In this document: positions 1 through 64,000 of the stretch, piece by piece | Layout of the letters: each line of letters opens with the position of its first letter | Numbering within the stretch: position 1 is the stretch's first letter | From: Alicyclobacillus sp. | GTDB taxonomy: Bacteria > Bacillota > Bacilli > Alicyclobacillales > Alicyclobacillaceae | Length of the DNA stretch: 64,000 bases | Assembly (NCBI GenBank): GCA_023511295.1 | Contig: JAIMBT010000019.1 | Coordinates: 4,241 to 68,240, forward strand | Direction of reading: 5' to 3' | Notes under the pieces: model-generated | Databases searched by the model: none | The model's input: the letters and a program-made list of their open reading frames with translations, nothing else | What the model was told of the DNA's origin: nothing | Program-made: the position numbers and the translations under genes

Positions 1-222
1 AACGATAGCGCCGCCGCGGCCGCGCGCCTGTACGAAGCCGTTCAGGCGGCGCGAGCGCGGCAGCAAGTGTGCTTGATGGACCTGCAGCGAGTGGAGTCAC
101 CAGCGGTGATGCGCGACGTCGGCGGGATTCTGACCGATCTCAACCGGATTCTGCGCGAAGTCAGCGGGGAAGCGCTGGTTCTGACCGGGAAGGAATTCAC
201 CCTCGGAGAGGAGGGACGCTGA
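1..222 (+). CDS. C-terminal fragment of an unidentified protein (gene starts upstream of the window)
   Basis: Frame 1 is open from base 1 to TGA 220-222 (73 codons, ending ...EALVLTGKEFTLGEEGR). It is absent from the ORF track because it has no start in the window. The stop abuts the 221-250 hairpin. No family recognised. Confidence 0.4.
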   Translation, partial: NDSAAAAARLYEAVQAARARQQVCLMDLQRVESPAVMRDVGGILTDLNRILREVSGEALVLTGKEFTLGEEGR

Positions 223-250
223 CGCGTGCGGAAGGCCTTCCGCACGCGTC
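221..250. terminator. Perfect 30-bp palindrome between convergent genes (probable bidirectional terminator hairpin)
   Basis: GACGCGTGCGGAAGG/CCTTCCGCACGCGTC lies exactly between the stop at 220-222 (+) and the stop of the permease at 249-251 (-). No clear U-tract. Confidence 0.55.
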
Positions 251-1850
251 AGCGGGCGCTCGCAGTCTCCCGGGCCCCAGCTTGCATCTCTTCGACGGCG
301 ACGGTGTGCTCCTTGGTGCGCAGTCCACTGCGGATACCCCAGCCGTAGAATGCGAGCGACGTCACAGCCACCACCACCATATCCCAGCCGTAGGGAATCA
401 CGTTCCGGCCGCCGAACGCCCGGCTGCCGAAAAGGGACAGCACAATCATCCAGACGAGGTAGGCGACGAGCCAGAGTCCCGACTTCCACTGCGCCGCGAA
501 GCCGCGCCACCGGCCCTTTGCCTGGTAGTACAGGTACAGCGGCAAGCCGACCAGCATGACGAAGATCACCTCGCCCGTAAGCGGCCAACGGGCCCAGTAG
601 AGGATGAGTGAGGCCATTACGAACGCCGCCGGCGCCAAGACGTTCATCCCTCGAATCCGCAGCGGTCTCGGCAGGTCGGGCGCGGTTTTGCGAAGCGCCA
701 TCGCAGCCACCGGACCGGTCACGTACGAGACGAGCGTCGCCACGGAAACCACCCCGGCCAATTGTCCCCAGCCCCGGAACATGAACAGAAAGAAGAAGCC
801 GAGCACAAGGTTGAGCCACATCGCGCGGCGCGGGATACCGAAGCGCGGGTGAATTCGGCCGAGCGCTGCCGGGAACCAGCCGTTTTCGGTCATACCGAAC
901 ACCATCCGTGCCGTGGACGCGGTGTACGTGATTCCGGTTCCGGACGGACTGACGAACGCGTCCGCAAACAGCACAATCGCCAACCAGTTGAGGCCGAGAG
1001 AGACAGCGAGATCAGCAAACGGCGAGTTGAGTGAGATGCCGGACCAACCGTGGGACAGCATGCCAGGTTGAACCGCGCCGATGAACCCAAACTGCAAGCC
1101 GAGGTAGATGATCCCGGAGATGAGAATGGACCCGACCACCGCAAAGGGGACGGATCGGTTCGGGTTCTTCGCCTCGCCGGCAAAGTTCACAGGACTCTGG
1201 AAGCCGTTGAAGGCGAACACCACGCCGGACGTCGCAATGGCCGTGAGGACACTGGACCATCCGTAGGGTGCAAAACCGCCCGCCCGATGAAAGTTGCCGG
1301 GATGGAAACCAGCCCAGATGAGCGCGATGGCGGTCGTCGCCGGAATCACCAACTTGAGCAGCGTGATGAGCGTGTTCACGCGCGCGAACAGTTGAATCGT
1401 CCAGTAGTTGATGAGGAAGTAAGCGACAACCAGCACTCCCGCCAAGGCCAGGCCGAGTGCGGTCAGGGAATCGCCGGTGTACAGCTGGTGCACCCAGGCT
1501 GGAACCCAGTGCCACGGCCACGAGCTCATGTACTGAATGGATGCTTCGGCTTCAATCGGGATTACCGATACGATGGCAATCCAGTTGGCCCACCCGGCGA
1601 TAAAGCCGGCGAGGGAGCCGTGGGAGTGTTGCGCGAAGCGTACCGCTCCGCCAGACTCCGGGAACGTAGCGCCGAGTTCGGCGTACACGAGCGCGATGAG
1701 GATGATGGCCGCCATGCCAATGACCCACGCCAGCAGCGCAGCGGGACCACTCACCTTGGCAGCCTTCCACGCGCCGAACAGCCAGCCGGACCCGATGATG
1801 GAGCCGACGCCCGTCATGGTGAGAGCCAGTGTTCCGAGTTTCTTCTGCAT
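249..1850 (-). CDS. Amino acid permease (APC superfamily)
   Basis: Track ORF 249..1940 trimmed to ATG 1848-1850. N-terminus MQKKLGTLALTMTGVGSIIGSGWLFG is typical of APC transporters. The protein is hydrophobic and multi-TM throughout. Confidence 0.9.
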   Translation of the reverse strand: MQKKLGTLALTMTGVGSIIGSGWLFGAWKAAKVSGPAALLAWVIGMAAIILIALVYAELGATFPESGGAVRFAQHSHGSLAGFIAGWANWIAIVSVIPIEAEASIQYMSSWPWHWVPAWVHQLYTGDSLTALGLALAGVLVVAYFLINYWTIQLFARVNTLITLLKLVIPATTAIALIWAGFHPGNFHRAGGFAPYGWSSVLTAIATSGVVFAFNGFQSPVNFAGEAKNPNRSVPFAVVGSILISGIIYLGLQFGFIGAVQPGMLSHGWSGISLNSPFADLAVSLGLNWLAIVLFADAFVSPSGTGITYTASTARMVFGMTENGWFPAALGRIHPRFGIPRRAMWLNLVLGFFFLFMFRGWGQLAGVVSVATLVSYVTGPVAAMALRKTAPDLPRPLRIRGMNVLAPAAFVMASLILYWARWPLTGEVIFVMLVGLPLYLYYQAKGRWRGFAAQWKSGLWLVAYLVWMIVLSLFGSRAFGGRNVIPYGWDMVVVAVTSLAFYGWGIRSGLRTKEHTVAVEEMQAGARETASAR

Positions 1851-2114
1851 GTGACGGATTCGCCTCCCATCGCATCGACAACGGCGCCGATGGCGCCCGA
1901 TGTGTCTGAATGTGATCTTTCCATAATGCGGGATGCACAAATTTGTATGAAATGTTTCATGCTAGGTTAGTATAATCCGCGGCGGGTGGCTCAAGCTAGT
2001 ATCAACGATTGCCAGTGCGCTGCGGGTCGTTCCCATCCGTCTACCCACCGAAGCGGCTAAATAGATAAAATGTTATGTAGATTCTGCAGATGCGTAGACC
2101 CACTCTCCGCAGCT

Positions 2115-2123
2115 TGCTATAAT
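2115..2123 (+). promoter_or_regulatory. Extended -10 element TGCTATAAT, candidate promoter for the RidA/PCD/AbgB-like genes
   Basis: Exact TGnTATAAT match about 130 nt upstream of ATG 2254. No good -35. Confidence 0.35.
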
Positions 2124-2253
2124 TTTCTGCGTACGTCCCCCGTCTCTGCTTGTGGACGCTTCTCGCCACGATGGTCTGTGCCTGCGCGACGGGGGACTTC
2201 TCGGTTCGCTGCACGCGAGACGACTTGTGACACCGTTTACCTTTCGAGGAGGG

Positions 2254-2652
2254 ATGGCGTTGAAACGCAGGATTGCGACCGACCGGGCGCCGCAGCCTGC
2301 CGGTCCGTATTCGCAGGGAATTCAGGTCGGCAATCGGATTTACGTCGCTGGACAGCGACCGGCTGACCCGGTCACCGGCCGGATTGTCGGGGACACGGTC
2401 GAAGAACAGACGCGCCAAGTGCTGTTGAACATTCAGGCCGTGTTGGAGGCGGCGGGAGCCCGTTTGGACGATGTCGTGAAGAGCACGGTGCACCTCGCTG
2501 ATCTCGGCGACTTCGACGCGTTCAACCGCGTCTACGAGACCTTCTTCACGGAGCCGTATCCAGTGCGCACAACCGTCCAGAGTGTGCTGCGCGGCATTAA
2601 GGTCGAGATGGACGTGATTGCAGAAGTCGATGGGCCGGCGGATGGAGCGTGA
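2254..2652 (+). CDS. ridA: RidA/YjgF/UK114-family reactive intermediate deaminase
   Basis: Track ORF trimmed to ATG 2254, preceded by GAGGAGGG. Sequence MALKRRIATDRAPQPAGPYSQGIQVGNRIYVAGQ...VKSTVHLADL...RTTVQ is characteristic of the family. Confidence 0.9.
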   Translation: MALKRRIATDRAPQPAGPYSQGIQVGNRIYVAGQRPADPVTGRIVGDTVEEQTRQVLLNIQAVLEAAGARLDDVVKSTVHLADLGDFDAFNRVYETFFTEPYPVRTTVQSVLRGIKVEMDVIAEVDGPADGA

Positions 2653-2957
2653 CCGGGGTGAGTGAACGCCTCACGGAGGAACAGGTCGCAGAGGCGCTGA
2701 CGCGGTTGCCGAATTGGAAGTTGGAGGGTAAGCAGATCTATCGACGCTACGCCTTTCCTTCGTTCCCTGCGGCGATAGCGTTTGTCAACCAGGTTGCGCA
2801 ACTTGCAGAATCGTGGAACCATCACCCGTTTATCCAGATTGACTTCAAGTACGTGGTGCTCCGGCTCACCTCCTGGCATGCCGGAGGTCTCACCATGAAG
2901 GATTTCGACGAGGCGCAGGCGTTCGACGCGGTGTACGACGAAACCTGGCCGTCATAG
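2649..2957 (+). CDS. Pterin-4a-carbinolamine dehydratase (PCD/DCoH family)
   Basis: 102 aa. GTG 2649 overlaps the RidA stop (GTGA). The motif ...FVNQVAQLAESWNHHPFIQIDFKYVVLRLTSW... is typical of PCD. Confidence 0.85.
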   Translation: MTGVSERLTEEQVAEALTRLPNWKLEGKQIYRRYAFPSFPAAIAFVNQVAQLAESWNHHPFIQIDFKYVVLRLTSWHAGGLTMKDFDEAQAFDAVYDETWPS

Positions 2958-3029
2958 GGCCCGGGGTGTTTGTCGTGCAGGTTCCGTCTGAGGTGTCAAA
3001 CCATCCCGTCAGCGGGGGAGGAACGGCTC

Positions 3030-4463
3030 GTGGAGCATGCGATGAAGATGTCGGACACAGATTATCGGCTGGAATTGGCGGCGTTGATTGAGAGTCGGCG
3101 GGAGACGTTTACCGACCTGAGTGATCACATCTGGGATTTGGCGGAGACGCGGTTTGAGGAGTTCCAATCCGCGGAATTGCTGTGTCAGGCGCTGGAGGCC
3201 GAAGGGTTCCACGTCGAGCGCGGTGTCGGCGGGATGGAAACCGCGTTCATCGGGCAATATGGCAGCGGTTCGCCGGTCATCGCCATCCTCGGCGAGTTTG
3301 ACGCACTGAGTGGATTGAGTCAGAAACCGGGTGTCACGGCGAAAGATCCGCTGGAGCCCGGCGGCAACGGTCACGGTTGCGGGCACAACCTGCTGGGAAC
3401 GGGCGCTCTCGCCGCCGCGGTGGCCGTGCGCCGGTATATGGAAGCGCACGAATTGCCCGGCACCGTTCGGTACTACGGCTGCCCGGGCGAAGAAGGCGGG
3501 TCCGGCAAGGCGTTCATGGCGCGCGCAGGGCTGTTCGACGACATCGACGTCTGTTTCACGTGGCACCCCGCGTGGGTGAACGGGATTATGGAAGCCAGTT
3601 CACTCGCCAACTACCAGGTCTACTTCAAATTTCACGGGGTCAGCTCACACGCGGCTGGCTCGCCGCATCTTGGGCGCAGCGCCCTCGACGCGGTGGAGTT
3701 GATGAACGTTGGCGTCAATTACCTGCGCGAACACGTCATCCCGGAGGCGCGGATGCACTACGCGGTGACCAACAGCGGCGGGCGTTCGCCGAACGTGGTG
3801 CAGTCGGAGGCCGAAGTGCTGTACCTACTGCGGGCGCCAAAGGTTTCACAGGTCGAAGAGATCTACCAGCGGGTGTGCGACATCGCCCGCGGTGCGGCGC
3901 TGATGACAGGCACGCAGGTTGACATCGTCTTCGACAAGGCGTGTTCAAACCTTGTCCCGAACCGAACGCTGGAGCAGGTGATGCACCGCCATTTCACAGC
4001 GCTCGGCCTGCCCGAGTACACGCCGGAGGAGGAGGCGTTTGCGCAAGGACTGGTCGACAGCCTATCGGAACAGGAGCGCAGGGTGATCTCCGCCGTTGCG
4101 CCGGATCTGATGGGCAAGGGCATCGCAGACGGAATCCGCCCGCTGGACGGACCGCCCCGTGGCGGGAAGGGGTCCACCGACGTTGGCGACGTGAGCTGGA
4201 TTGCACCCACCGCGCAGTGCCAGACGGCAACCTGGGCCGTCGGCACGCCCGGCCACTCGTGGCAGGTGGTGACCATCGGCAAGACGTCCATCGCGCACAA
4301 GGGCATGCTCCAGGCCGCCAAGGTGATTGCGGCGTCTGCCGTTGAGGTGCTGACCAACCCGGAGATTGTCGAGACCGCCAAGGCCGAGTTGCGGGAACGG
4401 CTGAACGGTGCATCGTACGTCTGTCCCATTCCGCCGGACGTTCAACCTTCCGCGGTGAAGTGA
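3030..4463 (+). CDS. abgB: M20-family amidohydrolase, AbgB-like (p-aminobenzoyl-glutamate hydrolase subunit B family)
   Basis: Strong resemblance along the length to E. coli AbgB as I recall it (IWDLAETRFEEF, GEFDALSGLSQ, GHGCGHNLLGT, YGCPGEEGGSGK, STDVGDVSW). Start set at GTG 3030, 7 nt after GGGGGAGGA. ATG 3042 is the alternative. Confidence 0.85.
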   Translation: MEHAMKMSDTDYRLELAALIESRRETFTDLSDHIWDLAETRFEEFQSAELLCQALEAEGFHVERGVGGMETAFIGQYGSGSPVIAILGEFDALSGLSQKPGVTAKDPLEPGGNGHGCGHNLLGTGALAAAVAVRRYMEAHELPGTVRYYGCPGEEGGSGKAFMARAGLFDDIDVCFTWHPAWVNGIMEASSLANYQVYFKFHGVSSHAAGSPHLGRSALDAVELMNVGVNYLREHVIPEARMHYAVTNSGGRSPNVVQSEAEVLYLLRAPKVSQVEEIYQRVCDIARGAALMTGTQVDIVFDKACSNLVPNRTLEQVMHRHFTALGLPEYTPEEEAFAQGLVDSLSEQERRVISAVAPDLMGKGIADGIRPLDGPPRGGKGSTDVGDVSWIAPTAQCQTATWAVGTPGHSWQVVTIGKTSIAHKGMLQAAKVIAASAVEVLTNPEIVETAKAELRERLNGASYVCPIPPDVQPSAVK

Positions 4464-4471
4464 CCCGGAGC

Positions 4472-4698
4472 ATCGTCCACGCAGGCTGTCCACAGGGTTA
4501 TCCACCGAGTTGCCCACAGCAAGTTGTGGACAACTCGGGGAACGCCTGGTTGCTGTGAGATTCCTGCTTTTCGAAGCGATGTCGGCGGGACTCGGCTGTG
4601 TACAAATTGGGGATAAACACCCGGGTTATCCACAGAATCCGCCGGTTCTGCACAACCTGTGCACACGGTTTCCACAGGTTTTGCACCGATTGTGCAGA
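4472..4698. promoter_or_regulatory. Cluster of about 11 DnaA-box-like 9-mers, including one perfect TTATCCACA and a 5-unit array with 11-bp period
   Basis: Boxes read directly from the sequence (coordinates in the findings). They fill the 258-bp intergenic gap between 4463 and 4722. Confidence 0.55.
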
Positions 4699-4721
4699 AG
4701 GTCCTTGGGGAGGCGCGAACC

Positions 4722-5354
4722 GTGCAACGGTCGTTGTTTCGGGAATTTGCAACGTTTCCGGACATCCTGGTGATGACCGGACTGTCTGTCTGCGGTTGGG
4801 TGTTCACGTTTTGGCACGCGCCGGATGGACGGGTCTGGGTCGGGCTGGTGGCGGGGATGGCCGCGTACGCTGTGATGGAGTACGTGACGCACCGGTTTCT
4901 CTTTCATCGGAAACCGCCGAAGCGTGCGTGGCTCCAGCGGTTTCTGAAGCGGATTCACTACGACCACCACGTGGACCCAAGCAATCTGAAACTGCTGTTC
5001 TTGCCGGTGTGGTACAGCCTTCCCAACATCGCGGCGGCCTCCGCCATCTGTGCACTCGTCACGAGGAGTGGCGTAGCCACAGGTGGGTTCGTGACCGGGA
5101 TTTGCACGTTTTTGCTCTACTACGAGTGGACGCACTATCGAGCTCACCGACCCATCCGTCCCATTACGCCGTGGGGACGCTGGATGAAAAAAGTGCATCT
5201 TTGGCACCACTTCAAGAATGAGAACTACTGGTTCGGCGTCACCCACCCCGGGATGGACGTTCTGCTGGGGACGTGGGCAGACGAGCGCAGCGTGCCGCGC
5301 AGTCAAACCGCAAGAGACCTGGAGCATCGCATGCCCACGGACGTGGATGCATGA
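4722..5354 (+). CDS. Fatty acid hydroxylase / sterol desaturase superfamily membrane di-iron protein
   Basis: Histidine boxes HRFLFH, HYDHH and HLWHH with hydrophobic segments. Start set at GTG 4722, 8 nt after GGGGAGG. The track ORF begins at 4659. Confidence 0.75.
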   Translation: MQRSLFREFATFPDILVMTGLSVCGWVFTFWHAPDGRVWVGLVAGMAAYAVMEYVTHRFLFHRKPPKRAWLQRFLKRIHYDHHVDPSNLKLLFLPVWYSLPNIAAASAICALVTRSGVATGGFVTGICTFLLYYEWTHYRAHRPIRPITPWGRWMKKVHLWHHFKNENYWFGVTHPGMDVLLGTWADERSVPRSQTARDLEHRMPTDVDA

Positions 5355-5462
5355 GGGTGGCTCGCAGGGTGGTCGGCCCCGTGCCGGTGGGTGGCCTTTT
5401 CGGAAAGGCGATCTCGTGGGGCAGAGTGAGAGCAAGATTGGGCAAAGGGAAGAGGGGGCCAT

Positions 5463-7046
5463 ATGAGCGTGTCATTCCAAGGCGGCCGGTCGGCGGATGG
5501 GCAGGGACCCGACGCCGCGGTCGCGGGGGGTGCGGACATCAGCGAGGCGGCGGTTGCACAGGTCTACGAGCGAGCTCGAACATCCGCCGCGATATGGGCG
5601 CGCACGCCGCTGCCCGCACGAATCGCCTGCCTGCGTCGCCTGCGCGAGCGGGTTGTAGACCTGCGAGATGAGATTGCGGATGTCCTCCACGCCGATACCG
5701 GAAAGCCACACGTCGAGGCGCTTGCCACCGAGGTGTTGGTGGTTCTGGAGTCGCTGCAGAGTGTCGAGCGACACGCGGCAAAGTGGCTGAAAACGCAGCG
5801 CGTGCCGACACCCGTCTCGCTGTTCGGCAAACGGTCCTACGTGTCGTACAAACCTCGCGGCACCGTCCTCGTGATTGCACCGTGGAACTTCCCCTTCCAA
5901 CTTTCGATGATCCCGGTGGTGGAGGCGCTGGCTGCCGGAAACAGCGTTATCCTCAAGCCTTCCGAAGTGGCTCCTCAGGTGGCGTCGACGATGGCGGCTC
6001 TGTTTCGCGATGTCCTCCCAGATGTGCACCTGGTGCAGGTGGTGACGGGGGGACCTGAGACCGGCGCTCGACTGGTGGCGGCTGGGCCGGACTTCATCCA
6101 CTTCACAGGGTCTGTCCGCGGGGGGAAGGCCGTTCAGCGGGCGGCGGCGGAGCAGTTGATTCCAACGAACCTGGAACTCGGGGGCAAGGACCCGATGCTG
6201 GTGTTCGCGGACGCTCCGCTGGAGCGGGCCGTGCATGGTGCGCTGTGGGGCGGACTCTGCAACTGCGGCCAGGTCTGCATGTCGGTCGAAAGGCTGTACG
6301 TGGAACGCCCCATCTATGCGTCGTTCGTCAACGCTCTCGTCCGGGAAGCGGCGCGCCTGCGCGGACCACACCTGGATGGAAACGGCGCGGACGGACGAGC
6401 CCTCGCCCCCGACGAAGTCGACATCGGCCCGCTGACCACCGTGGCGCAGTGGCAGACGGTTCGTCGCCACGTGTCACAGGCGTTGTCAGCCGGCGCGAAG
6501 TTACGGCTTGGCAACCCGCCTGAGCTGTGGGATGTGCGGCAGCGGACGGTCGTGCCCATGATTGTGACCGACGTCCCAGCGGATGTCGATCTGATGCAGG
6601 AGGAAACCTTCGGACCGGTCCTACCGGTGGTCCCTTTCGACTCAGAAGAGGAGGCGGTGCGCCTCGCCAACGGGTCTCGTTTTGGCCTCAGCGCGAGCGT
6701 CTGGACGTCGGACCTGGAACGCGGTCGGCGGGTGGCCGAACAGCTGCAGGCAGGGAGTGTATGCATCAACGACGTCATGCTGGCGATTGCGAACCCGAAC
6801 CTGCCATTTGGCGGGGTGAAGGAAGGGGGCATCGGCCGCTATCACGGCGCCGAAGGGCTGCGAGCGTTCTCGATTCAGACATCTGTCGTCCAGTCTTCTC
6901 CGAGCAATCGCCGCGAGGTGAACTGGTTCCCCTACGCGGGAAAGCGTCCCGTGCTATCTGCCCTCATCCGTGACGGTTACGGGCGACGCCGCAACTGGGC
7001 AGGCTTCGTGAAAGCGTACCTGGCCTTGCTTCGGTTGTCCAGGTAG
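5463..7046 (+). CDS. Aldehyde dehydrogenase family protein
   Basis: 527 aa. Motifs VIAPWNFPF, ELGGKDP and catalytic-Cys region CNCGQVCMSVERLYV. ATG is preceded by AGAGGGGG. Confidence 0.9.
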   Translation: MSVSFQGGRSADGQGPDAAVAGGADISEAAVAQVYERARTSAAIWARTPLPARIACLRRLRERVVDLRDEIADVLHADTGKPHVEALATEVLVVLESLQSVERHAAKWLKTQRVPTPVSLFGKRSYVSYKPRGTVLVIAPWNFPFQLSMIPVVEALAAGNSVILKPSEVAPQVASTMAALFRDVLPDVHLVQVVTGGPETGARLVAAGPDFIHFTGSVRGGKAVQRAAAEQLIPTNLELGGKDPMLVFADAPLERAVHGALWGGLCNCGQVCMSVERLYVERPIYASFVNALVREAARLRGPHLDGNGADGRALAPDEVDIGPLTTVAQWQTVRRHVSQALSAGAKLRLGNPPELWDVRQRTVVPMIVTDVPADVDLMQEETFGPVLPVVPFDSEEEAVRLANGSRFGLSASVWTSDLERGRRVAEQLQAGSVCINDVMLAIANPNLPFGGVKEGGIGRYHGAEGLRAFSIQTSVVQSSPSNRREVNWFPYAGKRPVLSALIRDGYGRRRNWAGFVKAYLALLRLSR

Positions 7047-7062
7047 TTGGTGAGCGCTCCTG

Positions 7063-7740
7063 TCAGGGCTGGCCCGCCCCGTCCGGCCAGATGAGGACGT
7101 ACACTGCGGCTGGCCCGTGCACGCCGATGGTCTGGTCGTTTTCGATGTCCGACGAACGGCTGGGTCCGGTGATGAAGTGGATGGAAGCGGGCAGTACCGG
7201 TTTCCGCTGGGCGAGTTCCTCCAAGACTTCTCCCATCCGATGGCGGAGCTGAGACGTGCGCAGGAGGACGACGTGCACTGGGGGCAGGACCGCGACCGAG
7301 CGGCCGCGCTCAGGGCTGCTCTCCATCACGATGGTCCCGGTGCCCGCGACAGCGAAGGCACAGCCTGTGATGGCCACATCCACGTGCGCGAACGCGTCGG
7401 TCCCGCCGTCGCCCCAGCGGATCCACTCGTACGGCGCCAGCACGCTGTTCAATCCCATCTCCTGGACGAAGTTGCCGCCCCAAGTGCCGATGCGGCGCGG
7501 CTGCCACTGGGCGAGCAGGTCGTGCAACTTCGTCCGTAGGTCTGCAAGCGAGCTGCAGGACACGGCCATGCCGCCGACCTGTTCCAGTTCACGGGCGAAC
7601 CGCTCCGCTGGCGCGTAGGCGTGCGCGGCAGGATTGCGCCAGAAATCTGGCGCACCGATCTCCATTCTGTGCGGCGGTACCGTCGGCTGCGGGCGACCAA
7701 GGCGCTCGGAGATACGGCGCAGGAAGTCCGCCTCACGCAT
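7063..7740 (-). CDS. lutC: Lactate utilization protein C (LUD/YkgG family)
   Basis: Track ORF trimmed to ATG 7738-7740 (MREADFLRRISERLGR...). It overlaps the lutB stop by 8 nt. LutC-like length and sequence, last gene of the lutABC order. Confidence 0.85.
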   Translation of the reverse strand: MREADFLRRISERLGRPQPTVPPHRMEIGAPDFWRNPAAHAYAPAERFARELEQVGGMAVSCSSLADLRTKLHDLLAQWQPRRIGTWGGNFVQEMGLNSVLAPYEWIRWGDGGTDAFAHVDVAITGCAFAVAGTGTIVMESSPERGRSVAVLPPVHVVLLRTSQLRHRMGEVLEELAQRKPVLPASIHFITGPSRSSDIENDQTIGVHGPAAVYVLIWPDGAGQP

Positions 7741-9217
7741 CGCGGGTTCCCTCCTCTTGCCTTCGCGCGTCGCCATCCTCCGATGTTCTTGATCCGCCAC
7801 TGGGCCCGTGGAGCGTCTGCCGCAGTTCACCCCAACGCGCACGGAACGACCGGGGGGCCACCGCCGGGGCGTAGCGAGTGGCTGTCCACGCGCTGAGCGG
7901 ACCGACGCCGTTCGCAATGCCGCCGTCCTGAACGAGTGGGCGCTGCAGGACCCGTGCTGTGCCAAACGCCAGACGGTAACGCCGGTGGTTGGCGAAGGCC
8001 ACGCGGTAGGCATGGAAAGCGGATTTTTCCAGCGCGGGCGTCCTGCCGGTTGCAGCCCGCCGTTGGCGGAGCCGAACGAGCATGTCGTGCAGCGGGATCT
8101 TGACGGGGCACGCTTCGGCGCACGCACCGCAGAGGCTGGAAGCGTAGGGCAGGTCCGCATACGTCTCGTCCTGTTGGAGCAACGGCGTCAACACAGCGCC
8201 AATCGGCCCCGGGTAGACGGACCCGTAAGCATGCCCCCCTATCTGCCGGTAGACAGGGCAGACGTTGAGACAGGCGCCGCAGCGGATACAGTGCAGGACG
8301 GCCTGAAAGTGCGGGTCTCCGAGTTGACGGGATCGGCCGTTGTCCAACACCACGACGTGCAGCTCCTCAGGGCCGTCGAGGTCCCCTCGCCTTCGCGGGC
8401 CCGTGATCATCGACAGGTAAGCGGTCAGCGGCTGACCCGTGGCGCTACGCGGCAACAGGTTGGCGAACACCTCGAGGTCCTCGAGCGTGGGCAGCAGGCG
8501 CTCCATCCCCATCAGGACGATGTGCGTCTTCGGCAGGTTCGCGACCATGTCTGCATTACCCTCGTTCGTAAACAGGACCACGGTCCCCGTTTCGGCAATC
8601 CCGAAGTTGCACCCCGTGATGCCGATGTCCGCGGCCAGGAACTTCTGGCGAAGGCGCTGCCGGGCGAATCCGGCGAGGGTCTTGGTGTCGGTCGTGAGCT
8701 GCTCGCCCCCGGCCGCTGTGAACAGGTCGCGGATCTGCGCGCGGGTTTTGTGAATCGCCGGGATGATGATGTGCGACGGGGTCTCGTTCGCCAATTGAAC
8801 GATGTATTCGCCAAGGTCCGTTTCCACGACTTCTATCCCCGCGTTCTGCAGGTGGTGGTTGATGTGAACCTCCTCGGAGACCATCGACTTGGACTTCACG
8901 ACGGAACGCGCACCTTTGCCGCGCGCGATGGACAGCACCACCTCGACCGCTTCCGCCGCATCGGATGCGAAATGCACATGGCCGCCGGCTTGGCGCACGC
9001 GGTCCGCGAACTGGGCGAGGTAGGAGTCCAGGTTGGCAATGGTATGGGCCCGGATGGCCTGACCGCGTTCGCGCCAGGATTCCCAGTTGCCGAGTTGCTC
9101 CGTGCTCACCTGCTTCTTGCCTCTCAACCGGTCGGCGGTGAACCGCACCGCCTGGCGCAGGAAGTCGTCCTCCAGGGCGCTTTGAGCTCGCTCCGAGATG
9201 CCGCTTTGTGCCGTCAT
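7733..9217 (-). CDS. lutB: Lactate utilization iron-sulfur protein B
   Basis: Trimmed to ATG 9215-9217 (MTAQSGISERAQ...). Two ferredoxin-type Cys clusters (CIRCGACLNVCP, CGACAEACP). ATGA overlap with lutA. Confidence 0.9.
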   Translation of the reverse strand: MTAQSGISERAQSALEDDFLRQAVRFTADRLRGKKQVSTEQLGNWESWRERGQAIRAHTIANLDSYLAQFADRVRQAGGHVHFASDAAEAVEVVLSIARGKGARSVVKSKSMVSEEVHINHHLQNAGIEVVETDLGEYIVQLANETPSHIIIPAIHKTRAQIRDLFTAAGGEQLTTDTKTLAGFARQRLRQKFLAADIGITGCNFGIAETGTVVLFTNEGNADMVANLPKTHIVLMGMERLLPTLEDLEVFANLLPRSATGQPLTAYLSMITGPRRRGDLDGPEELHVVVLDNGRSRQLGDPHFQAVLHCIRCGACLNVCPVYRQIGGHAYGSVYPGPIGAVLTPLLQQDETYADLPYASSLCGACAEACPVKIPLHDMLVRLRQRRAATGRTPALEKSAFHAYRVAFANHRRYRLAFGTARVLQRPLVQDGGIANGVGPLSAWTATRYAPAVAPRSFRARWGELRQTLHGPSGGSRTSEDGDARRQEEGTRDA

Positions 9218-9966
9218 TGTGTGACCCCGCTTTCGTCGGCCGCTTGCATGCCTTCCCACAGCAGCTCGGCCAAGTGCAGGACGCGAACGGGTTGTCCCAA
9301 CTTGCGCAGCCGACCTCCGATGTTCATCAGACAACCCATGTCTGTGCCGACGAGCACCTCGGCGCCTGTGGCGCACACGTGCTCCACCTTCTCCGTTACC
9401 ATAGCGCCCGAGATGCCGCCCATCTTGACGGCGAACGTGCCGCCGAATCCGCAGCAATCTTCGGCGTACGGCAGGTCGACCAGTTCGAGGCCTCGCACGG
9501 CTCGCAGCAACTGCAGCGGCTCGTCGCGCACACCGAGCAGCCGGCTTCCGTGGCAGGAGGGGTGGAAGGTGACCCGGTGCGGGAAGTACGCGCCAAGGTC
9601 TGGGCGATTCAGGAGACGCACGAGGAACTGGGAGAATTCGAACGTCTTCGCGGCCACCGCCTCAGCCTGCTCCCGCAGGGCCGGGTCGTCTGCGAACAGG
9701 TCTGCGTACCAATGGCGGATCATACCCGCACACGACCCTGAAGGAGACACGACGACGTCGCTCTCTGCAAACGCGCGCAGCAGCGTCCGCGCAACCTCCC
9801 GCGCCTCGTCTGTGTAACCGCTGTTGAAGGCGGGCTGTCCGCAGCACGTCTGTTCAGGCGGGAAGTCGACCGTCACCCCGCAACGGTCGAGGATACGGAC
9901 CATCGCCTCGCCCACCTGCGGAAAGAATTGATCGACGAGGCAGGTGACAAACAGTGAGGCCTTCAT
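9214..9966 (-). CDS. lutA: Lactate utilization protein A (CCG-domain Fe-S oxidoreductase)
   Basis: Trimmed to ATG 9964-9966 (MKASLFVTCLVDQFFPQVG...). Contains the CCG motifs (TCCGQP, DCCGFGG). Confidence 0.9.
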   Translation of the reverse strand: MKASLFVTCLVDQFFPQVGEAMVRILDRCGVTVDFPPEQTCCGQPAFNSGYTDEAREVARTLLRAFAESDVVVSPSGSCAGMIRHWYADLFADDPALREQAEAVAAKTFEFSQFLVRLLNRPDLGAYFPHRVTFHPSCHGSRLLGVRDEPLQLLRAVRGLELVDLPYAEDCCGFGGTFAVKMGGISGAMVTEKVEHVCATGAEVLVGTDMGCLMNIGGRLRKLGQPVRVLHLAELLWEGMQAADESGVTQ

Positions 9967-11144
9967 CGCTTCGGCACCGCCGTTCGGTTTGTGACGAAAT
10001 CTGGGCCGATATCGGTATATCGGGGGTATCCAGCGAGTGCCATCTCCAGGTCGAGTTCCGCCCGGAGGTGCAACAGCCAGGTCTCGATTGCGGCCGCCCC
10101 GCCGGCAGCCAGTGCGTACGCGTAGGGTCGGCCGATGAGGACGGCGTTTGCGCCGACGGCTTTTGCCTTGAGGATGTCGGCAGCGGTGCGGACGCCGCTG
10201 TCCATCAGGAGCAAGGGCTCTGGGCCGAGGGCTTCGCGGATCTCCGCCAGTGCGTCCAGGGTCGCGACCGCACCGTCCACCTGACGTCCGCCGTGGTTGG
10301 ACACGATGACGCCGTCCGCGCCAGCGTCCAAGGCCATTCGGGCATCCTCCGGGTGGGTGATGCCCTTTATCAACATCGGCAATCGCGTGGTGTTGCGGAT
10401 GCGTCGCAGGTCGGACCAAGTGAATGCGGGGTTGACGTACACGTCGAGGAACGCCTCGACTGCGGCGGCCGGGTCGTCCTCCGGGCGCGTCGCCAGGCGG
10501 GATTGAAAAACTGGATCAGTCCGAAAGTTGGCGATGCCCTCCCCTTGCAGGAAAGGGAGATACGCGTTGCGAAGGTCACTCATCCGCCACCCAAGCATGG
10601 TGGTGTCCACGGTCACCACGAGTGCACCGTAACCGGCCGCCTCCGCGCGGTGGACAAAGCTGTCGACGATGGCGGGGTCCTTTCCCGGATAGAGCTGAAA
10701 CCATCGCGGCGCGTCGCCCATTTCGTGCGCAATCTGCTCCATCGACAGCGAGGAGACGGTGCTGACGATGAACGGGACGCCGTGTCGGGCGGCCACGCGC
10801 GCTGGTGCGGCTTCCGCGTCAGGATGGAGGATGGACTGCACGCCGATGGGCGCGAACAGGAAGGGAAGTGGATAACGGACGCCGAGAAGCTGGATGGACA
10901 GGTCCCGATCTGCGACGTTTCGCAGCATCCGCGGGCGCAGGAACCGTTGCTGGAACGCCCGGCGGTTGCTCGCCATCGTCTCCTCAGCCCCAGCGGCCCC
11001 TTCGAGGTATCCCCATGGGCCCGGCGCCAACGTCTGACGGGCTCGCTCGCGCCACGTCTCCCAGGATAGCGGTTCGTCATACGTCTTGCCTTCCAGCATC
11101 CGGCGGTAGATCTGGAGTTGGGCGTCGAGTCCGTACGTGGTCAT
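9963..11144 (-). CDS. FMN-dependent alpha-hydroxy acid oxidase/dehydrogenase (L-lactate oxidase / lactate 2-monooxygenase-like)
   Basis: Trimmed to ATG 11142-11144 (MTTYGLDAQLQIYRR...). Family motifs are ...VSNHGGRQVDG... and ...LMDSGVRTAADILKA.... ATGA overlap with the lutA start. Confidence 0.85.
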   Translation of the reverse strand: MTTYGLDAQLQIYRRMLEGKTYDEPLSWETWRERARQTLAPGPWGYLEGAAGAEETMASNRRAFQQRFLRPRMLRNVADRDLSIQLLGVRYPLPFLFAPIGVQSILHPDAEAAPARVAARHGVPFIVSTVSSLSMEQIAHEMGDAPRWFQLYPGKDPAIVDSFVHRAEAAGYGALVVTVDTTMLGWRMSDLRNAYLPFLQGEGIANFRTDPVFQSRLATRPEDDPAAAVEAFLDVYVNPAFTWSDLRRIRNTTRLPMLIKGITHPEDARMALDAGADGVIVSNHGGRQVDGAVATLDALAEIREALGPEPLLLMDSGVRTAADILKAKAVGANAVLIGRPYAYALAAGGAAAIETWLLHLRAELDLEMALAGYPRYTDIGPDFVTNRTAVPKR

Positions 11145-11179
11145 TTGGTTCCGCCTCGCATTGCTTCGTATTTTCCAAC

Positions 11180-11188
11180 AATATACCA
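11180..11188 (-). promoter_or_regulatory. Extended -10 element (TGGTATATT on the minus strand), candidate promoter of the lactate operon
   Basis: Reverse complement of AATATACCA, about 36 nt upstream of the start at 11144, in the 67-nt gap after proC. Confidence 0.35.
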
Positions 11189-11211
11189 CAGACGGCGGGG
11201 ATGGGCGGCGG

Positions 11212-12027
11212 TCAGGGTTCGCTGTACATCTGCCCCATTTCGGTGGCGCGCCGCGCAGCAGCCTGAAGAGCATCGTCGACGGTCGCGGCGAGTTGGTGTG
11301 CGGTGAACACCTGCATCCCGGCGTGCGTGGTACCGTTCGGCGAGGTGACGCGGCGGCGGAGTTCGTGTGGACTGAGTCCCCACTCCTCGAGGACGCGGGC
11401 CGTTCCCACCACGGTCTGCAACAGCAGCTTGCGTGCGGTGGATGCGTCGATGCCGAGTCGCACGGCCGCGTCCTCCATGGCCTCCAGGAAGTAGCTCACG
11501 AATCCAGGGCCGCTCCCGGAAAAGGCTGTGGCGGCGTCCATCAAGTGCTCCTCGAGCTCGACCACGATGCCCGTCTGTTCGAGGAGGAAACGGACGTAGG
11601 CGAGGTCGTCGGCGGTAACCACTGGGCTTGCGGACATCGCGGTCGCCCCGGCCAGTACGGCCATCGGTAGGTTCGGCATCGTGCGCACGACCTTGGCTCG
11701 GCCGTCGGTGGCGTCTTCGAGCCAGCGGATGGGGACACCTGCCGCGAACGACAGAAGGACCTGCCCGTCGAGGTACGGCAGCACCTGCGTGATGGCCGCC
11801 TGCGCATCGGCTGGTTTCGCAGCGAGGACGACGACGCGGGCCTGGGCGGCGTCCTCAGGTCGTCCTGGCCGTACGCCGTACTCCGCCTGCAGTTGAGACA
11901 GTCGATCTCGGTTGGAGCGATTCATCACCAGAATGTCAGACGCCGGGACGGCCTCGCGCGAGACCAGGCCGCGGATGAACGCCTCCGCCATGGATCCGGC
12001 GCCGAGCAGAAACAGTGAATGTGCCAT
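11212..12027 (-). CDS. proC: Pyrroline-5-carboxylate reductase
   Basis: 271 aa. N-terminal Rossmann motif LFLLGAGSMAEA and the C-terminal ...SPNGTTHAG... signature. RBS GGGAGGGAG. Confidence 0.9.
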   Translation of the reverse strand: MAHSLFLLGAGSMAEAFIRGLVSREAVPASDILVMNRSNRDRLSQLQAEYGVRPGRPEDAAQARVVVLAAKPADAQAAITQVLPYLDGQVLLSFAAGVPIRWLEDATDGRAKVVRTMPNLPMAVLAGATAMSASPVVTADDLAYVRFLLEQTGIVVELEEHLMDAATAFSGSGPGFVSYFLEAMEDAAVRLGIDASTARKLLLQTVVGTARVLEEWGLSPHELRRRVTSPNGTTHAGMQVFTAHQLAATVDDALQAAARRATEMGQMYSEP

Positions 12028-12252
12028 GGAATCTCCCTCCCGCCGGATGATTTGCTCGTGATTTTCTCACGACGAGCGGGGAAAGTCCACCGTGCGGTTA
12101 CGATGATGTGTCTCCGCCGAGTCCTGTCGGTGCACATAGCGGCCGCCGCGGAAAAAGGAGACCACCTAGGCACAATTGCGCCATGCGCTGTATGATATTG
12201 GGGAGCGTTGTCGCGTGTGAGGGGATGAGACGAAAGGCGGAGGGAGCGCGGG

Positions 12253-14457
12253 ATGTACAACCCAGAGGTACACATACAGGAACCGGCGTCTTCGTGGATC
12301 CCCGACCCTGAGCGGACGCGGAGCGTTCTGCGCTCCTCCGGGATAGGGGTGTGGGAACTGAACCTGTGCAGGCTCGATTCCGCATGGACGCCGGAGACCT
12401 TCGAGCTGTTCGGGATGGAGCCGGCGGACCGCCTGGTGGCGTTGCCAGAGATCTTAGCGCGCATCCACCCAGCGGACGTTACGCGGGTGCAGGCAGCGGT
12501 GGATGTCGCCCGGGTGGTCCCAATTGACCTGGAGTACCGGATTCTCCTCGACTGCGGCGCGACGCGGCACGTGCGCTCCAGGATGGTATCGGACGGACGG
12601 CACAGGCCGGGTACCGTGACAGGCATTATCGAGGATATCACGGAACGGCGCACGTTGGAGAGACAACTGCGCGAAGGCCAAGAACGCTACGAGTCACTCA
12701 AGAAGTACAACCCGAACGGGATTTGTTCGTTGGACCTACATGGACAGATCACCGACGCCAACCAGGCCTTTGAGCGCATGACCGGCTACACGCTCGATGA
12801 GTGGCGGTGTCTCCCGCTGTTCAACACGCTTTTTCTGCCACAGGACGCCGAGTGGGCGGAAGCGGCCTTCTTCAATCGCTTGGTCGAGAACGTGGAGACA
12901 AGGGTGCGGCATCGCGACGGGCACACCACCGACGTCGCGGTGACCAGCGTACCAATGGTCGTCGACGGGCGGCGCATCGGCTTCTACATCATGCTGCAGG
13001 ACATTTCACAGCGTAAGCGGGTGGAGTGCGAGTTGCGGACCACGCAGCGGCTCTACCAAATGATCTCGATGAACGCACTCGACGTGATTGCGCGCAGTGA
13101 CGCGAGTGGCAGGGTCATCTACATCTCCCCGTCTGTCACGCCGGTGTTGGGTTACCGACCAGAAGAATTGGTTGGGCAGGAGTTCAGCCACTTGTTCCAT
13201 CCCGAGGACTGGCCAACGGTGGCAGCACTCGGTGAACGCCTCGTCGCAGGGGAGGACGTCGAGCGCTTTACCGCCCGCGTCGTCACCAAGGACGGCGGGC
13301 TACGGTGGTGTGAGACCACCCTGCGCGTCGCGCGAGACCTCTCGGGTCGGTTGCTCGAGGTGGTTGGCGTCAGTCGCGATGTGTCGGAGACCATCCAGTT
13401 GCGCGAGTCGTTCGAACATGCGGCAGAAATCGCACGGCTCGGGCACTGGACCTGGGACGCCGAAACCCACTCCCTGTCCCTGTCCAGGCAGATGTGCGTC
13501 AACCTGGGATTGCCGGCAGAGACCGGTACCTTGACGGCGAAGCGATTGCGCCCCATCGTCCACCCCGAAGACCTGCCCGGCGTCGTGTCGGACTTTCGCG
13601 AAGTCATCCGCGCCGGGGACACGTTTCACCGCGTCCTTCGCGTCCTCCTCCCGGACGGGGCGGTTCGCTACCTCGAGTGTCAAGGCGAAGTGATGCGCGG
13701 CGGTGAAGGCGAGGTGGTTCGCGTCATGGGCACGACACAGGACGTGACGGATCGAAAACAGGCGGAAGAGACCATCATGAAGGCGGAGAAGCTGTCTGCG
13801 GTCGGGCAGTTGGCCGCTGGTATCGCGCACGAAATTCGCAACCCGCTGACAGCGCTCAAGGGATTCACACAGCTCTTGGCCAAGCGGGCAGATACCGATT
13901 CGCAGCGGTACTTCCGCATCATGCAGGACGAGTTGAGTCGGATTGAACGGATTGTGAACGAGATGCTCTTGCTGGCCAAGCCGCAGGCGACGGCCTACCG
14001 GGTCCTCCACCTTCAGCCCCTCGTCGCCGAGGTGGTCGCGCTGCTGGAGCCGGAGGCGCTGATGAACGGTGTCCACGTGCACATTGCAGATGCACCGGCA
14101 TTGCCTCCGGTGGAGGGTGACCCCGGGCAGTTGAAGCAGGTGTGGATCAACATCGTCAAAAACGCCATCGAAGCAATGCCGGGCGGCGGTCACGTCGACG
14201 TGAGGTGCGGCACGGATCCCACGGTTCGTGAAGCATGGGTGGAAGTGGCGGATGACGGGCCGGGGATAGCAGCGGATCGACTTTCGCAACTGGGTACGCC
14301 GTTTTTCTCGACGAAAGAGAAGGGCACGGGGCTCGGCATGATGGTGAGCCGGCGCATCGTCGAGCAGCACGCCGGGCGCCTGGAGGTGCAGAGCGCGGTG
14401 GGGGTCGGGACCACTGTGCGCGTCACCCTGCCCGCCTACCGAGGTACAGGGGCGTAG
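12253..14457 (+). CDS. Multi-PAS sensor histidine kinase, sporulation-kinase (KinA) type, no adjacent response regulator
   Basis: 734 aa. Several PAS-like repeats, then the H-box AGIAHEIRNPLTALKGFTQLL and an HATPase region (N, G1 and G2 boxes: NIVKNAIEAM, DDGPGI, GTGLGM). Confidence 0.9.
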   Translation: MYNPEVHIQEPASSWIPDPERTRSVLRSSGIGVWELNLCRLDSAWTPETFELFGMEPADRLVALPEILARIHPADVTRVQAAVDVARVVPIDLEYRILLDCGATRHVRSRMVSDGRHRPGTVTGIIEDITERRTLERQLREGQERYESLKKYNPNGICSLDLHGQITDANQAFERMTGYTLDEWRCLPLFNTLFLPQDAEWAEAAFFNRLVENVETRVRHRDGHTTDVAVTSVPMVVDGRRIGFYIMLQDISQRKRVECELRTTQRLYQMISMNALDVIARSDASGRVIYISPSVTPVLGYRPEELVGQEFSHLFHPEDWPTVAALGERLVAGEDVERFTARVVTKDGGLRWCETTLRVARDLSGRLLEVVGVSRDVSETIQLRESFEHAAEIARLGHWTWDAETHSLSLSRQMCVNLGLPAETGTLTAKRLRPIVHPEDLPGVVSDFREVIRAGDTFHRVLRVLLPDGAVRYLECQGEVMRGGEGEVVRVMGTTQDVTDRKQAEETIMKAEKLSAVGQLAAGIAHEIRNPLTALKGFTQLLAKRADTDSQRYFRIMQDELSRIERIVNEMLLLAKPQATAYRVLHLQPLVAEVVALLEPEALMNGVHVHIADAPALPPVEGDPGQLKQVWINIVKNAIEAMPGGGHVDVRCGTDPTVREAWVEVADDGPGIAADRLSQLGTPFFSTKEKGTGLGMMVSRRIVEQHAGRLEVQSAVGVGTTVRVTLPAYRGTGA

Positions 14458-16040
14458 CCGAACGCGTCCCGTAACGCCTTGTCCTTGCGCGCAATCACCT
14501 GGTCGATGGTTTCAATGTAGGCCTTTGGCTCGCGCGGGTTGGGGACGCGGCCATAGATCTTGCCGCCTGGGCCAATCAGTTTCGTGACCGCTCCGCCCCC
14601 AATTCCGACGATGGTCTGGCGCTCTTCCATGATGCAGACGTTGTAGATGCCTTCCTTCCCCGGCTCTGCAAACCCCACGTTCTCCATGTTGCCGAGGATG
14701 TCCCGCTGGCGGTAGGCGTAGTACGGGCGGTAGCCCTGCGCTGCCGCCCAGGCGTGCGCCTCCTCCACCATCTGGCGGATTTCCGGCGACTCGGCGATGA
14801 CAAATTGGTCGCGTTCCGTCTTGACGACGGCGGACCGCTTCAGCGCCAGCGTGTGGACGGTGACACTTTCGGGGTGCAGCCGCTCGAGGCGCTCCAAGGT
14901 GTAGCGCACGTCGTCGATGGTCTCGCCCGGGAGTCCGATGATCAGGTCCATGTTGATGTTGTCGAAGCCAGCGGATCGAACGTGATGGAACCGGCGGTCC
15001 ACCATGTCGGGCGTATGCCCGCGCCGGATCTCCCGAAGCGTGCTGGCTTTGAAGGTCTGCGGGTTGACGCTGATGCGGTCGACGCCGTAGCGCTTCATCA
15101 CCTGGACGCGGTCCGGCGTGATGGTGTCTGGTCGCCCCGCTTCGACGGTGAATTCGCGCCATGCGCCTGGGTTTGGGATCTCGCGAAACATCGTGTCGAG
15201 CAGCCGGTCGAGTTCCGCTGCACGCAGGCTCGTCGGGGTTCCGCCGCCGAGGTACACGGTGGTCACAGGCAGGTTGTGCTCGCGCAGAAAGGTGCCGAGA
15301 TGCTGCAGCTCCCGCTCCATCGCCTGGAGGAACCCATCCACATAGTGCGCTTTGTCGACCATGGAGTAGGCCGGGAAGGTGCAGTATGCGCAGTGCGTGG
15401 GACAGAACGGAATCCCCACGTAGACGCTCACTTCCCGGTCCAGATGGTACAGGTCTGGTACAATCTCTCGCTCCACCTGGGCGATGCGGGCCATCAACTC
15501 GGCTCGGTCGGCACGTACCTCATAGGCCTCTTGCAGATAGCGTTGCAGTTCCAGCCGTTCACTTTGGGTCAGCGCTCGACCCGTGGCGGCCCCCGGTTGG
15601 GCTTTCTCCCACTCCTCCAACCAGCGATGCGCCACCTTCAGCGGCCGAATGCCCGTGAGGATCCCCCACGGTTGGCCCGCACCGCTGTACGTTCGGAACA
15701 ACTGGTGCAGGACGTGCGTCACCACACGTTTACCAAGGCGACGAAGGGTGGTCTCATCCGCGTCGGCCGGTGTGCGCACGCTGTGGTTGGCGGACAGCAC
15801 CTCGTCCTGGGGCTGGCCGTCCGATGCACCACGTACGAGTGTTCCATGCGCCGAAACCGAATCGCTGGTCCGGCGCAAACAAACGGTTGCGTGCAGGCCC
15901 CCTGGCTCAACCGGTGCATCTTCCGTGGTGGGTGAATCCGGCGAATGAAGCGAAACGCGTGCGCCCTCCCAGAACAGCTGCACCATCTCCGTGACCTCTC
16001 TCGGATAACTGAACCCGTCCATTGTCACCTGTACGTGCAT
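14436..16040 (-). CDS. hemZ: Radical SAM coproporphyrinogen dehydrogenase-like protein, HemZ type
   Basis: 534 aa. Radical-SAM motif GIPFCPTHCAYCTF follows a long N-terminal extension, as in HemZ rather than HemN. The 3' end overlaps the kinase 3' end by 22 nt. Confidence 0.75.
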   Translation of the reverse strand: MHVQVTMDGFSYPREVTEMVQLFWEGARVSLHSPDSPTTEDAPVEPGGLHATVCLRRTSDSVSAHGTLVRGASDGQPQDEVLSANHSVRTPADADETTLRRLGKRVVTHVLHQLFRTYSGAGQPWGILTGIRPLKVAHRWLEEWEKAQPGAATGRALTQSERLELQRYLQEAYEVRADRAELMARIAQVEREIVPDLYHLDREVSVYVGIPFCPTHCAYCTFPAYSMVDKAHYVDGFLQAMERELQHLGTFLREHNLPVTTVYLGGGTPTSLRAAELDRLLDTMFREIPNPGAWREFTVEAGRPDTITPDRVQVMKRYGVDRISVNPQTFKASTLREIRRGHTPDMVDRRFHHVRSAGFDNINMDLIIGLPGETIDDVRYTLERLERLHPESVTVHTLALKRSAVVKTERDQFVIAESPEIRQMVEEAHAWAAAQGYRPYYAYRQRDILGNMENVGFAEPGKEGIYNVCIMEERQTIVGIGGGAVTKLIGPGGKIYGRVPNPREPKAYIETIDQVIARKDKALRDAFGYAPVPR

Positions 16041-16158
16041 GTGCGTCCTGCCTCCACTTCACGTTGTTCCGCCCCGTGCTTGAGGCACTCCTTCCAGTAT
16101 GCCATAGCGGGGGCGGACCTGCCCATCTGTGCGTTGCTGGGAGGTTCATGGTCGGGGC

Positions 16159-16195
16159 AAAAAAAGATGGGAGAAGGGACCCCGTCCCTTCTCCC
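16159..16195 (-). terminator. Rho-independent terminator of the sugar ABC operon
   Basis: On the minus strand, a 12-bp perfect stem GGGAGAAGGGAC/GTCCCTTCTCCC with a 3-nt loop is followed within a few nt by T7 (A7 at 16159-16165 on plus). It lies 14 nt after the stop at 16209. Confidence 0.8.
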
Positions 16196-16208
16196 AAAGG
16201 AATACCGT

Positions 16209-17558
16209 TTACTTGAAGTACCACGATACGGTCTGTTGAATCTTGTCCGCAGCCTGCTGGGGCGTGAGCTTGTTGGTGAGGAGTGGAAGCAGCACGGCCT
16301 GTTCGGCTGAAAAGATGCCGTTGAGATTGTTCGCCGAGTTCTTCGACTGTTTGTTGATTGGCGTCGGGGGCGGCGTGTCCATTGGGCTGCGGATTCCAAA
16401 CAGGGGCGTGATGGGAACCGACTGGTACCATTTGTACGCCTGAACGGACAGCGGGTATTTGGACGGTACCTGAACGCCGGCAATCGGAGAAATCTCGCCC
16501 GCGATGTCGGTGAAGGCCTGCCCAAATTGCTTGGTAGCTGTGAAGGCAATCACCTTTTCGGCTGCGTTCTTCTCAGCTGCATTCGAGATGGCGCTGTTCA
16601 TGCAGATGTCGCCGTCAACGTACCAGTCAATCTTTGCTTGTCCATTGGCATTGTCGGGCGGAATCAGGAACGCTCCCAAGTTCAGTTTCGGGTTGTACTG
16701 CTCAATCGTCGGTACGTCGAAAATACCGTCCATCACCATGGCCGACTTACCCAACGCAAACTGGGTCTCCTGTTCATTTCCTGCTGAGCCGACGGCTTGG
16801 AAGTTTGGTTCGAAGTACGGCGCTAGAGATTGATACTTCTGCAGCGCATCGACAAACGGTGGATCATTGTACTTGGCCTGTTTGTCGACGAGTTGTTGGG
16901 CGAAGGTGTTGCCGATGGTGCTCGCAGCAACTTCGTCAAAGTTCAGTGCCTGCATCCAACCTTGAATCCCCATTGTGTACAACGGTGTTACACCGTTTTG
17001 CTTGAGGGTTTTACAGATGTTGATAAAGTCATTCCAAGTTTTTGGTGGTTGTAAGTTGTACTTTGCGAAGATGTCCTTGTTGTAGAACACCTCCATGGTT
17101 TGGATGGCAAACGGCACACCGTAGGTCTTCCCGTTCAACTGCGCGGTCTGAAGCGCGCCCTTGTTGATGCCGGACAGGTTCGCAATGTTGTCGAGCGGCT
17201 CGATCATATTTGCTGCGGCGTACTGTAGGGTTCCTTCACCCGCTCGGCCATAGAAGATGTCGGGACCTTTCCCTCCGTCCATGGCGGTCTGAAGAACGGA
17301 GTCATAGCTGGTCGCGTTGATAGCGCGGAATTGGATGTTGATATTGTCTCCTTGAGCTTGTAGATCTTGTTGAACGGTCTTCCACAGGTTGGCGTCCTGG
17401 GAACGCCACGACCAGACGGTGACTGTCTGCGCGGCACCGCTTCCAGATGAGGCGTTGCCCGTCCCCCCAGAGCTGCCGGTTCCGCAGCCAGCGAGCAGCC
17501 CGGTCAGTGCGGCCCCTGCTGCGGCTGTAGAAAGGATTGCACGCTTACGTTTGTCCAC
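16209..17558 (-). CDS. Extracellular solute-binding lipoprotein, family 1 (CUT1 sugar ABC transporter)
   Basis: Track ORF trimmed to GTG 17556-17558, 7 nt after GAGGGGG. Lipoprotein signal VDKRKRAILSTAAAGAALTGLLAGCG. Sequence is typical of family-1 SBPs. Confidence 0.85.
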   Translation of the reverse strand: MDKRKRAILSTAAAGAALTGLLAGCGTGSSGGTGNASSGSGAAQTVTVWSWRSQDANLWKTVQQDLQAQGDNINIQFRAINATSYDSVLQTAMDGGKGPDIFYGRAGEGTLQYAAANMIEPLDNIANLSGINKGALQTAQLNGKTYGVPFAIQTMEVFYNKDIFAKYNLQPPKTWNDFINICKTLKQNGVTPLYTMGIQGWMQALNFDEVAASTIGNTFAQQLVDKQAKYNDPPFVDALQKYQSLAPYFEPNFQAVGSAGNEQETQFALGKSAMVMDGIFDVPTIEQYNPKLNLGAFLIPPDNANGQAKIDWYVDGDICMNSAISNAAEKNAAEKVIAFTATKQFGQAFTDIAGEISPIAGVQVPSKYPLSVQAYKWYQSVPITPLFGIRSPMDTPPPTPINKQSKNSANNLNGIFSAEQAVLLPLLTNKLTPQQAADKIQQTVSWYFK

Positions 17559-17671
17559 AACGATACCCCCTCGTACGTTCAAAATTCCCGTTGCGTTGGT
17601 CGGATACACTCCCGTAGTTCCCCGGTACCGATCCACCTCCTTTTTGACAGCCAACTGGAATGGCTTCGGAC

Positions 17672-18493
17672 TTACATCTTCACCGCACCTGCGGTCATGT
17701 TGCGAATGAACTGTCGCGACGCAAGGGCAAACACGATGATGGTTGGCAACATGACGATGACCAACGCCGGCAGCAACAGGTTCCATTGTGTTGAGTATTG
17801 GCCGACGAAGGACAGTACACCCACTGCGACCGTCATTCGGTTCGGGTTCGTCAGCAAGATTAGTGGGAAGAAGAAGCCGTTCCACGCGGTCAAGAAGTTC
17901 AGCAGTGCGGTCGTACTGAGTGACGGTCTGATGAGTGGCAAGATGACGTGCCAATAAATTTGGAAGTAGCTCGCACCATCAAGGGTTGCCGCTTCTTCGA
18001 GGTCCTTTGGCACACTTCGAATAAAGTTCACCAACAGGAAGACGCTAAAGGACAACCCACTGGCGGCATAGATGAGGATGACGGACAACAAGTTGCCAAC
18101 CAGCCCAATTTGCTTCATCAGGATGAACAATGGAACGGCAATCATCTGAATCGGCAGCGCGAGCCCAGCGAGGAATGTCAGATAGATGACCTGGTTCCCG
18201 CGAAAGTCGAAGCGCGCTATCACGTAAGCTGCCAAGGACGAGAAGAACACGATGACGACCACGGCCACGACGGACACGATTGCCGTATTGACGAGATACA
18301 GCAAGAGGTTGCCCTGGCTCCAGGCTGTCGTGTAGTTGTCGAAGTGCCAGGAGGTTGGTAGAGAAAACGGACTCGATACAATGCCCGGCAAATCTTTAAA
18401 CGACATCAACACCACGTCCACGAGCGGGTAGAGCGCAACGAGGGCAGCAATGATGAGAATGACATAGGCAACGACAGGGCGTTTGAATTGCAT
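17672..18493 (-). CDS. Sugar ABC transporter permease (MalG-like)
   Basis: 273 aa, 6 TM-like segments, EAA-loop region EAATLDGASYFQIYWHVILP. RBS GGGAGGAG. Confidence 0.9.
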   Translation of the reverse strand: MQFKRPVVAYVILIIAALVALYPLVDVVLMSFKDLPGIVSSPFSLPTSWHFDNYTTAWSQGNLLLYLVNTAIVSVVAVVVIVFFSSLAAYVIARFDFRGNQVIYLTFLAGLALPIQMIAVPLFILMKQIGLVGNLLSVILIYAASGLSFSVFLLVNFIRSVPKDLEEAATLDGASYFQIYWHVILPLIRPSLSTTALLNFLTAWNGFFFPLILLTNPNRMTVAVGVLSFVGQYSTQWNLLLPALVIVMLPTIIVFALASRQFIRNMTAGAVKM

Positions 18494-18533
18494 GGAGCTT
18501 CATCTCCTCCCAAGTATCCTTGTCGGCTCTGGC

Positions 18534-19448
18534 CTACAGATCCATCGCAGCCCGTCGCTGTAGGAAGACCAAGATGGCGGACGCAATCATGACGATGAAA
18601 AAGCCCACGAACGCCAGGGCAGTCGCCAATCCAACTCCCTGAGCCGTCGTGCCGAATCCGCCGAAAGCTGTCCGGTAGAAGAGTGTACCAATGACGTCTG
18701 TGGCGTAATTCGGTCCTGCTTGCGTGCCCTCCATGATGTAGATGAGGTCAAATGCGTTGAACGCGCCGACGAAATTGAGTGTCGTGATGGTCAAAAATGT
18801 CGGGCGGATGAAGGGGAAGATGACGGACCGGAAGGTTCGCCACCGGCCTGCTCCGTCCACCTTCGCTGCTTCAATCATCTCTTCCGGAATGTTCAACATC
18901 GACGCGATGAAAATCAAGATGGGAAACCCCATGCCGGCCCAGGCAGTGATCACGGCTATCGTTGGCAGCGCGAGTGCCTCGCTGCCAAGGAACGGCACGT
19001 TCAGCGCATCCAAATGGAGGGCCGATAGCAGTTGGGGAATCGCCCCGTATCCCGGTTCCAGGTACATGCTCCAGATATAAGCAACGACCACGGGAGGAAC
19101 CACCATCGGGATGAAATAGAAGACCTGAAACCACCTCGAAGGGCGTTCTTTGATCCCAATCAGCAGATAGGCCAACAGCAAGCCGAAGATGGTGGTCAAC
19201 ACCATGGACATCGCGAAGAAGTACAGGTTGTGCCAGACAGCTCGCCAAAACATTGGGGCGAACGAATGGGAGAACAAGACAAATGTAAAGTTCTTAATCC
19301 CGATGAAATCGGTGAGCGGGCCGACGCCATTCCAGTTGTACAAACTGTAGCGAAGGCTAGAAAGGAACGGGTACACAATAAAAATCAGGTAGAGAATCAG
19401 TGCGGGTCCGAGAAAGCCGACGATGACATGCCACCGACGTCTACGCAT
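18534..19448 (-). CDS. Sugar ABC transporter permease (MalF-like)
   Basis: Trimmed to ATG 19446-19448 (MRRRRWHVIVGFLGPAL...), preceded by GAGGTGAGG. EAA loop IEAAKVDGAGRWRTFRSVIFP. Confidence 0.9.
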   Translation of the reverse strand: MRRRRWHVIVGFLGPALILYLIFIVYPFLSSLRYSLYNWNGVGPLTDFIGIKNFTFVLFSHSFAPMFWRAVWHNLYFFAMSMVLTTIFGLLLAYLLIGIKERPSRWFQVFYFIPMVVPPVVVAYIWSMYLEPGYGAIPQLLSALHLDALNVPFLGSEALALPTIAVITAWAGMGFPILIFIASMLNIPEEMIEAAKVDGAGRWRTFRSVIFPFIRPTFLTITTLNFVGAFNAFDLIYIMEGTQAGPNYATDVIGTLFYRTAFGGFGTTAQGVGLATALAFVGFFIVMIASAILVFLQRRAAMDL

Positions 19449-19458
19449 GCGCCTCACC

Positions 19459-20319
19459 TCAGTTACGGAATTTATGGCCTTTGACAACGTCCAGGGTAAC
19501 GTCCAGAGCATCGTGAATCTGCTCATGATACTGGTTCGCTAGGTATACAAACAACAGGTCGATGACGGTTAGGGCCGCAATCCGAGAGCTGGTGGCAGCG
19601 ACTCGGCGCGGTGGCTCGACAGCGCTTTCAAATAACTTGGTGTCACACATCCGAGTGAGGGGTGTGTCACCAAACCTTGTAACCGCAATGAGGTGAGCAC
19701 CCTGACGCTTGGCAATCTGACCAATCTCCAACACATCGGATGTGGTACCGGAATGGGAGACCAGTATCAAGACGTCGTCCTTTCGAAGTTGGGCTGCAAA
19801 CACGGCCGCTTTATGAAAATCGGACGTCTCATAGACAGGAAACCCGACACGTGTCAACTTCTGTGCGATATCCTCCGCCACCACGCAGGATGCGCCGACT
19901 CCGAAGGCCATCACCCGTTCCGCCTCGACAATCCGCAATGCAGAGGTTTGAATGGCCGCCTCATCCAGCAGCCGCAGCGTGTTTTGAATCGATTGTACGT
20001 GCGTCTCTTCGATGGCTTGTAGAATCGACCCATAGCCGCTACCGAGCTTTAATTCGCTGTAGTCGTCATTCCCCGCATTGTACGGAATGTCTCCGGCTAC
20101 CCTCAGCTTCAAGTCGTGAAATCCTGCAAACTGCAGAGTTTTCCACAGACGTACCACAGCTGCGGTACTGCTCCCACCGTGGGCAGCGACTTCTTGAATG
20201 GTCATGTTCACGAACTCTGATGGGTTTTGTAAAATAAATTCAGCAATTCTCCGCTCTGAATCCGAAAGACCTTCCAAGGACTCACGGAGTCGAACAAGGC
20301 CGCCGCCCGGAATCGCCAT
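19459..20319 (-). CDS. murR: RpiR/MurR-family transcriptional regulator (HTH plus SIS domain)
   Basis: 286 aa. N-terminal HTH (SDSERRIAEFILQNP...) and a SIS domain. Divergent from murQ and co-directional with the ABC genes. The murR name is by context. Confidence 0.75.
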   Translation of the reverse strand: MAIPGGGLVRLRESLEGLSDSERRIAEFILQNPSEFVNMTIQEVAAHGGSSTAAVVRLWKTLQFAGFHDLKLRVAGDIPYNAGNDDYSELKLGSGYGSILQAIEETHVQSIQNTLRLLDEAAIQTSALRIVEAERVMAFGVGASCVVAEDIAQKLTRVGFPVYETSDFHKAAVFAAQLRKDDVLILVSHSGTTSDVLEIGQIAKRQGAHLIAVTRFGDTPLTRMCDTKLFESAVEPPRRVAATSSRIAALTVIDLLFVYLANQYHEQIHDALDVTLDVVKGHKFRN

Positions 20320-20593
20320 ACTAGACCTCCGTGTATGGAATTCTTTCTATCGTTAGTATAGGGGGAAGGCCGGCCATCCGGCAATAGATTACGAAAAAAA
20401 TTTTTACTGTGCTAATGATAAAAAAGCAAACACTTTACAACGCCCAATGGCATTTGTGAAAATAGGGGAAGCTGCACGGAACCTCTGAGCATGGGCGTGT
20501 CGTGAACTGCCGCACGACCATACTTGTAACAACCGGTCCGCTGACAGGCCTGTACCGAAGAATCCATAGGAAAATATCGGAAGGCGATGATGC

Positions 20594-21496
20594 ATGCTGG
20601 AACACTTGCAGACGGAGCAACCGAACAAGGCCACTGAACGATTAGACCGCTCGACGGCGCTGGAAGTGATTTCGCTGATGAACGAGGCTGAAAAATCCGT
20701 TCCGCTTGCCGTTGAAAAGGTTTTGCCGGATATTGCACGCGCGATTGAAGCGATTGTGGTACGGGTTCGCAGAGGCGGAAGAATATTTTACGTCGGAGCT
20801 GGTACCAGCGGCCGGCTTGGGATTCTGGACGCAGCCGAGTGTCCGCCAACCTTTAGCACACCGCCGGAACTCGTTCAGTCCATCATCGCCGGAGGAAGGG
20901 ACGCGGTGTTTGAAGCGGTGGAGAACGCCGAGGACGATGAAACCGCTGCCGCGGACGAATTAAAGCAACGCCACTTGGTCGGAAAGGATATCGTGGTTGG
21001 ACTTTCCGCCAGTGGACGGACCCCCTTCGTCGTGGGTGCCATCCGCTTCGCGCGACAGACTGGGGCTCTTACCATCACCGTGACGTGCAACGAACGCTCG
21101 GTTCTAGGGCAGTTGAGTGAGATTGCCATCGACGTCAACACGGGGCCGGAGGTGCTGATGGGGTCAACCCGGTTGAAGGCCGGGACTGCACAAAAAATGG
21201 TTCTCAACATGCTCAGCACGGGTACCATGGTTCAGCTGGGTAAGGTCTATAAGAACCTCATGGTGGATATGAAGGCGACCAACCACAAACTACAGGTTCG
21301 GGCGAATCGGATTGTTCGACTGGTGACAGGGGTAACCGAGGCTGAGGCGGCCACCGCATTGACCGCTGCACGGGGTCAGGTGAAACTCGCCATCCTGATG
21401 CTCAAACGCGGTGTGTCAGCCGAGGTCGGTACACGGCTGTTGGAACGGGCCGGCGGGCACCTCCGTGTGGCCCTCGGTGAAGATCGCACAGGGTGA
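20594..21496 (+). CDS. murQ: N-acetylmuramic acid 6-phosphate etherase
   Basis: 300 aa. MLEHLQTEQPN..TERLD...GRIFYVGAGTSGRLGILDAAECPPTF... is the classic MurQ N-terminus with a SIS fold. Confidence 0.9.
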   Translation: MLEHLQTEQPNKATERLDRSTALEVISLMNEAEKSVPLAVEKVLPDIARAIEAIVVRVRRGGRIFYVGAGTSGRLGILDAAECPPTFSTPPELVQSIIAGGRDAVFEAVENAEDDETAAADELKQRHLVGKDIVVGLSASGRTPFVVGAIRFARQTGALTITVTCNERSVLGQLSEIAIDVNTGPEVLMGSTRLKAGTAQKMVLNMLSTGTMVQLGKVYKNLMVDMKATNHKLQVRANRIVRLVTGVTEAEAATALTAARGQVKLAILMLKRGVSAEVGTRLLERAGGHLRVALGEDRTG

Positions 21497-21601
21497 AGCT
21501 GGAGACATACTTTCCCGAAGATGACGCATCTTATGCTCGGCGAACGGTGGAGCCGTTGGCTCTGCGGTTGGCTTGCATCTTCGCGAGGGGAGTGTGATCT
21601 G

Positions 21602-21820
21602 GTGGCGAAACCGGATGATCGTTCGGACAATGTGGAACGGCTGCAACATGCGATTGCCAACACGATGGAGAACATGCGGGAAGCGAAGGACTACCTGAAG
21701 GCGCACGGAGAAGAGATGCGGCCGGAGGACAAAGCTGCGATGGAAGAGAAGAACGCGCGCCGGGAGGAAGCGATTCACGGTTTTCGGGCCGAGATTCAGG
21801 ACGAGGCCCATCGGCAGTAG
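21602..21820 (+). CDS. tlp: Small acid-soluble spore protein Tlp
   Basis: Track ORF trimmed to GTG 21602. KPDDRSDNVERLQ...NTMENM.EA...EEKNARREEAIHGFRAEIQDEA closely parallels Bacillus Tlp as I recall it. 72 aa. Confidence 0.8.
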   Translation: MAKPDDRSDNVERLQHAIANTMENMREAKDYLKAHGEEMRPEDKAAMEEKNARREEAIHGFRAEIQDEAHRQ

Positions 21821-22042
21821 ACCTTCCCCGGACTGTCTGGGGACCTGAACACGCGAAGTGGATCGCGTGGACAGGTCCCCTCTTTGGTGTCGGCTCCGGG
21901 TGGTTTCGCCCTGCTCTCACTTGCAATGGCTGCCGTTACCCTGCAGACTGAACTTCATCGGGTTTCATCCGGTCATTTCAATTGGCGCGAGTCGTACCGT
22001 CCGTGCAACCGGCGTGTTGTGGACCGGAGGAGGGTTGAGCGT

Positions 22043-22579
22043 TTGAACGAAGCAGATCTGGACCTCATCCGGAAGGCAAAGCGCGGCCATTTGGACGCAT
22101 TCACGCGCCTCGTGCACAACTACCAGAACTTCGTCTACCGAACCGCGTACGGCATTCTTCGGCAGCCGACCGACGCGGAAGACGTCAGTCAGGAAGTCTT
22201 TCTCAAGGTTCATCAATCATTGAAACAGCTTCGCGATGAACGGACGTTTCCGACGTGGCTCGCGCGTATCACGGTGCGCACGGCGATAGACTGGAAGCAG
22301 CGATCATCCAACCAGCGGGCCGGACCGCTCGATGAAACCCGGCTCGCGACGCTGCACGACCCGCGGGACGCCGCGGTACACGCACGGCTCGAACTGCACG
22401 AAGCGCTGATGCGTTTAACCCCGCTGCAGCGCACGGTCTTGGTGTTGCGGGAGCTGCACGGTTTGGGGTACGAAGAGATGGCAGAGGTTCTCGGCATACC
22501 CGTCGGGACCGTTCGCTCCAGACTGCACAACGCGCGTGCACAGTTGCGCGCGCACCTGGATGAGGAGAGGGGTGGCTGA
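22043..22579 (+). CDS. ECF-type RNA polymerase sigma-70 factor
   Basis: Region 2 (DAFTRLVHNYQNFVYRTAYGIL, DAEDVSQEVFLKV) and region 4 (LQRTVLVLRELHGLGYEEMAEVLGIPVGTVRSRLHNAR). Start set at TTG 22043, 7 nt after GGAGGAGGG. The start is uncertain. Confidence 0.85.
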   Translation: MNEADLDLIRKAKRGHLDAFTRLVHNYQNFVYRTAYGILRQPTDAEDVSQEVFLKVHQSLKQLRDERTFPTWLARITVRTAIDWKQRSSNQRAGPLDETRLATLHDPRDAAVHARLELHEALMRLTPLQRTVLVLRELHGLGYEEMAEVLGIPVGTVRSRLHNARAQLRAHLDEERGG

Positions 22580-22580
22580 C

Positions 22581-23078
22581 ATGGAATGTACGGCTGTCGA
22601 GCCTCGGCTGTCCGCGTACATGGACGGTGAGGTGGCGGATGCCGAGCGGATCGAGATAGAAGCGCACTTAACGCACTGTGACGGGTGTGCTGCTGTCTAT
22701 CATGCGCTGTTGCACGAGGCCGCGGCAATTCGCGCGGACCTGCTGTCCGTCAACGTGCCGTCGACGATGGCAGAACGGGTGCTGCAGGCGATTGTCGAGC
22801 GTCATCGAACCGTACAGGCGAAGCGGCTGGCAGTTGTATACGCAGTTTGTGTACTCGCACTTGTGAGTGCAATGGTTTGGACGTTGACGACGGCGGTTGG
22901 GCGCTTCGTCCATGCGTCCACGCGCCTGTTCTTGGCGGCCCTGCACAGCACCGTGCTGTTCCTGTCGACGTCCGGGGCGGCATGGACCATTGGTGTCATG
23001 GTTCTGTGCGGCGTACTGGCCGGTTTGTCCATCTTCGGCGCAGTCCGCATTCTGCGATCTTCTGAGGTGACCGCATGA
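22581..23078 (+). CDS. Anti-sigma factor (zf-HC2 type, single TM region)
   Basis: ATG 22581 lies 1 nt after the sigma stop. N-terminal motif C..V...LSAYMDGE......IEAHLTHCDGC is the zf-HC2 signature, followed by hydrophobic segments. Confidence 0.75.
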   Translation: MECTAVEPRLSAYMDGEVADAERIEIEAHLTHCDGCAAVYHALLHEAAAIRADLLSVNVPSTMAERVLQAIVERHRTVQAKRLAVVYAVCVLALVSAMVWTLTTAVGRFVHASTRLFLAALHSTVLFLSTSGAAWTIGVMVLCGVLAGLSIFGAVRILRSSEVTA

Positions 23079-23917
23079 GCTCGCGACTTTCGCTGCGGCG
23101 AGTCCTTCTCTGGATGGGCCTGACGCTCGCGGTGGTGTTCGCATGGGCCCCTCCGGCGCATGCCCAGACCCGCGCCATTGAAGCGCTGGTCCGCGGCCAG
23201 CCGACGACGATTTCCCAGAACGAGGTGGTCGAAGACGTGCTCGTGATGGGACACAACGTCACCGTGGAGGGGCGTGTCACAGAATTGCTGGTGGTGCTCG
23301 ACGGTGACGTCCACCTGACCTCGACGGCCCGGACAGGGATTGTGGTCGACATCGGCGGTGTGATTCGGCAAGATCGCGGAGCACACGTGGAAGGCGTCTA
23401 TCGACTGTCGTTGAACGCGCCGTTCTGGAATGGGACACTGTTTGGATTGATGGTGGCGTTTGGCTTGTGGGCGGCCAGCTTAGCGGTCAGCGTGGTGTTC
23501 GTCTTGGTCGCGGTCTTAATTGCGGCCGGGCTCGCGGGGCGGCGCTTGCCACTCGCGAGTGAGGACGCGTCCGTTCGCAGGCTGGGTTTGCTCGGGGTGT
23601 TCATGACGCTGGCCGTTTTGTCTGTCGTGAGTTTACTTGGCATGACCGTGATTGCGCTGCCACTGGCGGGGATTGTCTTAGCTGCCTACGTCGTCGCAGG
23701 TGTTGTGGGGTTGTCGGCCGTTTCCCTGTGGGTAGGGCGGCTTGTCATGCGAGGCGAAGAATCCCGCCCGACTTGGGCTCTGTCGCTGGCCGGTGCTGGA
23801 CTGATGGCGGCTTTTATGAACATCCCCTTGATTGGCATCGTCCTGTTGTGTCTCTTTTGGTTGATTGGGGTCGGTTGCGTCACGCAGGTCCTGCTCCGCC
23901 GGCGGAGGTCACGGTAA
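23075..23917 (+). CDS. Membrane protein of unknown function, third gene of the ECF operon
   Basis: ATGA overlap with the anti-sigma stop. Signal-peptide-like N-terminus (...AWAPPAHAQT), a short beta-rich extracytoplasmic segment, then about 5 TM segments. No family recognised. Confidence 0.65.
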   Translation: MSSRLSLRRVLLWMGLTLAVVFAWAPPAHAQTRAIEALVRGQPTTISQNEVVEDVLVMGHNVTVEGRVTELLVVLDGDVHLTSTARTGIVVDIGGVIRQDRGAHVEGVYRLSLNAPFWNGTLFGLMVAFGLWAASLAVSVVFVLVAVLIAAGLAGRRLPLASEDASVRRLGLLGVFMTLAVLSVVSLLGMTVIALPLAGIVLAAYVVAGVVGLSAVSLWVGRLVMRGEESRPTWALSLAGAGLMAAFMNIPLIGIVLLCLFWLIGVGCVTQVLLRRRRSR

Positions 23918-23951
23918 GGGTCCCCGTCCCTCCGCCTTCCCTGTCCATCCC

Positions 23952-24077
23952 TCACGCTTCGCGGCGGACGACCCGAAGCACGAACAGCAACACCGCAAAG
24001 AACGCGAGAGCCGCTGCTTGGATTGCAATGACGCCAAGCGACGACGCGACTTCCCACACACCTTGAACAGCACGCAT
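23952..24077 (-). CDS. Candidate 41-aa single-TM small protein (below the ORF-track size cutoff)
   Basis: MRAVQGVWEVASSLGVIAIQAAALAFFAVLLFVLRVVRREA. ATG 24075-24077 lies 9 nt after AAAGGAGG (an in-frame ATG at 24086 abuts the SD). It begins 37 nt after the flippase stop on the same strand. Confidence 0.4.
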   Translation of the reverse strand: MRAVQGVWEVASSLGVIAIQAAALAFFAVLLFVLRVVRREA

Positions 24078-24114
24078 GCGATGCATCCTCCTTTACAGCT
24101 TGACGGTATCGTCG

Positions 24115-25440
24115 TTAGCGGGCTCGTCCGATGGACCGGTTCCACGCGGCCCGAACGGCGTCCACATACGGCACGAAGTCCGTCCTGCGGATGGCACACA
24201 GACCGCTTGGCGGAACCTGGTTCACCCGGCTAAACCAAGCCACGTAGACCGCGAGCGACAGAGCGTAAGACGCAGTCGATGCGAGCGCAGCGCCTGGCAG
24301 CGCGAAGTGCGGGACCAGCGACACACACACGGCTGCGTTCACGGCGGCGCACAATCCGTTCATCCAAATCGATGTCTGCGGTGAGCCCAGTTGATTCGTG
24401 GCGTACTGAATCAACACGTTCCCCGCGGACTTCAGGATGAGTCCCGGCAGCAAAATCAAAAACGGCGCCACCGACCCCGCGTAGCGAGAGCCGTACGCGA
24501 TATGAATCAACCAAGGAAAGGCGACGTACATCGGAATGGCGGCGATGACCGACGAAATGAGCGTGTGGCGGAACGAAAGCTCGGTCACACGGATGGCGTC
24601 GGTTCTTGATCCGCTGGTCATCTGTTTGAACACGACGACCGCAATCGACCCGGAAACCTGCAGCAAGACCTCGGATGCGGTCACTGCGATGGCGTACTCT
24701 GACGCCTCTCGGGGCCACAGCGCTGCGACAAACCAGAAGTCGATCCGGTAGTTGACGATATTCACGGCATTCGAAACGGAGAGCCAGCTGCCGTATCTCC
24801 ACATCTCCCGCCAGATATCGGCCTGATACGCGATGCGCCATGGCCGCGGCACACGGGCCAGCCGCCAGGCGCTACTCATCGTGAACACGGCAGCCAAGGC
24901 GTAGGAGCCCGTCCACGCCACGTACGTCCAGTGCAGGCGCTGCCCCGGCGGAAGGTGGCGAAACCCGAACAGAAGGGTGATGCCGACCGCCACCAGAACT
25001 GCTGGCTGCAACAGGTTCGCCGCGTTCAATCGGCCAATCTCGTTCTGACCTTGCAACAACTTCGTCCCGTGATTGAACAGGATGGCAAACGGCATACAGG
25101 CGAGCGCCCACCAAACAGTGTTCGCCAGGTGAACCCAACCACTGATCCGCAGGGCCGCCGCAACGAGCGCGACACCTGCGCAAAGCGTGAAGACGAACAG
25201 GTTGCCGACCTGCAGGACCTCGGCTTGTTCGTCGTCTCGACGGGCCATGGCGTACGCGTAATAGCCGGTATAGCCGCCAAAGAACGTCGTTGGCACGCTG
25301 TTGATAGAGGCCGACGTCTGGTAGTAGCCAAAGCCAAGGTTCGTGTTGAACCGCGCCAAAAGGACGCTGTTGAAAAATCCAAGTACGGAGACCGCCAGTT
25401 TGTTGAGAAACGTCAACGCCGTTTTACGGACGAGGTTCAT
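24115..25440 (-). CDS. Oligosaccharide/polysaccharide flippase (MOP/Wzx-like superfamily)
   Basis: 441 aa with about 12-14 TM segments. N-terminus MNLVRKTALTFLNKLAVSVLGFFNSVLLARF is typical of polysaccharide biosynthesis/export proteins. RBS GGGGAGG. Confidence 0.8.
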   Translation of the reverse strand: MNLVRKTALTFLNKLAVSVLGFFNSVLLARFNTNLGFGYYQTSASINSVPTTFFGGYTGYYAYAMARRDDEQAEVLQVGNLFVFTLCAGVALVAAALRISGWVHLANTVWWALACMPFAILFNHGTKLLQGQNEIGRLNAANLLQPAVLVAVGITLLFGFRHLPPGQRLHWTYVAWTGSYALAAVFTMSSAWRLARVPRPWRIAYQADIWREMWRYGSWLSVSNAVNIVNYRIDFWFVAALWPREASEYAIAVTASEVLLQVSGSIAVVVFKQMTSGSRTDAIRVTELSFRHTLISSVIAAIPMYVAFPWLIHIAYGSRYAGSVAPFLILLPGLILKSAGNVLIQYATNQLGSPQTSIWMNGLCAAVNAAVCVSLVPHFALPGAALASTASYALSLAVYVAWFSRVNQVPPSGLCAIRRTDFVPYVDAVRAAWNRSIGRAR

Positions 25441-25641
25441 GGGGCCTCCCCTTCATTGATGCCCGCGGGCATGGTGCACCACGGCGTGGCGGGTATACCC
25501 GCGGATTCACTGGGTACAGACCGTGCCCAACGGGAAAAAGTTCACTGATTCGGCCAGTGGAGAAAGGAAAATCGCGGTGGGAAGGTTTCATCCTGGTGGG
25601 GTCGGCGTCGACCGGGCTCCCGTGCTCGCACGGACAGGATG

Positions 25642-26337
25642 TCAGGAAGCCGGCGCGGTATACGGCTCCGTATCCAACGCCCCGCTGGACCGCTTGCTGG
25701 GATGCGGATACACCACGTGCACGATGCCTGCCTTCTGTTTCAAGGTGGACCAAATCTGTTGCCCAGGTCGCGGTCCCGCGACGAGTAGGATGCCACTCGC
25801 GGCCGCAATCACGGAAGCGGCGATGACGGCACATGTTTGAAAGATGGATGGGCGTGCGGCTGTGTGTCTCGGGGTGGAAACGCCGCGCTTCACGGTCTCC
25901 GTCGATGTGGGCCACGCCTCCGACTCGTCCCGTTTCCGGCCGTCCTCTGCATCCAAGAGGAGGTCGTCCGTCAGTTCTCTGACCGACGTGATGCGCTCCA
26001 GCCAGCGGAGGTTCGCCGCGAACAGCGTCGAACACGCGAAGCAGACGTTCGCCCGAGAAAGGGGTGCGTGCACCGGAGCCGTTGCGATGAAGAGACGGCC
26101 CGCAAAAGCTCGATTGTCTGCATCCCATTCGCACGCCAAACGGGGATAGGCCGCTACGGCGCGTTCGCTGGAAGCCGTTTGCCGGAACGGCGCCAGGGAT
26201 TGGAACGCCGTGTGTAAGTGATGAAAACTGAAGGCGTCCAAGCCCCAGCGGATGTCGCGTGCGCCATCCTTGAGGTGGACGCGGACCCGCGCGAACGGAC
26301 CCAGCGAGTCCATTTGGACGTCGAGAACCTCAATCAT
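25642..26337 (-). CDS. Hypothetical protein with one predicted TM segment near the C-terminus
   Basis: 231-aa ORF with ATG preceded by GAGG. About 125 aa of soluble N-terminal domain, an acidic linker, then the hydrophobic stretch IFQTCAVIAASVIAAASGILLVAG. No family recognised. A competing overlapping ORF in another frame (25424..26134) looks like a GC shadow. Confidence 0.55.
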   Translation of the reverse strand: MIEVLDVQMDSLGPFARVRVHLKDGARDIRWGLDAFSFHHLHTAFQSLAPFRQTASSERAVAAYPRLACEWDADNRAFAGRLFIATAPVHAPLSRANVCFACSTLFAANLRWLERITSVRELTDDLLLDAEDGRKRDESEAWPTSTETVKRGVSTPRHTAARPSIFQTCAVIAASVIAAASGILLVAGPRPGQQIWSTLKQKAGIVHVVYPHPSKRSSGALDTEPYTAPAS

Positions 26338-26425
26338 GTGCAGACCTCGTCAGGGAAGGATGGCTGCGAACGTATCCATCCGCTCGCAGCGCGAAAGCAC
26401 GACCCAGGGCCGTCGCAGACCTGCA

Positions 26426-27256
26426 TCAAGCGTTGGCGCGCTCGCTGTCGCCTTTCGTCGCCAACGTCGGACGAATCGGCACAGGGGCGACGGGCGCTTC
26501 ATCAACCGGCGCTTGTCCCAGGATGCCAGATATCTGGCGTGCAAATTCGGTGACACGCCGCGTCAGGTTCACGTTCTCTTTACGGACGGCTTCGCTCTCG
26601 GCAGCCAATTGTGCGTTTTTCATCTCCGCGGCGCGCAGCAAGGCCTCCAGCCGTTCGACCTGAGCGGACGTTTCGCGGCGCAACTTTCCGTAATCCGCAC
26701 TGAGGCTCTCATATCGAGCCTGCATATCGCGGATTTGACCCTGCAGACGCTCGTACTCGCCGTTGCGCGCGGCGAGCAACTGCTCGTAATCTTCCTGCAG
26801 TTGCTGGAGTTTGTATTGATAATCCACCACTTTGTGCTGCTCTTGCTCGAGGTCCATCTCGCGTTGCCGAAGCAATGCTTCCGTGCGTCTGCGAGCGTCG
26901 TCCACCTCATGAGTTCGCCGTTCTGCAAGTTCCAATTGCTTCCGCAGCTCTTGAATCTCCGTCTTCAGCGCGCGCCTGTCTTCAATCATCCGGCTGGCCG
27001 CCTGCAACAGGCTCGCCGAAGTTTCATCCTCCATGTACCCTTGCGTCATGGGGCGGCGGACGACCTCCTCTGTTTCCGGTACTGCTTCCGGACGGTCCAC
27101 GGGTGAAGCGTCGTTTGCAGCATCGTTGGTTGTGACGTCGATGTCCAGTACAGCAGGCTGCTTTGAGCCCCGAAGGAAGTGCAACATCCTGCGAAACAGG
27201 TTTGGCCGGGCCGCTTCTGCCTCGGCGGTCCCGGTGGAACCGGGTTCGTGCGCCAT
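26426..27256 (-). CDS. Hypothetical coiled-coil protein
   Basis: Start set at ATG 27254-27256, 9 nt after GAAGGAG. About 80 low-complexity residues, then about 170 residues of heptad-like, E/R/Q/L-rich sequence (RALKTEIQELRKQLELAERR...). No family recognised. Confidence 0.65.
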   Translation of the reverse strand: MAHEPGSTGTAEAEAARPNLFRRMLHFLRGSKQPAVLDIDVTTNDAANDASPVDRPEAVPETEEVVRRPMTQGYMEDETSASLLQAASRMIEDRRALKTEIQELRKQLELAERRTHEVDDARRRTEALLRQREMDLEQEQHKVVDYQYKLQQLQEDYEQLLAARNGEYERLQGQIRDMQARYESLSADYGKLRRETSAQVERLEALLRAAEMKNAQLAAESEAVRKENVNLTRRVTEFARQISGILGQAPVDEAPVAPVPIRPTLATKGDSERANA

Positions 27257-27618
27257 GGGCACTCGCTCCTTCAAGGGTTGTCCAAAGTGCAGGCCGGTCT
27301 GCCGTCCATCGCGGCCAGGCGACGGGGAGACCGCAGAGATGTCGCCATGGTCCGGCTTCCAACCGGTCCATCCCCCTGCACCAACGGCATCCGTACCCTA
27401 TCTGATGCATCTATAGTACAACAGATCCGCTGTGTTTCGACAAATTCCAACAGACTTTTGTCCGATCTCGCTGACCGGCCCCACTTACAGCGACTGGCGG
27501 GCTGAGGGGCAGACAAAGCGCTGGCCTGAAGCGGAGGGACGGTTCCGCCTCAGGCCAGTGAAGGTACACTCCAGCAAGGAAGCTCGGTTTCGCAAATCCG
27601 ATCTTTGATCTCGGCTGG

Positions 27619-29130
27619 TTACAGGTTCGCTTCGACGTGGTAATCCGCCGCCGTTGTCGAGTCGGTACCGCGGCTCAGCTTCACGGCGTTGAAGATGAGC
27701 GTCAACACAACGGCGACGACGATGTTGAGAATCAACGCCCAGATGGCTGCGTACCCAGCGATGGTCGCGCCGCCGAGGTGCAAGACGTACGTGGTGGACT
27801 TGTAACCCGTCGTACCCCACATGTAGATGCCGTACACGATGCCAGCCAGCCAGCCAATCAACAGTGCGCGCCGGTGGAACCAGCGGGTGTAGAGGCCGAA
27901 CACCAGAGCCGGGAACGTCTGCAGAATCAGGATGCCGCCAACCTGTTGCATGCTGATGGCGTACTGTTGCGGAAAGCCAAGGATGAACACCAGCGCGCCG
28001 ACCTTCACAATCAGCGACACAATCTTGGCCACCTTCGCCTCGTGGGCCGGCGTCGCGTCCTTCTTGAAGAACGGACGGTAGATGTTGCGCGTGAACAGGT
28101 TGGATGCCGCGATGGACATGATAGCCGCGGGCACCAACGCGCCGATGGCGATAGCTGCAAAGCCAAAGCCCGCAAACCACTGCGGGAACTCCTTCAAAAA
28201 CAGCAGTGGTACCGCGTTCGACGTCACCTTGGTCTGCACCCCCGCGGCCAAGGCCATAAAGCCAAGCAGGGCGATGATGCCGAGCATGAACGAGTAGGCT
28301 GGCAGCAGCGCCATGTTGCGCTTCACGACACGGCGACTGGACGCGCTGAAGACGGCGGTCATCGCGTGTGGGTACATGAACAGCGCCAGTGCGGAGCCGA
28401 ACGCGAGCGTTCCGTAGACGGAAAACTGGGCGGGAGACGCCACGAAGGCTCCCGGCGGCGTGTGCGTCGCGAGTGCCGCCTGGGCACCGTGGAAGATGTT
28501 GCCGAAACCGTGCAATTTGATGGGAATGATGATGATGGCCGCGAGCGCCGTGATGTAGATCATCAGGTCCTTGACAACGGCAATCATCGCCGGTGCCCGA
28601 AGGCCACTGGTGTACGTGTACAGCGCCAGGATGATGAAGGCGACAATCAGCGGCCAGTCACCGCCCATGCCCATCGCACTGAGGACAGCCTGCATGCCGG
28701 TCAACTGCAGCGCGATGTACGGCATCGTCGCGACAATGCCGGTGATTGCAATGGCGAGGGCCAAGGTCTTGTCACCGAACCGTCCCTCCACGAAGTCGGA
28801 GACGGTTACATACCCGTGCTTGCGCGCGACGGACCAGAAGCGCGGCAGAATGATGAAAAAGATGGGGTACACGACGATGGTGTACGGTACGGCGTAAAAC
28901 CCGAGGGCGCCGGCCCCGTACATCAGCGCGGGCACCGCGATGAATGTGTAGGCGGTGTACAAGTCACCGCCGACGAGGAACCAGGTGATGAGCGTTCCGA
29001 AACGCCGGCCCGCCAATCCCCATTCTTCCAAGTGGTTCAAATCCGCCTTCTTCCAGCGGGCAGCCACGAAGCCAAGCACCGTCACAAGCAGAAAGAAGAT
29101 AATAAATACGGTGAGTGCAGCCCATTTCAT
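27619..29130 (-). CDS. Sodium:solute symporter family transporter
   Basis: 503 aa, about 13 TM segments. The N-terminus and the DUF3311 partner gene are typical of the YodF/MctP-like SSS subgroup. Confidence 0.9.
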   Translation of the reverse strand: MKWAALTVFIIFFLLVTVLGFVAARWKKADLNHLEEWGLAGRRFGTLITWFLVGGDLYTAYTFIAVPALMYGAGALGFYAVPYTIVVYPIFFIILPRFWSVARKHGYVTVSDFVEGRFGDKTLALAIAITGIVATMPYIALQLTGMQAVLSAMGMGGDWPLIVAFIILALYTYTSGLRAPAMIAVVKDLMIYITALAAIIIIPIKLHGFGNIFHGAQAALATHTPPGAFVASPAQFSVYGTLAFGSALALFMYPHAMTAVFSASSRRVVKRNMALLPAYSFMLGIIALLGFMALAAGVQTKVTSNAVPLLFLKEFPQWFAGFGFAAIAIGALVPAAIMSIAASNLFTRNIYRPFFKKDATPAHEAKVAKIVSLIVKVGALVFILGFPQQYAISMQQVGGILILQTFPALVFGLYTRWFHRRALLIGWLAGIVYGIYMWGTTGYKSTTYVLHLGGATIAGYAAIWALILNIVVAVVLTLIFNAVKLSRGTDSTTAADYHVEANL

Positions 29131-29166
29131 AGGCCTCTGTATCCTCCCTCCCTGTCACCCCAAGAA

Positions 29167-29376
29167 TCAGGAATCCCGAAGCGCCCGGTACATGATGAAG
29201 GTCAGCACGGCACTGATGATGACCCAAAGCATCTGATACCAGTAGAAAAACGGAATGCCCCACAGCGTCGGCGACACAGACGAGTAAAACGAGGGGAACA
29301 GCGTGCCGATGCACGGGATGACAGCGAGCAGGTACCACCACGGGCTGCCCTTCTTTTTGCCCGGAGAGTTCTCCAT
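29167..29376 (-). CDS. Small membrane protein, DUF3311-like partner of the SSS transporter
   Basis: Trimmed to ATG 29374-29376 after GGGAGGGGG. 69 aa, two TM segments (MENSPGKKKGSPWWYLLAVIPC...FFYWYQMLWVII...). Sits immediately upstream of the symporter. Confidence 0.75.
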   Translation of the reverse strand: MENSPGKKKGSPWWYLLAVIPCIGTLFPSFYSSVSPTLWGIPFFYWYQMLWVIISAVLTFIMYRALRDS

Positions 29377-29580
29377 TTCTTTCACCCCCTCCCCCAATCT
29401 CATAACCCTTGCATCTTTTTGTTTTGCGCCGTGCAATCCACCTTATCCAAATTGCACGAACAAATCAAATATCATCTATCGCGAGAACGTTGTCAACGCG
29501 ACCTGCCATGGCAATTTGTAGCGTCCCCATCTATGGCATACTGGAGGAGACGGAATTGGAGAGAAGGCAGGCGATGGCTC

Positions 29581-30732
29581 ATGAAAACCGTCATCTCTGG
29601 GTACTTGGGCGGCAAACCCACCGACATCCTGTGCGAGGATGGGTTGATTCGGAAGGTCGGCGCTTGTTCGGCCGGAGAATTGGAGGGCGCCGTCGCGATT
29701 GATACACAGGGTCGGTTGTTGCCGGGATACGTCGACATCCACGTGCACGGGGGCGGCGGCGCCGACACGATGGACGCGACGCCGGAGGCGTTTCGCCAGA
29801 TCTGCGCGACACACGCTCGTCACGGCACGACGGGCCTGCTCCTCACGACCGTAACGGCGCCGGACGCCGACATTGAACAGGTCCTGCGCTCCTACCGGGA
29901 GCACCGCGACACGGCCCTCTGCGCGACGGCTGGAGACGCATTTGGGGCGGAAATCCTCGGGTTTCACATCGAAGGGCCGTACATCAACCCGAAGCGGCCG
30001 GGAGCCCAGCCTGCGCAGTACGTGCGACGGCCAGACCCGTCCGCATTGGAACGGTGGGTCCAGTTGTCGGAGGGCGCCGTTCGTCTCATCACGATGGCGC
30101 CGGAAGTCGCGGGGGCGCCAGAGCTGATAGATGCGGCGAACCGGCTGGGCGTGGTGGTGTCCGCGGGGCACTCGGACGCGTCGTACAGCGATGCGTGCAC
30201 CGGCTACGGACGGGGGATCCGTTCGACGACCCACCTGTTCAACGCGATGTCTGGATTGAACCACCGGGAGCCAGGGTTGGTCGGTGCGGCGTTGGACACC
30301 GAAGAGGCCTACGTGGAAGTCATCGCGGACCTGCATCACGTGCACCCGGCAGCCTTGCGGACGGCGGTACGCGTCAAGGGGGCAGAGAAGGTATTGGCCA
30401 TCACGGACTCGGTCCAGGCGACGGACATGCCTCCTGGTACGTACCAGCTCGGCGGGCAGCCGGTTTACTATCGGGACGGAACCGTCCGTCTCGCGGACGG
30501 GACTTTGGCGGGCAGTGCACTGACACTGGATGTCGCTATTCAGAACCTCCTGCGCATCCGCGCCATCCAGCCATCGGACGTGCCGCTGGTCTCTGCCCGT
30601 AACCAGGCGCGCCTGCTGCAACTGCCTCATGGAGAACTGTTGCCGGGACGGCCCGCGAACCTCATCGCCGTCGACCCGGACTGGACAGTCACCCACACCG
30701 TCGTCCGTGGACAGCTCGTCTTTCGCCGCTGA
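29581..30732 (+). CDS. nagA: N-acetylglucosamine-6-phosphate deacetylase
   Basis: This is the last 383 aa of the 1031-aa track ORF (the rest is a shadow of the symporter). Motifs GYVDIHVHGGGGAD, GFHIEGPYIN, SAGHSDA, HLFNAMS. The SD before ATG 29581 is weak. Confidence 0.9.
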   Translation: MKTVISGYLGGKPTDILCEDGLIRKVGACSAGELEGAVAIDTQGRLLPGYVDIHVHGGGGADTMDATPEAFRQICATHARHGTTGLLLTTVTAPDADIEQVLRSYREHRDTALCATAGDAFGAEILGFHIEGPYINPKRPGAQPAQYVRRPDPSALERWVQLSEGAVRLITMAPEVAGAPELIDAANRLGVVVSAGHSDASYSDACTGYGRGIRSTTHLFNAMSGLNHREPGLVGAALDTEEAYVEVIADLHHVHPAALRTAVRVKGAEKVLAITDSVQATDMPPGTYQLGGQPVYYRDGTVRLADGTLAGSALTLDVAIQNLLRIRAIQPSDVPLVSARNQARLLQLPHGELLPGRPANLIAVDPDWTVTHTVVRGQLVFRR

Positions 30733-30774
30733 CCCCTCACTGTGTTGTGGAGGATACCTCGAACCTTGTCTTCT

Positions 30775-30801
30775 ACGCGGCCATCCCGGAGATGGCCGCG
30801 T
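30775..30801 (+). terminator. Hairpin after nagA (11-bp perfect stem, 5-nt loop)
   Basis: ACGCGGCCATC-CCGGA-GATGGCCGCGT, 43 nt after the nagA stop. No U-tract. Confidence 0.5.
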
Positions 30802-30846
30802 CCAACCGCGCCAAATGATTCAATATACGACAAATGAACAGAACCG

Positions 30847-31677
30847 TTGATCTATCAGAATAGTGACCTCTATAATAGGTCCATCATCCATGACCGTCGA
30901 CGGCCGACGGTCGCCCGTGGGGGTGTTGTTCTGCAACCGATACAGCGTGCGCAGCCACTGGTCACCCAAGTCTATCAATACCTCCGGGACAGCATCCTGA
31001 CTGGCCAAATCGCTGCGGGCGAGAAGATTGTCGAAACCCGGTTGGCAGCCGATTTACAGGTCAGTCGCAGCCCGGTACGCGAAGCGATTCGGTTGCTTCT
31101 GAAAGACCAGTTGTTGACGGAACAAGACGGCGCCATCTGCGTGTTTCAGCCATCGCTGGAGGACTATTTCGAGTTGTACGACCTGCGCTTGGCACTCGAA
31201 CCCGCCGCGGCCCGAAAGGCGGCCGGAGCGGTGGCATCGGGACATGCACACGGGGAGCATTTGCTGCAACTGCAGGAGAATCTAGCAGCCACGAAACGGT
31301 GTGTGGACCAGATGGACATGGCGCACCTGCTGTCACTGAACGCGGCGTTCCATCACGTCGTCTGGGAAATGGCAGAGAACACGCGGTTCATCCGGATTCT
31401 CGTTGAAGTGTCTGCGTTGATTCAGTACTACGGCCGGTTGGTGTTGCGGGTGAACAACCTGCAGACGAACATCGTCGCCGAGCACGGCGCGATTGTCGAG
31501 GCGCTGCAAGCGGGGGATGGGGAAGCTGCCGCGAACGCGATGCACCGCCATATCACCCGAGACCTCGAGGTGTTCAAGGCGAAGGTCGCGAGTGCGGCGG
31601 ATGACAGCGCATCGTGGTTTGGACAGCCCCAGCCGGCTGGTATGATTTCAAGTTTCAAAAGGGGGGCAATACGATGA
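30847..31677 (+). CDS. GntR-family transcriptional regulator with FCD (FadR-type) C-terminal domain
   Basis: wHTH ...VYQYLRDSILTGQIAAGEKIVETRLAADLQVSRSPVREAIRLL... plus an FCD-like helical domain. The only canonical in-frame start upstream of the HTH is TTG 30847, which has no SD (see findings). The stop overlaps the next ATG (ATGA). Confidence 0.7.
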   Translation: MIYQNSDLYNRSIIHDRRRPTVARGGVVLQPIQRAQPLVTQVYQYLRDSILTGQIAAGEKIVETRLAADLQVSRSPVREAIRLLLKDQLLTEQDGAICVFQPSLEDYFELYDLRLALEPAAARKAAGAVASGHAHGEHLLQLQENLAATKRCVDQMDMAHLLSLNAAFHHVVWEMAENTRFIRILVEVSALIQYYGRLVLRVNNLQTNIVAEHGAIVEALQAGDGEAAANAMHRHITRDLEVFKAKVASAADDSASWFGQPQPAGMISSFKRGAIR

Positions 31678-33275
31678 AAATGATGAAGGCCAGCGTGACC
31701 GCAGCGGCAATGTTGATTGCGATGGGGGCGTTGACCGCCTGTGGTGGTGGCGCTTCGAACACCAGCGGATCGAGCAACAACGGATCTTCCGGAAGTTCAG
31801 GGAACACTCCAGCGAACACGGCCAGTTCGACGCCGTCGACATCGAGTGGCAGCACGCTCAATATCGGCTTGAACGCGGACCCGCCGACGCTCGATCCGTC
31901 CCTGTCCAGCGCACTGGTAGATCGCCAGATTATGCTCAACATCTACGACACCCTGTTCGCTCTCACGCCGGACGGGAAGATTGTCGGTGACCTGGTGAAG
32001 ACCTGGGAGATCAGCTCAGACGGACTCACCTACACCTTCCACCTGCAACAGGGTGTGAAGTTCCAGGATGGTACGCCGTTCAACGCCGCGGCCGTGAAGT
32101 TCAACCTGGAGCGCGACATGCAGCCTTCCTCCGCACGCAAATCGTCGCTCACAGCGATTCAGTCCATCGACACACCGAACGATGACACCGTGGTGCTGCA
32201 CCTTTCCCAACCGTTCAGCCCGCTGCTCGGCGTTCTCTCCGGGCGCAGCGGCATGATGGTCTCGCCGACGGCCGCGCAAAAGGAAGGCAGTAACTTTGCC
32301 AACCAGCCGGTTGGCAGCGGCCCGTACGAATTCGTCAGCCGTGTCAAGGGATCAACGCTTACCCTGAAGGCGAATCCGAATTATTGGAACGGAACGCCGA
32401 AGATCCAGAACGTCGTCTACCACATCTTTACGGACCCGAACGTGGAGCTGGCGAACCTAGAGAGCGGAGCGGTGCAGCTGATTGACACCGTGCCGGCGTC
32501 GCAACTGGCGAGTGTCAAGAACAACCCGAATTTCGTCGTTTCGAACACGCCGGGTCTTGGCTATCAGGGATTCTACCTGAATACGTCCACCGCTCCCTTC
32601 AACAACGTCTACCTGCGTGAGGCGGTGGATGCGGCGATTGACCGAAACGCCATCGTCAACGTCGTCTTCCAGGGCGAGGCATCTCCTGGCTGGGGGCCGT
32701 TCAGCCCGGCGTCACCCGTCTATGACGCCAAGACCGAGACCCCGCCGGCCCCGGACAACGCAAAGGTGAAGCAGTTGTTGCAGAAAGCGGGGGACCCGAA
32801 CGGGTTCAGCTTCACCTACCAGACCTCGACCAGTTCCGTCGCGGTACAGATGGCGCAGATGATTCAGAGCATGTTGCAGCAAGACGGCATTCAGATGAAG
32901 ATCCAGCAACTCGACTTCAGCACCCTGCTCGACAACAACATCAAACACAACTTCCAGGCGTCGGCGCTCGGTTGGTCTGGGCGTGTAGATCCGGACCAGG
33001 ATTCGTACAGCTTCTGGCACACGGGGGGGCCGAACAACGGATCGAACTTCAGCAACCCGCAGGTGGACCAGTTGCTCGACAAAGCGCGGACCATCTCGGA
33101 CATGAACCAGCGCAAGCAGGTGTATGACCAGTTCATGAACGTGATGCACCAACAAGATCCGTACATTTTCCTGTACTTCCCGAACAACGTGTACGCCTAC
33201 ACGAAGAACCTGCAAGGGTTCCAAGCGTACCCGGACGGCGTGTTCCGGCTCATCAATCTCTCGCTCGGGCAGTAA
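31674..33275 (+). CDS. ABC transporter substrate-binding lipoprotein, family 5 (Dpp/Opp/Gsi type)
   Basis: Trimmed to ATG 31674 after AAAAGGGGGG. Lipoprotein signal MKMMKASVTAAAMLIAMGALTACGG followed by an S/N/G-rich linker. Body is typical of family-5 SBPs. Confidence 0.9.
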   Translation: MKMMKASVTAAAMLIAMGALTACGGGASNTSGSSNNGSSGSSGNTPANTASSTPSTSSGSTLNIGLNADPPTLDPSLSSALVDRQIMLNIYDTLFALTPDGKIVGDLVKTWEISSDGLTYTFHLQQGVKFQDGTPFNAAAVKFNLERDMQPSSARKSSLTAIQSIDTPNDDTVVLHLSQPFSPLLGVLSGRSGMMVSPTAAQKEGSNFANQPVGSGPYEFVSRVKGSTLTLKANPNYWNGTPKIQNVVYHIFTDPNVELANLESGAVQLIDTVPASQLASVKNNPNFVVSNTPGLGYQGFYLNTSTAPFNNVYLREAVDAAIDRNAIVNVVFQGEASPGWGPFSPASPVYDAKTETPPAPDNAKVKQLLQKAGDPNGFSFTYQTSTSSVAVQMAQMIQSMLQQDGIQMKIQQLDFSTLLDNNIKHNFQASALGWSGRVDPDQDSYSFWHTGGPNNGSNFSNPQVDQLLDKARTISDMNQRKQVYDQFMNVMHQQDPYIFLYFPNNVYAYTKNLQGFQAYPDGVFRLINLSLGQ

Positions 33276-33438
33276 ACGGTCATGCGGCGGTGACGGCTTG
33301 TCGGGGGTGGTTGGCGGTGGACCTGCGCGGTCCGCGCCACCTCCCTCTGCCGCTACCTGGTGGCTCGTCGGGTCACATGCCTGACAGAACACCCGACATG
33401 TGCCGGGGCAAACACTTTTTGTGCAGGGGGGTTGAGCG

Positions 33439-34392
33439 ATGGCATATGTCGGAAAGCGGCTGCTGACGATGATTCCGGTCCTCATCTTTTTGAGCATCAT
33501 GGTGTTCAGTCTCATCCACTTGATTCCGGGCGACCCGGCGCAGGTGATTCTGGGGCAGGATGCCACTCCGCAGGCGCTCGCAGCGCTGCGCGCTCAGCTG
33601 GGATTGAACCATTCCGTGCCGGTGCAGTACTTCGACTGGATGGGGCGGCTGTTTCACGGCAACCTCGGCAACTCGCTGCTGGACAATGAACCGGTTTCCA
33701 AGCTGATTGGCCAGCGACTGCCCGTCACGGTGGAGTTGGCGGTCGGAACGGTGATTGTTGCGCTGCTGATTGCGTTTCCGCTCGGCGTGTTGGCGGCCGT
33801 GTACCGTGGCCGGTGGGCGGACTTTACGGCGCTCTTCGTCTCCACCATCGGGTTGTCGGTGCCGCCGTTTTGGATTGGCCTCTTGTTTTTGGTGTGGTTC
33901 ACTGTGAAGGCGCACATCTTCCCGTCTTCCGGTTACGTGCCGATATTCCAGAACTTTGGCCAGAACCTCTCCGTGATGTTTCTGCCCATGGTCGCAACGG
34001 GCATCCGTGAGGCGGCGGTGCTGTTGCGCATGCTCCGTTCGAGCCTGCTGGACGTGCTGGACCAAGACTTCGTCCGAACGGCTCGCGCCAAAGGTCTGCG
34101 CGGCTGGGGCGTGATTGTGGGCCACGCCCTGCGCAACGCGTTGATTCCGGTGATTACGACCGGTGGATTGCAGATTGCCGGACTGCTTGGCGGCCTGGTC
34201 ATCACGGAGCAGATCTTCACCTTGCCGGGTTTTGGTTCGCTCCTTGTCCAGTCCGTCTACAGCCGCGACTACCCGACGGTCCAGGCCTGCGCGCTGATTG
34301 CTGCGCTCCTCGTCGTCGTGGTGAACCTGTTGGTAGACCTGGTGTATGGCCTGACCGATCCGCGGATTCGCGTGCAAAGGGGGCGTGCGTGA
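33439..34392 (+). CDS. Peptide ABC transporter permease (DppB/GsiC-like)
   Basis: 317 aa. N-terminus MAYVGKRLLTMIPVLIFLSIMVFSLIHLIPGDPA is diagnostic of this permease family. Confidence 0.9.
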   Translation: MAYVGKRLLTMIPVLIFLSIMVFSLIHLIPGDPAQVILGQDATPQALAALRAQLGLNHSVPVQYFDWMGRLFHGNLGNSLLDNEPVSKLIGQRLPVTVELAVGTVIVALLIAFPLGVLAAVYRGRWADFTALFVSTIGLSVPPFWIGLLFLVWFTVKAHIFPSSGYVPIFQNFGQNLSVMFLPMVATGIREAAVLLRMLRSSLLDVLDQDFVRTARAKGLRGWGVIVGHALRNALIPVITTGGLQIAGLLGGLVITEQIFTLPGFGSLLVQSVYSRDYPTVQACALIAALLVVVVNLLVDLVYGLTDPRIRVQRGRA

Positions 34393-34393
34393 C

Positions 34394-35278
34394 ATGGCGC
34401 TGGCACAACCGTCGCTCGAACCAACCTCGGCTGTGCGCGTCCGCCGACACAGCCGCTTTCGGGCCATGCTCCGCAACCGGCAACTGGTGATTGGCGGCAT
34501 CATTGTGGCGGTGGTGCTCCTGGTCGCCATCTTCGCAAACCTCATCAGCCCGTACGACCCGAACACCCCGGCCTATTCGGACATCCTCAAAGGTCCATCG
34601 GCCAGCCATTGGTTTGGCACGGACCAACTCGGGCGGGATGAGCTGGCCCGTATCTTCATCGGTGCGCGGACCTCAATGACGGTGTCCATCGGTGCGCTGA
34701 TTGTCGGGCTCATCATCGGCGTGCCGCTGGGGCTCGTCAGTGGGTTCTACCGCGGGTTTTGGGACGACTGGATCATCATGCGCATCATCGACGCCATGCA
34801 GGCTTTCCCGTTTCTGATTCTCGCGTTGGTGATGGCTGCCATGCTGGGCCCTGGCGAGCGGAACGCGATGATTGCCATCGGGATTGGCTACGTGCCGGTC
34901 TTCGTCCGCATTGTCCGCGGGCAGGTGCTCGGGGAGTTGGAGAAGGAGTTCGTCAGCGCCGCGCGCATGGTGGGGGCGTCGGACGCACGGATTATGTGGC
35001 GGCACATCCTGCCCAACATCACCACGCCGTTGATTGTGCAAATGACGATCGCCATGGCGTCTGGTATCATTGCGGAAGCGAGCTTGAGCTACCTGGGGTT
35101 AGGGGTCTCTCCGCCGACGGCCAGTTGGGGTACGATGCTCCACGACGCGCAGGGGTACCTCGGGCAAGCGACGTATTTGGCTGTGATACCCGGTGTCGCC
35201 ATCGGAATTGCGGTTCTCGGGTTCAACCTGTTCGGCGACGGGTTACAGCAGTGGTTGGATCCGCGTAAGCACAACTGA
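34394..35278 (+). CDS. Peptide ABC transporter permease (DppC/GsiD-like)
   Basis: ATG 34394 lies 1 nt after the preceding stop. Motifs ...HWFGTDQLGRDELARIFIGARTS... and an EAA-like loop. Confidence 0.9.
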   Translation: MALAQPSLEPTSAVRVRRHSRFRAMLRNRQLVIGGIIVAVVLLVAIFANLISPYDPNTPAYSDILKGPSASHWFGTDQLGRDELARIFIGARTSMTVSIGALIVGLIIGVPLGLVSGFYRGFWDDWIIMRIIDAMQAFPFLILALVMAAMLGPGERNAMIAIGIGYVPVFVRIVRGQVLGELEKEFVSAARMVGASDARIMWRHILPNITTPLIVQMTIAMASGIIAEASLSYLGLGVSPPTASWGTMLHDAQGYLGQATYLAVIPGVAIGIAVLGFNLFGDGLQQWLDPRKHN

Positions 35279-35327
35279 GCGGCGTTCGCGTTCTCGGGGT
35301 CACAGTCTGGGAGAGGGGATCTGCACC

Positions 35328-36932
35328 ATGTTCGATGCACATACGTATCCGTACGCGTCCCGGCGCACGGTGGTGTACGCGCGGCGCGGGATGGTCGCAA
35401 CGGGCCATCCGCTGGCTGCACAGGCCGGCCTCACGATTCTGCAGCAGGGTGGTAACGCGATTGACGCGGCGGTCGCCACGGCTGCAGCCTTGACCGTCGT
35501 GGAACCGACAGCCAACGGCATCGGGTCCGACGCGTTCGCAATTGTCTGGACAAACGGTCAGCTGCACGGCTTGAATTCGAGCGGACCGGCACCCCAGTTG
35601 CTCGACATCCCGACTTTACAGAGAAAAGGTCTGACCGAGATGCCGAGCGAGGGCCTCATCCCTGTCACGGTACCGGGGGCACCGGCGGCGTGGGCGGCAC
35701 TCGTCGAGCGGTTCGGCCGGCTGTCGCTCCGGCAGGTGCTGGCGCCGGCGATTGCACTGGCGGACGAAGGGCATGCGGTGGCGCCGACCGTGGCACGCGG
35801 TTGGACGGCGAGCGCCAAGCGCTTTGCGGACCTGCTCCGGGGCGACGAGTACCGCGGCTGGTTCGACACCTTCGCACCCGATGGGAAGGGCCCCGCGGCT
35901 GGCGACATCGTGCGGCTGCCCGACCACGCGCGAACGCTCCGGGCGATAGCGGAGACCGGTGCGCGTGACTTCTACGAGGGGGAGATTGCGGAGCGGATAG
36001 ACGCCTTCTTCCGAGCGCACGGAGGTTACCTGCGAAAGTCCGACCTGGAGGCGTTCCAGCCGGAGTGGGTGCAGCCGATCTCCGTCCGCTACCGCGGCTA
36101 CGACGTCTGGGAGATTCCGCCGAACGGGCAAGGTATCGTCGCGCTCATGGCGCTGAATATCTTGAACGGGTTCGAGTTCACAGAGCGCGAGACGGTCGAG
36201 ACCTACCACAGACAGATGGAGGCCATCAAACTGGCGTTTGTTGACGGCAAGCACTACGTGACAGACCCGCGCAAGATGCGCGTGTCGGTCGAGGAGCTGC
36301 TGTCGCCGGCGTACGCAGCGGATCGGCGGAAGTTGATTGGCGAGATGGCGCTGGAGCCGGAACCCGGTCGTCCACGGGCCAGCGGTACGGTGTACCTGGC
36401 GGCTGCTGACGGCGACGGCAACATGATTTCGTACATTCAGAGTAACTACAAAGGGTTTGGCTCTGGCATCGTCGTGCCGGGGACCGGGGTTGCGATGCAA
36501 AACCGGGGGCACACGTTCTCGCTCAATCCCACCCACGCGAACGCACTGGAGCCGGGCAAGCGCACCTACCACACCATCATCCCAGGCTTCCTGACCAAGG
36601 ATGGGCAGCCGGTCGGGCCATTTGGTGTGATGGGCGGTTACATGCAACCGCAGGGACATGTGCAGGTCGTATCCAACCTGGTCGACTTCCACATGAACCC
36701 TCAGGCGGCGCTTGACGCACCGAGGTGGCAGTGGCTGGAAGGCAAGAGGTTCACGGTGGAGCGGGCGGTGCCAGATCACATCGTGGATCAGCTGGTTCGC
36801 CGCGGTCACCAGATTCAGGTCACGCACGACGGTGGCAGCTATGGACGTGGACAGGTGATTGTGCGGATGCCGAGCGGATCCCTCGCCGGCGGAACGGAGC
36901 CACGGACGGACGGGCACATCGCGGCGTGGTAG
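35328..36932 (+). CDS. ggt: Gamma-glutamyltransferase
   Basis: Trimmed to ATG 35328 after GGGAGAGGGGA. Contains GMVATGHPLAAQAG, the autoprocessing region ...GTVYLAAADGDGN..., and GGYMQPQGHVQV. Confidence 0.9.
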   Translation: MFDAHTYPYASRRTVVYARRGMVATGHPLAAQAGLTILQQGGNAIDAAVATAAALTVVEPTANGIGSDAFAIVWTNGQLHGLNSSGPAPQLLDIPTLQRKGLTEMPSEGLIPVTVPGAPAAWAALVERFGRLSLRQVLAPAIALADEGHAVAPTVARGWTASAKRFADLLRGDEYRGWFDTFAPDGKGPAAGDIVRLPDHARTLRAIAETGARDFYEGEIAERIDAFFRAHGGYLRKSDLEAFQPEWVQPISVRYRGYDVWEIPPNGQGIVALMALNILNGFEFTERETVETYHRQMEAIKLAFVDGKHYVTDPRKMRVSVEELLSPAYAADRRKLIGEMALEPEPGRPRASGTVYLAAADGDGNMISYIQSNYKGFGSGIVVPGTGVAMQNRGHTFSLNPTHANALEPGKRTYHTIIPGFLTKDGQPVGPFGVMGGYMQPQGHVQVVSNLVDFHMNPQAALDAPRWQWLEGKRFTVERAVPDHIVDQLVRRGHQIQVTHDGGSYGRGQVIVRMPSGSLAGGTEPRTDGHIAAW

Positions 36933-36936
36933 GAAA

Positions 36937-37011
36937 GCGGTAGGATTGCGGCAGGATTGCGGTAGGATTGCGGTAGGATTGCGGTAGGATTGCGGTAGGA
37001 TTGCGGTAGGA
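36937..37011. repeat. 11-bp microsatellite (GCGGTAGGATT), about 6.8 copies
   Basis: Units at 36937, 36948 (GCGGCAGGATT), 36959, 36970, 36981 and 36992, plus a partial unit at 37003. It starts 5 nt after the ggt stop. Confidence 0.9.
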
Positions 37012-37411
37012 AGGGAACGCGGTTCCGTTGTTGGTCGAACCTCGGCGGGAGGGGCAGGCCGATAAGGGAACCGCGTTCCGCTGTGTAGCGGGCGGGGGGC
37101 GGATGGAGCAGCGTTCCGGGGCGGCTACGGCCGAACAAGGGAACGCCGTTCCGCTATGGGCGGCAGGAAGGGGCGTCCGTGTGCCGATAAGGGAACCGCG
37201 TTCCGCTGTGTGGCGGGCTGGGGGCGGATGGAGCAGCGTTCCGGGGCGGCTCCGACCGAACAAGGGAACGCCGTTCCGTTGTTGGTCGAACCTCGGCAGG
37301 AAGGGGCGTCCGTGTGCCGATAAGGGAACCGCGTTCCGCTGTGTAGCGGGCTGGGGGCGGATGGAGCAGCGTTCCGGGGCGGCTACGGCCGAACAAGGGA
37401 ACGCGGTTCCG
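37011..37411. repeat. Three tandem units (125 and 133 bp apart) with a 95-bp core, carrying seven AAGGGAAC-N3-GTTCCG palindromes
   Basis: Cores at 37059-37153, 37184-37278 and 37317-37411 differ at only 2-4 of 95 positions by my alignment. Palindromes start at 37011, 37064, 37136, 37189, 37262, 37322 and 37395. Confidence 0.9.
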
Positions 37412-37547
37412 TTAGGCTCGACCGGGGATGGGGCCCTGAATATGTGCCTTCGCGCAAATTTTCATGTGACAACTGTCAACAATCGGGCTGGCCCTCGATA
37501 TAGTTATAGCAATATTCCGCCACATGTACTGGGATGGAGGGACGCGG

Positions 37548-39152
37548 ATGAAACGGGGCGCGCAGCGGTTGGGGTTCGCGGCGGTGGTGGTGACGGCTTC
37601 GGCGGTGCTGGTCAGTGCCTGCGGTGGTGCAGGCGGGGCGACGAGTGGCAATTCCGCAAACGGAGCCAACGGCGGAGGGAGCGCGGCGACCAACATGGCC
37701 GCTTCAGGGGCGACCGCGGTGTCCAACCGAACCGAGTTGGACATCGGGCTGACCGCGTACCCCATCACGATGGATCCGCTGACATCGAGCGCGTGGTTTG
37801 ACCGGCAAGTGATGTACAACATCTACGACACGTTGTTCCAGCTGGGTCCCCAGAATCAGATTGAACCGGACCTCGTCCAGTCATACACCGTGTCTCCCGA
37901 CGGGAAGACCTACACTTTGAACTTGCACACGGGCATCACCTTTCAGGACGGCACGCCGTTCAACGCGGCCGCGGTCAAGTTTAACCTCGAGCGGTACATG
38001 GGCCCAACGTCGACCTCGCGCAGTGCGTTGACCAGCATCGCCAGCATCGACACGCCGGATGATCACACGGTTGTCATCCACCTGAAGCAGCCGTTCAGCC
38101 CGCTGTTGTCCATCCTGACAGATCGGGCTGGGATGATGGTGTCCCCGACCGCCGTGCGGAAGGAGGGCAAGAACTTCGGGCTCGATCCGGTCGGAACCGG
38201 TCCCTTCGAGTACAAGAGCAGTCTGCAGGGAGACCACATCACGCTGGTCAAGAATCCGCACTACTGGCAGCCGAATGAACCGAAACTGGATATGCTGGTG
38301 TTCAAGGCGTTCACGGACCCGAATGTGGAGCTGCAAAACCTGGAGAGCGGTGCCGTGCAGATCATCGACTCTGTCCCTCCGCAGCAGGTGCAGTCCTTGG
38401 AGCAGAACCAGAATTTCCGGGTCATCAGCCAGCCGAGTTGGGCGTGGGCGGGGTATGGACTGAACACCCAATCGGGTCCGTTCAAGAACCTGTACTTGCG
38501 GGAGGCGGTGAACGAGGCGATTGACCGGAGTGCCCTGGTGCGTGTGGTGTTGGACGGCCAAGGCGTCCCTGGCTTCAGCGCGCTCAGCCCCGCATCCCCT
38601 GGCTACGACAAGCAGGCGGACACGGCGCCGGCTCCGAACCCGGCCGAGATCAAGGGGCTCCTTGCGAAGGGCGGTGAACCAAACGGGTTCTCGTTCACGC
38701 TGAAGACGTTGGCGAGTGACCAACTGACGGCGCAAACCGTCCAGTCGATGCTTGCACAGTACGGAATTCAGATGAAGATTGACACCTTGGACGCCGCAGC
38801 GCTCGGGGCGGCACAGGACAACCACAACTTCGACGCCATTCTCGAGGGCTGGTCTGGGCGGCTTGATCCAGACCAAAACATGAGCCAGTACTTCTACACG
38901 AATGGTCCGCTCAACTGGGTCGGTTACAGCAATCCCGAGGTCGATCAACTGTTGACTCAGGCGCGCGCGCAGCAGTCCATGGCGGACCGGCAAAAAACGT
39001 ACGCCGAGATCACCGCCATCCTGCAGCACGACGCCCCGGCTGTCTTCCTGTACCACAAGAACAACATCCTCGCGATGGCGGCAGACGTTCAGGGGTTTCC
39101 GTACCGATCCGACGGCATGGTCCGCGCGGCCACCGTGTACTTCGGCCATTAG
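37548..39152 (+). CDS. Second ABC transporter substrate-binding lipoprotein, family 5
   Basis: Trimmed to ATG 37548, 7 nt after GGAGGG. Signal MKRGAQRLGFAAVVVTASAVLVSACGG. Clearly paralogous to the 31674 SBP (shared blocks ...FQDGTPFNAAAVKFNLER..., ...MMVSPTA...). Confidence 0.9.
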   Translation: MKRGAQRLGFAAVVVTASAVLVSACGGAGGATSGNSANGANGGGSAATNMAASGATAVSNRTELDIGLTAYPITMDPLTSSAWFDRQVMYNIYDTLFQLGPQNQIEPDLVQSYTVSPDGKTYTLNLHTGITFQDGTPFNAAAVKFNLERYMGPTSTSRSALTSIASIDTPDDHTVVIHLKQPFSPLLSILTDRAGMMVSPTAVRKEGKNFGLDPVGTGPFEYKSSLQGDHITLVKNPHYWQPNEPKLDMLVFKAFTDPNVELQNLESGAVQIIDSVPPQQVQSLEQNQNFRVISQPSWAWAGYGLNTQSGPFKNLYLREAVNEAIDRSALVRVVLDGQGVPGFSALSPASPGYDKQADTAPAPNPAEIKGLLAKGGEPNGFSFTLKTLASDQLTAQTVQSMLAQYGIQMKIDTLDAAALGAAQDNHNFDAILEGWSGRLDPDQNMSQYFYTNGPLNWVGYSNPEVDQLLTQARAQQSMADRQKTYAEITAILQHDAPAVFLYHKNNILAMAADVQGFPYRSDGMVRAATVYFGH

Positions 39153-39173
39153 CAGCCGGGATGGACACAAAGA

Positions 39174-39204
39174 AGCCGAGCAGCGGTCCAGACCGCGCTC
39201 GGCT
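39174..39204. terminator. GC-rich hairpin between convergent genes (SBP and SASP-like gene)
   Basis: AGCCGAGC...GCTCGGCT outer stem with an inner GCGGT/ACCGC stem, in the 65-nt gap between the stops at 39152 and 39218. Confidence 0.5.
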
Positions 39205-39217
39205 CCCTGTTCGGGGG

Positions 39218-39571
39218 TTACTTCGACGAATTCCGGCTCTGCTGAATCTCCTGCCGGACCTTCTGCGGGTCCGTTCCACTCAGGCTGTTGGTGGCCGCCC
39301 CCATTGCGGTGCCGGCCTGGCCGGAAAAACTCTGCTGGATTTCCTGCCGGACCTGTTGCGGGGCGGTTCCACTCAGGCTATTTGTCGTGGACTGGAACGC
39401 TGCCTGTCCCGACAATGAGCTCTGAATCTCCTGACGCACCTGCTGCGGGTTGGTACCCGACACGCTGTTGGTTGCGCCAAAGCTCCCACCCAAGGCGGTC
39501 GACGCCTGGGCTTTGCCCTGCAGATCTCGGTTGATCTCCTGCTTCACCTTCTGTGGATTCGTCCCGTTCAT
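39218..39571 (-). CDS. Glutamine-rich repeat protein resembling gamma-type small acid-soluble spore protein (SspE-like)
   Basis: Track ORF trimmed to ATG 39569-39571 after AAGGGGGA. 117 aa with four copies of T(N/A/D)PQ(Q/K)V(R/K)QEI(Q/N), comparable to the TNAQQVRKQNQQ repeats of Bacillus SspE. A sigma-G-like promoter lies upstream. Confidence 0.65.
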   Translation of the reverse strand: MNGTNPQKVKQEINRDLQGKAQASTALGGSFGATNSVSGTNPQQVRQEIQSSLSGQAAFQSTTNSLSGTAPQQVRQEIQQSFSGQAGTAMGAATNSLSGTDPQKVRQEIQQSRNSSK

Positions 39572-39609
39572 CGCATATCCCCCTTTTTGGTGTCCTGCGA
39601 CACCAGGCA

Positions 39610-39639
39610 TACTATGTGCCACCTGTCGCTGTCTTATTC
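39610..39639 (-). promoter_or_regulatory. Forespore sigma-G/sigma-F-type promoter candidate for the SASP-like gene
   Basis: Minus strand reads GAATA-18 nt-CATAGTA, against my recollection of the consensus G(H)ATR-N18-CATxxTA. The -35 overlaps the helD stop codon. A 6-bp stem GGTGTC/GACACC lies in the leader. Confidence 0.45.
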
Positions 39640-42075
39640 CTCCTGCCCGTCCGGAAAACTTGTTCGCCGCAACTCGAACTTGGCAGGGTCCACGTGGGCG
39701 AGAAAGCGACTGGGCTCGCCGCTGGAGAGCAGGTGCAGGCCGTGCATCGCGCGCGTGCATCCGGTATAGAGCAGCAATCGTTCGTGTTCCTGGTTGTAGC
39801 GCGGGTCGGACACGTCCCACAGGACGACACCGTCGAACTCCACACCTTTCGCCAGGTACACCGGCACGACGACAATCCCCGTGTGGTACGCCGTGGTTTC
39901 CTTGGTGACCAGCCGCGCGTCGGGCAGCTCCTTCCGGATGGCGTCGAACGCCGCGGCGCTCTCCGCAGCCGTTTTGCAGAGGACGGCGACCGTGCGGTTT
40001 CCCTGTTGCTGCAGTTCACGGACGGCGGCTACGGCGGCCGAAGCCAGTCGGGCCGCGTCTGGAACACGGGTGAGGACCGGCAGGGGGCCAGGGCGGTCGA
40101 ACGGATCGATCCGCTGGGGACCCGCCAACAAGGCGGCTGCGAACTCCACAATCGGCCGCGTCGACCGATAGCTGCGGATCAGTTCGTACGTCGCCGTCTC
40201 AGCTTCTGGGAAGAGCGACTTCACAGCGTCGAACCCGGCACCGCCGGCGGACTGAAGGTGAATGGACTGGTTGAGATCTCCCAACACGGTCATCCGCGCG
40301 TGGGGGAACAGCCGCTTGAGCAGTGCGAACTGAAACGGTGCGTAATCCTGCGCTTCGTCGAGGACCACGTGGCGAACGAGCGTGTTCCGGCGCACGCCTT
40401 CAATCCGCTCTTTCAAGTAGACGAAGGGGGTTGCGTCCTCGAAGCCCATCTTGCCGGCGGCCAACCGCTCCCGCGTGTCGGCACAGATGGCGTCCCAGTC
40501 CTCGGGCAGATGGCGCGGCGAGATGAGGTGCTGCGCGTAACCGGGATTGAACAGTTGCCGGTAGATGGCGGGCACGTCGAGGAAGCGCAGCTTGCGAACC
40601 CCCGCGCGCAGCTTCCGGAACTGGCGGTCCACCACCACCTGGGCGAGGTAGTTCCGCTCCGCGTCGAAATCGTTGAACGACGTCTTGGTGAACTGGTTCT
40701 GATGGCGAAGGGCCTGATATGCGTCGACGAACGTGTCTTTGTCGAGCAACTCGATGGCCTCGTCCACCCAGCGTTCTCCCCGCTCCCGCACGGCCAAAGC
40801 CTTCAGCTCCTGCATCATCCAACGCCGGACCTGTTGCACGCGGTTGGGCAGGTTCACCTGCGGCTCACACAGGTAGAACTGGCGCTTGATGGCCTTCGCC
40901 GGAATCAGCGTGCGGCCCCGGAAGCGCAGGCTGCGGAAAATCATGCCGTCCTTCAGGAGCCAGTCCGCGTACCGGTCGAGCAGGTTCTGGAAGGCGAACG
41001 AGGCTTTGAAGCGGATGCCTGCCACCCGCGCATCGTATCGCTTGCAATCTTCCAAGTCCGCTGGCGGGGTGAGAACGTACTCCAGCTGGTCAAACGCGTC
41101 TTCGACCGCAAACGCCGACCCAACGGCGTGGTCCAGGTACGCTTGGAAGGTCGTCTGTTGCATGTTCTCCTCTCCGAGCTCGGGCAGCACCGTACTGATG
41201 TAGCTGCCGAAAAGAGCGTTTGGCGAGAACAGGACGACGTGCTCCGCCCGAAGCGACTCGCGGTACCGGTACAACAGATACGCAATCCGCTGCAGGGCTG
41301 CGGACGTCTTGCCGCTCCCAGCGGCACCTTGCACGAGCAGCAGACGACTGCGGGTATCGCGGATGATGCGGTTTTGATCCCGCTGGATGGTGGCGACGAT
41401 GCTCTTCATGTGGGCATCGGCGTGCTGGCCGAGCGCCTCCTGCAGCATCTCGTCGCCGATGGTGATGCCCGTGTCGAATAGGCTGCGGATTTGGCCGCCG
41501 CGAATCAGGTACTGGCGCTTGACATCCATCACACCGCGGATACGCCCCGCCGGGGCTGTGTACTCCGCCGGGCCGGGCGCATAGTCGTAATACAAACTCG
41601 ACACGGGGGCGCGCCAATCGTATACAAGGAAATCGTCGCCGTCGTCGACGAACGACGAGATGCCGATGTAGATGGCCTCGGATTCCGACTGTCCTTCCTC
41701 TCGGAAGTCGATCCGCCCGAAATACGGTGAGCTCTCCATCCGACGCAGGGTCTTCAACTGGCTTGCGGCGTCTCGGTGGCTGCGCTCCTGCTCGGAGAGG
41801 ACCTCGGCCTGTTGGCGAATGCTGGCGGCCGTCTCGATGGCTTCGTCGGCGTCCTCGAGGTTGACGGTGACATCCTCCCAGAACGTCCGCTTGCTCTCCA
41901 CCACTTGCGACTGCAGGTGGGAGGCGCGCTGCTCGAGCGCCTGGATGCGTTTGGAGATCTCCCGAACGACCTCATCCACACGGCGCTGCTCGGATGCGAG
42001 GTCCAAACCCGGAAGGGTCTGGCGGTCGGTTGTCGCTGGCGTCTCTGGTCCTACGGGCTTCGCCGGACGGTTCAT
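39634..42075 (-). CDS. helD: UvrD-like helicase IV / RNA polymerase recycling ATPase HelD
   Basis: 813 aa. Coiled-coil N-terminal arm, Walker A LVQGAAGSGKTSAAL, later helicase motifs (VLDEAQD, LIRSYRST). RBS AAAGGAGGAG. Confidence 0.85.
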   Translation of the reverse strand: MNRPAKPVGPETPATTDRQTLPGLDLASEQRRVDEVVREISKRIQALEQRASHLQSQVVESKRTFWEDVTVNLEDADEAIETAASIRQQAEVLSEQERSHRDAASQLKTLRRMESSPYFGRIDFREEGQSESEAIYIGISSFVDDGDDFLVYDWRAPVSSLYYDYAPGPAEYTAPAGRIRGVMDVKRQYLIRGGQIRSLFDTGITIGDEMLQEALGQHADAHMKSIVATIQRDQNRIIRDTRSRLLLVQGAAGSGKTSAALQRIAYLLYRYRESLRAEHVVLFSPNALFGSYISTVLPELGEENMQQTTFQAYLDHAVGSAFAVEDAFDQLEYVLTPPADLEDCKRYDARVAGIRFKASFAFQNLLDRYADWLLKDGMIFRSLRFRGRTLIPAKAIKRQFYLCEPQVNLPNRVQQVRRWMMQELKALAVRERGERWVDEAIELLDKDTFVDAYQALRHQNQFTKTSFNDFDAERNYLAQVVVDRQFRKLRAGVRKLRFLDVPAIYRQLFNPGYAQHLISPRHLPEDWDAICADTRERLAAGKMGFEDATPFVYLKERIEGVRRNTLVRHVVLDEAQDYAPFQFALLKRLFPHARMTVLGDLNQSIHLQSAGGAGFDAVKSLFPEAETATYELIRSYRSTRPIVEFAAALLAGPQRIDPFDRPGPLPVLTRVPDAARLASAAVAAVRELQQQGNRTVAVLCKTAAESAAAFDAIRKELPDARLVTKETTAYHTGIVVVPVYLAKGVEFDGVVLWDVSDPRYNQEHERLLLYTGCTRAMHGLHLLSSGEPSRFLAHVDPAKFELRRTSFPDGQEE

Positions 42076-42099
42076 TCCGATCTCCTCCTTTGCAGGGGG

Positions 42100-42128
42100 T
42101 TGACACTTCGCGGAAAATGCGATACAAT
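42100..42128 (+). promoter_or_regulatory. Near-consensus sigma-A promoter TTGACA-17-TACAAT
   Basis: TTGACA 42100-42105, a 17-nt spacer, TACAAT 42123-42128. It points away from helD toward pepC. Confidence 0.6.
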
Positions 42129-42134
42129 ATTGTC

Positions 42135-42239
42135 AACGGTTAATGAAAATGGGGATCTTGCACACTGTATCAATGAAGTCGACCGTTTTCCATTGTAGCC
42201 GATTGGGTGGCGCGGCGCAAATGGGAAACGGTCGTTTTT
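42135..42239 (+). ncRNA. Candidate ~105-nt small RNA or terminated leader (promoter to terminator unit)
   Basis: Bounded by the 42100 promoter and the 42180-42239 terminator. No SD-preceded ORF inside. No known RNA family recognised. Confidence 0.35.
42180..42239 (+). terminator. Intrinsic terminator (15-bp stem, 25-nt loop, T5)
   Basis: CGACCGTTTTCCATT (42180-42194) pairs with AATGGGAAACGGTCG (42220-42234): 14 Watson-Crick pairs plus 1 G-U. It is followed by TTTTT 42235-42239. Confidence 0.7.
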
Positions 42240-42460
42240 CTATCGGCTGGTTTGTGCCCGTTCTCATCCCGCCTGGCGGGGTCAGCCAGGGATTGCGCTC
42301 ATCGCCGTCCGATGTTCATCCCACGGGCTGTGCCCGTCGTGTATAATGGGTTCTGTCGATGGAATTTGCCTAGTCTGAAAACGGATGCAACGCTCTGCCC
42401 GAACCGCGTTCGCGTGCGCGGGAGCGGGTCGGGAACAACCACGGGAGAGGTGGGCTTGGC

Positions 42461-43828
42461 ATGGCGCAAGTGATGACTGGCGTTGAGTCGAAGGGCGCAA
42501 TCTCGCTGCAGCAGGTTCAGGATTTGGCGGAGGCGTTCCGCAACGACCCGCACAACAAGATTCGCACCAACGCCATCGTGAAGAACGGCATTCAGAACGT
42601 CGCAGCGAACCGCGACGCGTTCATTCAGATGCAGTTCACGTTTTCCACCGAGATTGAGACCGGACCGGTCACCAACCAAAAGCAGAGCGGGCGCTGCTGG
42701 ATGTTCGCTGGGTTGAACACGATTCGGCACAACATGGCGAAACACAACAACATGAAGCCGTTCGAGCTCTCGCAGTGCTATCAAATGTTCTGGGATAAGT
42801 TCGAGAAGGCGAACTACTTCCTCGAGCGGGTGTTTGACACGATAGAGGAAGACACGGACAGCCGCATCGTGCAGTGGATTCTGCAGTCCCCGCTGCAGGA
42901 CGGCGGCCAGTGGGACATGTTCGTCAACCTGGTCGACAAGTACGGCGTGGTTCCGCAGTACGTGATGCCGGAGACGTTCCACAGCAGCCAGTCGGCACAG
43001 ATGAACCACCTGCTCACCTTGAAGCTGCGCGAACACGCGGTCCGCCTGCGCGATGGGTATCGGGCGGGCAAACCGCTGTCCGAACTGCGCGCGGAGAAAC
43101 AAGGGATGATGGCCGAATTCTACCGCCTTCTGTGCTACTTCCTCGGTCAGCCGCCGCAGGTGTTTGACTTCGAGTACCGCGACAAGGACAACGTGTATCA
43201 CCGCGATACTGGGTTGACGCCGCTGTCTTTCATGGAAAAGTATGCGGGGTTCGACATCCACGACTACGTGAGCGTCATCAACGCGCCGACCGCTGACAAG
43301 CCGTTCAACCGGACGTACACGGTGCAGTACCTCGGCAACGTGGAGGGCGGAAAGGACGTGCTGTACCTCAACGTCGACATCGATACCTTCAAACGCTTGG
43401 CGCTTGCGCAGCTGCAGGACGGGGTACCGGTGTGGTTCGGTTGCGATGTCGGCAAGATGTTGGAGCGTGACGCAGGCATCATGGACACGGCCATCTTCGA
43501 TTACGAGGGTGCGCTGGACACCCAATTCGGGATGACCAAAGCGGAACGGCTGGACTACGCCTCCAGCCTGATGACCCACGCGATGGTGTTCACCGGCGTG
43601 AACCTCGTCGACGGCAAGCCAGATAGATGGAAGGTCGAGAACAGCTGGGGCAAAGACCGGGGCAACGAAGGGTTCTACGTGATGAGCGACGCGTGGTTCG
43701 ATGAGTACATGTACCAGGTCGTGGTGGATAAAAAGTACCTCTCGGACGAACTGCGTCAGGCGCTGGCCCAGGAGCCGATTGTCTTGAAGCCGTGGGACCC
43801 GATGGGATCTCTGGCCGGCCTTCGGTAA
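42461..43828 (+). CDS. pepC: Aminopeptidase C (C1-family cysteine peptidase, bleomycin hydrolase-like)
   Basis: 455 aa. Active-site region NQKQSGRCWMFAGLN and a C-terminal HAMVFTGV...WKVENSWG block. Confidence 0.9.
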   Translation: MAQVMTGVESKGAISLQQVQDLAEAFRNDPHNKIRTNAIVKNGIQNVAANRDAFIQMQFTFSTEIETGPVTNQKQSGRCWMFAGLNTIRHNMAKHNNMKPFELSQCYQMFWDKFEKANYFLERVFDTIEEDTDSRIVQWILQSPLQDGGQWDMFVNLVDKYGVVPQYVMPETFHSSQSAQMNHLLTLKLREHAVRLRDGYRAGKPLSELRAEKQGMMAEFYRLLCYFLGQPPQVFDFEYRDKDNVYHRDTGLTPLSFMEKYAGFDIHDYVSVINAPTADKPFNRTYTVQYLGNVEGGKDVLYLNVDIDTFKRLALAQLQDGVPVWFGCDVGKMLERDAGIMDTAIFDYEGALDTQFGMTKAERLDYASSLMTHAMVFTGVNLVDGKPDRWKVENSWGKDRGNEGFYVMSDAWFDEYMYQVVVDKKYLSDELRQALAQEPIVLKPWDPMGSLAGLR

Positions 43829-43923
43829 GGCGAGAGGCGGTTGGGCGGCAACGCCGCAGAGGGGCCTGACGAACGGCCGTCGACGCCCGTCCCATTGGCT
43901 TGCCGTCTCCGTACACACAACAC

Positions 43924-43957
43924 AGGAAGCGGACAGCCGCCGGGCTGTCCGCTTCCT
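43924..43957. terminator. Perfect 15-bp-stem hairpin between convergent pepC and the MBL hydrolase gene
   Basis: AGGAAGCGGACAGCC-GCCG-GGCTGTCCGCTTCCT. No U-tract on either side. Confidence 0.55.
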
Positions 43958-43989
43958 GATGACCCAACCCGCATGGGAAGGTCTCTTCG

Positions 43990-44745
43990 CTACCTACCCG
44001 CCGCCTGGTCGGCGGCCTCGTGCAGGGCGAGGATGCGTTGTGCCGGATTCCGGTCGAACGTCCCACCGTGGTAGCAGATGACGGTCCGCACGTCGAAGGG
44101 CACCAGTTTGCCCAGCGACTTCAGCGCCTGTGCCATGTCCGGAGTCGCTCCCTCAGCGGGCCCTTCCAGTTCTCCGTCGACCACGCGCAACTCGTCGCCG
44201 GAGATCAGCAACCCCTCCGACGGCACGAACAGACTGATGTGCCCCGGGGTGTGGCCCGGGGTGTGAATCACCTGAACCCCGCCGTGGAACGGCAGGGTCT
44301 CGCCGCCGTGCAGGATATGGTCGACGTGTGCGTGCGGCGGGTGATCTAGGATGCGCATCGCCATCTCCTTCCGGTCCTCCGGCAACTGCTCAAACAACTT
44401 CTCCATTCGATCCCGATTCATCTTCATGAGCGGCCGCTCCCCCTGGATGTACGGGACATCGTCGTTGTGCGCCCACACCTCGACTCCGTCCAGGGCTTCG
44501 ACCAATTCCGGTAGCGAGCCGATGTGGTCGATGTCCTGATGGGTCAGGATGATGTGCCGGATGTCCGCAAAGCGCACACCGGCGGCTTCCACAGCTTGGC
44601 GGATGGCGTCCAACTGGCCGGGCATGCCGGTATCCACCAGGACAGCTCCCTGCTCGTCCCACAACAGCACGGGGTAGATGGAGCTGCGGCTGCCGCCGAG
44701 ATCCATGGTCAGTTCCAACGCTTCCATCTGGTTACCCAGTTTCAT
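43990..44745 (-). CDS. MBL-fold metallo-hydrolase
   Basis: 251 aa. Metal motif ILTHQDIDHIGS (HxHxDH variant) and later HTPGHTPGH. RBS GGAGGTGA. Confidence 0.85.
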   Translation of the reverse strand: MKLGNQMEALELTMDLGGSRSSIYPVLLWDEQGAVLVDTGMPGQLDAIRQAVEAAGVRFADIRHIILTHQDIDHIGSLPELVEALDGVEVWAHNDDVPYIQGERPLMKMNRDRMEKLFEQLPEDRKEMAMRILDHPPHAHVDHILHGGETLPFHGGVQVIHTPGHTPGHISLFVPSEGLLISGDELRVVDGELEGPAEGATPDMAQALKSLGKLVPFDVRTVICYHGGTFDRNPAQRILALHEAADQAAGR

Positions 44746-44903
44746 CTCGTCACCTCCAGAAAGTCCGCGACGTGTCCAACAGAGGCGCGCAGTAACGCCG
44801 TCGGTCGCACGGCCACACGTCTAGGATACCGCGGAGGCGCTCAAATCACGCAGACGTGTCCCCGTGGCCGTAGGGCAGGCGGTTCGTCCGCTGCCGTGCG
44901 TTG

Positions 44904-46091
44904 TCAGCGCTGCGACAGCCCCCTCTCGTCTGCACCGCCCGCGTCGTACACCGCATCGAGTATCCGGCGGTAGTCCGCAAGGGATACTGGGCGGACGTTC
45001 GAGGGGGTCGAGTTGTTTGCAAACGCCAGCTCGGCCAGTTGATCAAAATCCTCGCGGCGGACGCCCGGCAGGTCGCAGAGGCGAGGGATGCCGAGATGGG
45101 CCGTGAAGCGCCGGATGCCGTTCAGCAGCTGCTCAACCGCGACGCCGTCCCCGTCGGTCGCGTCTGCGAAGCCCATCGTCCGCGCCAGTTCCGCGTGCAT
45201 CGCCGGGTTGACCGGCGCGTTGAAGCGGAGGACCTCCGGGAGAAAGACGGCGTTCGCCACTCCGTGCGGTGTATCGTAGAGGCCGCCCAGCGCCTCTGCC
45301 AGGCAGTGGACCGCCGCCACGTCGGAAGCGCCAAAACACAGGCCCGCCAGCAGGCTGCCGACGAGCATCTCCGTCCGCGCCTCGACGTCCTGGCCGTCGG
45401 CGTACGCCCGCGGAAGCGCCGGCACAATTCGGCGCATGGCCTCCAGCCCGAACGCGCGCGTGATGGGCGACGCGAGGGTGCAGGTGGAGCCTTCGATGGC
45501 GTGGACCAAGGCGTCGACGCCAGTCGCAGCGGTCACAGAAGGAGGGACGGTGAGGGTGAGGAGCGGATCGAGAATGGCGAGCTTCGGGCGCAGCGCGGCC
45601 GCCTTCAACGTCAGCTTGCGGTGTGTCGCGGCTTCGGTGATGACGGCGGACCGAGTCACTTCCGATCCGGTCCCGGCTGTGGTCGGCACACACACGACGG
45701 GGGCTGGGGTGGCGTAGCGGCGCAGACCGTCAGCGTATTCCACCGGCTTGCCACCGTGGGCGCCGATGAGCGCGATGGCCTTGGCGGTGTCCATCGCGCT
45801 GCCGCCGCCGACACCAACCACGACCTCGATGCCCTCCGCTCGGAACTGTTCCGCCCCCACCAGGCAGTCGGTGTCCCGCGGATTGGGCGCCACCTGGTTG
45901 AAGCGCGTGACAGTGTGTCCTGCAGCCTGCAGGGCATCGACGAGGGGCTCCACCAAACCCGCCCGCTCGACGCCGGGGTCGGTAACCACCAGCACGCGGG
46001 CTGCGGTCTGGAGTTCACCCACGCGTTGGCCAATCGCGTTCGCTTCCCCGACCCCAAAATGGATGGACGTATCCATCTGGTATCTGAACAT
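44904..46091 (-). CDS. Iron-containing (group III) alcohol dehydrogenase
   Basis: 395 aa. GGGSAMDTAKA motif and His-rich metal site (...DALVHAIE..., ...HCLAEALGGLYDTPHGVANA...). RBS GAGGAGGG. Confidence 0.9.
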   Translation of the reverse strand: MFRYQMDTSIHFGVGEANAIGQRVGELQTAARVLVVTDPGVERAGLVEPLVDALQAAGHTVTRFNQVAPNPRDTDCLVGAEQFRAEGIEVVVGVGGGSAMDTAKAIALIGAHGGKPVEYADGLRRYATPAPVVCVPTTAGTGSEVTRSAVITEAATHRKLTLKAAALRPKLAILDPLLTLTVPPSVTAATGVDALVHAIEGSTCTLASPITRAFGLEAMRRIVPALPRAYADGQDVEARTEMLVGSLLAGLCFGASDVAAVHCLAEALGGLYDTPHGVANAVFLPEVLRFNAPVNPAMHAELARTMGFADATDGDGVAVEQLLNGIRRFTAHLGIPRLCDLPGVRREDFDQLAELAFANNSTPSNVRPVSLADYRRILDAVYDAGGADERGLSQR

Positions 46092-46151
46092 CTCGGTACC
46101 CTCCTCGGTTCACAATGGTCCGGTTCGACACGATTTCACAGTTGCGGAAAT

Positions 46152-46160
46152 TGGTATAAT
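46152..46160 (+). promoter_or_regulatory. Extended -10 element TGGTATAAT, candidate promoter of the membrane kinase gene
   Basis: Exact TGnTATAAT, about 187 nt upstream of ATG 46347. Weak -35. Confidence 0.35.
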
Positions 46161-46346
46161 CAATGTACGCTCGGTGTTCCGTCTGTTCGCCGCTGCGGAG
46201 TGCCCGACGCGTCACGCAGGCGCGGTTCGGTTTTCGGATGGCGGTAACCCGATTGTGCACCGAGGGGCGCTGTGGGTCAACGAGATTTCCCGGGTGGGTT
46301 CTGCGAGCGGGTGTCTTCGCAGCGATACAGAAGGGGTCTAGACGTC

Positions 46347-47852
46347 ATGGGCACTGAAACGTTGTTGATGGATTTGTTCTGCGTGTTCGCGCCGCTGTGC
46401 GGGTTGGAGTTGTTTCAGTACCGCAGGTCGCGCGCGCGGCCGAGCACCGAGACCCGACCGTGGATCTTGGCCGCCATCCTGACGGCCTCCGCTGTCGCGA
46501 GCGCCCTGTTCAACTTTGGCATCTCGAACGGCGTCAAAGTGAATCTCTGCATTGTTCCCCTGAGCTTGAGTTTTGCACTTCTGACCTGGCTCCCGGGCGT
46601 GGCCGTCGTCACCGTGTACGTCCTGGCGCAGGTCGGCGAGTCCTGGGCCCGTTTGGCGCAGACGGTTCCGTGGGCGTCGGCGGCACGCGAGTTGGCCACG
46701 CGGTTGCCCGCCGCTCTCGTCATGGTCGCGGGATTCACGGCGATGATGCTGGTCTGCCAGCGCCTCGCGCGCGGCCGGTCCGTGTCGGTCCAATCGGCGT
46801 GGTTCGTCACGGGGCTCGCGGTCTATGCTGGACTTGACTACGTGTACATCTATCGCTTCTCCGCCATGCATCCACTGTTGCAGGTCGGCTTTGTCAGTTT
46901 CGCGTCGTACGTGCTCCTCTTTACCCTGAGCTTCCTGGCGGCATTCCGGTTTGTGGTCGCTGGACAGAATGTCCGTGCACGGGCGTGTGACGAACTGCGC
47001 AGTCAGAAGCTTGAACTCCTCAGCCAGTTATCCTCCTCCGTGGCCCACGAGATCCGCAACCCCATCACCGTCGTCCGCGGATTCGCGCAGCTGATGTTGG
47101 ATACCGAGTATGACCGAGCGCGGACCGTGCAGTTCCTGAACCTGATGCTCGCCGAGCTCAACCGCGCGGAAGGGATTATCGGGAACTACCTGCAACTGTC
47201 GAAGCGCTCCATCGACGGCACGTCGACGGAGGTGAATCTGTCCCAGGCGCTGGAGTACGTCGTCGACATCCTCACTCCCTACGCAGCCAGCCGCAATGTT
47301 CAACTGAACCGCCACATCGCCCAAGACCTGGTGGTATTCGGCAGTCCGTCGTACCTCAACCAGGCGTTGGTCAATCTCGTAAAGAACGCGATTGAATCGC
47401 ACGAGCGCCCGGGCCGGGTTGACGTCCGCGCTCAATCGTGTGACCGCTGGGTCGTCCTGACCATCTCCGACCGAGGGCGGGGGATATCGCGGGCGGAGTT
47501 GAGTCGACTGGGAGAGCCATACTACTCGACCAAGTCGCAGGGCACGGGGTTGGGGCTGACGCTGGCGTACAAGGTGGTGTACGACATGGGCGGAAAGATA
47601 GAGGTTCAGAGCCGCGAAGGGGTCGGGACAACATTCACGCTTCGGATGCCAGAAATGCGCCACTTCAAGGTCGAAGGGGCGCGCGCCCTTCCCGCGCGGC
47701 AGGAGCCGGAACGACAAGCCGGAACGCCAGCAGCGAGGGAGTTGGCGGAGAACGTGGATTCGCGCGGTGTGCCCGGCCCATACGCCCCCACAGCCACGTC
47801 CGAAGGGTACGCACCTGACCCGGAGCCGCTCCTTCACGATGCGGTCCGGTAG
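46347..47852 (+). CDS. Membrane-anchored sensor histidine kinase, sporulation-kinase (KinB) type, no adjacent response regulator
   Basis: Trimmed to ATG 46347. About 6 N-terminal TM segments, H-box SSSVAHEIRNPITVVRGFAQLM, HATPase boxes (NLVKNAIES, DRGRGI, GTGLGL). Confidence 0.85.
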   Translation: MGTETLLMDLFCVFAPLCGLELFQYRRSRARPSTETRPWILAAILTASAVASALFNFGISNGVKVNLCIVPLSLSFALLTWLPGVAVVTVYVLAQVGESWARLAQTVPWASAARELATRLPAALVMVAGFTAMMLVCQRLARGRSVSVQSAWFVTGLAVYAGLDYVYIYRFSAMHPLLQVGFVSFASYVLLFTLSFLAAFRFVVAGQNVRARACDELRSQKLELLSQLSSSVAHEIRNPITVVRGFAQLMLDTEYDRARTVQFLNLMLAELNRAEGIIGNYLQLSKRSIDGTSTEVNLSQALEYVVDILTPYAASRNVQLNRHIAQDLVVFGSPSYLNQALVNLVKNAIESHERPGRVDVRAQSCDRWVVLTISDRGRGISRAELSRLGEPYYSTKSQGTGLGLTLAYKVVYDMGGKIEVQSREGVGTTFTLRMPEMRHFKVEGARALPARQEPERQAGTPAARELAENVDSRGVPGPYAPTATSEGYAPDPEPLLHDAVR

Positions 47853-47929
47853 GCGCGCCGAGGAACATGGCAGCCGTCTGGGGCTCCTTTCGGAGGGGCC
47901 GGTGCAGATCAACGGAAGGGAACCATAGG

Positions 47930-47996
47930 TTCTCCACATGCCTGTGGGTAACCGCAGTGGATTGTGTGGATAACCTCCTGTGGACCATGTGGACAA
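47930..47996. promoter_or_regulatory. Second cluster of DnaA-box-like 9-mers (one perfect, three with one mismatch)
   Basis: TTCTCCACA 47930-47938, TGTGGGTAA 47943-47951, TGTGGATAA 47965-47973 (perfect, inverted), TGTGGACCA 47979-47987, TGTGGACAA 47988-47996. Lies in the 263-nt gap between the kinase and the GPH transporter gene. Confidence 0.5.
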
Positions 47997-48115
47997 GCGA
48001 AGTCGCCGCGTCTGAGTGGATGTTTCGGAAACGGGACAGGATGGTCTCCATGGCGGGCTGCCCTTGGTTCGAGGCGAGTCTCCCTCGGGGATACCGGGGA
48101 TATACGAGGTGACCT

Positions 48116-49486
48116 ATGGAGAATCAGGCGGTTGTGGACAAGCCGAGGTTGTCCACAACGAAGATGGTGTCGTACGCGAGCGGATCTATCCCCGCCAATC
48201 TGGTCAGCCTGGCGTTTTCGTCGTACGTGCAGTTCTACTACACCGACGTATTGGGGGGCAACCCGGCGTGGGTGGGGATTGCAATGACCATCCAGTCCGT
48301 CTACGCCACCCTGTTGTACCCGTTCCTCGGGTACCTGTCCGACCGCACGCAATCCCGCTGGGGTCGGCGCGTACCGTTCATCCTGTACGGGGCCATCCCA
48401 CTCGGCGTCGCCTTCATGCTGGTGTGGCTGGCGCCGATTCCGCCGTCGCGCGTGTGGCTCTTCACCGGGTACTTTTTCGTCACGTCGATTCTCTATGACA
48501 CCCTGTTCAACCTGACCATGGTGAACTGGTCGGCGCTCTTTCCGGAGATGTTCCGGAGCTCTGGCGAGCGGTCGATTGCCTCCGCGTGGAAGCAGATGTT
48601 TGGCATCGTCGGGTTGGTCGCCGGGCTCGCGCTGCCGCAGGCCATCGCGCAGTCCGTCGGTTGGCCGTTGATGGGCATCCTCTTTGGCGTGCTGAGCAGC
48701 GCGACCTTGCTCACCACCATCCCCAGCATGGAGTTGCGGAAGCGGCGCCAGGCACAACGCCATCGGTCTGCCGCAGAGACGTCGGCGGAGGTGGCGCTGC
48801 CGGTCTGGCAGGCGCTGCGCCATACGCTGGTGAACCGGTCGTTCGTGACGTTCGTCTGCATGCGGTTCTTCGTCCAATTGGCCTTCACCATGTTGACGGC
48901 TGATCTGTCGTACTACGCCAAATACAACCTCGGCATCAGCGGCACCCAGCAGTCGCTTTTGCTGCTCGGCACGCTCGTCGTCGCACTGCCGCTGGTCTAC
49001 GTGTGGGGGGCGGTCGTGCCGAAGATGGGCGCGTTTGCGACGGAGATGCTGGCCATCCTGTGCTTCGGCGCGGCCCTGATTCCGTTCTACTTCGCACACA
49101 CGTTTCACGCGGCACTCATCTGCGGTCTGCTGTTGGGCGTTGGGCTGTCGGGTATCCTGATGATGACCGACGTACTCATTTCTGACGTGATTGACGAAGA
49201 TCAACTTCGCACAGGCAAGCGCCGCGAAGGGATGTTCTACAGCATCCACGGCATCATCGTCGGCTTGTGCAATCCCGCTCAGGCCCTGATTACGACGACG
49301 GTCCTTGTCGCCACTGGCTACCGGAGTGACGCCGTGCAGACCGCTCAGGCCCTGTTCGGCATGCGTACGCTCATCACGGTGATCCCGATTGGCGGCGTCG
49401 TGGTGGGACTGCTCTTCCTGGCCTTCTACCCACTCCGGAAGCGGCAGGTGGCCGCGCAGCAGGCCGCCTTGCGGCGACACGGCTGA
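48116..49486 (+). CDS. Glycoside-pentoside-hexuronide (GPH) family cation symporter (MFS fold)
   Basis: 456 aa, 12 TM-like segments. The N-terminal block ...YASGSIPANLVSLAFSSYVQFYYTDVLG...LSDRTQSRWGRRVPF is typical of MelB/GPH transporters. RBS GAGGTGA. Confidence 0.85.
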   Translation: MENQAVVDKPRLSTTKMVSYASGSIPANLVSLAFSSYVQFYYTDVLGGNPAWVGIAMTIQSVYATLLYPFLGYLSDRTQSRWGRRVPFILYGAIPLGVAFMLVWLAPIPPSRVWLFTGYFFVTSILYDTLFNLTMVNWSALFPEMFRSSGERSIASAWKQMFGIVGLVAGLALPQAIAQSVGWPLMGILFGVLSSATLLTTIPSMELRKRRQAQRHRSAAETSAEVALPVWQALRHTLVNRSFVTFVCMRFFVQLAFTMLTADLSYYAKYNLGISGTQQSLLLLGTLVVALPLVYVWGAVVPKMGAFATEMLAILCFGAALIPFYFAHTFHAALICGLLLGVGLSGILMMTDVLISDVIDEDQLRTGKRREGMFYSIHGIIVGLCNPAQALITTTVLVATGYRSDAVQTAQALFGMRTLITVIPIGGVVVGLLFLAFYPLRKRQVAAQQAALRRHG

Positions 49487-49652
49487 GCCAATCGCGGTGT
49501 CGGAGCGGCGGCGCTGGGCAGTGTCGAGTGCGCCGGTCCAACGAGATCGAAACAACCCGGGCTTGGGGTGTGCCGGGCGAAATTGCCCGGGAAATGACGG
49601 CTGCTGTCGAATCGGGTTCGCCCGGCGGCAGCGTACAGGGAGGATGACACAA

Positions 49653-50402
49653 ATGGGAATCGAATCGCTGGCTTCGCTGATGCCGGTACCAGACCTCTTG
49701 CAGGCCAGGCGGGTGCTGTGCATCCAGCCGCACCCGGACGACATCGACGTGGCGTGTGGGGGTACGGTGGCGCGTTTGGCGGATGCGGGCGCAGAGGTCA
49801 TCTACCTGACGGTGACGGACGGCGGAGCGGGCACGGTCGAGCCGCGGGATGAGTCGGAACTAGCCGCCATCCGTCAACAGGAGCAGAGGCAAGCGGGACA
49901 TATCCTCGGCGTTCGCGACTACCGCTGGCTCGAGTATCGCGATGCGGACTACCTCCCCCCGCAAGATCTGCAGTTGGACTTGATTGCGGCCATTCGGGAG
50001 GTACAACCGGATACGGTCATCACGCTGGACCCGTGGCTCCCGTACGAAGCCCACCCGGCGCACCGCAACGTTGGCCTGTGCGCTGCGGCTGCGGTACTGT
50101 TCAGCGGCATGGGCAACATCGGCGGTCGGACGGCGGCGCCGCACGGCGTGTCGACGGTTGCCTTCGCCTTTACGGCGCGGTCGAACCAGTTGGTCGACGT
50201 GACGCAGGTGTGGGAACGCAAAGAACAGGCCATCCGCGCCCACGCGAGCCAGTTTCCGGAGGCCACGTGGGGATTTTACGGTACGTACTTTCGTCAGCGC
50301 GCGGCGCTCTACGGCGAGCAGGCGGGGTGCGCCTTGGCGGAAGCCCTCAAGGTATTCACTCCGATGCACCTGCACTGCAACGTGGACGCGGAGTGGCTGT
50401 AA
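49653..50402 (+). CDS. PIG-L/LmbE-family N-acetylglucosaminyl deacetylase
   Basis: Motif VLCIQPHPDDIDVACGGTVARL and a later HPAH block. Start set at ATG 49653, 9 nt after GGGAGG. ATG 49644 abuts the SD. Confidence 0.8.
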   Translation: MGIESLASLMPVPDLLQARRVLCIQPHPDDIDVACGGTVARLADAGAEVIYLTVTDGGAGTVEPRDESELAAIRQQEQRQAGHILGVRDYRWLEYRDADYLPPQDLQLDLIAAIREVQPDTVITLDPWLPYEAHPAHRNVGLCAAAAVLFSGMGNIGGRTAAPHGVSTVAFAFTARSNQLVDVTQVWERKEQAIRAHASQFPEATWGFYGTYFRQRAALYGEQAGCALAEALKVFTPMHLHCNVDAEWL

Positions 50403-50419
50403 CGGCGGGGCGCACGGGT

Positions 50420-51748
50420 TCAACCTTCCGTGCGCCGACGCTGGCAGACCGACTGCAGCCACCTGGCACTGTCCTTCCAGATGCGCGCCTGTGTGGGGTA
50501 GTCCACGTACAACACGCCGAACCGCTTGCTGTACCCGAAGGCCCACTCGAAGTTGTCGAGGAGCGACCACACGAACCAGCCGCGTACGTCGGCACCCGCT
50601 GCCCGGGCAGCTAAGGCCGCTTCCAAGTGCTCGCGGAGGAATGCCACGCGGTTTGCGTCGTGCACGTCACGCCCGGTGAGCACGTCTGGATACGCCGCTC
50701 CGTTCTCCGTGATGTAGACCGGTAAGTTTGGCGCTTCTGCGTGCAGGTCAAGCAGCAATTGGTGGAGGCCGTCCGGATCAACGCCCCACCCCATGGCCGT
50801 TCGGGTCTGCCCAGGTTCTTCCATAGAGGCGCCGAGAAGCGGGTCGGACGGGCTGGCGGAGGCGATGGTTGAACGGTAGTAATTGACGCCGAGAAAGTCG
50901 ATGGGTTGCGAAACAATGGCGAAGTCGCCCGGCTGAACGACGCGGTCCACTCCGGCCTCCCGCAACAAGTCTGGGTAGCGGCGGTGCAATACGGGTTCGA
51001 GAAACCACCGGTTGGACACAGCGTCGACGCGAGCCGCGGCTGCCCGGTCCGCCGCGGCGCCTGTCTTCGGGCGCACGGGTGAGAGGACGTTTGTCAGGCC
51101 TATCTGTGCGCCGGGAAGGTTCTCGGCCCGGAACGCCTGTACGGCGAAGCCGTGACCCAGCAACAGGTGGTGCGAGACCGCGACGGCCGTCTCCAGGCTC
51201 TGCAGCCCAGGGGCGTGCTCACCGAGGACGTGCCCCATGAGGGTGTATGTTCCCGGTTCGTTGAGGGTGATGAAGTGTGGAATGAGGGAACCCAACCGGC
51301 GAAAGACGGTGTGCGCATAGTCGGCGAACCGAAGTGCGGTGTCCCGGTTCGCCCACCCGCCCCGCTCTTGCAAAGCCGCCGGCAAGTCCCAGTGAAACAG
51401 GGTTGCGAACGGGCGAATTCCGGCGTCGAGCAGGGACTCCGCGAGCCGTTGGTAGAAATCCAAGCCGCGTTCGTTCAGCCGGCTGTCGCCATTCGGGTAG
51501 AGGCGCGGCCAGGCGATGGAGAAGCGATAGGCGTCGAGTCCGAGGGCCTGCATCTCGCGCACGTCGTCCGCGTAGCGGTGGTAGTGGTCCGCGGCAACAT
51601 CGCCTGTGTCGCCGCCGTGGATGCGCCCCGGCTCGCGGCAGAACACATCCCAGATGGACGGGCCGCGCCCGTCCTCGTCGACCCCGCCTTCAATCTGGTA
51701 GGCGGCAGTCGCGGCGCCAATCAGAAAATCCTCTGGTATGGCCGGCAT
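50420..51748 (-). CDS. GH1 beta-glucosidase
   Basis: Trimmed to ATG 51746-51748 (MPAIPEDFLIGAATAAYQIEGG...). Catalytic motifs TLNEP and YITENGAAY. 442 aa. Confidence 0.9.
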   Translation of the reverse strand: MPAIPEDFLIGAATAAYQIEGGVDEDGRGPSIWDVFCREPGRIHGGDTGDVAADHYHRYADDVREMQALGLDAYRFSIAWPRLYPNGDSRLNERGLDFYQRLAESLLDAGIRPFATLFHWDLPAALQERGGWANRDTALRFADYAHTVFRRLGSLIPHFITLNEPGTYTLMGHVLGEHAPGLQSLETAVAVSHHLLLGHGFAVQAFRAENLPGAQIGLTNVLSPVRPKTGAAADRAAAARVDAVSNRWFLEPVLHRRYPDLLREAGVDRVVQPGDFAIVSQPIDFLGVNYYRSTIASASPSDPLLGASMEEPGQTRTAMGWGVDPDGLHQLLLDLHAEAPNLPVYITENGAAYPDVLTGRDVHDANRVAFLREHLEAALAARAAGADVRGWFVWSLLDNFEWAFGYSKRFGVLYVDYPTQARIWKDSARWLQSVCQRRRTEG

Positions 51749-51830
51749 AGCGTCCAACCTTTCCTCTGCAGATGTCCACGATTTGCCATCAGTATACCAT
51801 TCGCACGAGAGGGGGGAGGACAGCGTGCGG

Positions 51831-52622
51831 ATGATGACCTTCAATCTGCGCGTGCAGTCGCTCGCCGACCTGTGGAATGCCTGGGCGTGGCGCAAACACC
51901 GTGCGGCCACGGTGTTCAAAAGGCATCTTCCAGATATCGCTGGGACCCAGGAAGGATTGCCGCGGATGCTGCAGGACCTGGACCGGGCGTTGCCAGATTA
52001 CCGGCGCATTGGCGAGGGGCGAGAGGTAGGGGGAGGCGGGGAACACTGTGCCATCTTCTACCGCTCGGCCAGCGTCTGTCTGCGTGCGCACGGCCAGTTT
52101 TGGCTGTCAGTGACGCCGAGCGTCCCATCGAAGGGGTGGGGCGCGGCCTGCCCGCGGATATGTACATGGGGATGGTTCCAGGAGGTCCGACCGCCCGAGA
52201 CGGAATGGTTGGTGTTCAACACTCACCTGGACCACCGGAGCACCTGCGCACGTCGGAGGGGCGCCGAGCAGATTGCCTGTGAGATGCAACGGCTGGCGCG
52301 TCAGCACCCTCAGGCCGCCCTCGTTCTGATGGGCGACTGGAACGCGGTTTCCACCGACGAGGCCGTCCGCGGCCTGACCACCCGGTCCGAGTTGCCACTC
52401 GTCGATGCGGCCCAGGCGGCTGGGTGCGCGCCGGGCCCGACCTTTCACGGGTTCCGCGGACCGCGCCGACGGCCCCGCTTGCCAGAAGACGCGTCGGCGA
52501 TAGACTACATCTTCGTCTCCGAGGACGTCGCTGTCACCGGCGTGACGGTCGACAGGGCCCCCGTCGATGGCCGCTACCCGTCCGACCACTACCCGCTTGT
52601 CGCATCGATTCACCAGACTTGA
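51831..52622 (+). CDS. Endonuclease/exonuclease/phosphatase (EEP) family protein
   Basis: MMTFNLRV... N-terminus, ...VLMGDWN..., and C-terminal ...SDHYPLVA. Start candidates are GTG 51825 and ATG 51831/51834, after GGGGGGAGGA. Confidence 0.75.
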   Translation: MMTFNLRVQSLADLWNAWAWRKHRAATVFKRHLPDIAGTQEGLPRMLQDLDRALPDYRRIGEGREVGGGGEHCAIFYRSASVCLRAHGQFWLSVTPSVPSKGWGAACPRICTWGWFQEVRPPETEWLVFNTHLDHRSTCARRRGAEQIACEMQRLARQHPQAALVLMGDWNAVSTDEAVRGLTTRSELPLVDAAQAAGCAPGPTFHGFRGPRRRPRLPEDASAIDYIFVSEDVAVTGVTVDRAPVDGRYPSDHYPLVASIHQT

Positions 52623-52697
52623 TAGACAGTTCAGGATTCTGGTAGTCTGGCAACGACAGTCCGTCCCCGGCGGACGCAGACAGAATGGAGCGATGGT

Positions 52698-54872
52698 ATG
52701 AGCAAGCGTGCCGTTTCTGCGGAAGACATCTTCCGCATCCGACTCTTGGGAGAGGTGGCGATGCATCCGGATGGTTCCGCCATTGCAGCGACCGTGACAG
52801 AGTTGGATCGAGAGGAGAACAGCTACCGAACGCACATCTGGCGAATCGAGGCGGAAAGCGGGGAGATGCGCGTCTTTGCGAACGGATCGAAATCGGATTC
52901 GAAACCGCGCTGGTCTCCGGACGGGCGGTGGCTGGCCTTCTTGTCAAACCGGTCGACGGAGCATCAGCAGCTGTACGTGATGCCCGCCGACGGTGGCGAA
53001 GCGGTCCGCGTCACGGCGTTCCCAGACGGTGTGGAGGCGTTTCAGTGGGCGCCGGACAGCCGCCGCGTGGCGCTGACGACGCGGGTCGACCTGAACAAGG
53101 GTCCGCGGGTGGATTGGGGTGCCGAAGACCGACGCGAGTCGCCCCGAGAGAAGTTCAGTAAAGACGTCCTGCGCATTCGCAAGAGCTTCTACCGCTTGGA
53201 TGGGGTTGGGTTTTTCGGAGACAAGCGTGCACACCTTCACGTGGTGGATCTCGCTGCGCTGGCGACATCGAGTGCGGTGGCGGGGACCGACCAGGCGATT
53301 CGGCAGCAGTTTCCCTACGCCTGCCTCACCTTTGGAGACTTTCACGTCGATTCCTTCGACTGGGCCCCAGACGGTCAGTCCCTGGCGATGGCCGCCAACC
53401 CGCGCGAAGACGCGGAACGGACGTTTGCGCAGTACCTGTACCGAGTGCCCGTGCCGCAGACGCTGGAAGGCGCCGCACCGGTTGCGACGGAGGACCTGGT
53501 CTGCCTGACGGGCGAGTTCCACTGGGCGGGCGCGTTGAAGTGGTCGCCGGACGGCCGTCGCATTGCGTTTCGCGGCCACAACCGCCAGCACGGGCCAACC
53601 ACCATGGCTGGGCTGTACGCGCTCGACGTGGAGAGCGGCCGGATTCAGTGGCTGACGGAAGGCATCGACGAGGTGTTTGAGAACAGTTCGCTCACCGACA
53701 CGCGCGGGAGCGTACGCGACGAACTGGCTTGGTCGCCGGACGGTTCGGCCGTGTACAGCTTGATGTCCCGGCGTGGAACGGTGCAACTCGTCGCGGTGGA
53801 CGCGACGACCGGCGCCCTCCGGCACGTGACCGACGGGGCCCACTGCGTGCTCGACTTCTCGCTCGACCGAGCCGGGGAGCGGATGGCCTTACACGTCGGC
53901 ACCAGCCTCGACGTTGGGAACGTGTACCTGCTCGACGGTGCGCTGTCCACAAATGCGGCAGGTGTGAACGGCGCTGCGGACAGGCCGACGGATTCCGCAC
54001 ACCCGTACGCCACCGGTGCTGGCCGGCGGTTGACCGACCTCAACCGCGCCTACCTCGACGAGGTGGAGCTGGCGGTGCCGCAGAAGTTCCACTTTGAGAG
54101 TGACGGACTGACCCTAGACGGGTGGGCCATCCTGCCGCCGGCGCCCGCGCCCGTCGGCGGCTACCCGGTGGTGCTCGAGGTGCACGGTGGACCAGCGGCG
54201 ATGTACGCAGAGTCGTTTTTCCTGGAGTTTCAGCTCCTCGCGGCGTCCGGCATGGCGGTGGTCTACACCAACCCGAGGGGCGGGCTGGGGTACGGACAGG
54301 AGTTCGTCTCCTGTATCGAGATGGACTGGGGCAACCTCGACTTTCGCGACGTCGAGGCCGGGATAGAGGCGGCGCTCGCGCGCTTCCCGCTCAACCCATC
54401 CGAAGTGGCGATTGCGGGCGGCAGCTACGGCGGGTTCATGTCCGCCTGGGCGATTGGCCACAGCAAGCGCTACAAAGCCGCGGTCGTGATGCGGGCCGTC
54501 ATCAACTGGTACTCGATGATGGCGAGCGACGTTGGCTTCGTCACCCCGGCTGAGGAGTTTCGAGGCCCGGCACCGTGGGAGGACCCGGATCGCTACATGC
54601 GCATCTCGCCCATCACGTACGTGAATCACATCGAGGCGCACACGCTCATCATCCACTCGGAGAACGACTACCGCTGTCCGATAGACCAGGGTGAGCAACT
54701 GTACATCGCGCTTCGCCTCCGCGGTGTGCCGGTGGAGTTCCTGCGCTTTCCCGACGAGTCGCACGGACTCTCCCGCAACGGCCAGCCCTGGCATCGGGTC
54801 GTGCGCCTCGAGGCCATCCAGTCGTTCCTGGCAAAGGAGTTGGGCACAGGACAGGGCGCCACGGCGGAGTGA
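52698..54872 (+). CDS. S9-family serine peptidase (prolyl oligopeptidase / acylaminoacyl peptidase type) with N-terminal beta-propeller
   Basis: 724 aa. Repeated ...SPDG... propeller blades, nucleophile motif GGSYGG, and a C-terminal ...SENDYRCP... / ...DESHGL... Asp/His region. Confidence 0.9.
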   Translation: MSKRAVSAEDIFRIRLLGEVAMHPDGSAIAATVTELDREENSYRTHIWRIEAESGEMRVFANGSKSDSKPRWSPDGRWLAFLSNRSTEHQQLYVMPADGGEAVRVTAFPDGVEAFQWAPDSRRVALTTRVDLNKGPRVDWGAEDRRESPREKFSKDVLRIRKSFYRLDGVGFFGDKRAHLHVVDLAALATSSAVAGTDQAIRQQFPYACLTFGDFHVDSFDWAPDGQSLAMAANPREDAERTFAQYLYRVPVPQTLEGAAPVATEDLVCLTGEFHWAGALKWSPDGRRIAFRGHNRQHGPTTMAGLYALDVESGRIQWLTEGIDEVFENSSLTDTRGSVRDELAWSPDGSAVYSLMSRRGTVQLVAVDATTGALRHVTDGAHCVLDFSLDRAGERMALHVGTSLDVGNVYLLDGALSTNAAGVNGAADRPTDSAHPYATGAGRRLTDLNRAYLDEVELAVPQKFHFESDGLTLDGWAILPPAPAPVGGYPVVLEVHGGPAAMYAESFFLEFQLLAASGMAVVYTNPRGGLGYGQEFVSCIEMDWGNLDFRDVEAGIEAALARFPLNPSEVAIAGGSYGGFMSAWAIGHSKRYKAAVVMRAVINWYSMMASDVGFVTPAEEFRGPAPWEDPDRYMRISPITYVNHIEAHTLIIHSENDYRCPIDQGEQLYIALRLRGVPVEFLRFPDESHGLSRNGQPWHRVVRLEAIQSFLAKELGTGQGATAE

Positions 54873-54988
54873 GGAAACGGGCGGACTGCTTCCTGCGCTC
54901 CGTCGACTGGATTCTCCCGGCGCTGGCAGGAATCGACCCCTCCCGACGCGAAACCGATCTCGAACGAACGGGTCGGGAGGGGTGTCCT

Positions 54989-56239
54989 GTGTTCAAGTTC
55001 GTGCATTGCGCTGATATCCACCTCGACAGCCCGCTGCGGGGCCTCTCCGCACTCGCCGACGCGCCAGCCGACGAGATTCGCGGGGCCACGCGGCGCGCGC
55101 TGGAGAACCTGGTCGACCTGTGCATCCGCGAAGCCGTGCAGTTCCTCGTGATTGCGGGGGACGTGTACGACGGCGACTGGGACGATTACAATACGGCGCT
55201 GTTCTTCCACCGCTGCATGAGTCGACTGCAAAGTGCCGGAATACCCGTCTACCTCATCCGCGGCAACCACGACGCGGCGAGCCACATGTCGCGCCGACTC
55301 ACGCTGCCGACAAACGTCGTCGAGTTTCCGTCTGACGCGCCGCACACCGAGCGCATCCCAGCGCTCAACGTATCCATCCACGGACAGAGCTTTGCCCATC
55401 GGGCGGTGACGGACAACCTGGCGCGCAACTACCCGGAACCGGACCCGGGGCACTTCAATATCGGCATCCTCCACACCTGCGCTGAAGGGCAGGAAGGGCA
55501 CGAGCCGTACGCGCCCTGCACGGTGGCGGAACTCGCGGCGAAAGGGTACCAGTATTGGGCGCTCGGCCACATCCATCAGCGCCAGGTTTTGCACGAGAAC
55601 CCGTGCATCGTCTTTCCTGGCAACATCCAGGGACGGCACATCCGGGAGCCCGGCGAGAAAGGCTGTACCCTCGTCACGGTGGACGGTGCGTCCGTGCGAC
55701 TGGAGCACCGGAACCTCGACGTCCTGCGCTTCTTCCCGTGCGAGGTGGATTTGGGCGGGGTGACGAGCGAGATCGAGTGCACCCAGCGCATCGAGCGAGC
55801 CCTGGCGGACCTCGCGGAAGCGCACGATTGCTTGCTGGCTGTGCGCGTGACGCTCTGCGGCGCCACGTCGTTACACGGGGACCTCGTCGCCGACCAGGAG
55901 CGGTTCGACGCGGAGGTGCGGGCAGCCGCACAGAACGTCGCGGGGGAGCGCCTGTGGGTGGAACGGGTTCGCTTCCGAACGGAGATGCCGCAGAGCGCGG
56001 CGGAAGCGGTGCAGTCGTCCTTGGTGGGCTTGTTGGAATCCATGGAGGAGGCATCAGCCGACGAGACCTTCGTGTCGGCGTTCCTCAGTGACATGCAGTC
56101 GCTGCAGAGCCGCATGCGCGATTACCAGCAGACGCCGGACGCGTTGGTCCTCGAGGATGAAGAGGACGTCCGCGGGCTGTTCGCCGACGCCCGTGCGCTG
56201 TTGCTGACGCGGCTGCAGGGAGGGGGCGTAGGCCGATGA
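54989..56239 (+). CDS. yhaO: SbcD-like metallophosphoesterase DNA exonuclease (YhaO-like)
   Basis: Start GTG 54989, 6 nt after GGGAGGGG. VFKFVHCADIHLDSP, VIAGDVYD and IRGNHD calcineurin-like motifs. 416 aa. Confidence 0.75.
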   Translation: MFKFVHCADIHLDSPLRGLSALADAPADEIRGATRRALENLVDLCIREAVQFLVIAGDVYDGDWDDYNTALFFHRCMSRLQSAGIPVYLIRGNHDAASHMSRRLTLPTNVVEFPSDAPHTERIPALNVSIHGQSFAHRAVTDNLARNYPEPDPGHFNIGILHTCAEGQEGHEPYAPCTVAELAAKGYQYWALGHIHQRQVLHENPCIVFPGNIQGRHIREPGEKGCTLVTVDGASVRLEHRNLDVLRFFPCEVDLGGVTSEIECTQRIERALADLAEAHDCLLAVRVTLCGATSLHGDLVADQERFDAEVRAAAQNVAGERLWVERVRFRTEMPQSAAEAVQSSLVGLLESMEEASADETFVSAFLSDMQSLQSRMRDYQQTPDALVLEDEEDVRGLFADARALLLTRLQGGGVGR

Positions 56240-59200
56240 TGATCCGCCGGTTGGATGTCCAATCTGTTCTGCACTTCGCGCGGCTCTCGCTCGATTTCAG
56301 CGACCAGCCCTCCGGTCTCCACATCCTCTACGGGCCGAACGAGGCAGGCAAGAGCACACTCCTGCGGGTCTTGGTGGACCTCCTTTTCGGCGGCCGCATC
56401 GCCGAGGAGCATACCCCCCTGTACAGCCGCGACTCGCGCATCCACGGCGTCCTGACGCTCGGGGAAGTCGGTGGGGAAACTGCGGCAGCATCCGCCGGCC
56501 CCGTGGCACCGGAGCATACCGGTGGGGACAGGGGACCTCGTGCGGAACTGGACGTGCGTCGCCGGCGGAAGCGGAGTTCGCTACACCTTGTCGACGCGAA
56601 CGACCGGGACCTCCCAGAGGAACTGCTGCAGCCGTACCTGCACGGGGTGAACCGGGATAGATATACGTTGCTGTTCGGGATGGACCACAAGCGGCTTCGC
56701 ACGGGCGGAGACAACCTCCTGCAGTCCGGTGGGGATGCCGGTATCTCGCTGTTCGAGGCTGGGGGCGGGCTGCAGACGCTGCAACAGCTGCTCGAGCAAC
56801 TGCGCGTGCGGGCGGAGGAACTGCTCGACCCCAGCTTTCGCAGGAATTCCAGCAGGCGGTTGAACGCTGCCTGGGCGCACTATCAGGAAGCGCGGAGACA
56901 GGTGCGCGAGTCCGGGTTGCGGGGTGACGACTGGCACGCGCTGCGAGCGGAGGTGGAGCACTGCGAGGCGGAAGTCGCCCGGTTGGCAGGACAGATGCGC
57001 GAGCTGCAGGTGGAGCAGCAGCGGCTCCAGCGGGTGGAGCGCAACCGCGCAGGGGTTCACGAGTGGCTGGCAGCGCGCCGGGCGGTGGATGCCCTGCCGG
57101 CGAACCACGCGTTGCCGGAGCCGGTCGTCGAGACCTTGAGCCAGTTGCTGGCGGAGCGCGAGCGGGCGCAAGCGCGGCTGGCAGAACTGGCGCAGGCGGT
57201 GGCGGAGCGCGAGCGGCAGCTCCAGACCATTCCGCTGGACCCGGAGATCTTGCCGTTTCAAGAGGCGATTGACCAACTTCACGAACAGCTCGGCCGGTAT
57301 CAGCAAGATTGCGCCAGTATCCCGCGCTTTGCGGAGGCAGCGGCGCAGCTGCACGAGCGGGTGGTGGAGCAGTGGCGCGAGCTGCAACCGGGCAGAGGCC
57401 TGGACGAACTGGACCAGTTCCGGATTCCGGCGGCGGTGGCGGATGAGGTGGACCTGCTCGTCGCAGAACAGGAGAAGTTGGCCGCGGAGGAAGCCGCCCT
57501 GGCCCGGCAGAAGGCAGATCTCGACGAGAACGGCGCAACGCTGGAGCAAGACCTGGCTGCGCTGGGGCGGGACGTGGACGTGGAACCGCTTCGGAGACAA
57601 CTCGAGGTGCTGGCGCAGCGGCCAGACAGAGGGGACATCGAGGGCGAGCTGACGCAGGTCGAGACAGAGATTGGGCGACTGGCAGCGAAGGCCGACCAGC
57701 TACTTCAGCGACAGACGCTGTGGACGGACGGGCCCGAGTCCTTGGCCAAGGCGCCGGTTCCGCTGTTCGAGACCGTGGAGCGGTATGCACGCCTTCTGCG
57801 CCAAGCGAACGAGGCCATCGCGTCGTCCGAGCGAGATCTGGAACAGTTGAACGAACAATTGGGCGACTGCAGGAGAGAGATGGAATCGCTGGCGTTGAAC
57901 GAATCGGTGGTGGGGGAGGCGGACCTCGTCAAAGCTCGCCGGCGCCGCGACGAAGGCTGGGCTCTCGTCAAGCGCGCGTGGTTGGAGGAGGAGCCGCTGC
58001 CGCTTGAACTGGCCGCTTTTGCGGGGGACCAGGGACTGCTGGAAGCATATGAAGCGGCGGTTCAAGCGGCCGACGACGTCGCCGACCGGATGTGGCGGGA
58101 AGCAGATGTGACCATGCGCTTCGCACAGTGTGTGCTTCGCCAGACACATCTGACGGAGCGGATTGCGGAGAAGCAGCGGCAGTTGTCCGAACAGCGAGAG
58201 CGCTGTGCGGCCGTTTGGGCGAACTGGGTCGGGGAGTGGCAGCCAAGCGGCATCGCGCCCCGGCAGCCGGAAGAGATGAAGGACTGGCTGCTGCAGGTGT
58301 ACCGGCCTGTGGTGGACACGTGGGCCGAGGTACAGCAGGCCGAGTCCCGCAAGGCGGCGTTGTTGGCCGACCAGGCATCGTGGCGGACGCGGTTGTCAGG
58401 GGTGTTGGCTGCGAGCGGGATTGCAGTCGACCCCGCACTCAACTCAACCCTGCAAGATCTTGTTGCCATCGCGCGGGACAACGTGCAGCGGGCAACATTT
58501 CGAGCGGAGCAGCGGATTCAGGTACAGGAGCGGTTGGCGCGTCACCGCGTGCGGGCGCAGCAGTGGCAGGCGGAGCAGACAGCGCTGTTGGCGCGGAGCT
58601 CTGAATTGGCGGCGCGGTGGCAGAACCTGCGGGGGACGTATGGGCACTTGCCCGAGGACTTGGCGGTGGCCAAGAGCGAGACCGCTCGCCTCCGCAAGCT
58701 GTTCGAGGCCGTGGACGAGCAGGCCCAACGGTTGGCGGAGATGCATCGGGCAGAAGACGACTGTCGGGCGTATGAGCAGAGGGTGACCGCACTGGCGGAG
58801 GCTTTAGGCACCACACTCGGCTCCAGTCCGCTGTACCCTCACTGGGTCCGGGCGACCCACCAGCGGGTGTCCGACGCGCAACGTCAACAGGCGCTGGCGG
58901 TGCAGTGTCAACGCGACCTGGAGACGGCCCGGCGTCAGCGAGACGAGGTGCAGGTGTCGCTCGCGCGTGTGGAACGGAGTTTGGCCGCACAGGCCCAGGC
59001 ACTGGGGTGCACGGATGTCGGGGCGTTGCCCCGCCGCATCGAAGCCGCCGTACAGCGACGCGCCGCGGAGCGGGCTGCTGAGGCGGCCGAACAGCGCCTG
59101 CAGGCGGCGGAGCCCCGCTTGACCGTCGAGGAATTGGTCGAGGAGGTGACGGCGGCACCAGGGGTGGACGAGCTGGCGGTGCGCCTCCGCGAACTGGAAG

Positions 59201-59868
59201 ACACGTTGGCAGACCTCGGCGCCCGAACGGAGCGGGCGCACCAGGCGCTCGGCAGTGCGCGAGCGCGCCTCGATGCCCTCGACGGCAGTCGGATGGATGC
59301 AACTCGCCACGCGGAGCAGGCGCAGGCGCACCTGGCAGCGGTCGACGGCTTTTGGAACGAGTACGTGCGAGTGGAACTCGCGCGGCGGCTCCTGCAGCGG
59401 GCCATCGACGATTTCCGGCGAGCGAACGAATCTGCCATCCTGAACCGGGCTGGAGATCTGCTCCGGCACCTCACGGCAGGCCGCCACGTCGAGCTCGCCG
59501 TTGAGTTCGACGGCGCCCATCCATACCTGGAGGTGGTGGACGCGAACAGGACGGCGCGCCGTGTGCAACAACTGAGTGACGGCACCCGAGACCAGCTGTA
59601 TCTGGCGCTGCGGCTGGCCTTTGTCGAGCAGCAGCTGCACAGCGGTGTCGTCCTCCCGCTCGTCCTCGACGACCTTTTGGTGCACTCGGACGACCACCGG
59701 ACCCGCGCGACCTTGGCGGTCCTCGCTGAACTGGGTCGGCACACGCAGGTGCTGTACTTCACGCACCACCAGTCCATCGTCGACGCGGCCCGCGAACTCC
59801 GCGTGCGGGTACACAATCTGGAATCGCTCGCGGAACGGGGGGACGACGTTGGAATCCTCGGTATCTGA
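56236..59868 (+). CDS. yhaN: SbcC/Rad50-like AAA ATPase with very long coiled-coil (YhaN-like)
   Basis: ATGA overlap with the preceding gene. Walker A GPNEAGKST at the N-terminus, about 900 aa of coiled-coil-like E/R/A/L/Q sequence, then C-terminal signature LSDGTRDQLYLALRLA and Walker B LPLVLDDLLVHSDD. Confidence 0.75.
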   Translation: MMIRRLDVQSVLHFARLSLDFSDQPSGLHILYGPNEAGKSTLLRVLVDLLFGGRIAEEHTPLYSRDSRIHGVLTLGEVGGETAAASAGPVAPEHTGGDRGPRAELDVRRRRKRSSLHLVDANDRDLPEELLQPYLHGVNRDRYTLLFGMDHKRLRTGGDNLLQSGGDAGISLFEAGGGLQTLQQLLEQLRVRAEELLDPSFRRNSSRRLNAAWAHYQEARRQVRESGLRGDDWHALRAEVEHCEAEVARLAGQMRELQVEQQRLQRVERNRAGVHEWLAARRAVDALPANHALPEPVVETLSQLLAERERAQARLAELAQAVAERERQLQTIPLDPEILPFQEAIDQLHEQLGRYQQDCASIPRFAEAAAQLHERVVEQWRELQPGRGLDELDQFRIPAAVADEVDLLVAEQEKLAAEEAALARQKADLDENGATLEQDLAALGRDVDVEPLRRQLEVLAQRPDRGDIEGELTQVETEIGRLAAKADQLLQRQTLWTDGPESLAKAPVPLFETVERYARLLRQANEAIASSERDLEQLNEQLGDCRREMESLALNESVVGEADLVKARRRRDEGWALVKRAWLEEEPLPLELAAFAGDQGLLEAYEAAVQAADDVADRMWREADVTMRFAQCVLRQTHLTERIAEKQRQLSEQRERCAAVWANWVGEWQPSGIAPRQPEEMKDWLLQVYRPVVDTWAEVQQAESRKAALLADQASWRTRLSGVLAASGIAVDPALNSTLQDLVAIARDNVQRATFRAEQRIQVQERLARHRVRAQQWQAEQTALLARSSELAARWQNLRGTYGHLPEDLAVAKSETARLRKLFEAVDEQAQRLAEMHRAEDDCRAYEQRVTALAEALGTTLGSSPLYPHWVRATHQRVSDAQRQQALAVQCQRDLETARRQRDEVQVSLARVERSLAAQAQALGCTDVGALPRRIEAAVQRRAAERAAEAAEQRLQAAEPRLTVEELVEEVTAAPGVDELAVRLRELEDTLADLGARTERAHQALGSARARLDALDGSRMDATRHAEQAQAHLAAVDGFWNEYVRVELARRLLQRAIDDFRRANESAILNRAGDLLRHLTAGRHVELAVEFDGAHPYLEVVDANRTARRVQQLSDGTRDQLYLALRLAFVEQQLHSGVVLPLVLDDLLVHSDDHRTRATLAVLAELGRHTQVLYFTHHQSIVDAARELRVRVHNLESLAERGDDVGILGI

Positions 59869-59926
59869 GGCCCGCGGGCTCGCATCAACAGAGGAAGCGG
59901 CGGCCGCGTTTCAGGCAGAGGGTGGG

Positions 59927-60916
59927 TTGAACGGGCTGCTGGCGGAGGCGGTCTGTCTTGGCGCGTCGGACCTGCACCTGTCCGCTGGCGCTGTGCCGGT
60001 GGTCCGCGTGGATGGGGCCCTGCGGCCACTCGCCAGATCAGTTGTGTCGGCTGAACAGATGGAAGAATTGCTTCGGTCACTGTTAAACGGACCCCGTCTG
60101 GCGCGGCTGCAGTCGGTCGGGGACGTCGACTTCTCGCACAGTCTGCCAGGATTGTCGCGCTTTCGCGTGAATGTGTTTCAACAGTGGGACGGTCTGGGGG
60201 CAGCCATCCGGGTGATTCCGAACCACGTTCCCACGCCGGAGGCGCTGGGACTGCCAGCGGTCCTCACGGAGCTGGCGGAGCGGCGGCAGGGGCTGCTGTT
60301 GGTGACGGGCCCGACGGGCAGCGGTAAGTCGACCACGCTGGCCGCCCTCATTGCGCACATCAACCGTACGGCGGGCAAGCACATCGTGACCCTCGAAGAC
60401 CCGATTGAGTACGTGCACCGCCCGCAGCGGTCGTTGGTCCAGCAGCGGGAAGTCGGTCGGGACACTCGCTCGTTTGCGGACGGTCTGCGCGCGGCGCTGC
60501 GCCAGGACCCGGACGTCCTGTTGATAGGGGAGTTGCGCGACCTGGAGACCATCCAAACCGCCCTCACGGCGGCGGAGACGGGGCACCTCGTCCTGGCGAC
60601 GCTGCACACGATGGGAGCCGTACAGACGATTGAGCGGTTGGTGGACGTGTTTCCGCCGCACCAGCAGGCGCAGGTTCGGATGCAGTTGGCATCCGTATTG
60701 GTGGGCGTTGCGAGCCAGCAATTGCTGCCCCGTCAAGGCGGGGGGCGGGTTGCAGCGTTTGAAGTGATGGTGAACACGCCGGCGGTGGCCAACCTCGTGC
60801 GAAGCGGCCCGTTACACCAGCTCACCACCGTGATTCAGACCAGCCGACAGCTTGGGATGCACACCTTGGAGACCCACATCCGCGAGTTGGCGCAGGCTGG
60901 GGTGCTGGCACCGTAA
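59927..60916 (+). CDS. pilT: PilT-family type IV pilus retraction (twitching motility) ATPase
   Basis: GASDLHL, Walker A GPTGSGKST, Asp box, Walker B DPDVLLIGELRD, His box TGHLVLATLHT. The start is uncertain: TTG 59927 is the first canonical in-frame start after the upstream stop. Confidence 0.8.
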   Translation: MNGLLAEAVCLGASDLHLSAGAVPVVRVDGALRPLARSVVSAEQMEELLRSLLNGPRLARLQSVGDVDFSHSLPGLSRFRVNVFQQWDGLGAAIRVIPNHVPTPEALGLPAVLTELAERRQGLLLVTGPTGSGKSTTLAALIAHINRTAGKHIVTLEDPIEYVHRPQRSLVQQREVGRDTRSFADGLRAALRQDPDVLLIGELRDLETIQTALTAAETGHLVLATLHTMGAVQTIERLVDVFPPHQQAQVRMQLASVLVGVASQQLLPRQGGGRVAAFEVMVNTPAVANLVRSGPLHQLTTVIQTSRQLGMHTLETHIRELAQAGVLAP

Positions 60917-61047
60917 CCGAGTGTATACCCGCGCACCTCTGACCCCGTTTCGGCCTCCGTGCCTGGACGGGTCGAGCTACAAGGCGACCGGTCGGTGCCA
61001 CGAACGCCCGACCAAGGACGCCAGATCTGGATGCAAGAGCATGCGGG

Positions 61048-61380
61048 TCAGAGGGTCTTCGACTCCATCGTCTGCAAAAATTCTTCAATCTCGCGCTCCG
61101 TCTTCGCCCATCGGCTGTGCAGGTGGGCGACCTTCTCCCCGTTTCGGAAGATGAGAAAGCTCGGCGCCCCCTTAACCTCGTAGCGGTCGGAGATCTCGGG
61201 AAACTCCTCGCTGTTCATCCCGTAAAACTGTTTGTCGGTGTGCCGAGCGACAATCTCATCGAGAAACCCGGACACGCGTCGACAGTCGGGGCACCACGTC
61301 GTATAAAATTCAACCACGGTCGGTGTATCACGGGCGATGGCCTCTTGGAATTGGGCCTCCGAGGTGATCTGTTGCGGCAT
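61048..61380 (-). CDS. Thioredoxin-family protein (WCPDC active site)
   Basis: Trimmed to ATG 61378-61380, 9 nt after GAGGGAG. 110 aa. ...VVEFYTTWCPDCRRV... is non-canonical compared with WCGPC. Confidence 0.85.
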   Translation of the reverse strand: MPQQITSEAQFQEAIARDTPTVVEFYTTWCPDCRRVSGFLDEIVARHTDKQFYGMNSEEFPEISDRYEVKGAPSFLIFRNGEKVAHLHSRWAKTEREIEEFLQTMESKTL

Positions 61381-61523
61381 GCTGCATCGCTCCCTCGACA
61401 GTTGTGGGGGCGTCCCCATTCGACTCGCCGACGCCCCTCCATCTCTTCTTCTCCCATTATACCGCGCCAGCCACCGGTTCGGCGCCCCGGCACAGCCTTC
61501 GCGCGGAAACCGGATGCCGGTGC

Positions 61524-61552
61524 TTGACACGCGGTGAGCTGGAGCGTACACT
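61524..61552 (+). promoter_or_regulatory. Sigma-A-type promoter TTGACA-17-TACACT for the YtrA-like operon
   Basis: TTGACA 61524-61529, a 17-nt spacer, TACACT 61547-61552. About 85 nt upstream of GTG 61636. Confidence 0.5.
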
Positions 61553-61563
61553 CAGGCCATACC

Positions 61564-61590
61564 ATGTGTACCGTATAATACGGTACACAT
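61564..61590. promoter_or_regulatory. 27-bp perfect palindrome, candidate operator of the adjacent YtrA-type GntR repressor
   Basis: ATGTGTACCGTAT-A-ATACGGTACACAT, verified base by base. It sits just downstream of the predicted -10 and contains the GT..AC cores typical of GntR sites. Confidence 0.6.
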
Positions 61591-61635
61591 AGAACAAACG
61601 TGGCGTGCCAGACCGCTCGCGCAGGAGGTAAACCT

Positions 61636-62040
61636 GTGTACCCGTGGCTTCGCGTAGATCCCAAACTGCCGGTGGCGATGTATCAGCAGATTGTGGACGG
61701 CATCAAGGAAAGCGTCGCGAAGGGCCTGTTGCGAGCAGGCGACAAACTCCCGTCCGTGCGCGAGTTGTCGATGACCCTCACGCTGAACCACAACACCGTG
61801 GCCAAGGCCTATCAGGAGTTGGAGCGCGAGCGCGTGATTGAAGTCGTGCGCGGTCGCGGCACGTTCGTCGGGGAGGGCGTGTTGCCGCCAGACCGGGAAG
61901 AGCGGCTGAGGGAACTGCGCGGCGCCCTCGAGCGATTGCTCGTCGAGGCGCACCACTTACAGGTGGGCGAAGCGGAATTTCTCGCATTGGTCCACGACGT
62001 ACTCGTGTCCTGGCGACGCCAGAAGGAGGTTGGACCGTGA
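61636..62040 (+). CDS. GntR-family transcriptional regulator, YtrA subfamily (short C-terminal domain)
   Basis: GTG 61636, 7 nt after AGGAGG. 134 aa. wHTH ...MYQQIVDGIKESVAKGLLRAGDKLPSVRELSMTLTLNHNTVAKAYQELERERVIEVVRGRGTFV. Confidence 0.85.
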   Translation: MYPWLRVDPKLPVAMYQQIVDGIKESVAKGLLRAGDKLPSVRELSMTLTLNHNTVAKAYQELERERVIEVVRGRGTFVGEGVLPPDREERLRELRGALERLLVEAHHLQVGEAEFLALVHDVLVSWRRQKEVGP

Positions 62041-62960
62041 CAACGGCTGTTGAAACGGTGCACTTGTCCAAGTCGTTTGCGGGCACGGCGGCTCTTCGCG
62101 ATATCTCGCTCGCAATTCCTTCGCAGTCCATCTACGGCGTGGTCGGCGCGAACGGCGCCGGCAAGTCCACGCTGCTGCGGACGGTCATCGGGCTGTATCG
62201 CCCGGACGCGGGGGACGTGCGCGTGTTTGGAACGTCGGTTCCGGCGGAGGCGGCGGCGCTTCGCCAGCGGATACAATACGTCTCGCCGGACAGCGCGCTG
62301 CCGGGTTCCTTTCGCGTCGACGAGATGATCCGCTTCACCCGCATGGTCTACGACCGATTCGACGCGGACCGCGCTCTGCGCCTCTTGAAGGCGCTCGAGT
62401 TGCCGGCGGATCGGCGAATCCGGGCGCTGTCCCTCGGCATGACGATGCAGTTGCGGCTGCTGCTGGCCCTGTCGACGCGGCCCGAACTGCTCCTGCTGGA
62501 TGAGCCCACCACCGGGCTCGATCCAGTCGTGCGCCGCCAGTTCCTGCAACTCATTCTGCAGGAGGCGAGCAGCGGACACACGACGGTGGTCCTCGCGACC
62601 CACCACTTGGCGGACGTCGAACGACTGGTCGACGGGATGGCCATCTTCTACGCCGGCCGGGTGGTTCGGCAGGGGATGATGGAGGAGCTGCAGCGCGGCA
62701 TCAAGCGCGTGCAGGCGCTGATAGACAAACCGATCTCGCTCTCAGAACAAGAGCTCAACCAGCTCCCGGACGTGCTGTCTCACGACCAGGTGGGGCGGGT
62801 ACACACGTTCGTGACGGACAAGAATCCAGAAGCCTTGGCGGCGAAGTTAACCGCAGCCGGTGCCTCGTTTGTCGAAGTGGTGAACGTGGACCTCGACGAG
62901 TTGTTCACGCACGTCATGCGTAAGGAGGGCTACGCCCGTGATGGCATCCTACTTTCCTAA
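62037..62960 (+). CDS. ABC transporter ATP-binding protein
   Basis: GTG 62037 overlaps the regulator stop (GTGA), after AGAAGGAGG. Walker A GANGAGKST, signature LSLGM, Walker B LLLLDEPT. Confidence 0.9.
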   Translation: MTTAVETVHLSKSFAGTAALRDISLAIPSQSIYGVVGANGAGKSTLLRTVIGLYRPDAGDVRVFGTSVPAEAAALRQRIQYVSPDSALPGSFRVDEMIRFTRMVYDRFDADRALRLLKALELPADRRIRALSLGMTMQLRLLLALSTRPELLLLDEPTTGLDPVVRRQFLQLILQEASSGHTTVVLATHHLADVERLVDGMAIFYAGRVVRQGMMEELQRGIKRVQALIDKPISLSEQELNQLPDVLSHDQVGRVHTFVTDKNPEALAAKLTAAGASFVEVVNVDLDELFTHVMRKEGYARDGILLS

Positions 62961-64000
62961 AGCTCTGTTGTACCGCGAGTGGCGCGAAGGCCGGTGGATT
63001 TACGCGCTCGCCGCACTCTTGACGCTGCTTCCTGGCCTCCTCGCGCTCGTGCACTACGCCACACTGCCGACCACCGGTCCGTTTGCGGCTTCTGCGCGCG
63101 CCAACTTCTGGGCCGATTTCCACCGCGACGCGGTGATGATGGCCAATCAGAACGTGGGCACGGTGTTTCTCATCTTGGCGTGGGTGGTCGTGCCGGCAGC
63201 CCGCGTGGTTCCCGAGCGCAGCCGGGGCACGCTCGACACCCTGCTGATGGCCCCCGTCCGGCGCGCGGACTGGATGCGCGTCAAGTTCTGGTTCGGGTTT
63301 GCGGCCCTGACAGCCGGCGCCCTCTTTGATTTCCTTCTGCTGTGGGCCGTGCATGTTCACGCGCCCGCTGCACAACCCACAACCACGGCCGACGTGTTTC
63401 GAGAAGCCGGGATTCACTGGGTCGTGTATCTCTCGCTCTACGCGATGTCGTTCTTCATCAGCCAGTGTGTGACGAACAGCGCCGGTGCCGCCGTCGTCTG
63501 TTTGGCGATCTCGATGGCCCCCGTCTGGCTGACCACGGTATTGAGCCGCATCGCGCCGGGTACCGTCGTGCAACAGGTACCCGTCGGATCAGATACTGGG
63601 TTTACGATGCGGCCGCCCGCCGGCACCTGGGGGTATGAACTCCAATGGGTGTCCCCGGTGCAGATGAATCTGGGGGATACCGGGTTCACGTGGCACAACC
63701 CGTTCCTGTACGGGTACCTCGCCCTCGCGGTGGTCTCCTACCTCGGCGCGATGGCCTATTTCCGCCGCATGCCCGCGGAGCGCTTCCACCACTTTCTAAC
63801 GCATCCGTCGTTCTGGTACTGGCTGTTGACCGGTGTGAGCCTGGTGATTGGCTCCGTCATCGGTTCTGTGGTCGCGGCGACGCAGACGGACCAGCCGGGC
63901 CAGCCGATTCCGGCGGCAGGCGAGCAGGCGCGCTACGCAACCGCGTATTTGGTGGGCATGCTGGTCTCCGCGCTCATCGTTTGGCTGGGGGCGTTCTTGG
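62941..64000 (+). CDS. Integral membrane protein (probable ABC-2-type permease partner), partial, runs off the window end
   Basis: The frame stays open from ATG 62941 (GTG 62938 is the alternative, after AAGGAGGG) to base 64000. It is absent from the ORF track because no stop is reached. Multiple hydrophobic segments. Overlaps the ATPase gene by 20 nt. Confidence 0.6.
   Translation, partial: MASYFPKALLYREWREGRWIYALAALLTLLPGLLALVHYATLPTTGPFAASARANFWADFHRDAVMMANQNVGTVFLILAWVVVPAARVVPERSRGTLDTLLMAPVRRADWMRVKFWFGFAALTAGALFDFLLLWAVHVHAPAAQPTTTADVFREAGIHWVVYLSLYAMSFFISQCVTNSAGAAVVCLAISMAPVWLTTVLSRIAPGTVVQQVPVGSDTGFTMRPPAGTWGYELQWVSPVQMNLGDTGFTWHNPFLYGYLALAVVSYLGAMAYFRRMPAERFHHFLTHPSFWYWLLTGVSLVIGSVIGSVVAATQTDQPGQPIPAAGEQARYATAYLVGMLVSALIVWLGAFL

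Follow-up and report, generated by a model that had tools for sequence, protein, structure and literature searches.

A putative non-origin DnaA-box cluster upstream of fatty-acid-hydroxylase and aldehyde-dehydrogenase genes in an uncultured Alicyclobacillus

Genomic context and box content of the gap

In the window (the whole 64-kb stretch of DNA that was analyzed, with a GC content of approximately 62%), a gap of approximately 230 bp that is rich in DnaA boxes (positions 4473-4698) lies between two metabolic genes, flanked by a stop codon at 4463 and a start codon at 4722. The upstream neighbor, a gene for an M20/AbgB-like amidohydrolase (3042-4463), is located on the plus strand, as are the two downstream genes, which encode a FA_hydroxylase (PF04116) family protein (4722-5354) and an aldehyde dehydrogenase (ALDH; 5463-7046). 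The hydroxylase gene has a Shine-Dalgarno sequence, GGGGAGG, at 4707-4713, which begins 8 nt past the final box of a phased array at 4646-4698, and a GTG start codon at 4722-4724. An independent gene call, as well as homologues of 202-219 amino acids that align from residue 1, backed this start. The flanks described in an earlier sequence-only reading of the locus (AbgB-like stop at 4463, Shine-Dalgarno sequence approximately 8 nt after the array, GTG start at 4722) were correct.

The window originates from a MAG of an uncultured Alicyclobacillus sp. Proteins of this MAG are deposited at NCBI under accessions MCL6454302, MCL6454303, and MCL6454338; the latter two, from an 83-kb contig, match the ALDH and the MFS protein of the window exactly. 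Positions 1512-17046 were recovered, at 99.97% identity, in the Logan assembly of sequencing run SRR15214128, and positions 2335-6632 in that of run SRR15214126. These two independent assemblies showed zero differences within the gap, so its sequence is not a product of misassembly.

No canonical terminator was found after the M20 gene and, in a promoter scan and a lenient scan of both strands, no sigma-A promoter was found in the gap or in a second cluster described below. A candidate sigma-H promoter in the gap was rejected by eye because its spacing was 15 nt rather than 11-12 nt. Similarly, the TGCAC-N6-TGCA period of the phased array mimics the -24/-12 elements of a sigma-54 promoter, but inspection by eye showed that the invariant GG was missing in all registers. 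In the absence of a recognizable promoter or M20 terminator, the downstream genes may be transcribed by read-through from upstream or from an unrecognized promoter. No tRNA genes were found.

The gap contains approximately 13 DnaA-box words. Re-reading of the sequence located all eleven words listed in the sequence-only reading where that reading had placed them; its list was incomplete, however, as two further words, TCGTCCACG at 4473 (plus strand) and TTGTACACA at 4597 (minus strand), were also present. The first four words (TCGTCCACG, CTGTCCACA, TTATCCACC, and TTGCCCACA, starting at 4473, 4486, 4498, and 4510, respectively) form a plus-strand sub-array at 4473-4518, in one orientation and with a 13/12/12-bp period. 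[quoted passage not shown] The inverted box that follows at 4525-4533 (TGTGGACAA, reading TTGTCCACA on the minus strand) scored 12.7 bits and, together with the 4510 box, makes a 14-nt inverted repeat (4505-4518 and 4525-4538). The form TTGTCCACA is a perfect box of the kind typical for high-GC genomes. A box-free spacer of 63 bp (4534-4596), with neither a promoter match nor an AT-rich stretch, separates this group from a pair of minus-orientation boxes, 2 bp apart, at 4597-4616 (TTGTACACA and TTATCCCCA; 10.5 and 10.4 bits, respectively). The second box of this pair, at 4608-4616, reads TGGGGATAA on the plus strand, and the pair is oriented away from a perfect, high-affinity DnaA box, TTATCCACA, located at 4626-4634 on the plus strand and scoring 14.2 of a possible 14.24 bits.

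In the same orientation as this perfect box, and beginning with a site 11 bp 3' of it, five weak DnaA-box words occupy positions 4646-4698 of the plus strand: TTCTGCACA (4646), CTGTGCACA (4657), GTTTCCACA (4668), TTTTGCACC (4679), and TTGTGCAGA (4690), with PSSM scores of 6.9, 7.6, 8.6, 4.0, and 4.3 bits, respectively. Their exact 11-bp period, which leaves 2-bp gaps between the words, had been reported in the sequence-only reading and holds in both coordinates and spacing. Low-affinity DnaA arrays are recognized by at least four same-orientation sites with 2-bp gaps and by an adjoining high-affinity anchor box; here, the sites number five and TTATCCACA at 4626-4634 occupies the place of the anchor.

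A second cluster, at 47930-48157, is situated 43 kb from the first; its neighbors are an orphan histidine-kinase gene on one side and a gene for an MFS_2 transporter on the other. Its first part (47930-47996, minus strand) consists of five boxes, including a perfect TTATCCACA and TTGTCCACA, while its second part (48133-48157) is a perfect inverted pair, TTGTGGACAA-N7-TTGTCCACAA, that falls within the MFS_2 coding sequence, at codons 6-14 counted from its start at 48116. In total, this cluster holds four perfect and three near-perfect boxes. The sequence-only reading had described one box-rich gap, which is correct for 4473-4698 but overlooked this second cluster.

When 20 sites from both clusters were aligned, positions 1, 2, 4, and 6-9 each carried 1.4-2.1 bits, position 3 carried 0.3 bits, position 5 carried 0.8 bits, and the flanks carried at most 0.7 bits. 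Judged from this profile, the motif is that of DnaA specificity, TTnTnCACA, i.e., TTATNCACA, with the A/G wobble at position 3 of high-GC genomes. For position 5, the affinity order for DnaA is C > A = G > T (PMC2533591). Positions 2, 4, 6, and 7 are invariant among the phased words, four of which have G at position 5, where the other 15 boxes of the alignment mostly have C. Because the phased words thus deviate mainly at a position that is N in the consensus, they qualify as weak DnaA boxes rather than as a separate motif. A GntR-type palindrome (TTGTnnACAA) was considered and rejected, since an A follows the box in only 6 of the 20 sites and several boxes begin with TTAT.

Statistical evaluation and comparison with other loci

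Words within one mismatch of TTATCCACA occurred 21 times in the window, versus 4.8 ± 2.2 times in shuffled sequences, none of which (out of 100) reached 21. Exact copies of TTNTNCACA numbered 13 in 64 kb, and 10 of these fell inside two patches of approximately 250 bp. At up to one mismatch, TTNTNCACA gave 16 strand readings in the 4473-4698 cluster, versus 1.45 per kb elsewhere in the window. A criterion that had been developed for DnaA-box clusters (DBCs) of B. subtilis, based on four successive boxes with at most one mismatch to TTATNCACA and a value of A > 0.3, singled out in that organism exactly the eight regions that are stably bound by DnaA in vivo (PMC2533591). In the gap, A was 0.84 (4597-4654), versus a maximum of 0.019 across 200 simulated sequences, and in the second cluster it was 0.62.

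The PSSM was constructed from the Smith and Grossman counts for 150 experimentally bound B. subtilis boxes (S3 Table, PMC4447404), and its threshold of 7.5 bits was set to the published box density on 0.95 Mb of low-GC Bacillota DNA. At this threshold, the window-wide density was 0.89 boxes per kb. Counted per 300 bp, 9 boxes were found at the 4473-4698 gap, 7 at the second cluster, and at most 3 elsewhere, so that a weight matrix of the kind that the sequence-only reading had proposed for a whole-genome scan identified the gap as an outlier in the window. The consensus counts, the A value, and the PSSM for B. subtilis DnaA all bore out the claim of that reading that the box cluster is not a product of chance.

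The phased words were also evaluated as a set. Each of the five scored at least 4.0 bits, a value within the highest 0.3% among all 9-mers of the window. In 60 simulated sequences, the best five-site phased set had a minimum score of -3.0 bits, and every other such set in the window had a minimum that was not positive. The window contains a single phased T[GC]CAC[AC] array, at 4646-4698. The anatomy of the gap and its statistical singularity are matters of direct observation.

A scan of 121 unrelated Bacillota loci, comprising 1.09 Mb and fetched for comparison, supplied an unplanned positive control. A exceeded 0.3 in two of these loci only (L007 and L032), in both cases in a region 5' of rlmH (SPOUT methyltransferase, yydA) that adjoins htrA-like and walJ-like genes. 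This arrangement is that of DBC[yydA-yycS], a classical and conserved DBC of B. subtilis. Over a megabase of DNA, the scan thus picked up a real DBC and no other region. The two control DBCs had A values of 0.80 and 0.75, versus 0.84 for the gap, and 7 PSSM boxes, versus 9; by consensus counts, too, the gap equaled or surpassed this DBC.

Homologues of the flanking proteins were searched for in GTDB genomes, JGI metagenomes, and a collection of 5.8 billion proteins. With proteins of the same strain set aside, the best homologues showed 63% (hydroxylase) and 72% (amidohydrolase) identity. The cluster was not found 5' of the orthologous hydroxylase gene in approximately 125 loci of distant Bacillota. 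Effusibacillus pohliae has the same hydroxylase-ALDH gene pair, with an ordinary TTGATA-N17-TATAAT promoter upstream of the hydroxylase gene, a palindromic operator (CTGACTAGTCAG) between the two hexamers, and a single TTATGCACA as the only such word in the upstream region. Absence of the cluster from distant relatives suggested a lineage-specific acquisition rather than a conserved regulatory feature of the hydroxylase/ALDH operon. Two loci (L127 and L128) carry a mini-cluster 3' of the hydroxylase gene whose A value is slightly under the threshold. A functional tie of DnaA boxes to the hydroxylase gene was considered but proved unsupported, since the clusters near this gene in Rummeliibacillus are the classical yydA DBC.

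With two clusters in 64 kb, versus 8 per 4.2 Mb in B. subtilis, the window represents either a DBC-rich, perhaps oriC-proximal, region or part of a genome with unusually many DnaA sites, although this high density could also mean that such words are numerous in the genome for some other reason.

Interpretation of the cluster and alternative explanations

Based on its sequence, the 4473-4698 region is probably a non-origin DBC that is bound cooperatively by DnaA, a reading to which we assign a probability of approximately 0.7. Binding of DnaA at these positions in vivo appears likely. The main alternative concerns the 11-bp array. Exact 11-bp phasing of a hexamer in direct repeat is typical of the OmpR/PhoB family of response regulators, and the consensus hexamer of B. 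subtilis PhoP is TT(A/T/C)ACA. The 4646-4698 array, with its T[G/C]CACA hexamers, might accordingly be the operator of such a regulator, or of another oligomerizing regulator, with the upstream boxes as a separate element. The array shows precisely this phasing, and TGCACA fits the PhoP hexamer at five of its six positions. Moreover, the G at position 5 in four of the five words sets them apart from the other 15 boxes, three of the five score below the 7.5-bit DnaA threshold, and an array of this kind is missing from the second cluster. In each of the five copies, however, G or C takes the place of the second T in the PhoP hexamer, and the conserved columns reach beyond the hexamer on its 5' side, to T2 and T4, exactly like those of a DnaA box. 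Even lenient criteria revealed no -10 element after the array, which therefore cannot be an activator site at the usual position. Furthermore, no response-regulator gene is located near either cluster, where the neighboring histidine kinases are orphans, and the array adjoins, and is in phase with, a perfect DnaA box. Tandem OmpR/PhoB half-sites, which the sequence-only reading had listed among the possible roles of the array, are consequently disfavored by the misfit at the invariant second T, by the missing -10 element and adjacent regulator gene, and by the canonical DnaA boxes around the array; we regard this explanation as improbable.

The three remaining explanations each account for only part of the pattern or conflict with it. 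One holds that the inverted repeats act as RNA elements, with 4505-4538 as a terminator or stabilizer of the M20 transcript and 4646-4699 as a 5'-UTR control element of the hydroxylase gene. Inverted repeats of 14 nt (93%) and 18 nt (89%) are indeed present, and the entire gap folds better than shuffled sequences (z = -3.2). The folding of the entire gap is due to its inverted boxes, and the array can be read as an 18-nt inverted repeat because the TGCA core is self-complementary in four of the five phased words. Positions 4636-4725 alone did not fold significantly better than shuffled sequences (z = -1.8), no U-tract follows the first hairpin, and Rfam gave no match at gathering thresholds and nothing beyond noise hits at E ≤ 10. 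Since hairpins would, in addition, leave the same-orientation boxes at 4473-4518 and the perfect box at 4626 unexplained, a role of the gap as RNA is very improbable. Similarly low is the probability of a non-functional relic, either a locally duplicated 11-12-bp unit that resembles a DnaA box by chance or a copy of a dispersed repeat. Its short tandem structure and its absence from relatives would fit such an origin, but TRF detected only a 1.9-copy trace and the copies vary exactly where DnaA does not read the sequence (position 3 and the spacers) and agree where it does. The same enrichment in boxes recurs at a second gap that is unrelated to the first. No other copy of the gap was found in the window and no match among plasmids, which, together with the TRF result, answers the concern of the sequence-only reading that the 11-bp repeat might belong to a dispersed family.

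The abundance of DnaA boxes, and the presence among them of a low-affinity array in the style of an origin, would also fit a replication origin that is cryptic or secondary, i.e., derived from a plasmid or representing a second oriC. This explanation is largely refuted and has scarcely any probability left: dnaA, dnaN, and rep are absent from the annotated parts of the window, cumulative GC skew climbs monotonically over the window without a switch, and the lowest GC content over 40 bp in the gap is 0.45, so that the gap has no AT-rich unwinding element. DnaA-trio-like or other trinucleotide repeats were not visible in the gap, no similarity to PLSDB plasmids was detected, and the flanking genes are ordinary metabolic ones. 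The sequence-only reading, which had noted that dnaA, dnaN, and an AT-rich stretch were lacking, was therefore right not to regard the gap as an origin.

For the preferred reading of the gap as a non-origin DBC, the layout suggests a mode of action. DnaA would initially fill the strong boxes, i.e., the perfect TTATCCACA at 4626, the TTGTCCACA box at 4525, and the 4597/4608 pair. The combination of a strong box and a weak array with 2-bp gaps at 4626-4698 points to nucleation, presumably at the perfect 4626 box, followed by spreading over 4646-4698: as the level of ATP-DnaA rises, head-to-tail extension across the five weak boxes, whose 2-bp spacing is the one most favorable to cooperativity in origins, would produce a filament that stops 8 nt short of the ribosome-binding site of the hydroxylase/ALDH genes. 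We infer from this layout that occupancy would depend on ATP and that DnaA would act negatively, with the filament obstructing entry of RNA polymerase into the hydroxylase/ALDH genes and expression dropping when DnaA is abundant. Complexes of DnaA with its boxes are able to stop a transcribing polymerase, as occurs at asnC in Escherichia coli. At the same time, the locus may sequester DnaA and thereby influence initiation by titration, as in B. subtilis DBCs.

Among the roles offered in the sequence-only reading, DnaA titration and control of the downstream genes by DnaA are both viable; sequence alone does not separate them, and the two effects are mutually compatible. If DnaA binds, the chances that local repression or a roadblock is a real effect are about even, whereas a measurable effect of titration on initiation is a more tentative proposition. 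Unlikely, in our view, is a role as an origin-style sensor of ATP-DnaA outside the origin that ties operon expression to initiation status or, alternatively, as a Firmicute counterpart of datA. If such a sensor were to exist, an anchor box would load a five-protomer filament ending at the ribosome-binding site of a lipid-modifying hydroxylase/ALDH operon and, together with the second cluster, this could indicate that the DnaA regulon of this Alicyclobacillus lineage is unusually large.

Comparison with known DnaA-box systems

Non-origin DBCs have so far been described mainly from B. subtilis, E. coli (datA, DARS), and Streptomyces. If DnaA binds at 4473-4698, their range would extend to the Alicyclobacillaceae, and the gap would represent an unusually clean natural example, outside an origin, of an anchor box combined with a weak array of 2-bp-spaced sites. 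This regular layout would make it a handy substrate for studies on growth of ATP-DnaA oligomers and on transcription interference.

The spacing of the array resembles that of the low-affinity DnaA-ATP arrays of E. coli oriC (Rozgaja et al., 2011; reviewed in PMC6070618), in which weak sites spaced by 2 bp cannot bind DnaA alone and are filled cooperatively from a strong neighbor (PMC6070618). DnaA of Thermotoga maritima has its optimum at boxes in the same orientation with a 2-bp gap (PMC10316083). The sequence-only reading, which had likened the helical phasing of the array to DnaA-oligomer arrays inside origins, is supported in this respect. As in oriC, the sites in the gap share one orientation and the 2-bp spacing, each of them is off-consensus, and an adjoining high-affinity box could donate DnaA. 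Unlike the oriC arrays, the array lies outside an origin, comprises five sites rather than four, and has its anchor box 11 bp away, while a DUE and sites for IHF or Fis are lacking. Moreover, the oriC arrays stem from E. coli, whereas the host of the present array belongs to the Bacillota, in which low-affinity arrays of the oriC type have not been defined.

Other systems share individual features with the gap. E. coli datA and DARS are likewise non-origin DnaA-box clusters and modulate DnaA availability, but they have defined box layouts with IHF/Fis sites, act on the nucleotide state of DnaA, and show no sequence relationship to the gap. The oriC-proximal clusters of Streptomyces coelicolor (cited in PMC3245932) also combine a high-GC genome with TTGTCCACA-type boxes outside the origin; they belong to another phylum and are known to lie near oriC. 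Operators of the PhoP/OmpR type have hexamer direct repeats with an 11-bp period, as does the array, from which they differ by the misfit at the second position, the lack of a -10 element and a nearby regulator gene, and conservation beyond the hexamer that follows the pattern of a DnaA box.

The closest resemblance is with the DBCs of B. subtilis (Ishikawa et al., 2007, PMC2533591; Okumura et al., 2012, PMC3245932), which stably bind DnaA, repress or activate neighboring genes, and jointly restrain initiation by lowering the amount of available DnaA. Like these, the 4473-4698 cluster is intergenic, is located in a Bacillota genome, and contains a minimum of four boxes in close succession, a perfect TTATCCACA among them. 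Its A value of 0.84 falls within the range of 0.36-1.64 for sites bound in vivo in B. subtilis, and it adjoins the 5' end of a gene, as do the yydA, ywlC, and sda DBCs. It differs from them in its flanking genes, which are unrelated to any of theirs, in its absence from the orthologous hydroxylase locus of distant Bacillota, and in its strictly regular five-site array with 2-bp gaps. Conservation among related genomes holds for some, though not all, DBCs of B. subtilis, and proximity to oriC is typical of such clusters without being obligatory. Non-origin DBCs are expected to be common among Firmicutes (PMC3245932), and the cluster is best filed as an addition to those known from Bacillota rather than as the first member of a new class of element.

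A second putative DnaA-box cluster

A second predicted cluster of DnaA boxes, with an Ishikawa A value of 0.62, was located at 47930-48157, flanked on one side by an orphan histidine-kinase gene (46272-47852) and on the other by the gene for an MFS_2 transporter (48116-49486). Four perfect boxes were present in this cluster, and a perfect inverted box pair, TTGTGGACAA-N7-TTGTCCACAA, lay within codons 1-14 of the transporter gene.

Other features of the window

Tandem repeats were found at 36928-37413, in the gap that separates a gamma-glutamyltranspeptidase gene from one encoding a family-5 solute-binding protein. An 11-bp repeat, GGTAGGATTGC (7.6 copies, 94% match), was immediately followed by 3.1 copies of a 133-bp repeat, throughout which the palindrome GGGAACGCGGTTCC was abundant. 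The arrangement resembles an operator-like palindrome array.

A lower-GC island (GC 0.54-0.56 versus approximately 0.63) at 16000-22000 may have been acquired horizontally. It contained genes for sugar ABC transporters and a SIS-domain gene of MurQ-like appearance, and its right edge coincided with the start of an ECF sigma factor gene (21884-22579).

Comparison of the window with the Logan-assembly contig carrying part of the same sequence revealed four differences, three of which (C>T, G>A, and C>T) fell inside 19 bp (9520-9538), in the FMN-dependent dehydrogenase/LUD-domain gene cluster.

Hydroxylase loci in relatives

Upstream of the hydroxylase-ALDH pair of Effusibacillus pohliae (L126, 4100-4198), a textbook promoter, TTGATA-N17-TATAAT, was found. 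The palindrome CTGACTAGTCAG between its two hexamers suggests that a dedicated repressor acts at this locus.

The relative L127 (60% identity, 56% GC) showed the reversed gene order, with ALDH preceding the hydroxylase. Just downstream of this pair, at 4864-4961, and likewise in L128, was a small group of boxes (TTATCCACG, TTATGCACA, TTATTCACA, ATATTCACA, and again TTATTCACA). Its A value, calculated by hand, was approximately 0.25-0.27, slightly under the threshold (> 0.3), and the group may be a coincidence.

In Rummeliibacillus, a FadR/GntR-family gene was situated immediately upstream of the hydroxylase gene. Classical non-origin DnaA-box clusters upstream of rlmH (yydA) were recovered in both Rummeliibacillus loci, at 7117-7361 in L007 (A = 0.80) and at 11067-11484 in L032 (A = 0.75), 0.5-4.5 kb from the hydroxylase homologue, and served as the positive control for the cluster scan.

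What the first reader, a model, noticed from the sequence alone, without database searches (positions are those of the whole stretch)
36926..37411. Composite tandem-repeat block after ggt: 11-bp microsatellite fused to three ~125-133-bp units carrying seven GGAAC-N3-GTTCC palindromes
Right after the ggt stop there are 6.8 copies of GCGGTAGGATT (36937-37011). The last copy merges into a larger repeat. Its 95-bp cores (37059-37153, 37184-37278, 37317-37411) differ at only 2-4 positions. The spacers (30 and 38 bp) are themselves related (…GGCAGGAAGGGGCGTCCGTGTG).

Each core starts and ends with the palindrome AAGGGAAC-N3-GTTCCG. That gives seven copies in 400 bp, at alternating spacings of about 53-60 and 72-73 bp. 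The ORF-track 'proteins' here (MFGRSRPGTLLHPPPAR… three times on the minus strand) are translations of the repeat, not genes.

The near-identity of the copies implies recent duplication or concerted evolution. Possible functions: an array of binding sites for a dimeric regulator upstream of the second binding-protein gene (37548), tandem structured RNAs, or a local expansion of a REP-like dispersed element. The microsatellite could vary in copy number (phase or length variation).
Basis: seen in the sequence. Interest (0 to 1): 0.6.

Follow-up and report, generated by a model that had tools for sequence, protein, structure and literature searches.

The report
Phased palindrome repeat array with nuclease partner
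The repeat block after ggt is one of about 26 copies of a genome-wide family of evenly spaced 23-bp palindrome arrays, and this family, like its counterparts in many related spore-formers, starts right behind the gene of a small uncharacterised nuclease with a DNA-binding domain, which is probably its partner enzyme.

Summary
Window 36928-37011 holds 7.6 copies of an 11-bp unit, fused to 3.1 copies of a 125-133-bp unit (37011-37413). That unit carries seven GGAAC-N3-GTTCC palindromes.

The block is not a private operator for the neighbouring transporter gene. The palindrome (A-Y-A-R-S-GGAAC-N3-GTTCC-S-Y-T-R-T) occurs 106 times in this 3.4-Mb Alicyclobacillus-type genome. It forms about 26 intergenic arrays with the same 52/73-bp spacing.

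The same palindrome forms 50-52 or 62-bp arrays in Alicyclobacillus ferrooxydans, Cohnella, Paenibacillus and Gordoniibacillus. In A. ferrooxydans the spacers of different arrays are unrelated, yet the period stays 51-52 bp.

No RAYT (Y1 transposase) is present. Instead, a 220-aa protein with a DUF559/Vsr-like nuclease domain and a MarR-type winged helix sits directly in front of one array (contig C30). Its homologues across Bacillales are followed within 3-50 bp by arrays of lineage-specific palindromes at the same periods, often ending in a microsatellite. All eight GGAAC-associated proteins share one recognition-helix motif.

My reading is a REP/RAYT-like repeat system with an unrelated enzyme. 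I found no description of it in the papers searched. The enzyme-repeat link is inferred from position, not shown biochemically.

The parts
35193..36932 (+). ggt (gamma-glutamyltranspeptidase). Its stop codon TAG (36930-36932) lies inside the first, degenerate microsatellite copy.
   Evidence: PF01019, E 5.8e-156; ORF list; sequence
36928..37011 (.). 11-bp microsatellite (GCGGTAGGATT / GGTAGGATTGC), 7.6 copies. It marks one edge of the array, and its last copy runs into the first palindrome.
   Evidence: TRF; the repeat finder family D2. Short tandem repeats are enriched next to arrays genome-wide.
37011..37413 (.). Tandem array, 3.1 units of 125-133 bp. Each unit is palindrome, 73 bp, palindrome, 52-60 bp. 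It belongs to the genome-wide GGAAC array family.
   Evidence: TRF; nhmmer profile hits at C18:41301-41654; family listing
37014..37026 (.). Palindrome core 1 (GGAACGCGGTTCC)
   Evidence: (C18:41254)
37067..37079 (.). Palindrome core 2 (GGAACCGCGTTCC), with flanks ATAAG...GCTGT
37140..37152 (.). Palindrome core 3 (GGAACGCCGTTCC), with flanks ACAAG...GCTAT
37192..37204 (.). Palindrome core 4
37265..37277 (.). Palindrome core 5
37325..37337 (.). Palindrome core 6
37398..37410 (.). Palindrome core 7 (last). About 20 nt of spacer-like sequence follow before unique DNA begins.
37476..37504 (+). Promoter-like site (TCAACA-17-TATAGT) between the array and the binding-protein gene. The array lies upstream of it, not over it.
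   Evidence: consensus match only
37524..39152 (+). Family-5 extracellular solute-binding protein gene. It is a neighbour, not part of the element.
   Evidence: PF00496, E 6.5e-89

Best explanation
SHOWN: The block is a gene-less member of a dispersed family of tandem arrays. Each array is built from a 23-bp palindrome (AYARS-GGAAC-N3-GTTCC-SYTRT) set at fixed distances of 52 and 73 bp, giving a 125-bp unit.

SHOWN: One array of the family starts about 100 bp after the stop codon of a 219-aa gene at contig C30:7052-7711. The protein has a DUF559/Vsr-like PD-(D/E)xK nuclease domain and a C-terminal MarR-type winged helix. In most homologue loci I examined across Alicyclobacillaceae and Paenibacillaceae, the gene is followed within 3-50 bp by arrays of its own lineage-specific palindrome. 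The periods are 50-53, 61-62 or their sums (104-125), and a microsatellite often sits at the far end. In Ammoniphilus, Salipaludibacillus and Effusibacillus only ATAA...TTAT-type palindromes, not clear arrays, lie near the gene.

INFERRED: The winged helix reads the palindrome as double-stranded DNA, and the nuclease domain cuts or nicks nearby. Repair then duplicates the palindrome together with a fixed length of flanking DNA, about five helical turns. This would build and homogenise arrays, throw off short tandem duplications at the array edge (the 11-bp microsatellite here), and seed new arrays elsewhere. The system would work like REP/REPIN with RAYT, but with an unrelated enzyme.

The block after ggt would therefore be a by-product of that system, not a device serving ggt or the transporter gene.
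For: Family and spacing:
- 106 palindromes fall in clusters spaced 52/73.
- An iterated profile finds about 88 units in 26 arrays.
- Copies within an array are 87-96% identical, while spacer cores of different arrays are 42-45% identical (shuffled 35-38%).
- In A. ferrooxydans ten arrays all have a period of 51 or 52. Their spacers are no more alike than shuffled sequence (0.342 against 0.338).

Sequence, not structure, is conserved:
- The outer five stem positions show no covariation (85.3% paired against 85.1% shuffled).
- In this genome, mixed half-sites are commoner than matched ones (49 against 18 of 106, with 35 matched expected).

Partner gene:
- A neighbour-gene clustering picked out one family next to arrays in five species.
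- Pfam gives DUF559 at 22.3 bits (cut-off 20.6) and MTES_1575 at 31.1 bits.
- The AlphaFold model has pLDDT 89. It matches the DUF559 structure 3hrl (TM 0.75 normalised to target) and MarR-type winged helices.
- Both copies in this genome are followed by arrays: C30 by the GGAAC family, and C34:30249-30908 by a 42-bp x 14.8 array plus an 8-bp x 11.8 microsatellite.
- One A. ferrooxydans copy ends 4 bp before a 51-bp x 12.5 GGAAC array.
- Genome G015 has 137 copies of a different 23-bp palindrome (ATAAGSCGG-N5-CCGSCTTAT) in 52-bp arrays. None of the 40 other relatives has such an array (one has a single one-mismatch site), and these arrays flank G015's only copy of the gene on both sides.
- Eleven of 16 Paenibacillaceae loci have an array or short tandem repeat near the gene. 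In eight of these a palindrome array abuts the 3' end, with periods 50, 51, 62, 62, 112 x3 and 268.
- Tandem repeats cover 9.7% of 12 gene loci against 0.3% of 17 control loci from the same genomes (10/12 against 2/17 loci).
- A genome with only two GGAAC palindromes has one of them 2 bp after a family gene.
- All 8 GGAAC-associated proteins carry S-[DT]-[KR]-[FYH]-A-R at the start of the predicted recognition helix, and 0 of 29 others do (the motif was defined after looking).
- On the tree the GGAAC label needs 5 changes against 7.4 in shuffles (10 of 500 as low).
Against: - No binding, cutting or repeat dynamics has been measured, so the link rests on adjacency.
- The gene family is in 83 of 101 sampled Paenibacillaceae species and 16 of 41 Alicyclobacillales genomes. 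Most of these lack GGAAC arrays, so presence or absence carries no information. Dispersal to many loci is seen in only a few genomes.
- The palindrome after the stop codon could simply be the gene's own terminator or operator, which later spread by recombination.
- The array in the window has no copy of the gene nearby.
- The array in the window has off-phase spacings (53 and 60), and other arrays show 75, 79 and 95. The length rule is therefore not absolute.
- The recognition-helix motif was defined post hoc, and the eight proteins represent only two or three independent lineages.
Confidence: 0.6

Rival explanations
1. The repeat is passive REP-like selfish or neutral DNA with no dedicated enzyme. 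The arrays grow by replication slippage and unequal crossing-over at hairpin-forming palindromes. The nuclease gene only happens to carry the same palindrome as its terminator or operator, or it is a mobile cassette that prefers to land beside such arrays.
For: Copies within an array are near-identical, which is typical of concerted evolution. Loop triplets occur as reverse-complement pairs (TGA/TCA, CGC/GCG, GCC/GGC) within one genome and even within one array, as hairpin-mediated template switching would give. An IS110-family element has inserted precisely into one palindrome in Cohnella luojiensis, so other mobile DNA targets these sites.
Against: Slippage alone does not explain a constant 51-52-bp period over unrelated spacers in ten arrays. 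It also does not explain why two unrelated palindromes in different genera share the 52-bp period, or the recognition-helix motif shared by all GGAAC-associated proteins. In most loci the arrays lie only on the 3' side, starting 3-50 bp after the stop. That does not fit a cassette dropped into a pre-existing array.
Confidence: 0.2
2. The arrays are host-useful docking platforms. A protein, either the winged-helix nuclease acting as a binder or another factor, would bind cooperatively on one face of the DNA. Sites 5, 6 or 7 helical turns apart would organise or insulate intergenic DNA, for example in front of the rRNA operons.
For: Spacing classes of 51-52, 62 and 72-73 differ by about 10.5 bp, and 125 bp is about 12 turns. 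Half-site sequence is conserved without stem covariation. Arrays precede several rRNA operons.
Against: Distribution is very patchy: 2 of 25 genera in the family, and 3 of 201 sampled Paenibacillaceae species with 7 or more copies. That is unlike a housekeeping function. Arrays lie in all gene orientations with no recurrent neighbour. The nuclease residues (D69, E82, D84, H89 in the C30 protein) are nearly invariant, which argues for catalysis rather than mere binding. Off-phase spacings exist, including in this block.
Confidence: 0.1
3. The function is at RNA level. The arrays would be transcribed as 3' tails of upstream genes and act as terminators, as barriers to exonucleases, or as a repeat RNA that binds the nuclease in the manner of a type III antitoxin.
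For: The block begins at the ggt stop codon, and no canonical terminator follows ggt. Two palindromes score as weak terminator-like sites. Arrays start right after the stop codon of the family gene. The plus-strand RNA folds better than shuffles (z -6.9), as any palindrome array would.
Against: There is no Rfam match. Outer stem positions do not covary. Arrays also lie between divergent genes. Spacing steps of 10-11 bp have no RNA rationale. The protein is a DNA-nuclease fold with a DNA-type winged helix. Type III antitoxin arrays lie upstream of an RNase toxin, not downstream of a DNase-like gene.
Confidence: 0.07
4. The block is a local operator array for a dimeric regulator of the downstream solute-binding-protein gene.
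For: The block lies about 60 bp upstream of a promoter-like site for that gene.
Against: The same palindrome and unit occur at about 26 unrelated loci with unrelated neighbours.
Confidence: 0.02

Closest known systems
REP / BIME / REPIN elements with their RAYT (TnpA-REP, Y1 HUH) transposases (Nunvar 2010, PMC2817692; Bertels and Rainey 2011, PMC3116915; Di Nocera 2013, PMC3733652)
   Same: Both are short GC-rich imperfect palindromes, about 100 extragenic copies per genome. Both are homogeneous within a genome and differ between lineages. Both form clusters made by tandem reiteration of the palindrome with flanking DNA (described in PMC3733652, read). In both, a single-copy or low-copy enzyme gene abuts its own repeats, and other insertion sequences target the palindromes. 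A Saprospiraceae genome even has a true RAYT flanked by an almost identical core, TATAGCGGAAC-N3-GTTCCGCT.
   Different: There is no Y1 transposase in this genome or in A. ferrooxydans. No homologue of the Saprospiraceae RAYT exists in ten carrier genomes. There is no conserved GTAG or CGTC tag. Units are head-to-tail rather than alternating. The period is fixed at 5, 6 or 7 helical turns over unrelated spacers. The adjacent enzyme is a PD-(D/E)xK nuclease with a winged helix, and arrays lie mainly on its 3' side.
CRISPR arrays
   Same: The geometry is alike: a 23-bp palindromic repeat separated by about 28-29 bp of 'spacer', strictly regular, at several loci per genome.
   Different: Spacers within an array are 82-97% identical copies of each other, not unique. 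No cas genes are linked. The genome has a separate, ordinary CRISPR array with a different 32-bp repeat on contig C35.
Type III toxin-antitoxin loci (ToxIN, CptIN, TenpIN)
   Same: Both pair a tandem array of short repeats with a small nuclease gene.
   Different: There the array lies upstream, is transcribed as antitoxin RNA and is processed by an RNase toxin, at one locus per system. Here the arrays lie downstream of a DNase-fold gene, carry DNA-type palindromes, and are dispersed to dozens of gene-less loci.
Tn7 TnsA and AF1548-type proteins (restriction-endonuclease fold followed by a winged-helix-like domain); DUF559 protein NGO0050 (PDB 3hrl)
   Same: The domain order is a nuclease followed by a C-terminal DNA-binding domain. 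3hrl matches the nuclease domain (TM 0.75 normalised to target).
   Different: The matches to TnsA, AF1548 and Bax1 are weak (TM 0.2-0.3). No TnsB- or TnsC-like partners were seen, and no transposon ends are defined.
DUF559-nuclease genes bracketed by 51-52-bp repeat arrays in actinobacteria and other phyla
   Same: The nuclease superfamily, the gene-next-to-own-array layout and the 51-52-bp period are the same.
   Different: Those proteins have the DNA-binding (AbiEi-type) head at the N-terminus, whereas here the winged helix is C-terminal. Those notes are unchecked leads, and one was later priced low for the enzyme-drives-repeat reading.

Membership tests
REP/BIME-RAYT (REPIN) system | Short (20-40 bp) imperfect palindromes in high copy number, extragenic | tested here: met
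   A 23-bp palindrome with 106 exact cores, all in gaps between coding-like ORFs
REP/BIME-RAYT (REPIN) system | A RAYT (Y1 HUH transposase, PF01797) gene in the genome, flanked by its REPs | tested here: not met
   PF01797 six-frame search found 0 hits in G000 and G018, although 23 of 41 relatives and 6 control genomes scored. The RAYT of a Saprospiraceae genome has no homologue in ten carrier genomes.
REP/BIME-RAYT (REPIN) system | Conserved GTAG or CGTC tetranucleotide at one end of the palindrome (Di Nocera 2013) | tested here: not met
   The flank consensus is A-[TC]-A-[AG]-[GC]. GTAG appears only in some A. ferrooxydans arrays.
REP/BIME-RAYT (REPIN) system | BIME or REPIN layout: neighbouring REPs in inverted orientation | tested here: inconclusive
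   By flank asymmetry the two palindromes of the unit in this window point the same way. The rRNA-upstream arrays do contain inverted pairs. The 97-bp core hits both strands of the profile about equally.
CRISPR | Unique spacers between repeats | tested here: not met
   Spacers within an array are 82-97% identical and 96-100% identical in this window.
Structured RNA family (Rfam) | Match to a curated covariance model, or covariation supporting a fold | tested here: not met
   There is no Rfam match above noise. The outer stem is 85.3% paired against 85.1% in shuffles, with a covariation score of 0.116 against 0.113. The inner 5 bp are invariant by the way the sites were collected.
Type III toxin-antitoxin | Repeat array upstream of, and co-transcribed with, an endoribonuclease toxin; one locus per system | tested here: not met
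   Arrays lie downstream of a DUF559/Vsr-fold gene and at about 26 gene-less loci.
Operator array of a local transcription factor | Sites confined to the regulon of one regulator near the regulated gene | tested here: not met
   The sites are genome-wide, and neighbours share no family.
LexA (Cheo) box of Bacillales, GAAC-N4-GTTC | Four-base spacer between GAAC and GTTC (from my own knowledge of the B. subtilis SOS box) | tested here: not met
   The spacer is three bases in all 106 copies.
Nuclease-partnered phased palindrome arrays (proposed here; not a published family) | A DUF559-plus-winged-helix gene followed within about 50 bp by an array of the same palindrome that is dispersed in the genome | tested here: met
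   G000 C30 gene with a GGAAC array. A. ferrooxydans C25 gene with a GGAAC array. G015 gene with its own 137-copy palindrome. The array in the window itself has no gene next to it.
Nuclease-partnered phased palindrome arrays (proposed here; not a published family) | The protein binds or cuts its palindrome | not testable with these tools
   The only evidence is indirect: a recognition-helix motif shared by 8 of 8 GGAAC-associated proteins and 0 of 29 others, and nearly invariant acidic and histidine residues in the nuclease domain.

The most novel reading that the evidence does not exclude
Bacillales would carry a previously undescribed enzyme-dependent repeat system. A 220-aa Vsr/DUF559-fold nuclease reads a 23-bp palindrome with its C-terminal winged helix. 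By cutting beside it, the enzyme duplicates the site together with a measured length of flanking DNA (five, six or seven helical turns). This would build CRISPR-like regular arrays, leave microsatellites at their ends, and in some lineages scatter them to dozens of intergenic sites, including rRNA promoter regions. It would be a second, mechanistically independent invention of the REP/RAYT lifestyle. The gene family occurs in about four of five Paenibacillaceae species.
Probability: 0.4. Interest if true: 0.85.

Novelty: new variant of a known kind. Interest (0 to 1): 0.7.

Why it matters
REP-type repeats are the commonest unexplained non-coding DNA of bacteria, and only one enzyme family (RAYT) has been tied to them, almost entirely in Gram-negative bacteria.

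This repeat family sits in Gram-positive spore-formers and has no RAYT. It has a strict length rule that holds even where the spacer sequence is unrelated. It also has a specific, testable candidate enzyme of a different fold.

If the link holds, three things follow:
- It gives a function to a widespread 'DNA-binding response regulator / DUF559' gene family.
- It explains many false CRISPR calls and assembly breaks in these genomes.
- It offers a model for how a nuclease can generate tandem arrays and microsatellites.

A. ferrooxydans and several Cohnella and Paenibacillus carriers are cultured strains, so the idea can be tested directly.

Tried and rejected
- **Rfam.** A scan of the block at a permissive threshold gave only noise.
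- **RAYT / Y1 transposase.** Absent.
- **IS110 family as driver.** The genome has one copy, with no palindrome at its ends. Only one of 12 IS110 loci in carrier genomes sits in a palindrome.
- **Recurrent neighbour genes within G000 alone.** Only ABC-transporter paralogues turned up. The partner gene emerged only when loci of other species were pooled.
- **Long-hairpin (REPIN-like) fold of the 97-bp core.** z-scores are only -1.2 to -1.5.
- **Stem covariation.** None found.
- **LexA/Cheo box.** Wrong spacer length.
- **CRISPR.** Spacers are not unique.
- **Presence/absence co-occurrence of gene and GGAAC arrays.** Uninformative, because the gene family is nearly ubiquitous in Paenibacillaceae.
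- **Strain-level copy-number comparison.** Length variation of the microsatellite and the array therefore remains untested.
- **Literature searches**. These found no description of this repeat family or of a DUF559-repeat partnership. The library searched is incomplete.
- **Microsatellite enrichment in the second data set**. The 9-fold excess may be no more than the intergenic baseline. I rely on the G000 figure instead: about 10 distinct short repeats within 120 bp of 26 arrays, against about 87 in the whole genome.
Full report
**1. The observation**

The sequence at 36926-37411 is as described.
- Tandem Repeats Finder reports an 11-bp repeat at 36928-37011 (7.6 copies, 94% matches). It also reports a 133-bp-period repeat at 37011-37413 (3.1 copies).
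- The direct-repeat tool gives three 120-nt copies with start spacings of 125 and 133.
- The three 95-bp cores are 95.8-100% identical.
- Seven GGAAC-N3-GTTCC cores start at 37014, 37067, 37140, 37192, 37265, 37325 and 37398, giving spacings of 53, 73, 52, 73, 60 and 73.

The upstream gene is a gamma-glutamyltranspeptidase, and its TAG stop (36930-36932) lies inside the first, degenerate microsatellite copy. The downstream gene is a family-5 solute-binding protein. A promoter-like site lies between the array and that gene. The ORFs over the block are translations of the repeat.

**2. The block is not unique**

The whole assembly (3.43 Mb, 62.4% G+C, 42 contigs) holds 106 copies of GGAAC-N3-GTTCC. 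Almost all sit in clusters with alternating 52- and 73-bp spacing. An iterated nhmmer profile finds about 88 units in 26 arrays.

The conserved motif is 23 bp long, A-[TC]-A-[AG]-[GC]-GGAAC-N3-GTTCC-[GC]-[CT]-T-[AG]-T. Arrays lie in gaps between genes in tandem, convergent and divergent orientation. Their neighbours share no gene family.

Several contig ends are arrays. One contig (C2) starts inside the 16S rRNA gene and shows a 270-bp-period array of the same palindromes just upstream of the rRNA leader. At least three other contig ends (C23, C26, C34) carry the same junction.

A local operator for the transporter gene can be set aside.

**3. What is conserved and what is not**

Units within an array are near-identical. 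Between arrays only the palindromes and the distances are kept.
- Spacer cores of different arrays are 42-45% identical, against 35-38% for shuffled sequence.
- The outer five 'stem' positions do not covary (85.3% paired against 85.1% in shuffles).
- In this genome, mixed half-sites (AGC on one side, AAG on the other) are commoner than matched ones (49 against 18 of 106, with 35 matched expected).

Half-site sequence, rather than hairpin stability, is therefore what is kept.

Loop triplets are nearly fixed within a genome and come as reverse-complement pairs: CGC/GCG and GCC/GGC here, TGA/TCA in A. ferrooxydans, sometimes within a single array. This suggests recent intragenomic spread and occasional hairpin-mediated loop inversion.

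**4. Relatives**

Among 40 related genomes only one other, Alicyclobacillus ferrooxydans TC-34, has the palindrome in numbers (about 77 copies). There it forms arrays with a 51- or 52-bp period.

A scan of one genome per prokaryotic species for two such palindromes 49-79 bp apart found several carriers: A. ferrooxydans, six Cohnella species, four or five Paenibacillus species, Gordoniibacillus and a Bacillota MAG. It also found unrelated look-alikes. One look-alike is a Saprospiraceae genome in which an almost identical core is a true REP flanking a RAYT gene.

In a sample of 201 Paenibacillaceae species, only three have seven or more copies. The family is therefore rare and patchy.

Across the Bacillales loci the spacings are 50-52 (n=167), 61-62 (n=12) and 71-72 (n=2). 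With the 52/73 of this genome, the classes differ by about 10.5 bp, that is five, six and seven helical turns.

In A. ferrooxydans ten arrays all have period 51 or 52, although their spacers are no more alike than shuffled sequence (0.342 against 0.338). Identity within an array is 0.76-0.91. A length rule therefore holds independently of sequence.

The rule is not absolute. This block has 53 and 60, and other arrays have 75, 79 and 95.

**5. No RAYT**

A six-frame search with the Y1 transposase model PF01797 found nothing in this genome or in A. ferrooxydans. It did score in 23 of 41 relatives and in the control genomes. The Saprospiraceae RAYT has no homologue in ten carrier genomes.

The single IS110-family element of this genome is unrelated to the palindromes. 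In Cohnella luojiensis, however, an IS110 element has inserted exactly into one palindrome.

**6. A candidate partner**

I pooled the ORFs around arrays from all carrier species and clustered them. One family lay next to arrays in five species, including this genome.

The G000 member (C30:7052-7711, 219 aa) ends about 100 bp before the array at C30:7809-8281. Degenerate half-sites start about 25 bp after the stop.
- Pfam gives DUF559 (22.3 bits, cut-off 20.6) and the related restriction-endonuclease-like MTES_1575 (31.1 bits). NCBIfam gives nothing.
- Public records name homologues 'DNA-binding response regulator', 'helix-turn-helix domain-containing' or 'DUF559 domain-containing'. Some have precomputed MarR-type hits on the C-terminal part.
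- An AlphaFold model (mean pLDDT 89.4) matches the DUF559 structure 3hrl over the nuclease domain (TM 0.75 normalised to target). It matches many MarR-family winged helices over the C-terminal 70 residues. Matches to AF1548, Bax1 and TnsA are weak.
- D69, E82, D84, H89, R104, N106, W113 and R117 are invariant or nearly so in 24 homologues.

**7. The gene-array pairing is general**

In 41 Alicyclobacillales genomes the gene occurs in 16. In the loci fetched, it is almost always flanked by tandem repeats.

| Locus | Flanking repeats |
|---|---|
| G000, second copy (C34:30249-30908) | 42-bp x 14.8 array, then 8-bp x 11.8 microsatellite. This 42-bp family also occurs at one or two other places. 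|
| A. ferrooxydans, C25 copy | Ends 4 bp before a 51-bp x 12.5 GGAAC array, followed by a 12-bp x 10 microsatellite |
| A. ferrooxydans, other two copies | Other array types |
| G015 | 52-bp arrays on both sides |
| G006 | 53/106-bp arrays on both sides |
| G016 | 61-bp x 7.5 array plus a perfect 11-bp x 6.9 microsatellite |
| G005 | 51/114-bp array |

The G015 palindrome, ATAAGSCGG-N5-CCGSCTTAT, is also 23 bp long and shares the outer ATAAG...CTTAT. It occurs 137 times in that genome in 52-bp arrays on many contigs. None of the other 40 genomes has such an array; one has a single one-mismatch site. This is an independent replicate of the situation in this genome, with a different site and the same period.

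In carrier Paenibacillaceae there are 4-15 gene copies per genome.
- Eleven of 16 loci have an array or short tandem repeat near the gene. In eight of these a palindrome array abuts the 3' end, with periods 50, 51, 62, 62, 112 (three times) and 268. A different palindrome goes with each paralogue.
- P. sinopodophylli has a 112-bp x 2.9 array right after the gene. Ammoniphilus, Salipaludibacillus and Effusibacillus have ATAA...TTAT-type palindromes beside it.
- Tandem repeats cover 9.7% of 12 gene loci, against 0.3% of 17 transposase loci from the same genomes and 0.68% of this genome.
- One Paenibacillaceae genome has only two GGAAC palindromes, and one of them starts 2 bp after a family gene.

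**8. Cognate specificity**

Each of the eight GGAAC-carrier species examined has one paralogue followed by GGAAC palindromes, always on the 3' side. All eight carry S-[DT]-[KR]-[FYH]-A-R at the start of the predicted recognition helix. None of the 29 paralogues with other repeats does; the nearest are STKHAQ and ENRFAR.

On a maximum-likelihood tree the label needs 5 changes, against 7.4 in shuffles (10 of 500 as low). The Paenibacillaceae members lie in one clade, and the two Alicyclobacillaceae members lie in one six-member subclade.

The motif was defined after looking, and the eight proteins represent few independent lineages. This is supportive evidence, not proof.

**9. The microsatellite**

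Of about 87 short-period repeats in the genome, about 10 distinct ones lie within 120 bp of the 26 arrays, and more lie within 500 bp. Even if every short repeat were intergenic, this is roughly an eight-fold excess.

The order gene, array, microsatellite recurs at G000 C30 and C34, A. ferrooxydans C25, Cohnella yongneupensis and G016. In the pooled loci of other species the excess may be no more than the intergenic baseline.

In this window the 11-bp unit resembles both the last codons of ggt (GCGTGGTAGGA) and the left flank of the first palindrome (GCGGTAGGAAGGGAAC). It looks like an amplified junction.

**10. Reading**

Shown:
- The block belongs to a dispersed family of phased palindrome arrays.
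- The family lacks a RAYT.
- A DUF559 winged-helix gene abuts arrays of this kind in most loci examined in Alicyclobacillaceae and Paenibacillaceae. Ammoniphilus, Salipaludibacillus and Effusibacillus show only palindromes near the gene.

Inferred:
- The winged helix reads the palindrome.
- The nuclease cuts nearby, and repair duplicates the site with a measured flank.
- This builds, homogenises and spreads the arrays and leaves microsatellites at their edges.

The main rival is that the repeats are passive slippage products and the adjacency reflects the gene's own terminator or operator. Lesser rivals are a host-useful docking platform and an RNA-level role.

**11. Earlier notes of this scan**

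These are unchecked AI notes.
- One identifies the genome as an uncultured Alicyclobacillus.
- One describes a helically phased palindrome element in Paenibacillus-family species.
- Several describe DUF559 genes bracketed by 51-52-bp arrays in actinobacteria and other phyla.
- A later check of one such case kept the observation but priced the 'enzyme propagates the repeat' reading at 18 in 100.

I reached the gene from the repeat side before reading those notes. They agree with the layout and the period, and they temper my confidence in the mechanism.

**12. Limits**

There are no read-level data, no close strains, no expression data and no biochemistry. The literature library is incomplete. 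I found no paper describing this repeat family or its partner.

Noticed in passing
Outside the window: G000 contigs C2:765-1576, C23:6-277, C26:65875-66511, C34:154296-155058 (also C11:46-764 and C36:16-528): Arrays of the same palindrome family with a 270-bp higher-order period lie just upstream of the rRNA operon leader. C2 starts inside the 16S gene in antisense, and these arrays account for several contig ends. Their distal edge carries a 10-bp motif (GCCAGCCAAA / CGACAAAACC) whose copy number varies from about 2 to 10 between the paralogous copies.
   Followed up: partly
Outside the window: G000 C34:30249-31755: A second paralogue of the DUF559 winged-helix gene is followed by a different 42-bp x 14.8 array (unit with CGATC-N5-GATCG) and an 8-bp x 11.8 microsatellite. 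The same 42-bp family sits at the end of C4 and the start of C25.
   Followed up: partly
Outside the window: G000 C12:59370-61544: A PadR-like regulator plus membrane-protein gene pair is bracketed by two arrays of the same subtype, as if the pair had been inserted into, or captured between, one array.
   Followed up: no
Outside the window: G000 C35:46474-49302: An ordinary CRISPR array (repeat GTTTCAATCCACGCCCGCGCACGGCGGGCGAC, unique spacers) coexists with the palindrome arrays.
   Followed up: no
L012 (Cohnella luojiensis NZ_SOMN01000011.1) 2910-4620: An IS110-family element (PF01548/PF02371; the transposase appears frameshifted at its N-terminus) has inserted exactly into one palindrome (AATAG | IS | CGGAACGGGGTTCCGCTATT). 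It lies between the array and the DUF559 winged-helix gene.
   Followed up: partly
L044 (Saprospiraceae MAG CAZNYK010000018.1) 5074-6401: A RAYT gene (PF01797, 35.5 bits) is flanked by REPs with a core nearly identical to the Bacillales palindrome (TATAGCGGAAC-N3-GTTCCGCT). Three REP copies are inserted in frame inside the RAYT ORF (repeated IAELRSA).
   Followed up: partly
L017 (Methanobacteriota MAG JAUWIL010000084.1) 4097-4407: A roughly 50-bp-period array of hairpins has constant flanks (ATGTTTGC...GCAAC) but variable, compensating stems (GGAAC, AAAAT and others). It looks like a different, structure-conserved repeat.
   Followed up: no
L032 and L085 (A. ferrooxydans arrays): Within a single array the loop alternates between TGA and TCA (reverse complements) while the spacers keep one orientation. 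This is a signature of loop inversion at an extruded hairpin.
   Followed up: no
G021 and Paenibacillaceae genomes: The DUF559 winged-helix family is multi-copy (up to 20 per genome), and several copies carry internal stop codons. That profile fits mobile or decaying selfish genes better than a housekeeping regulator.
   Followed up: no
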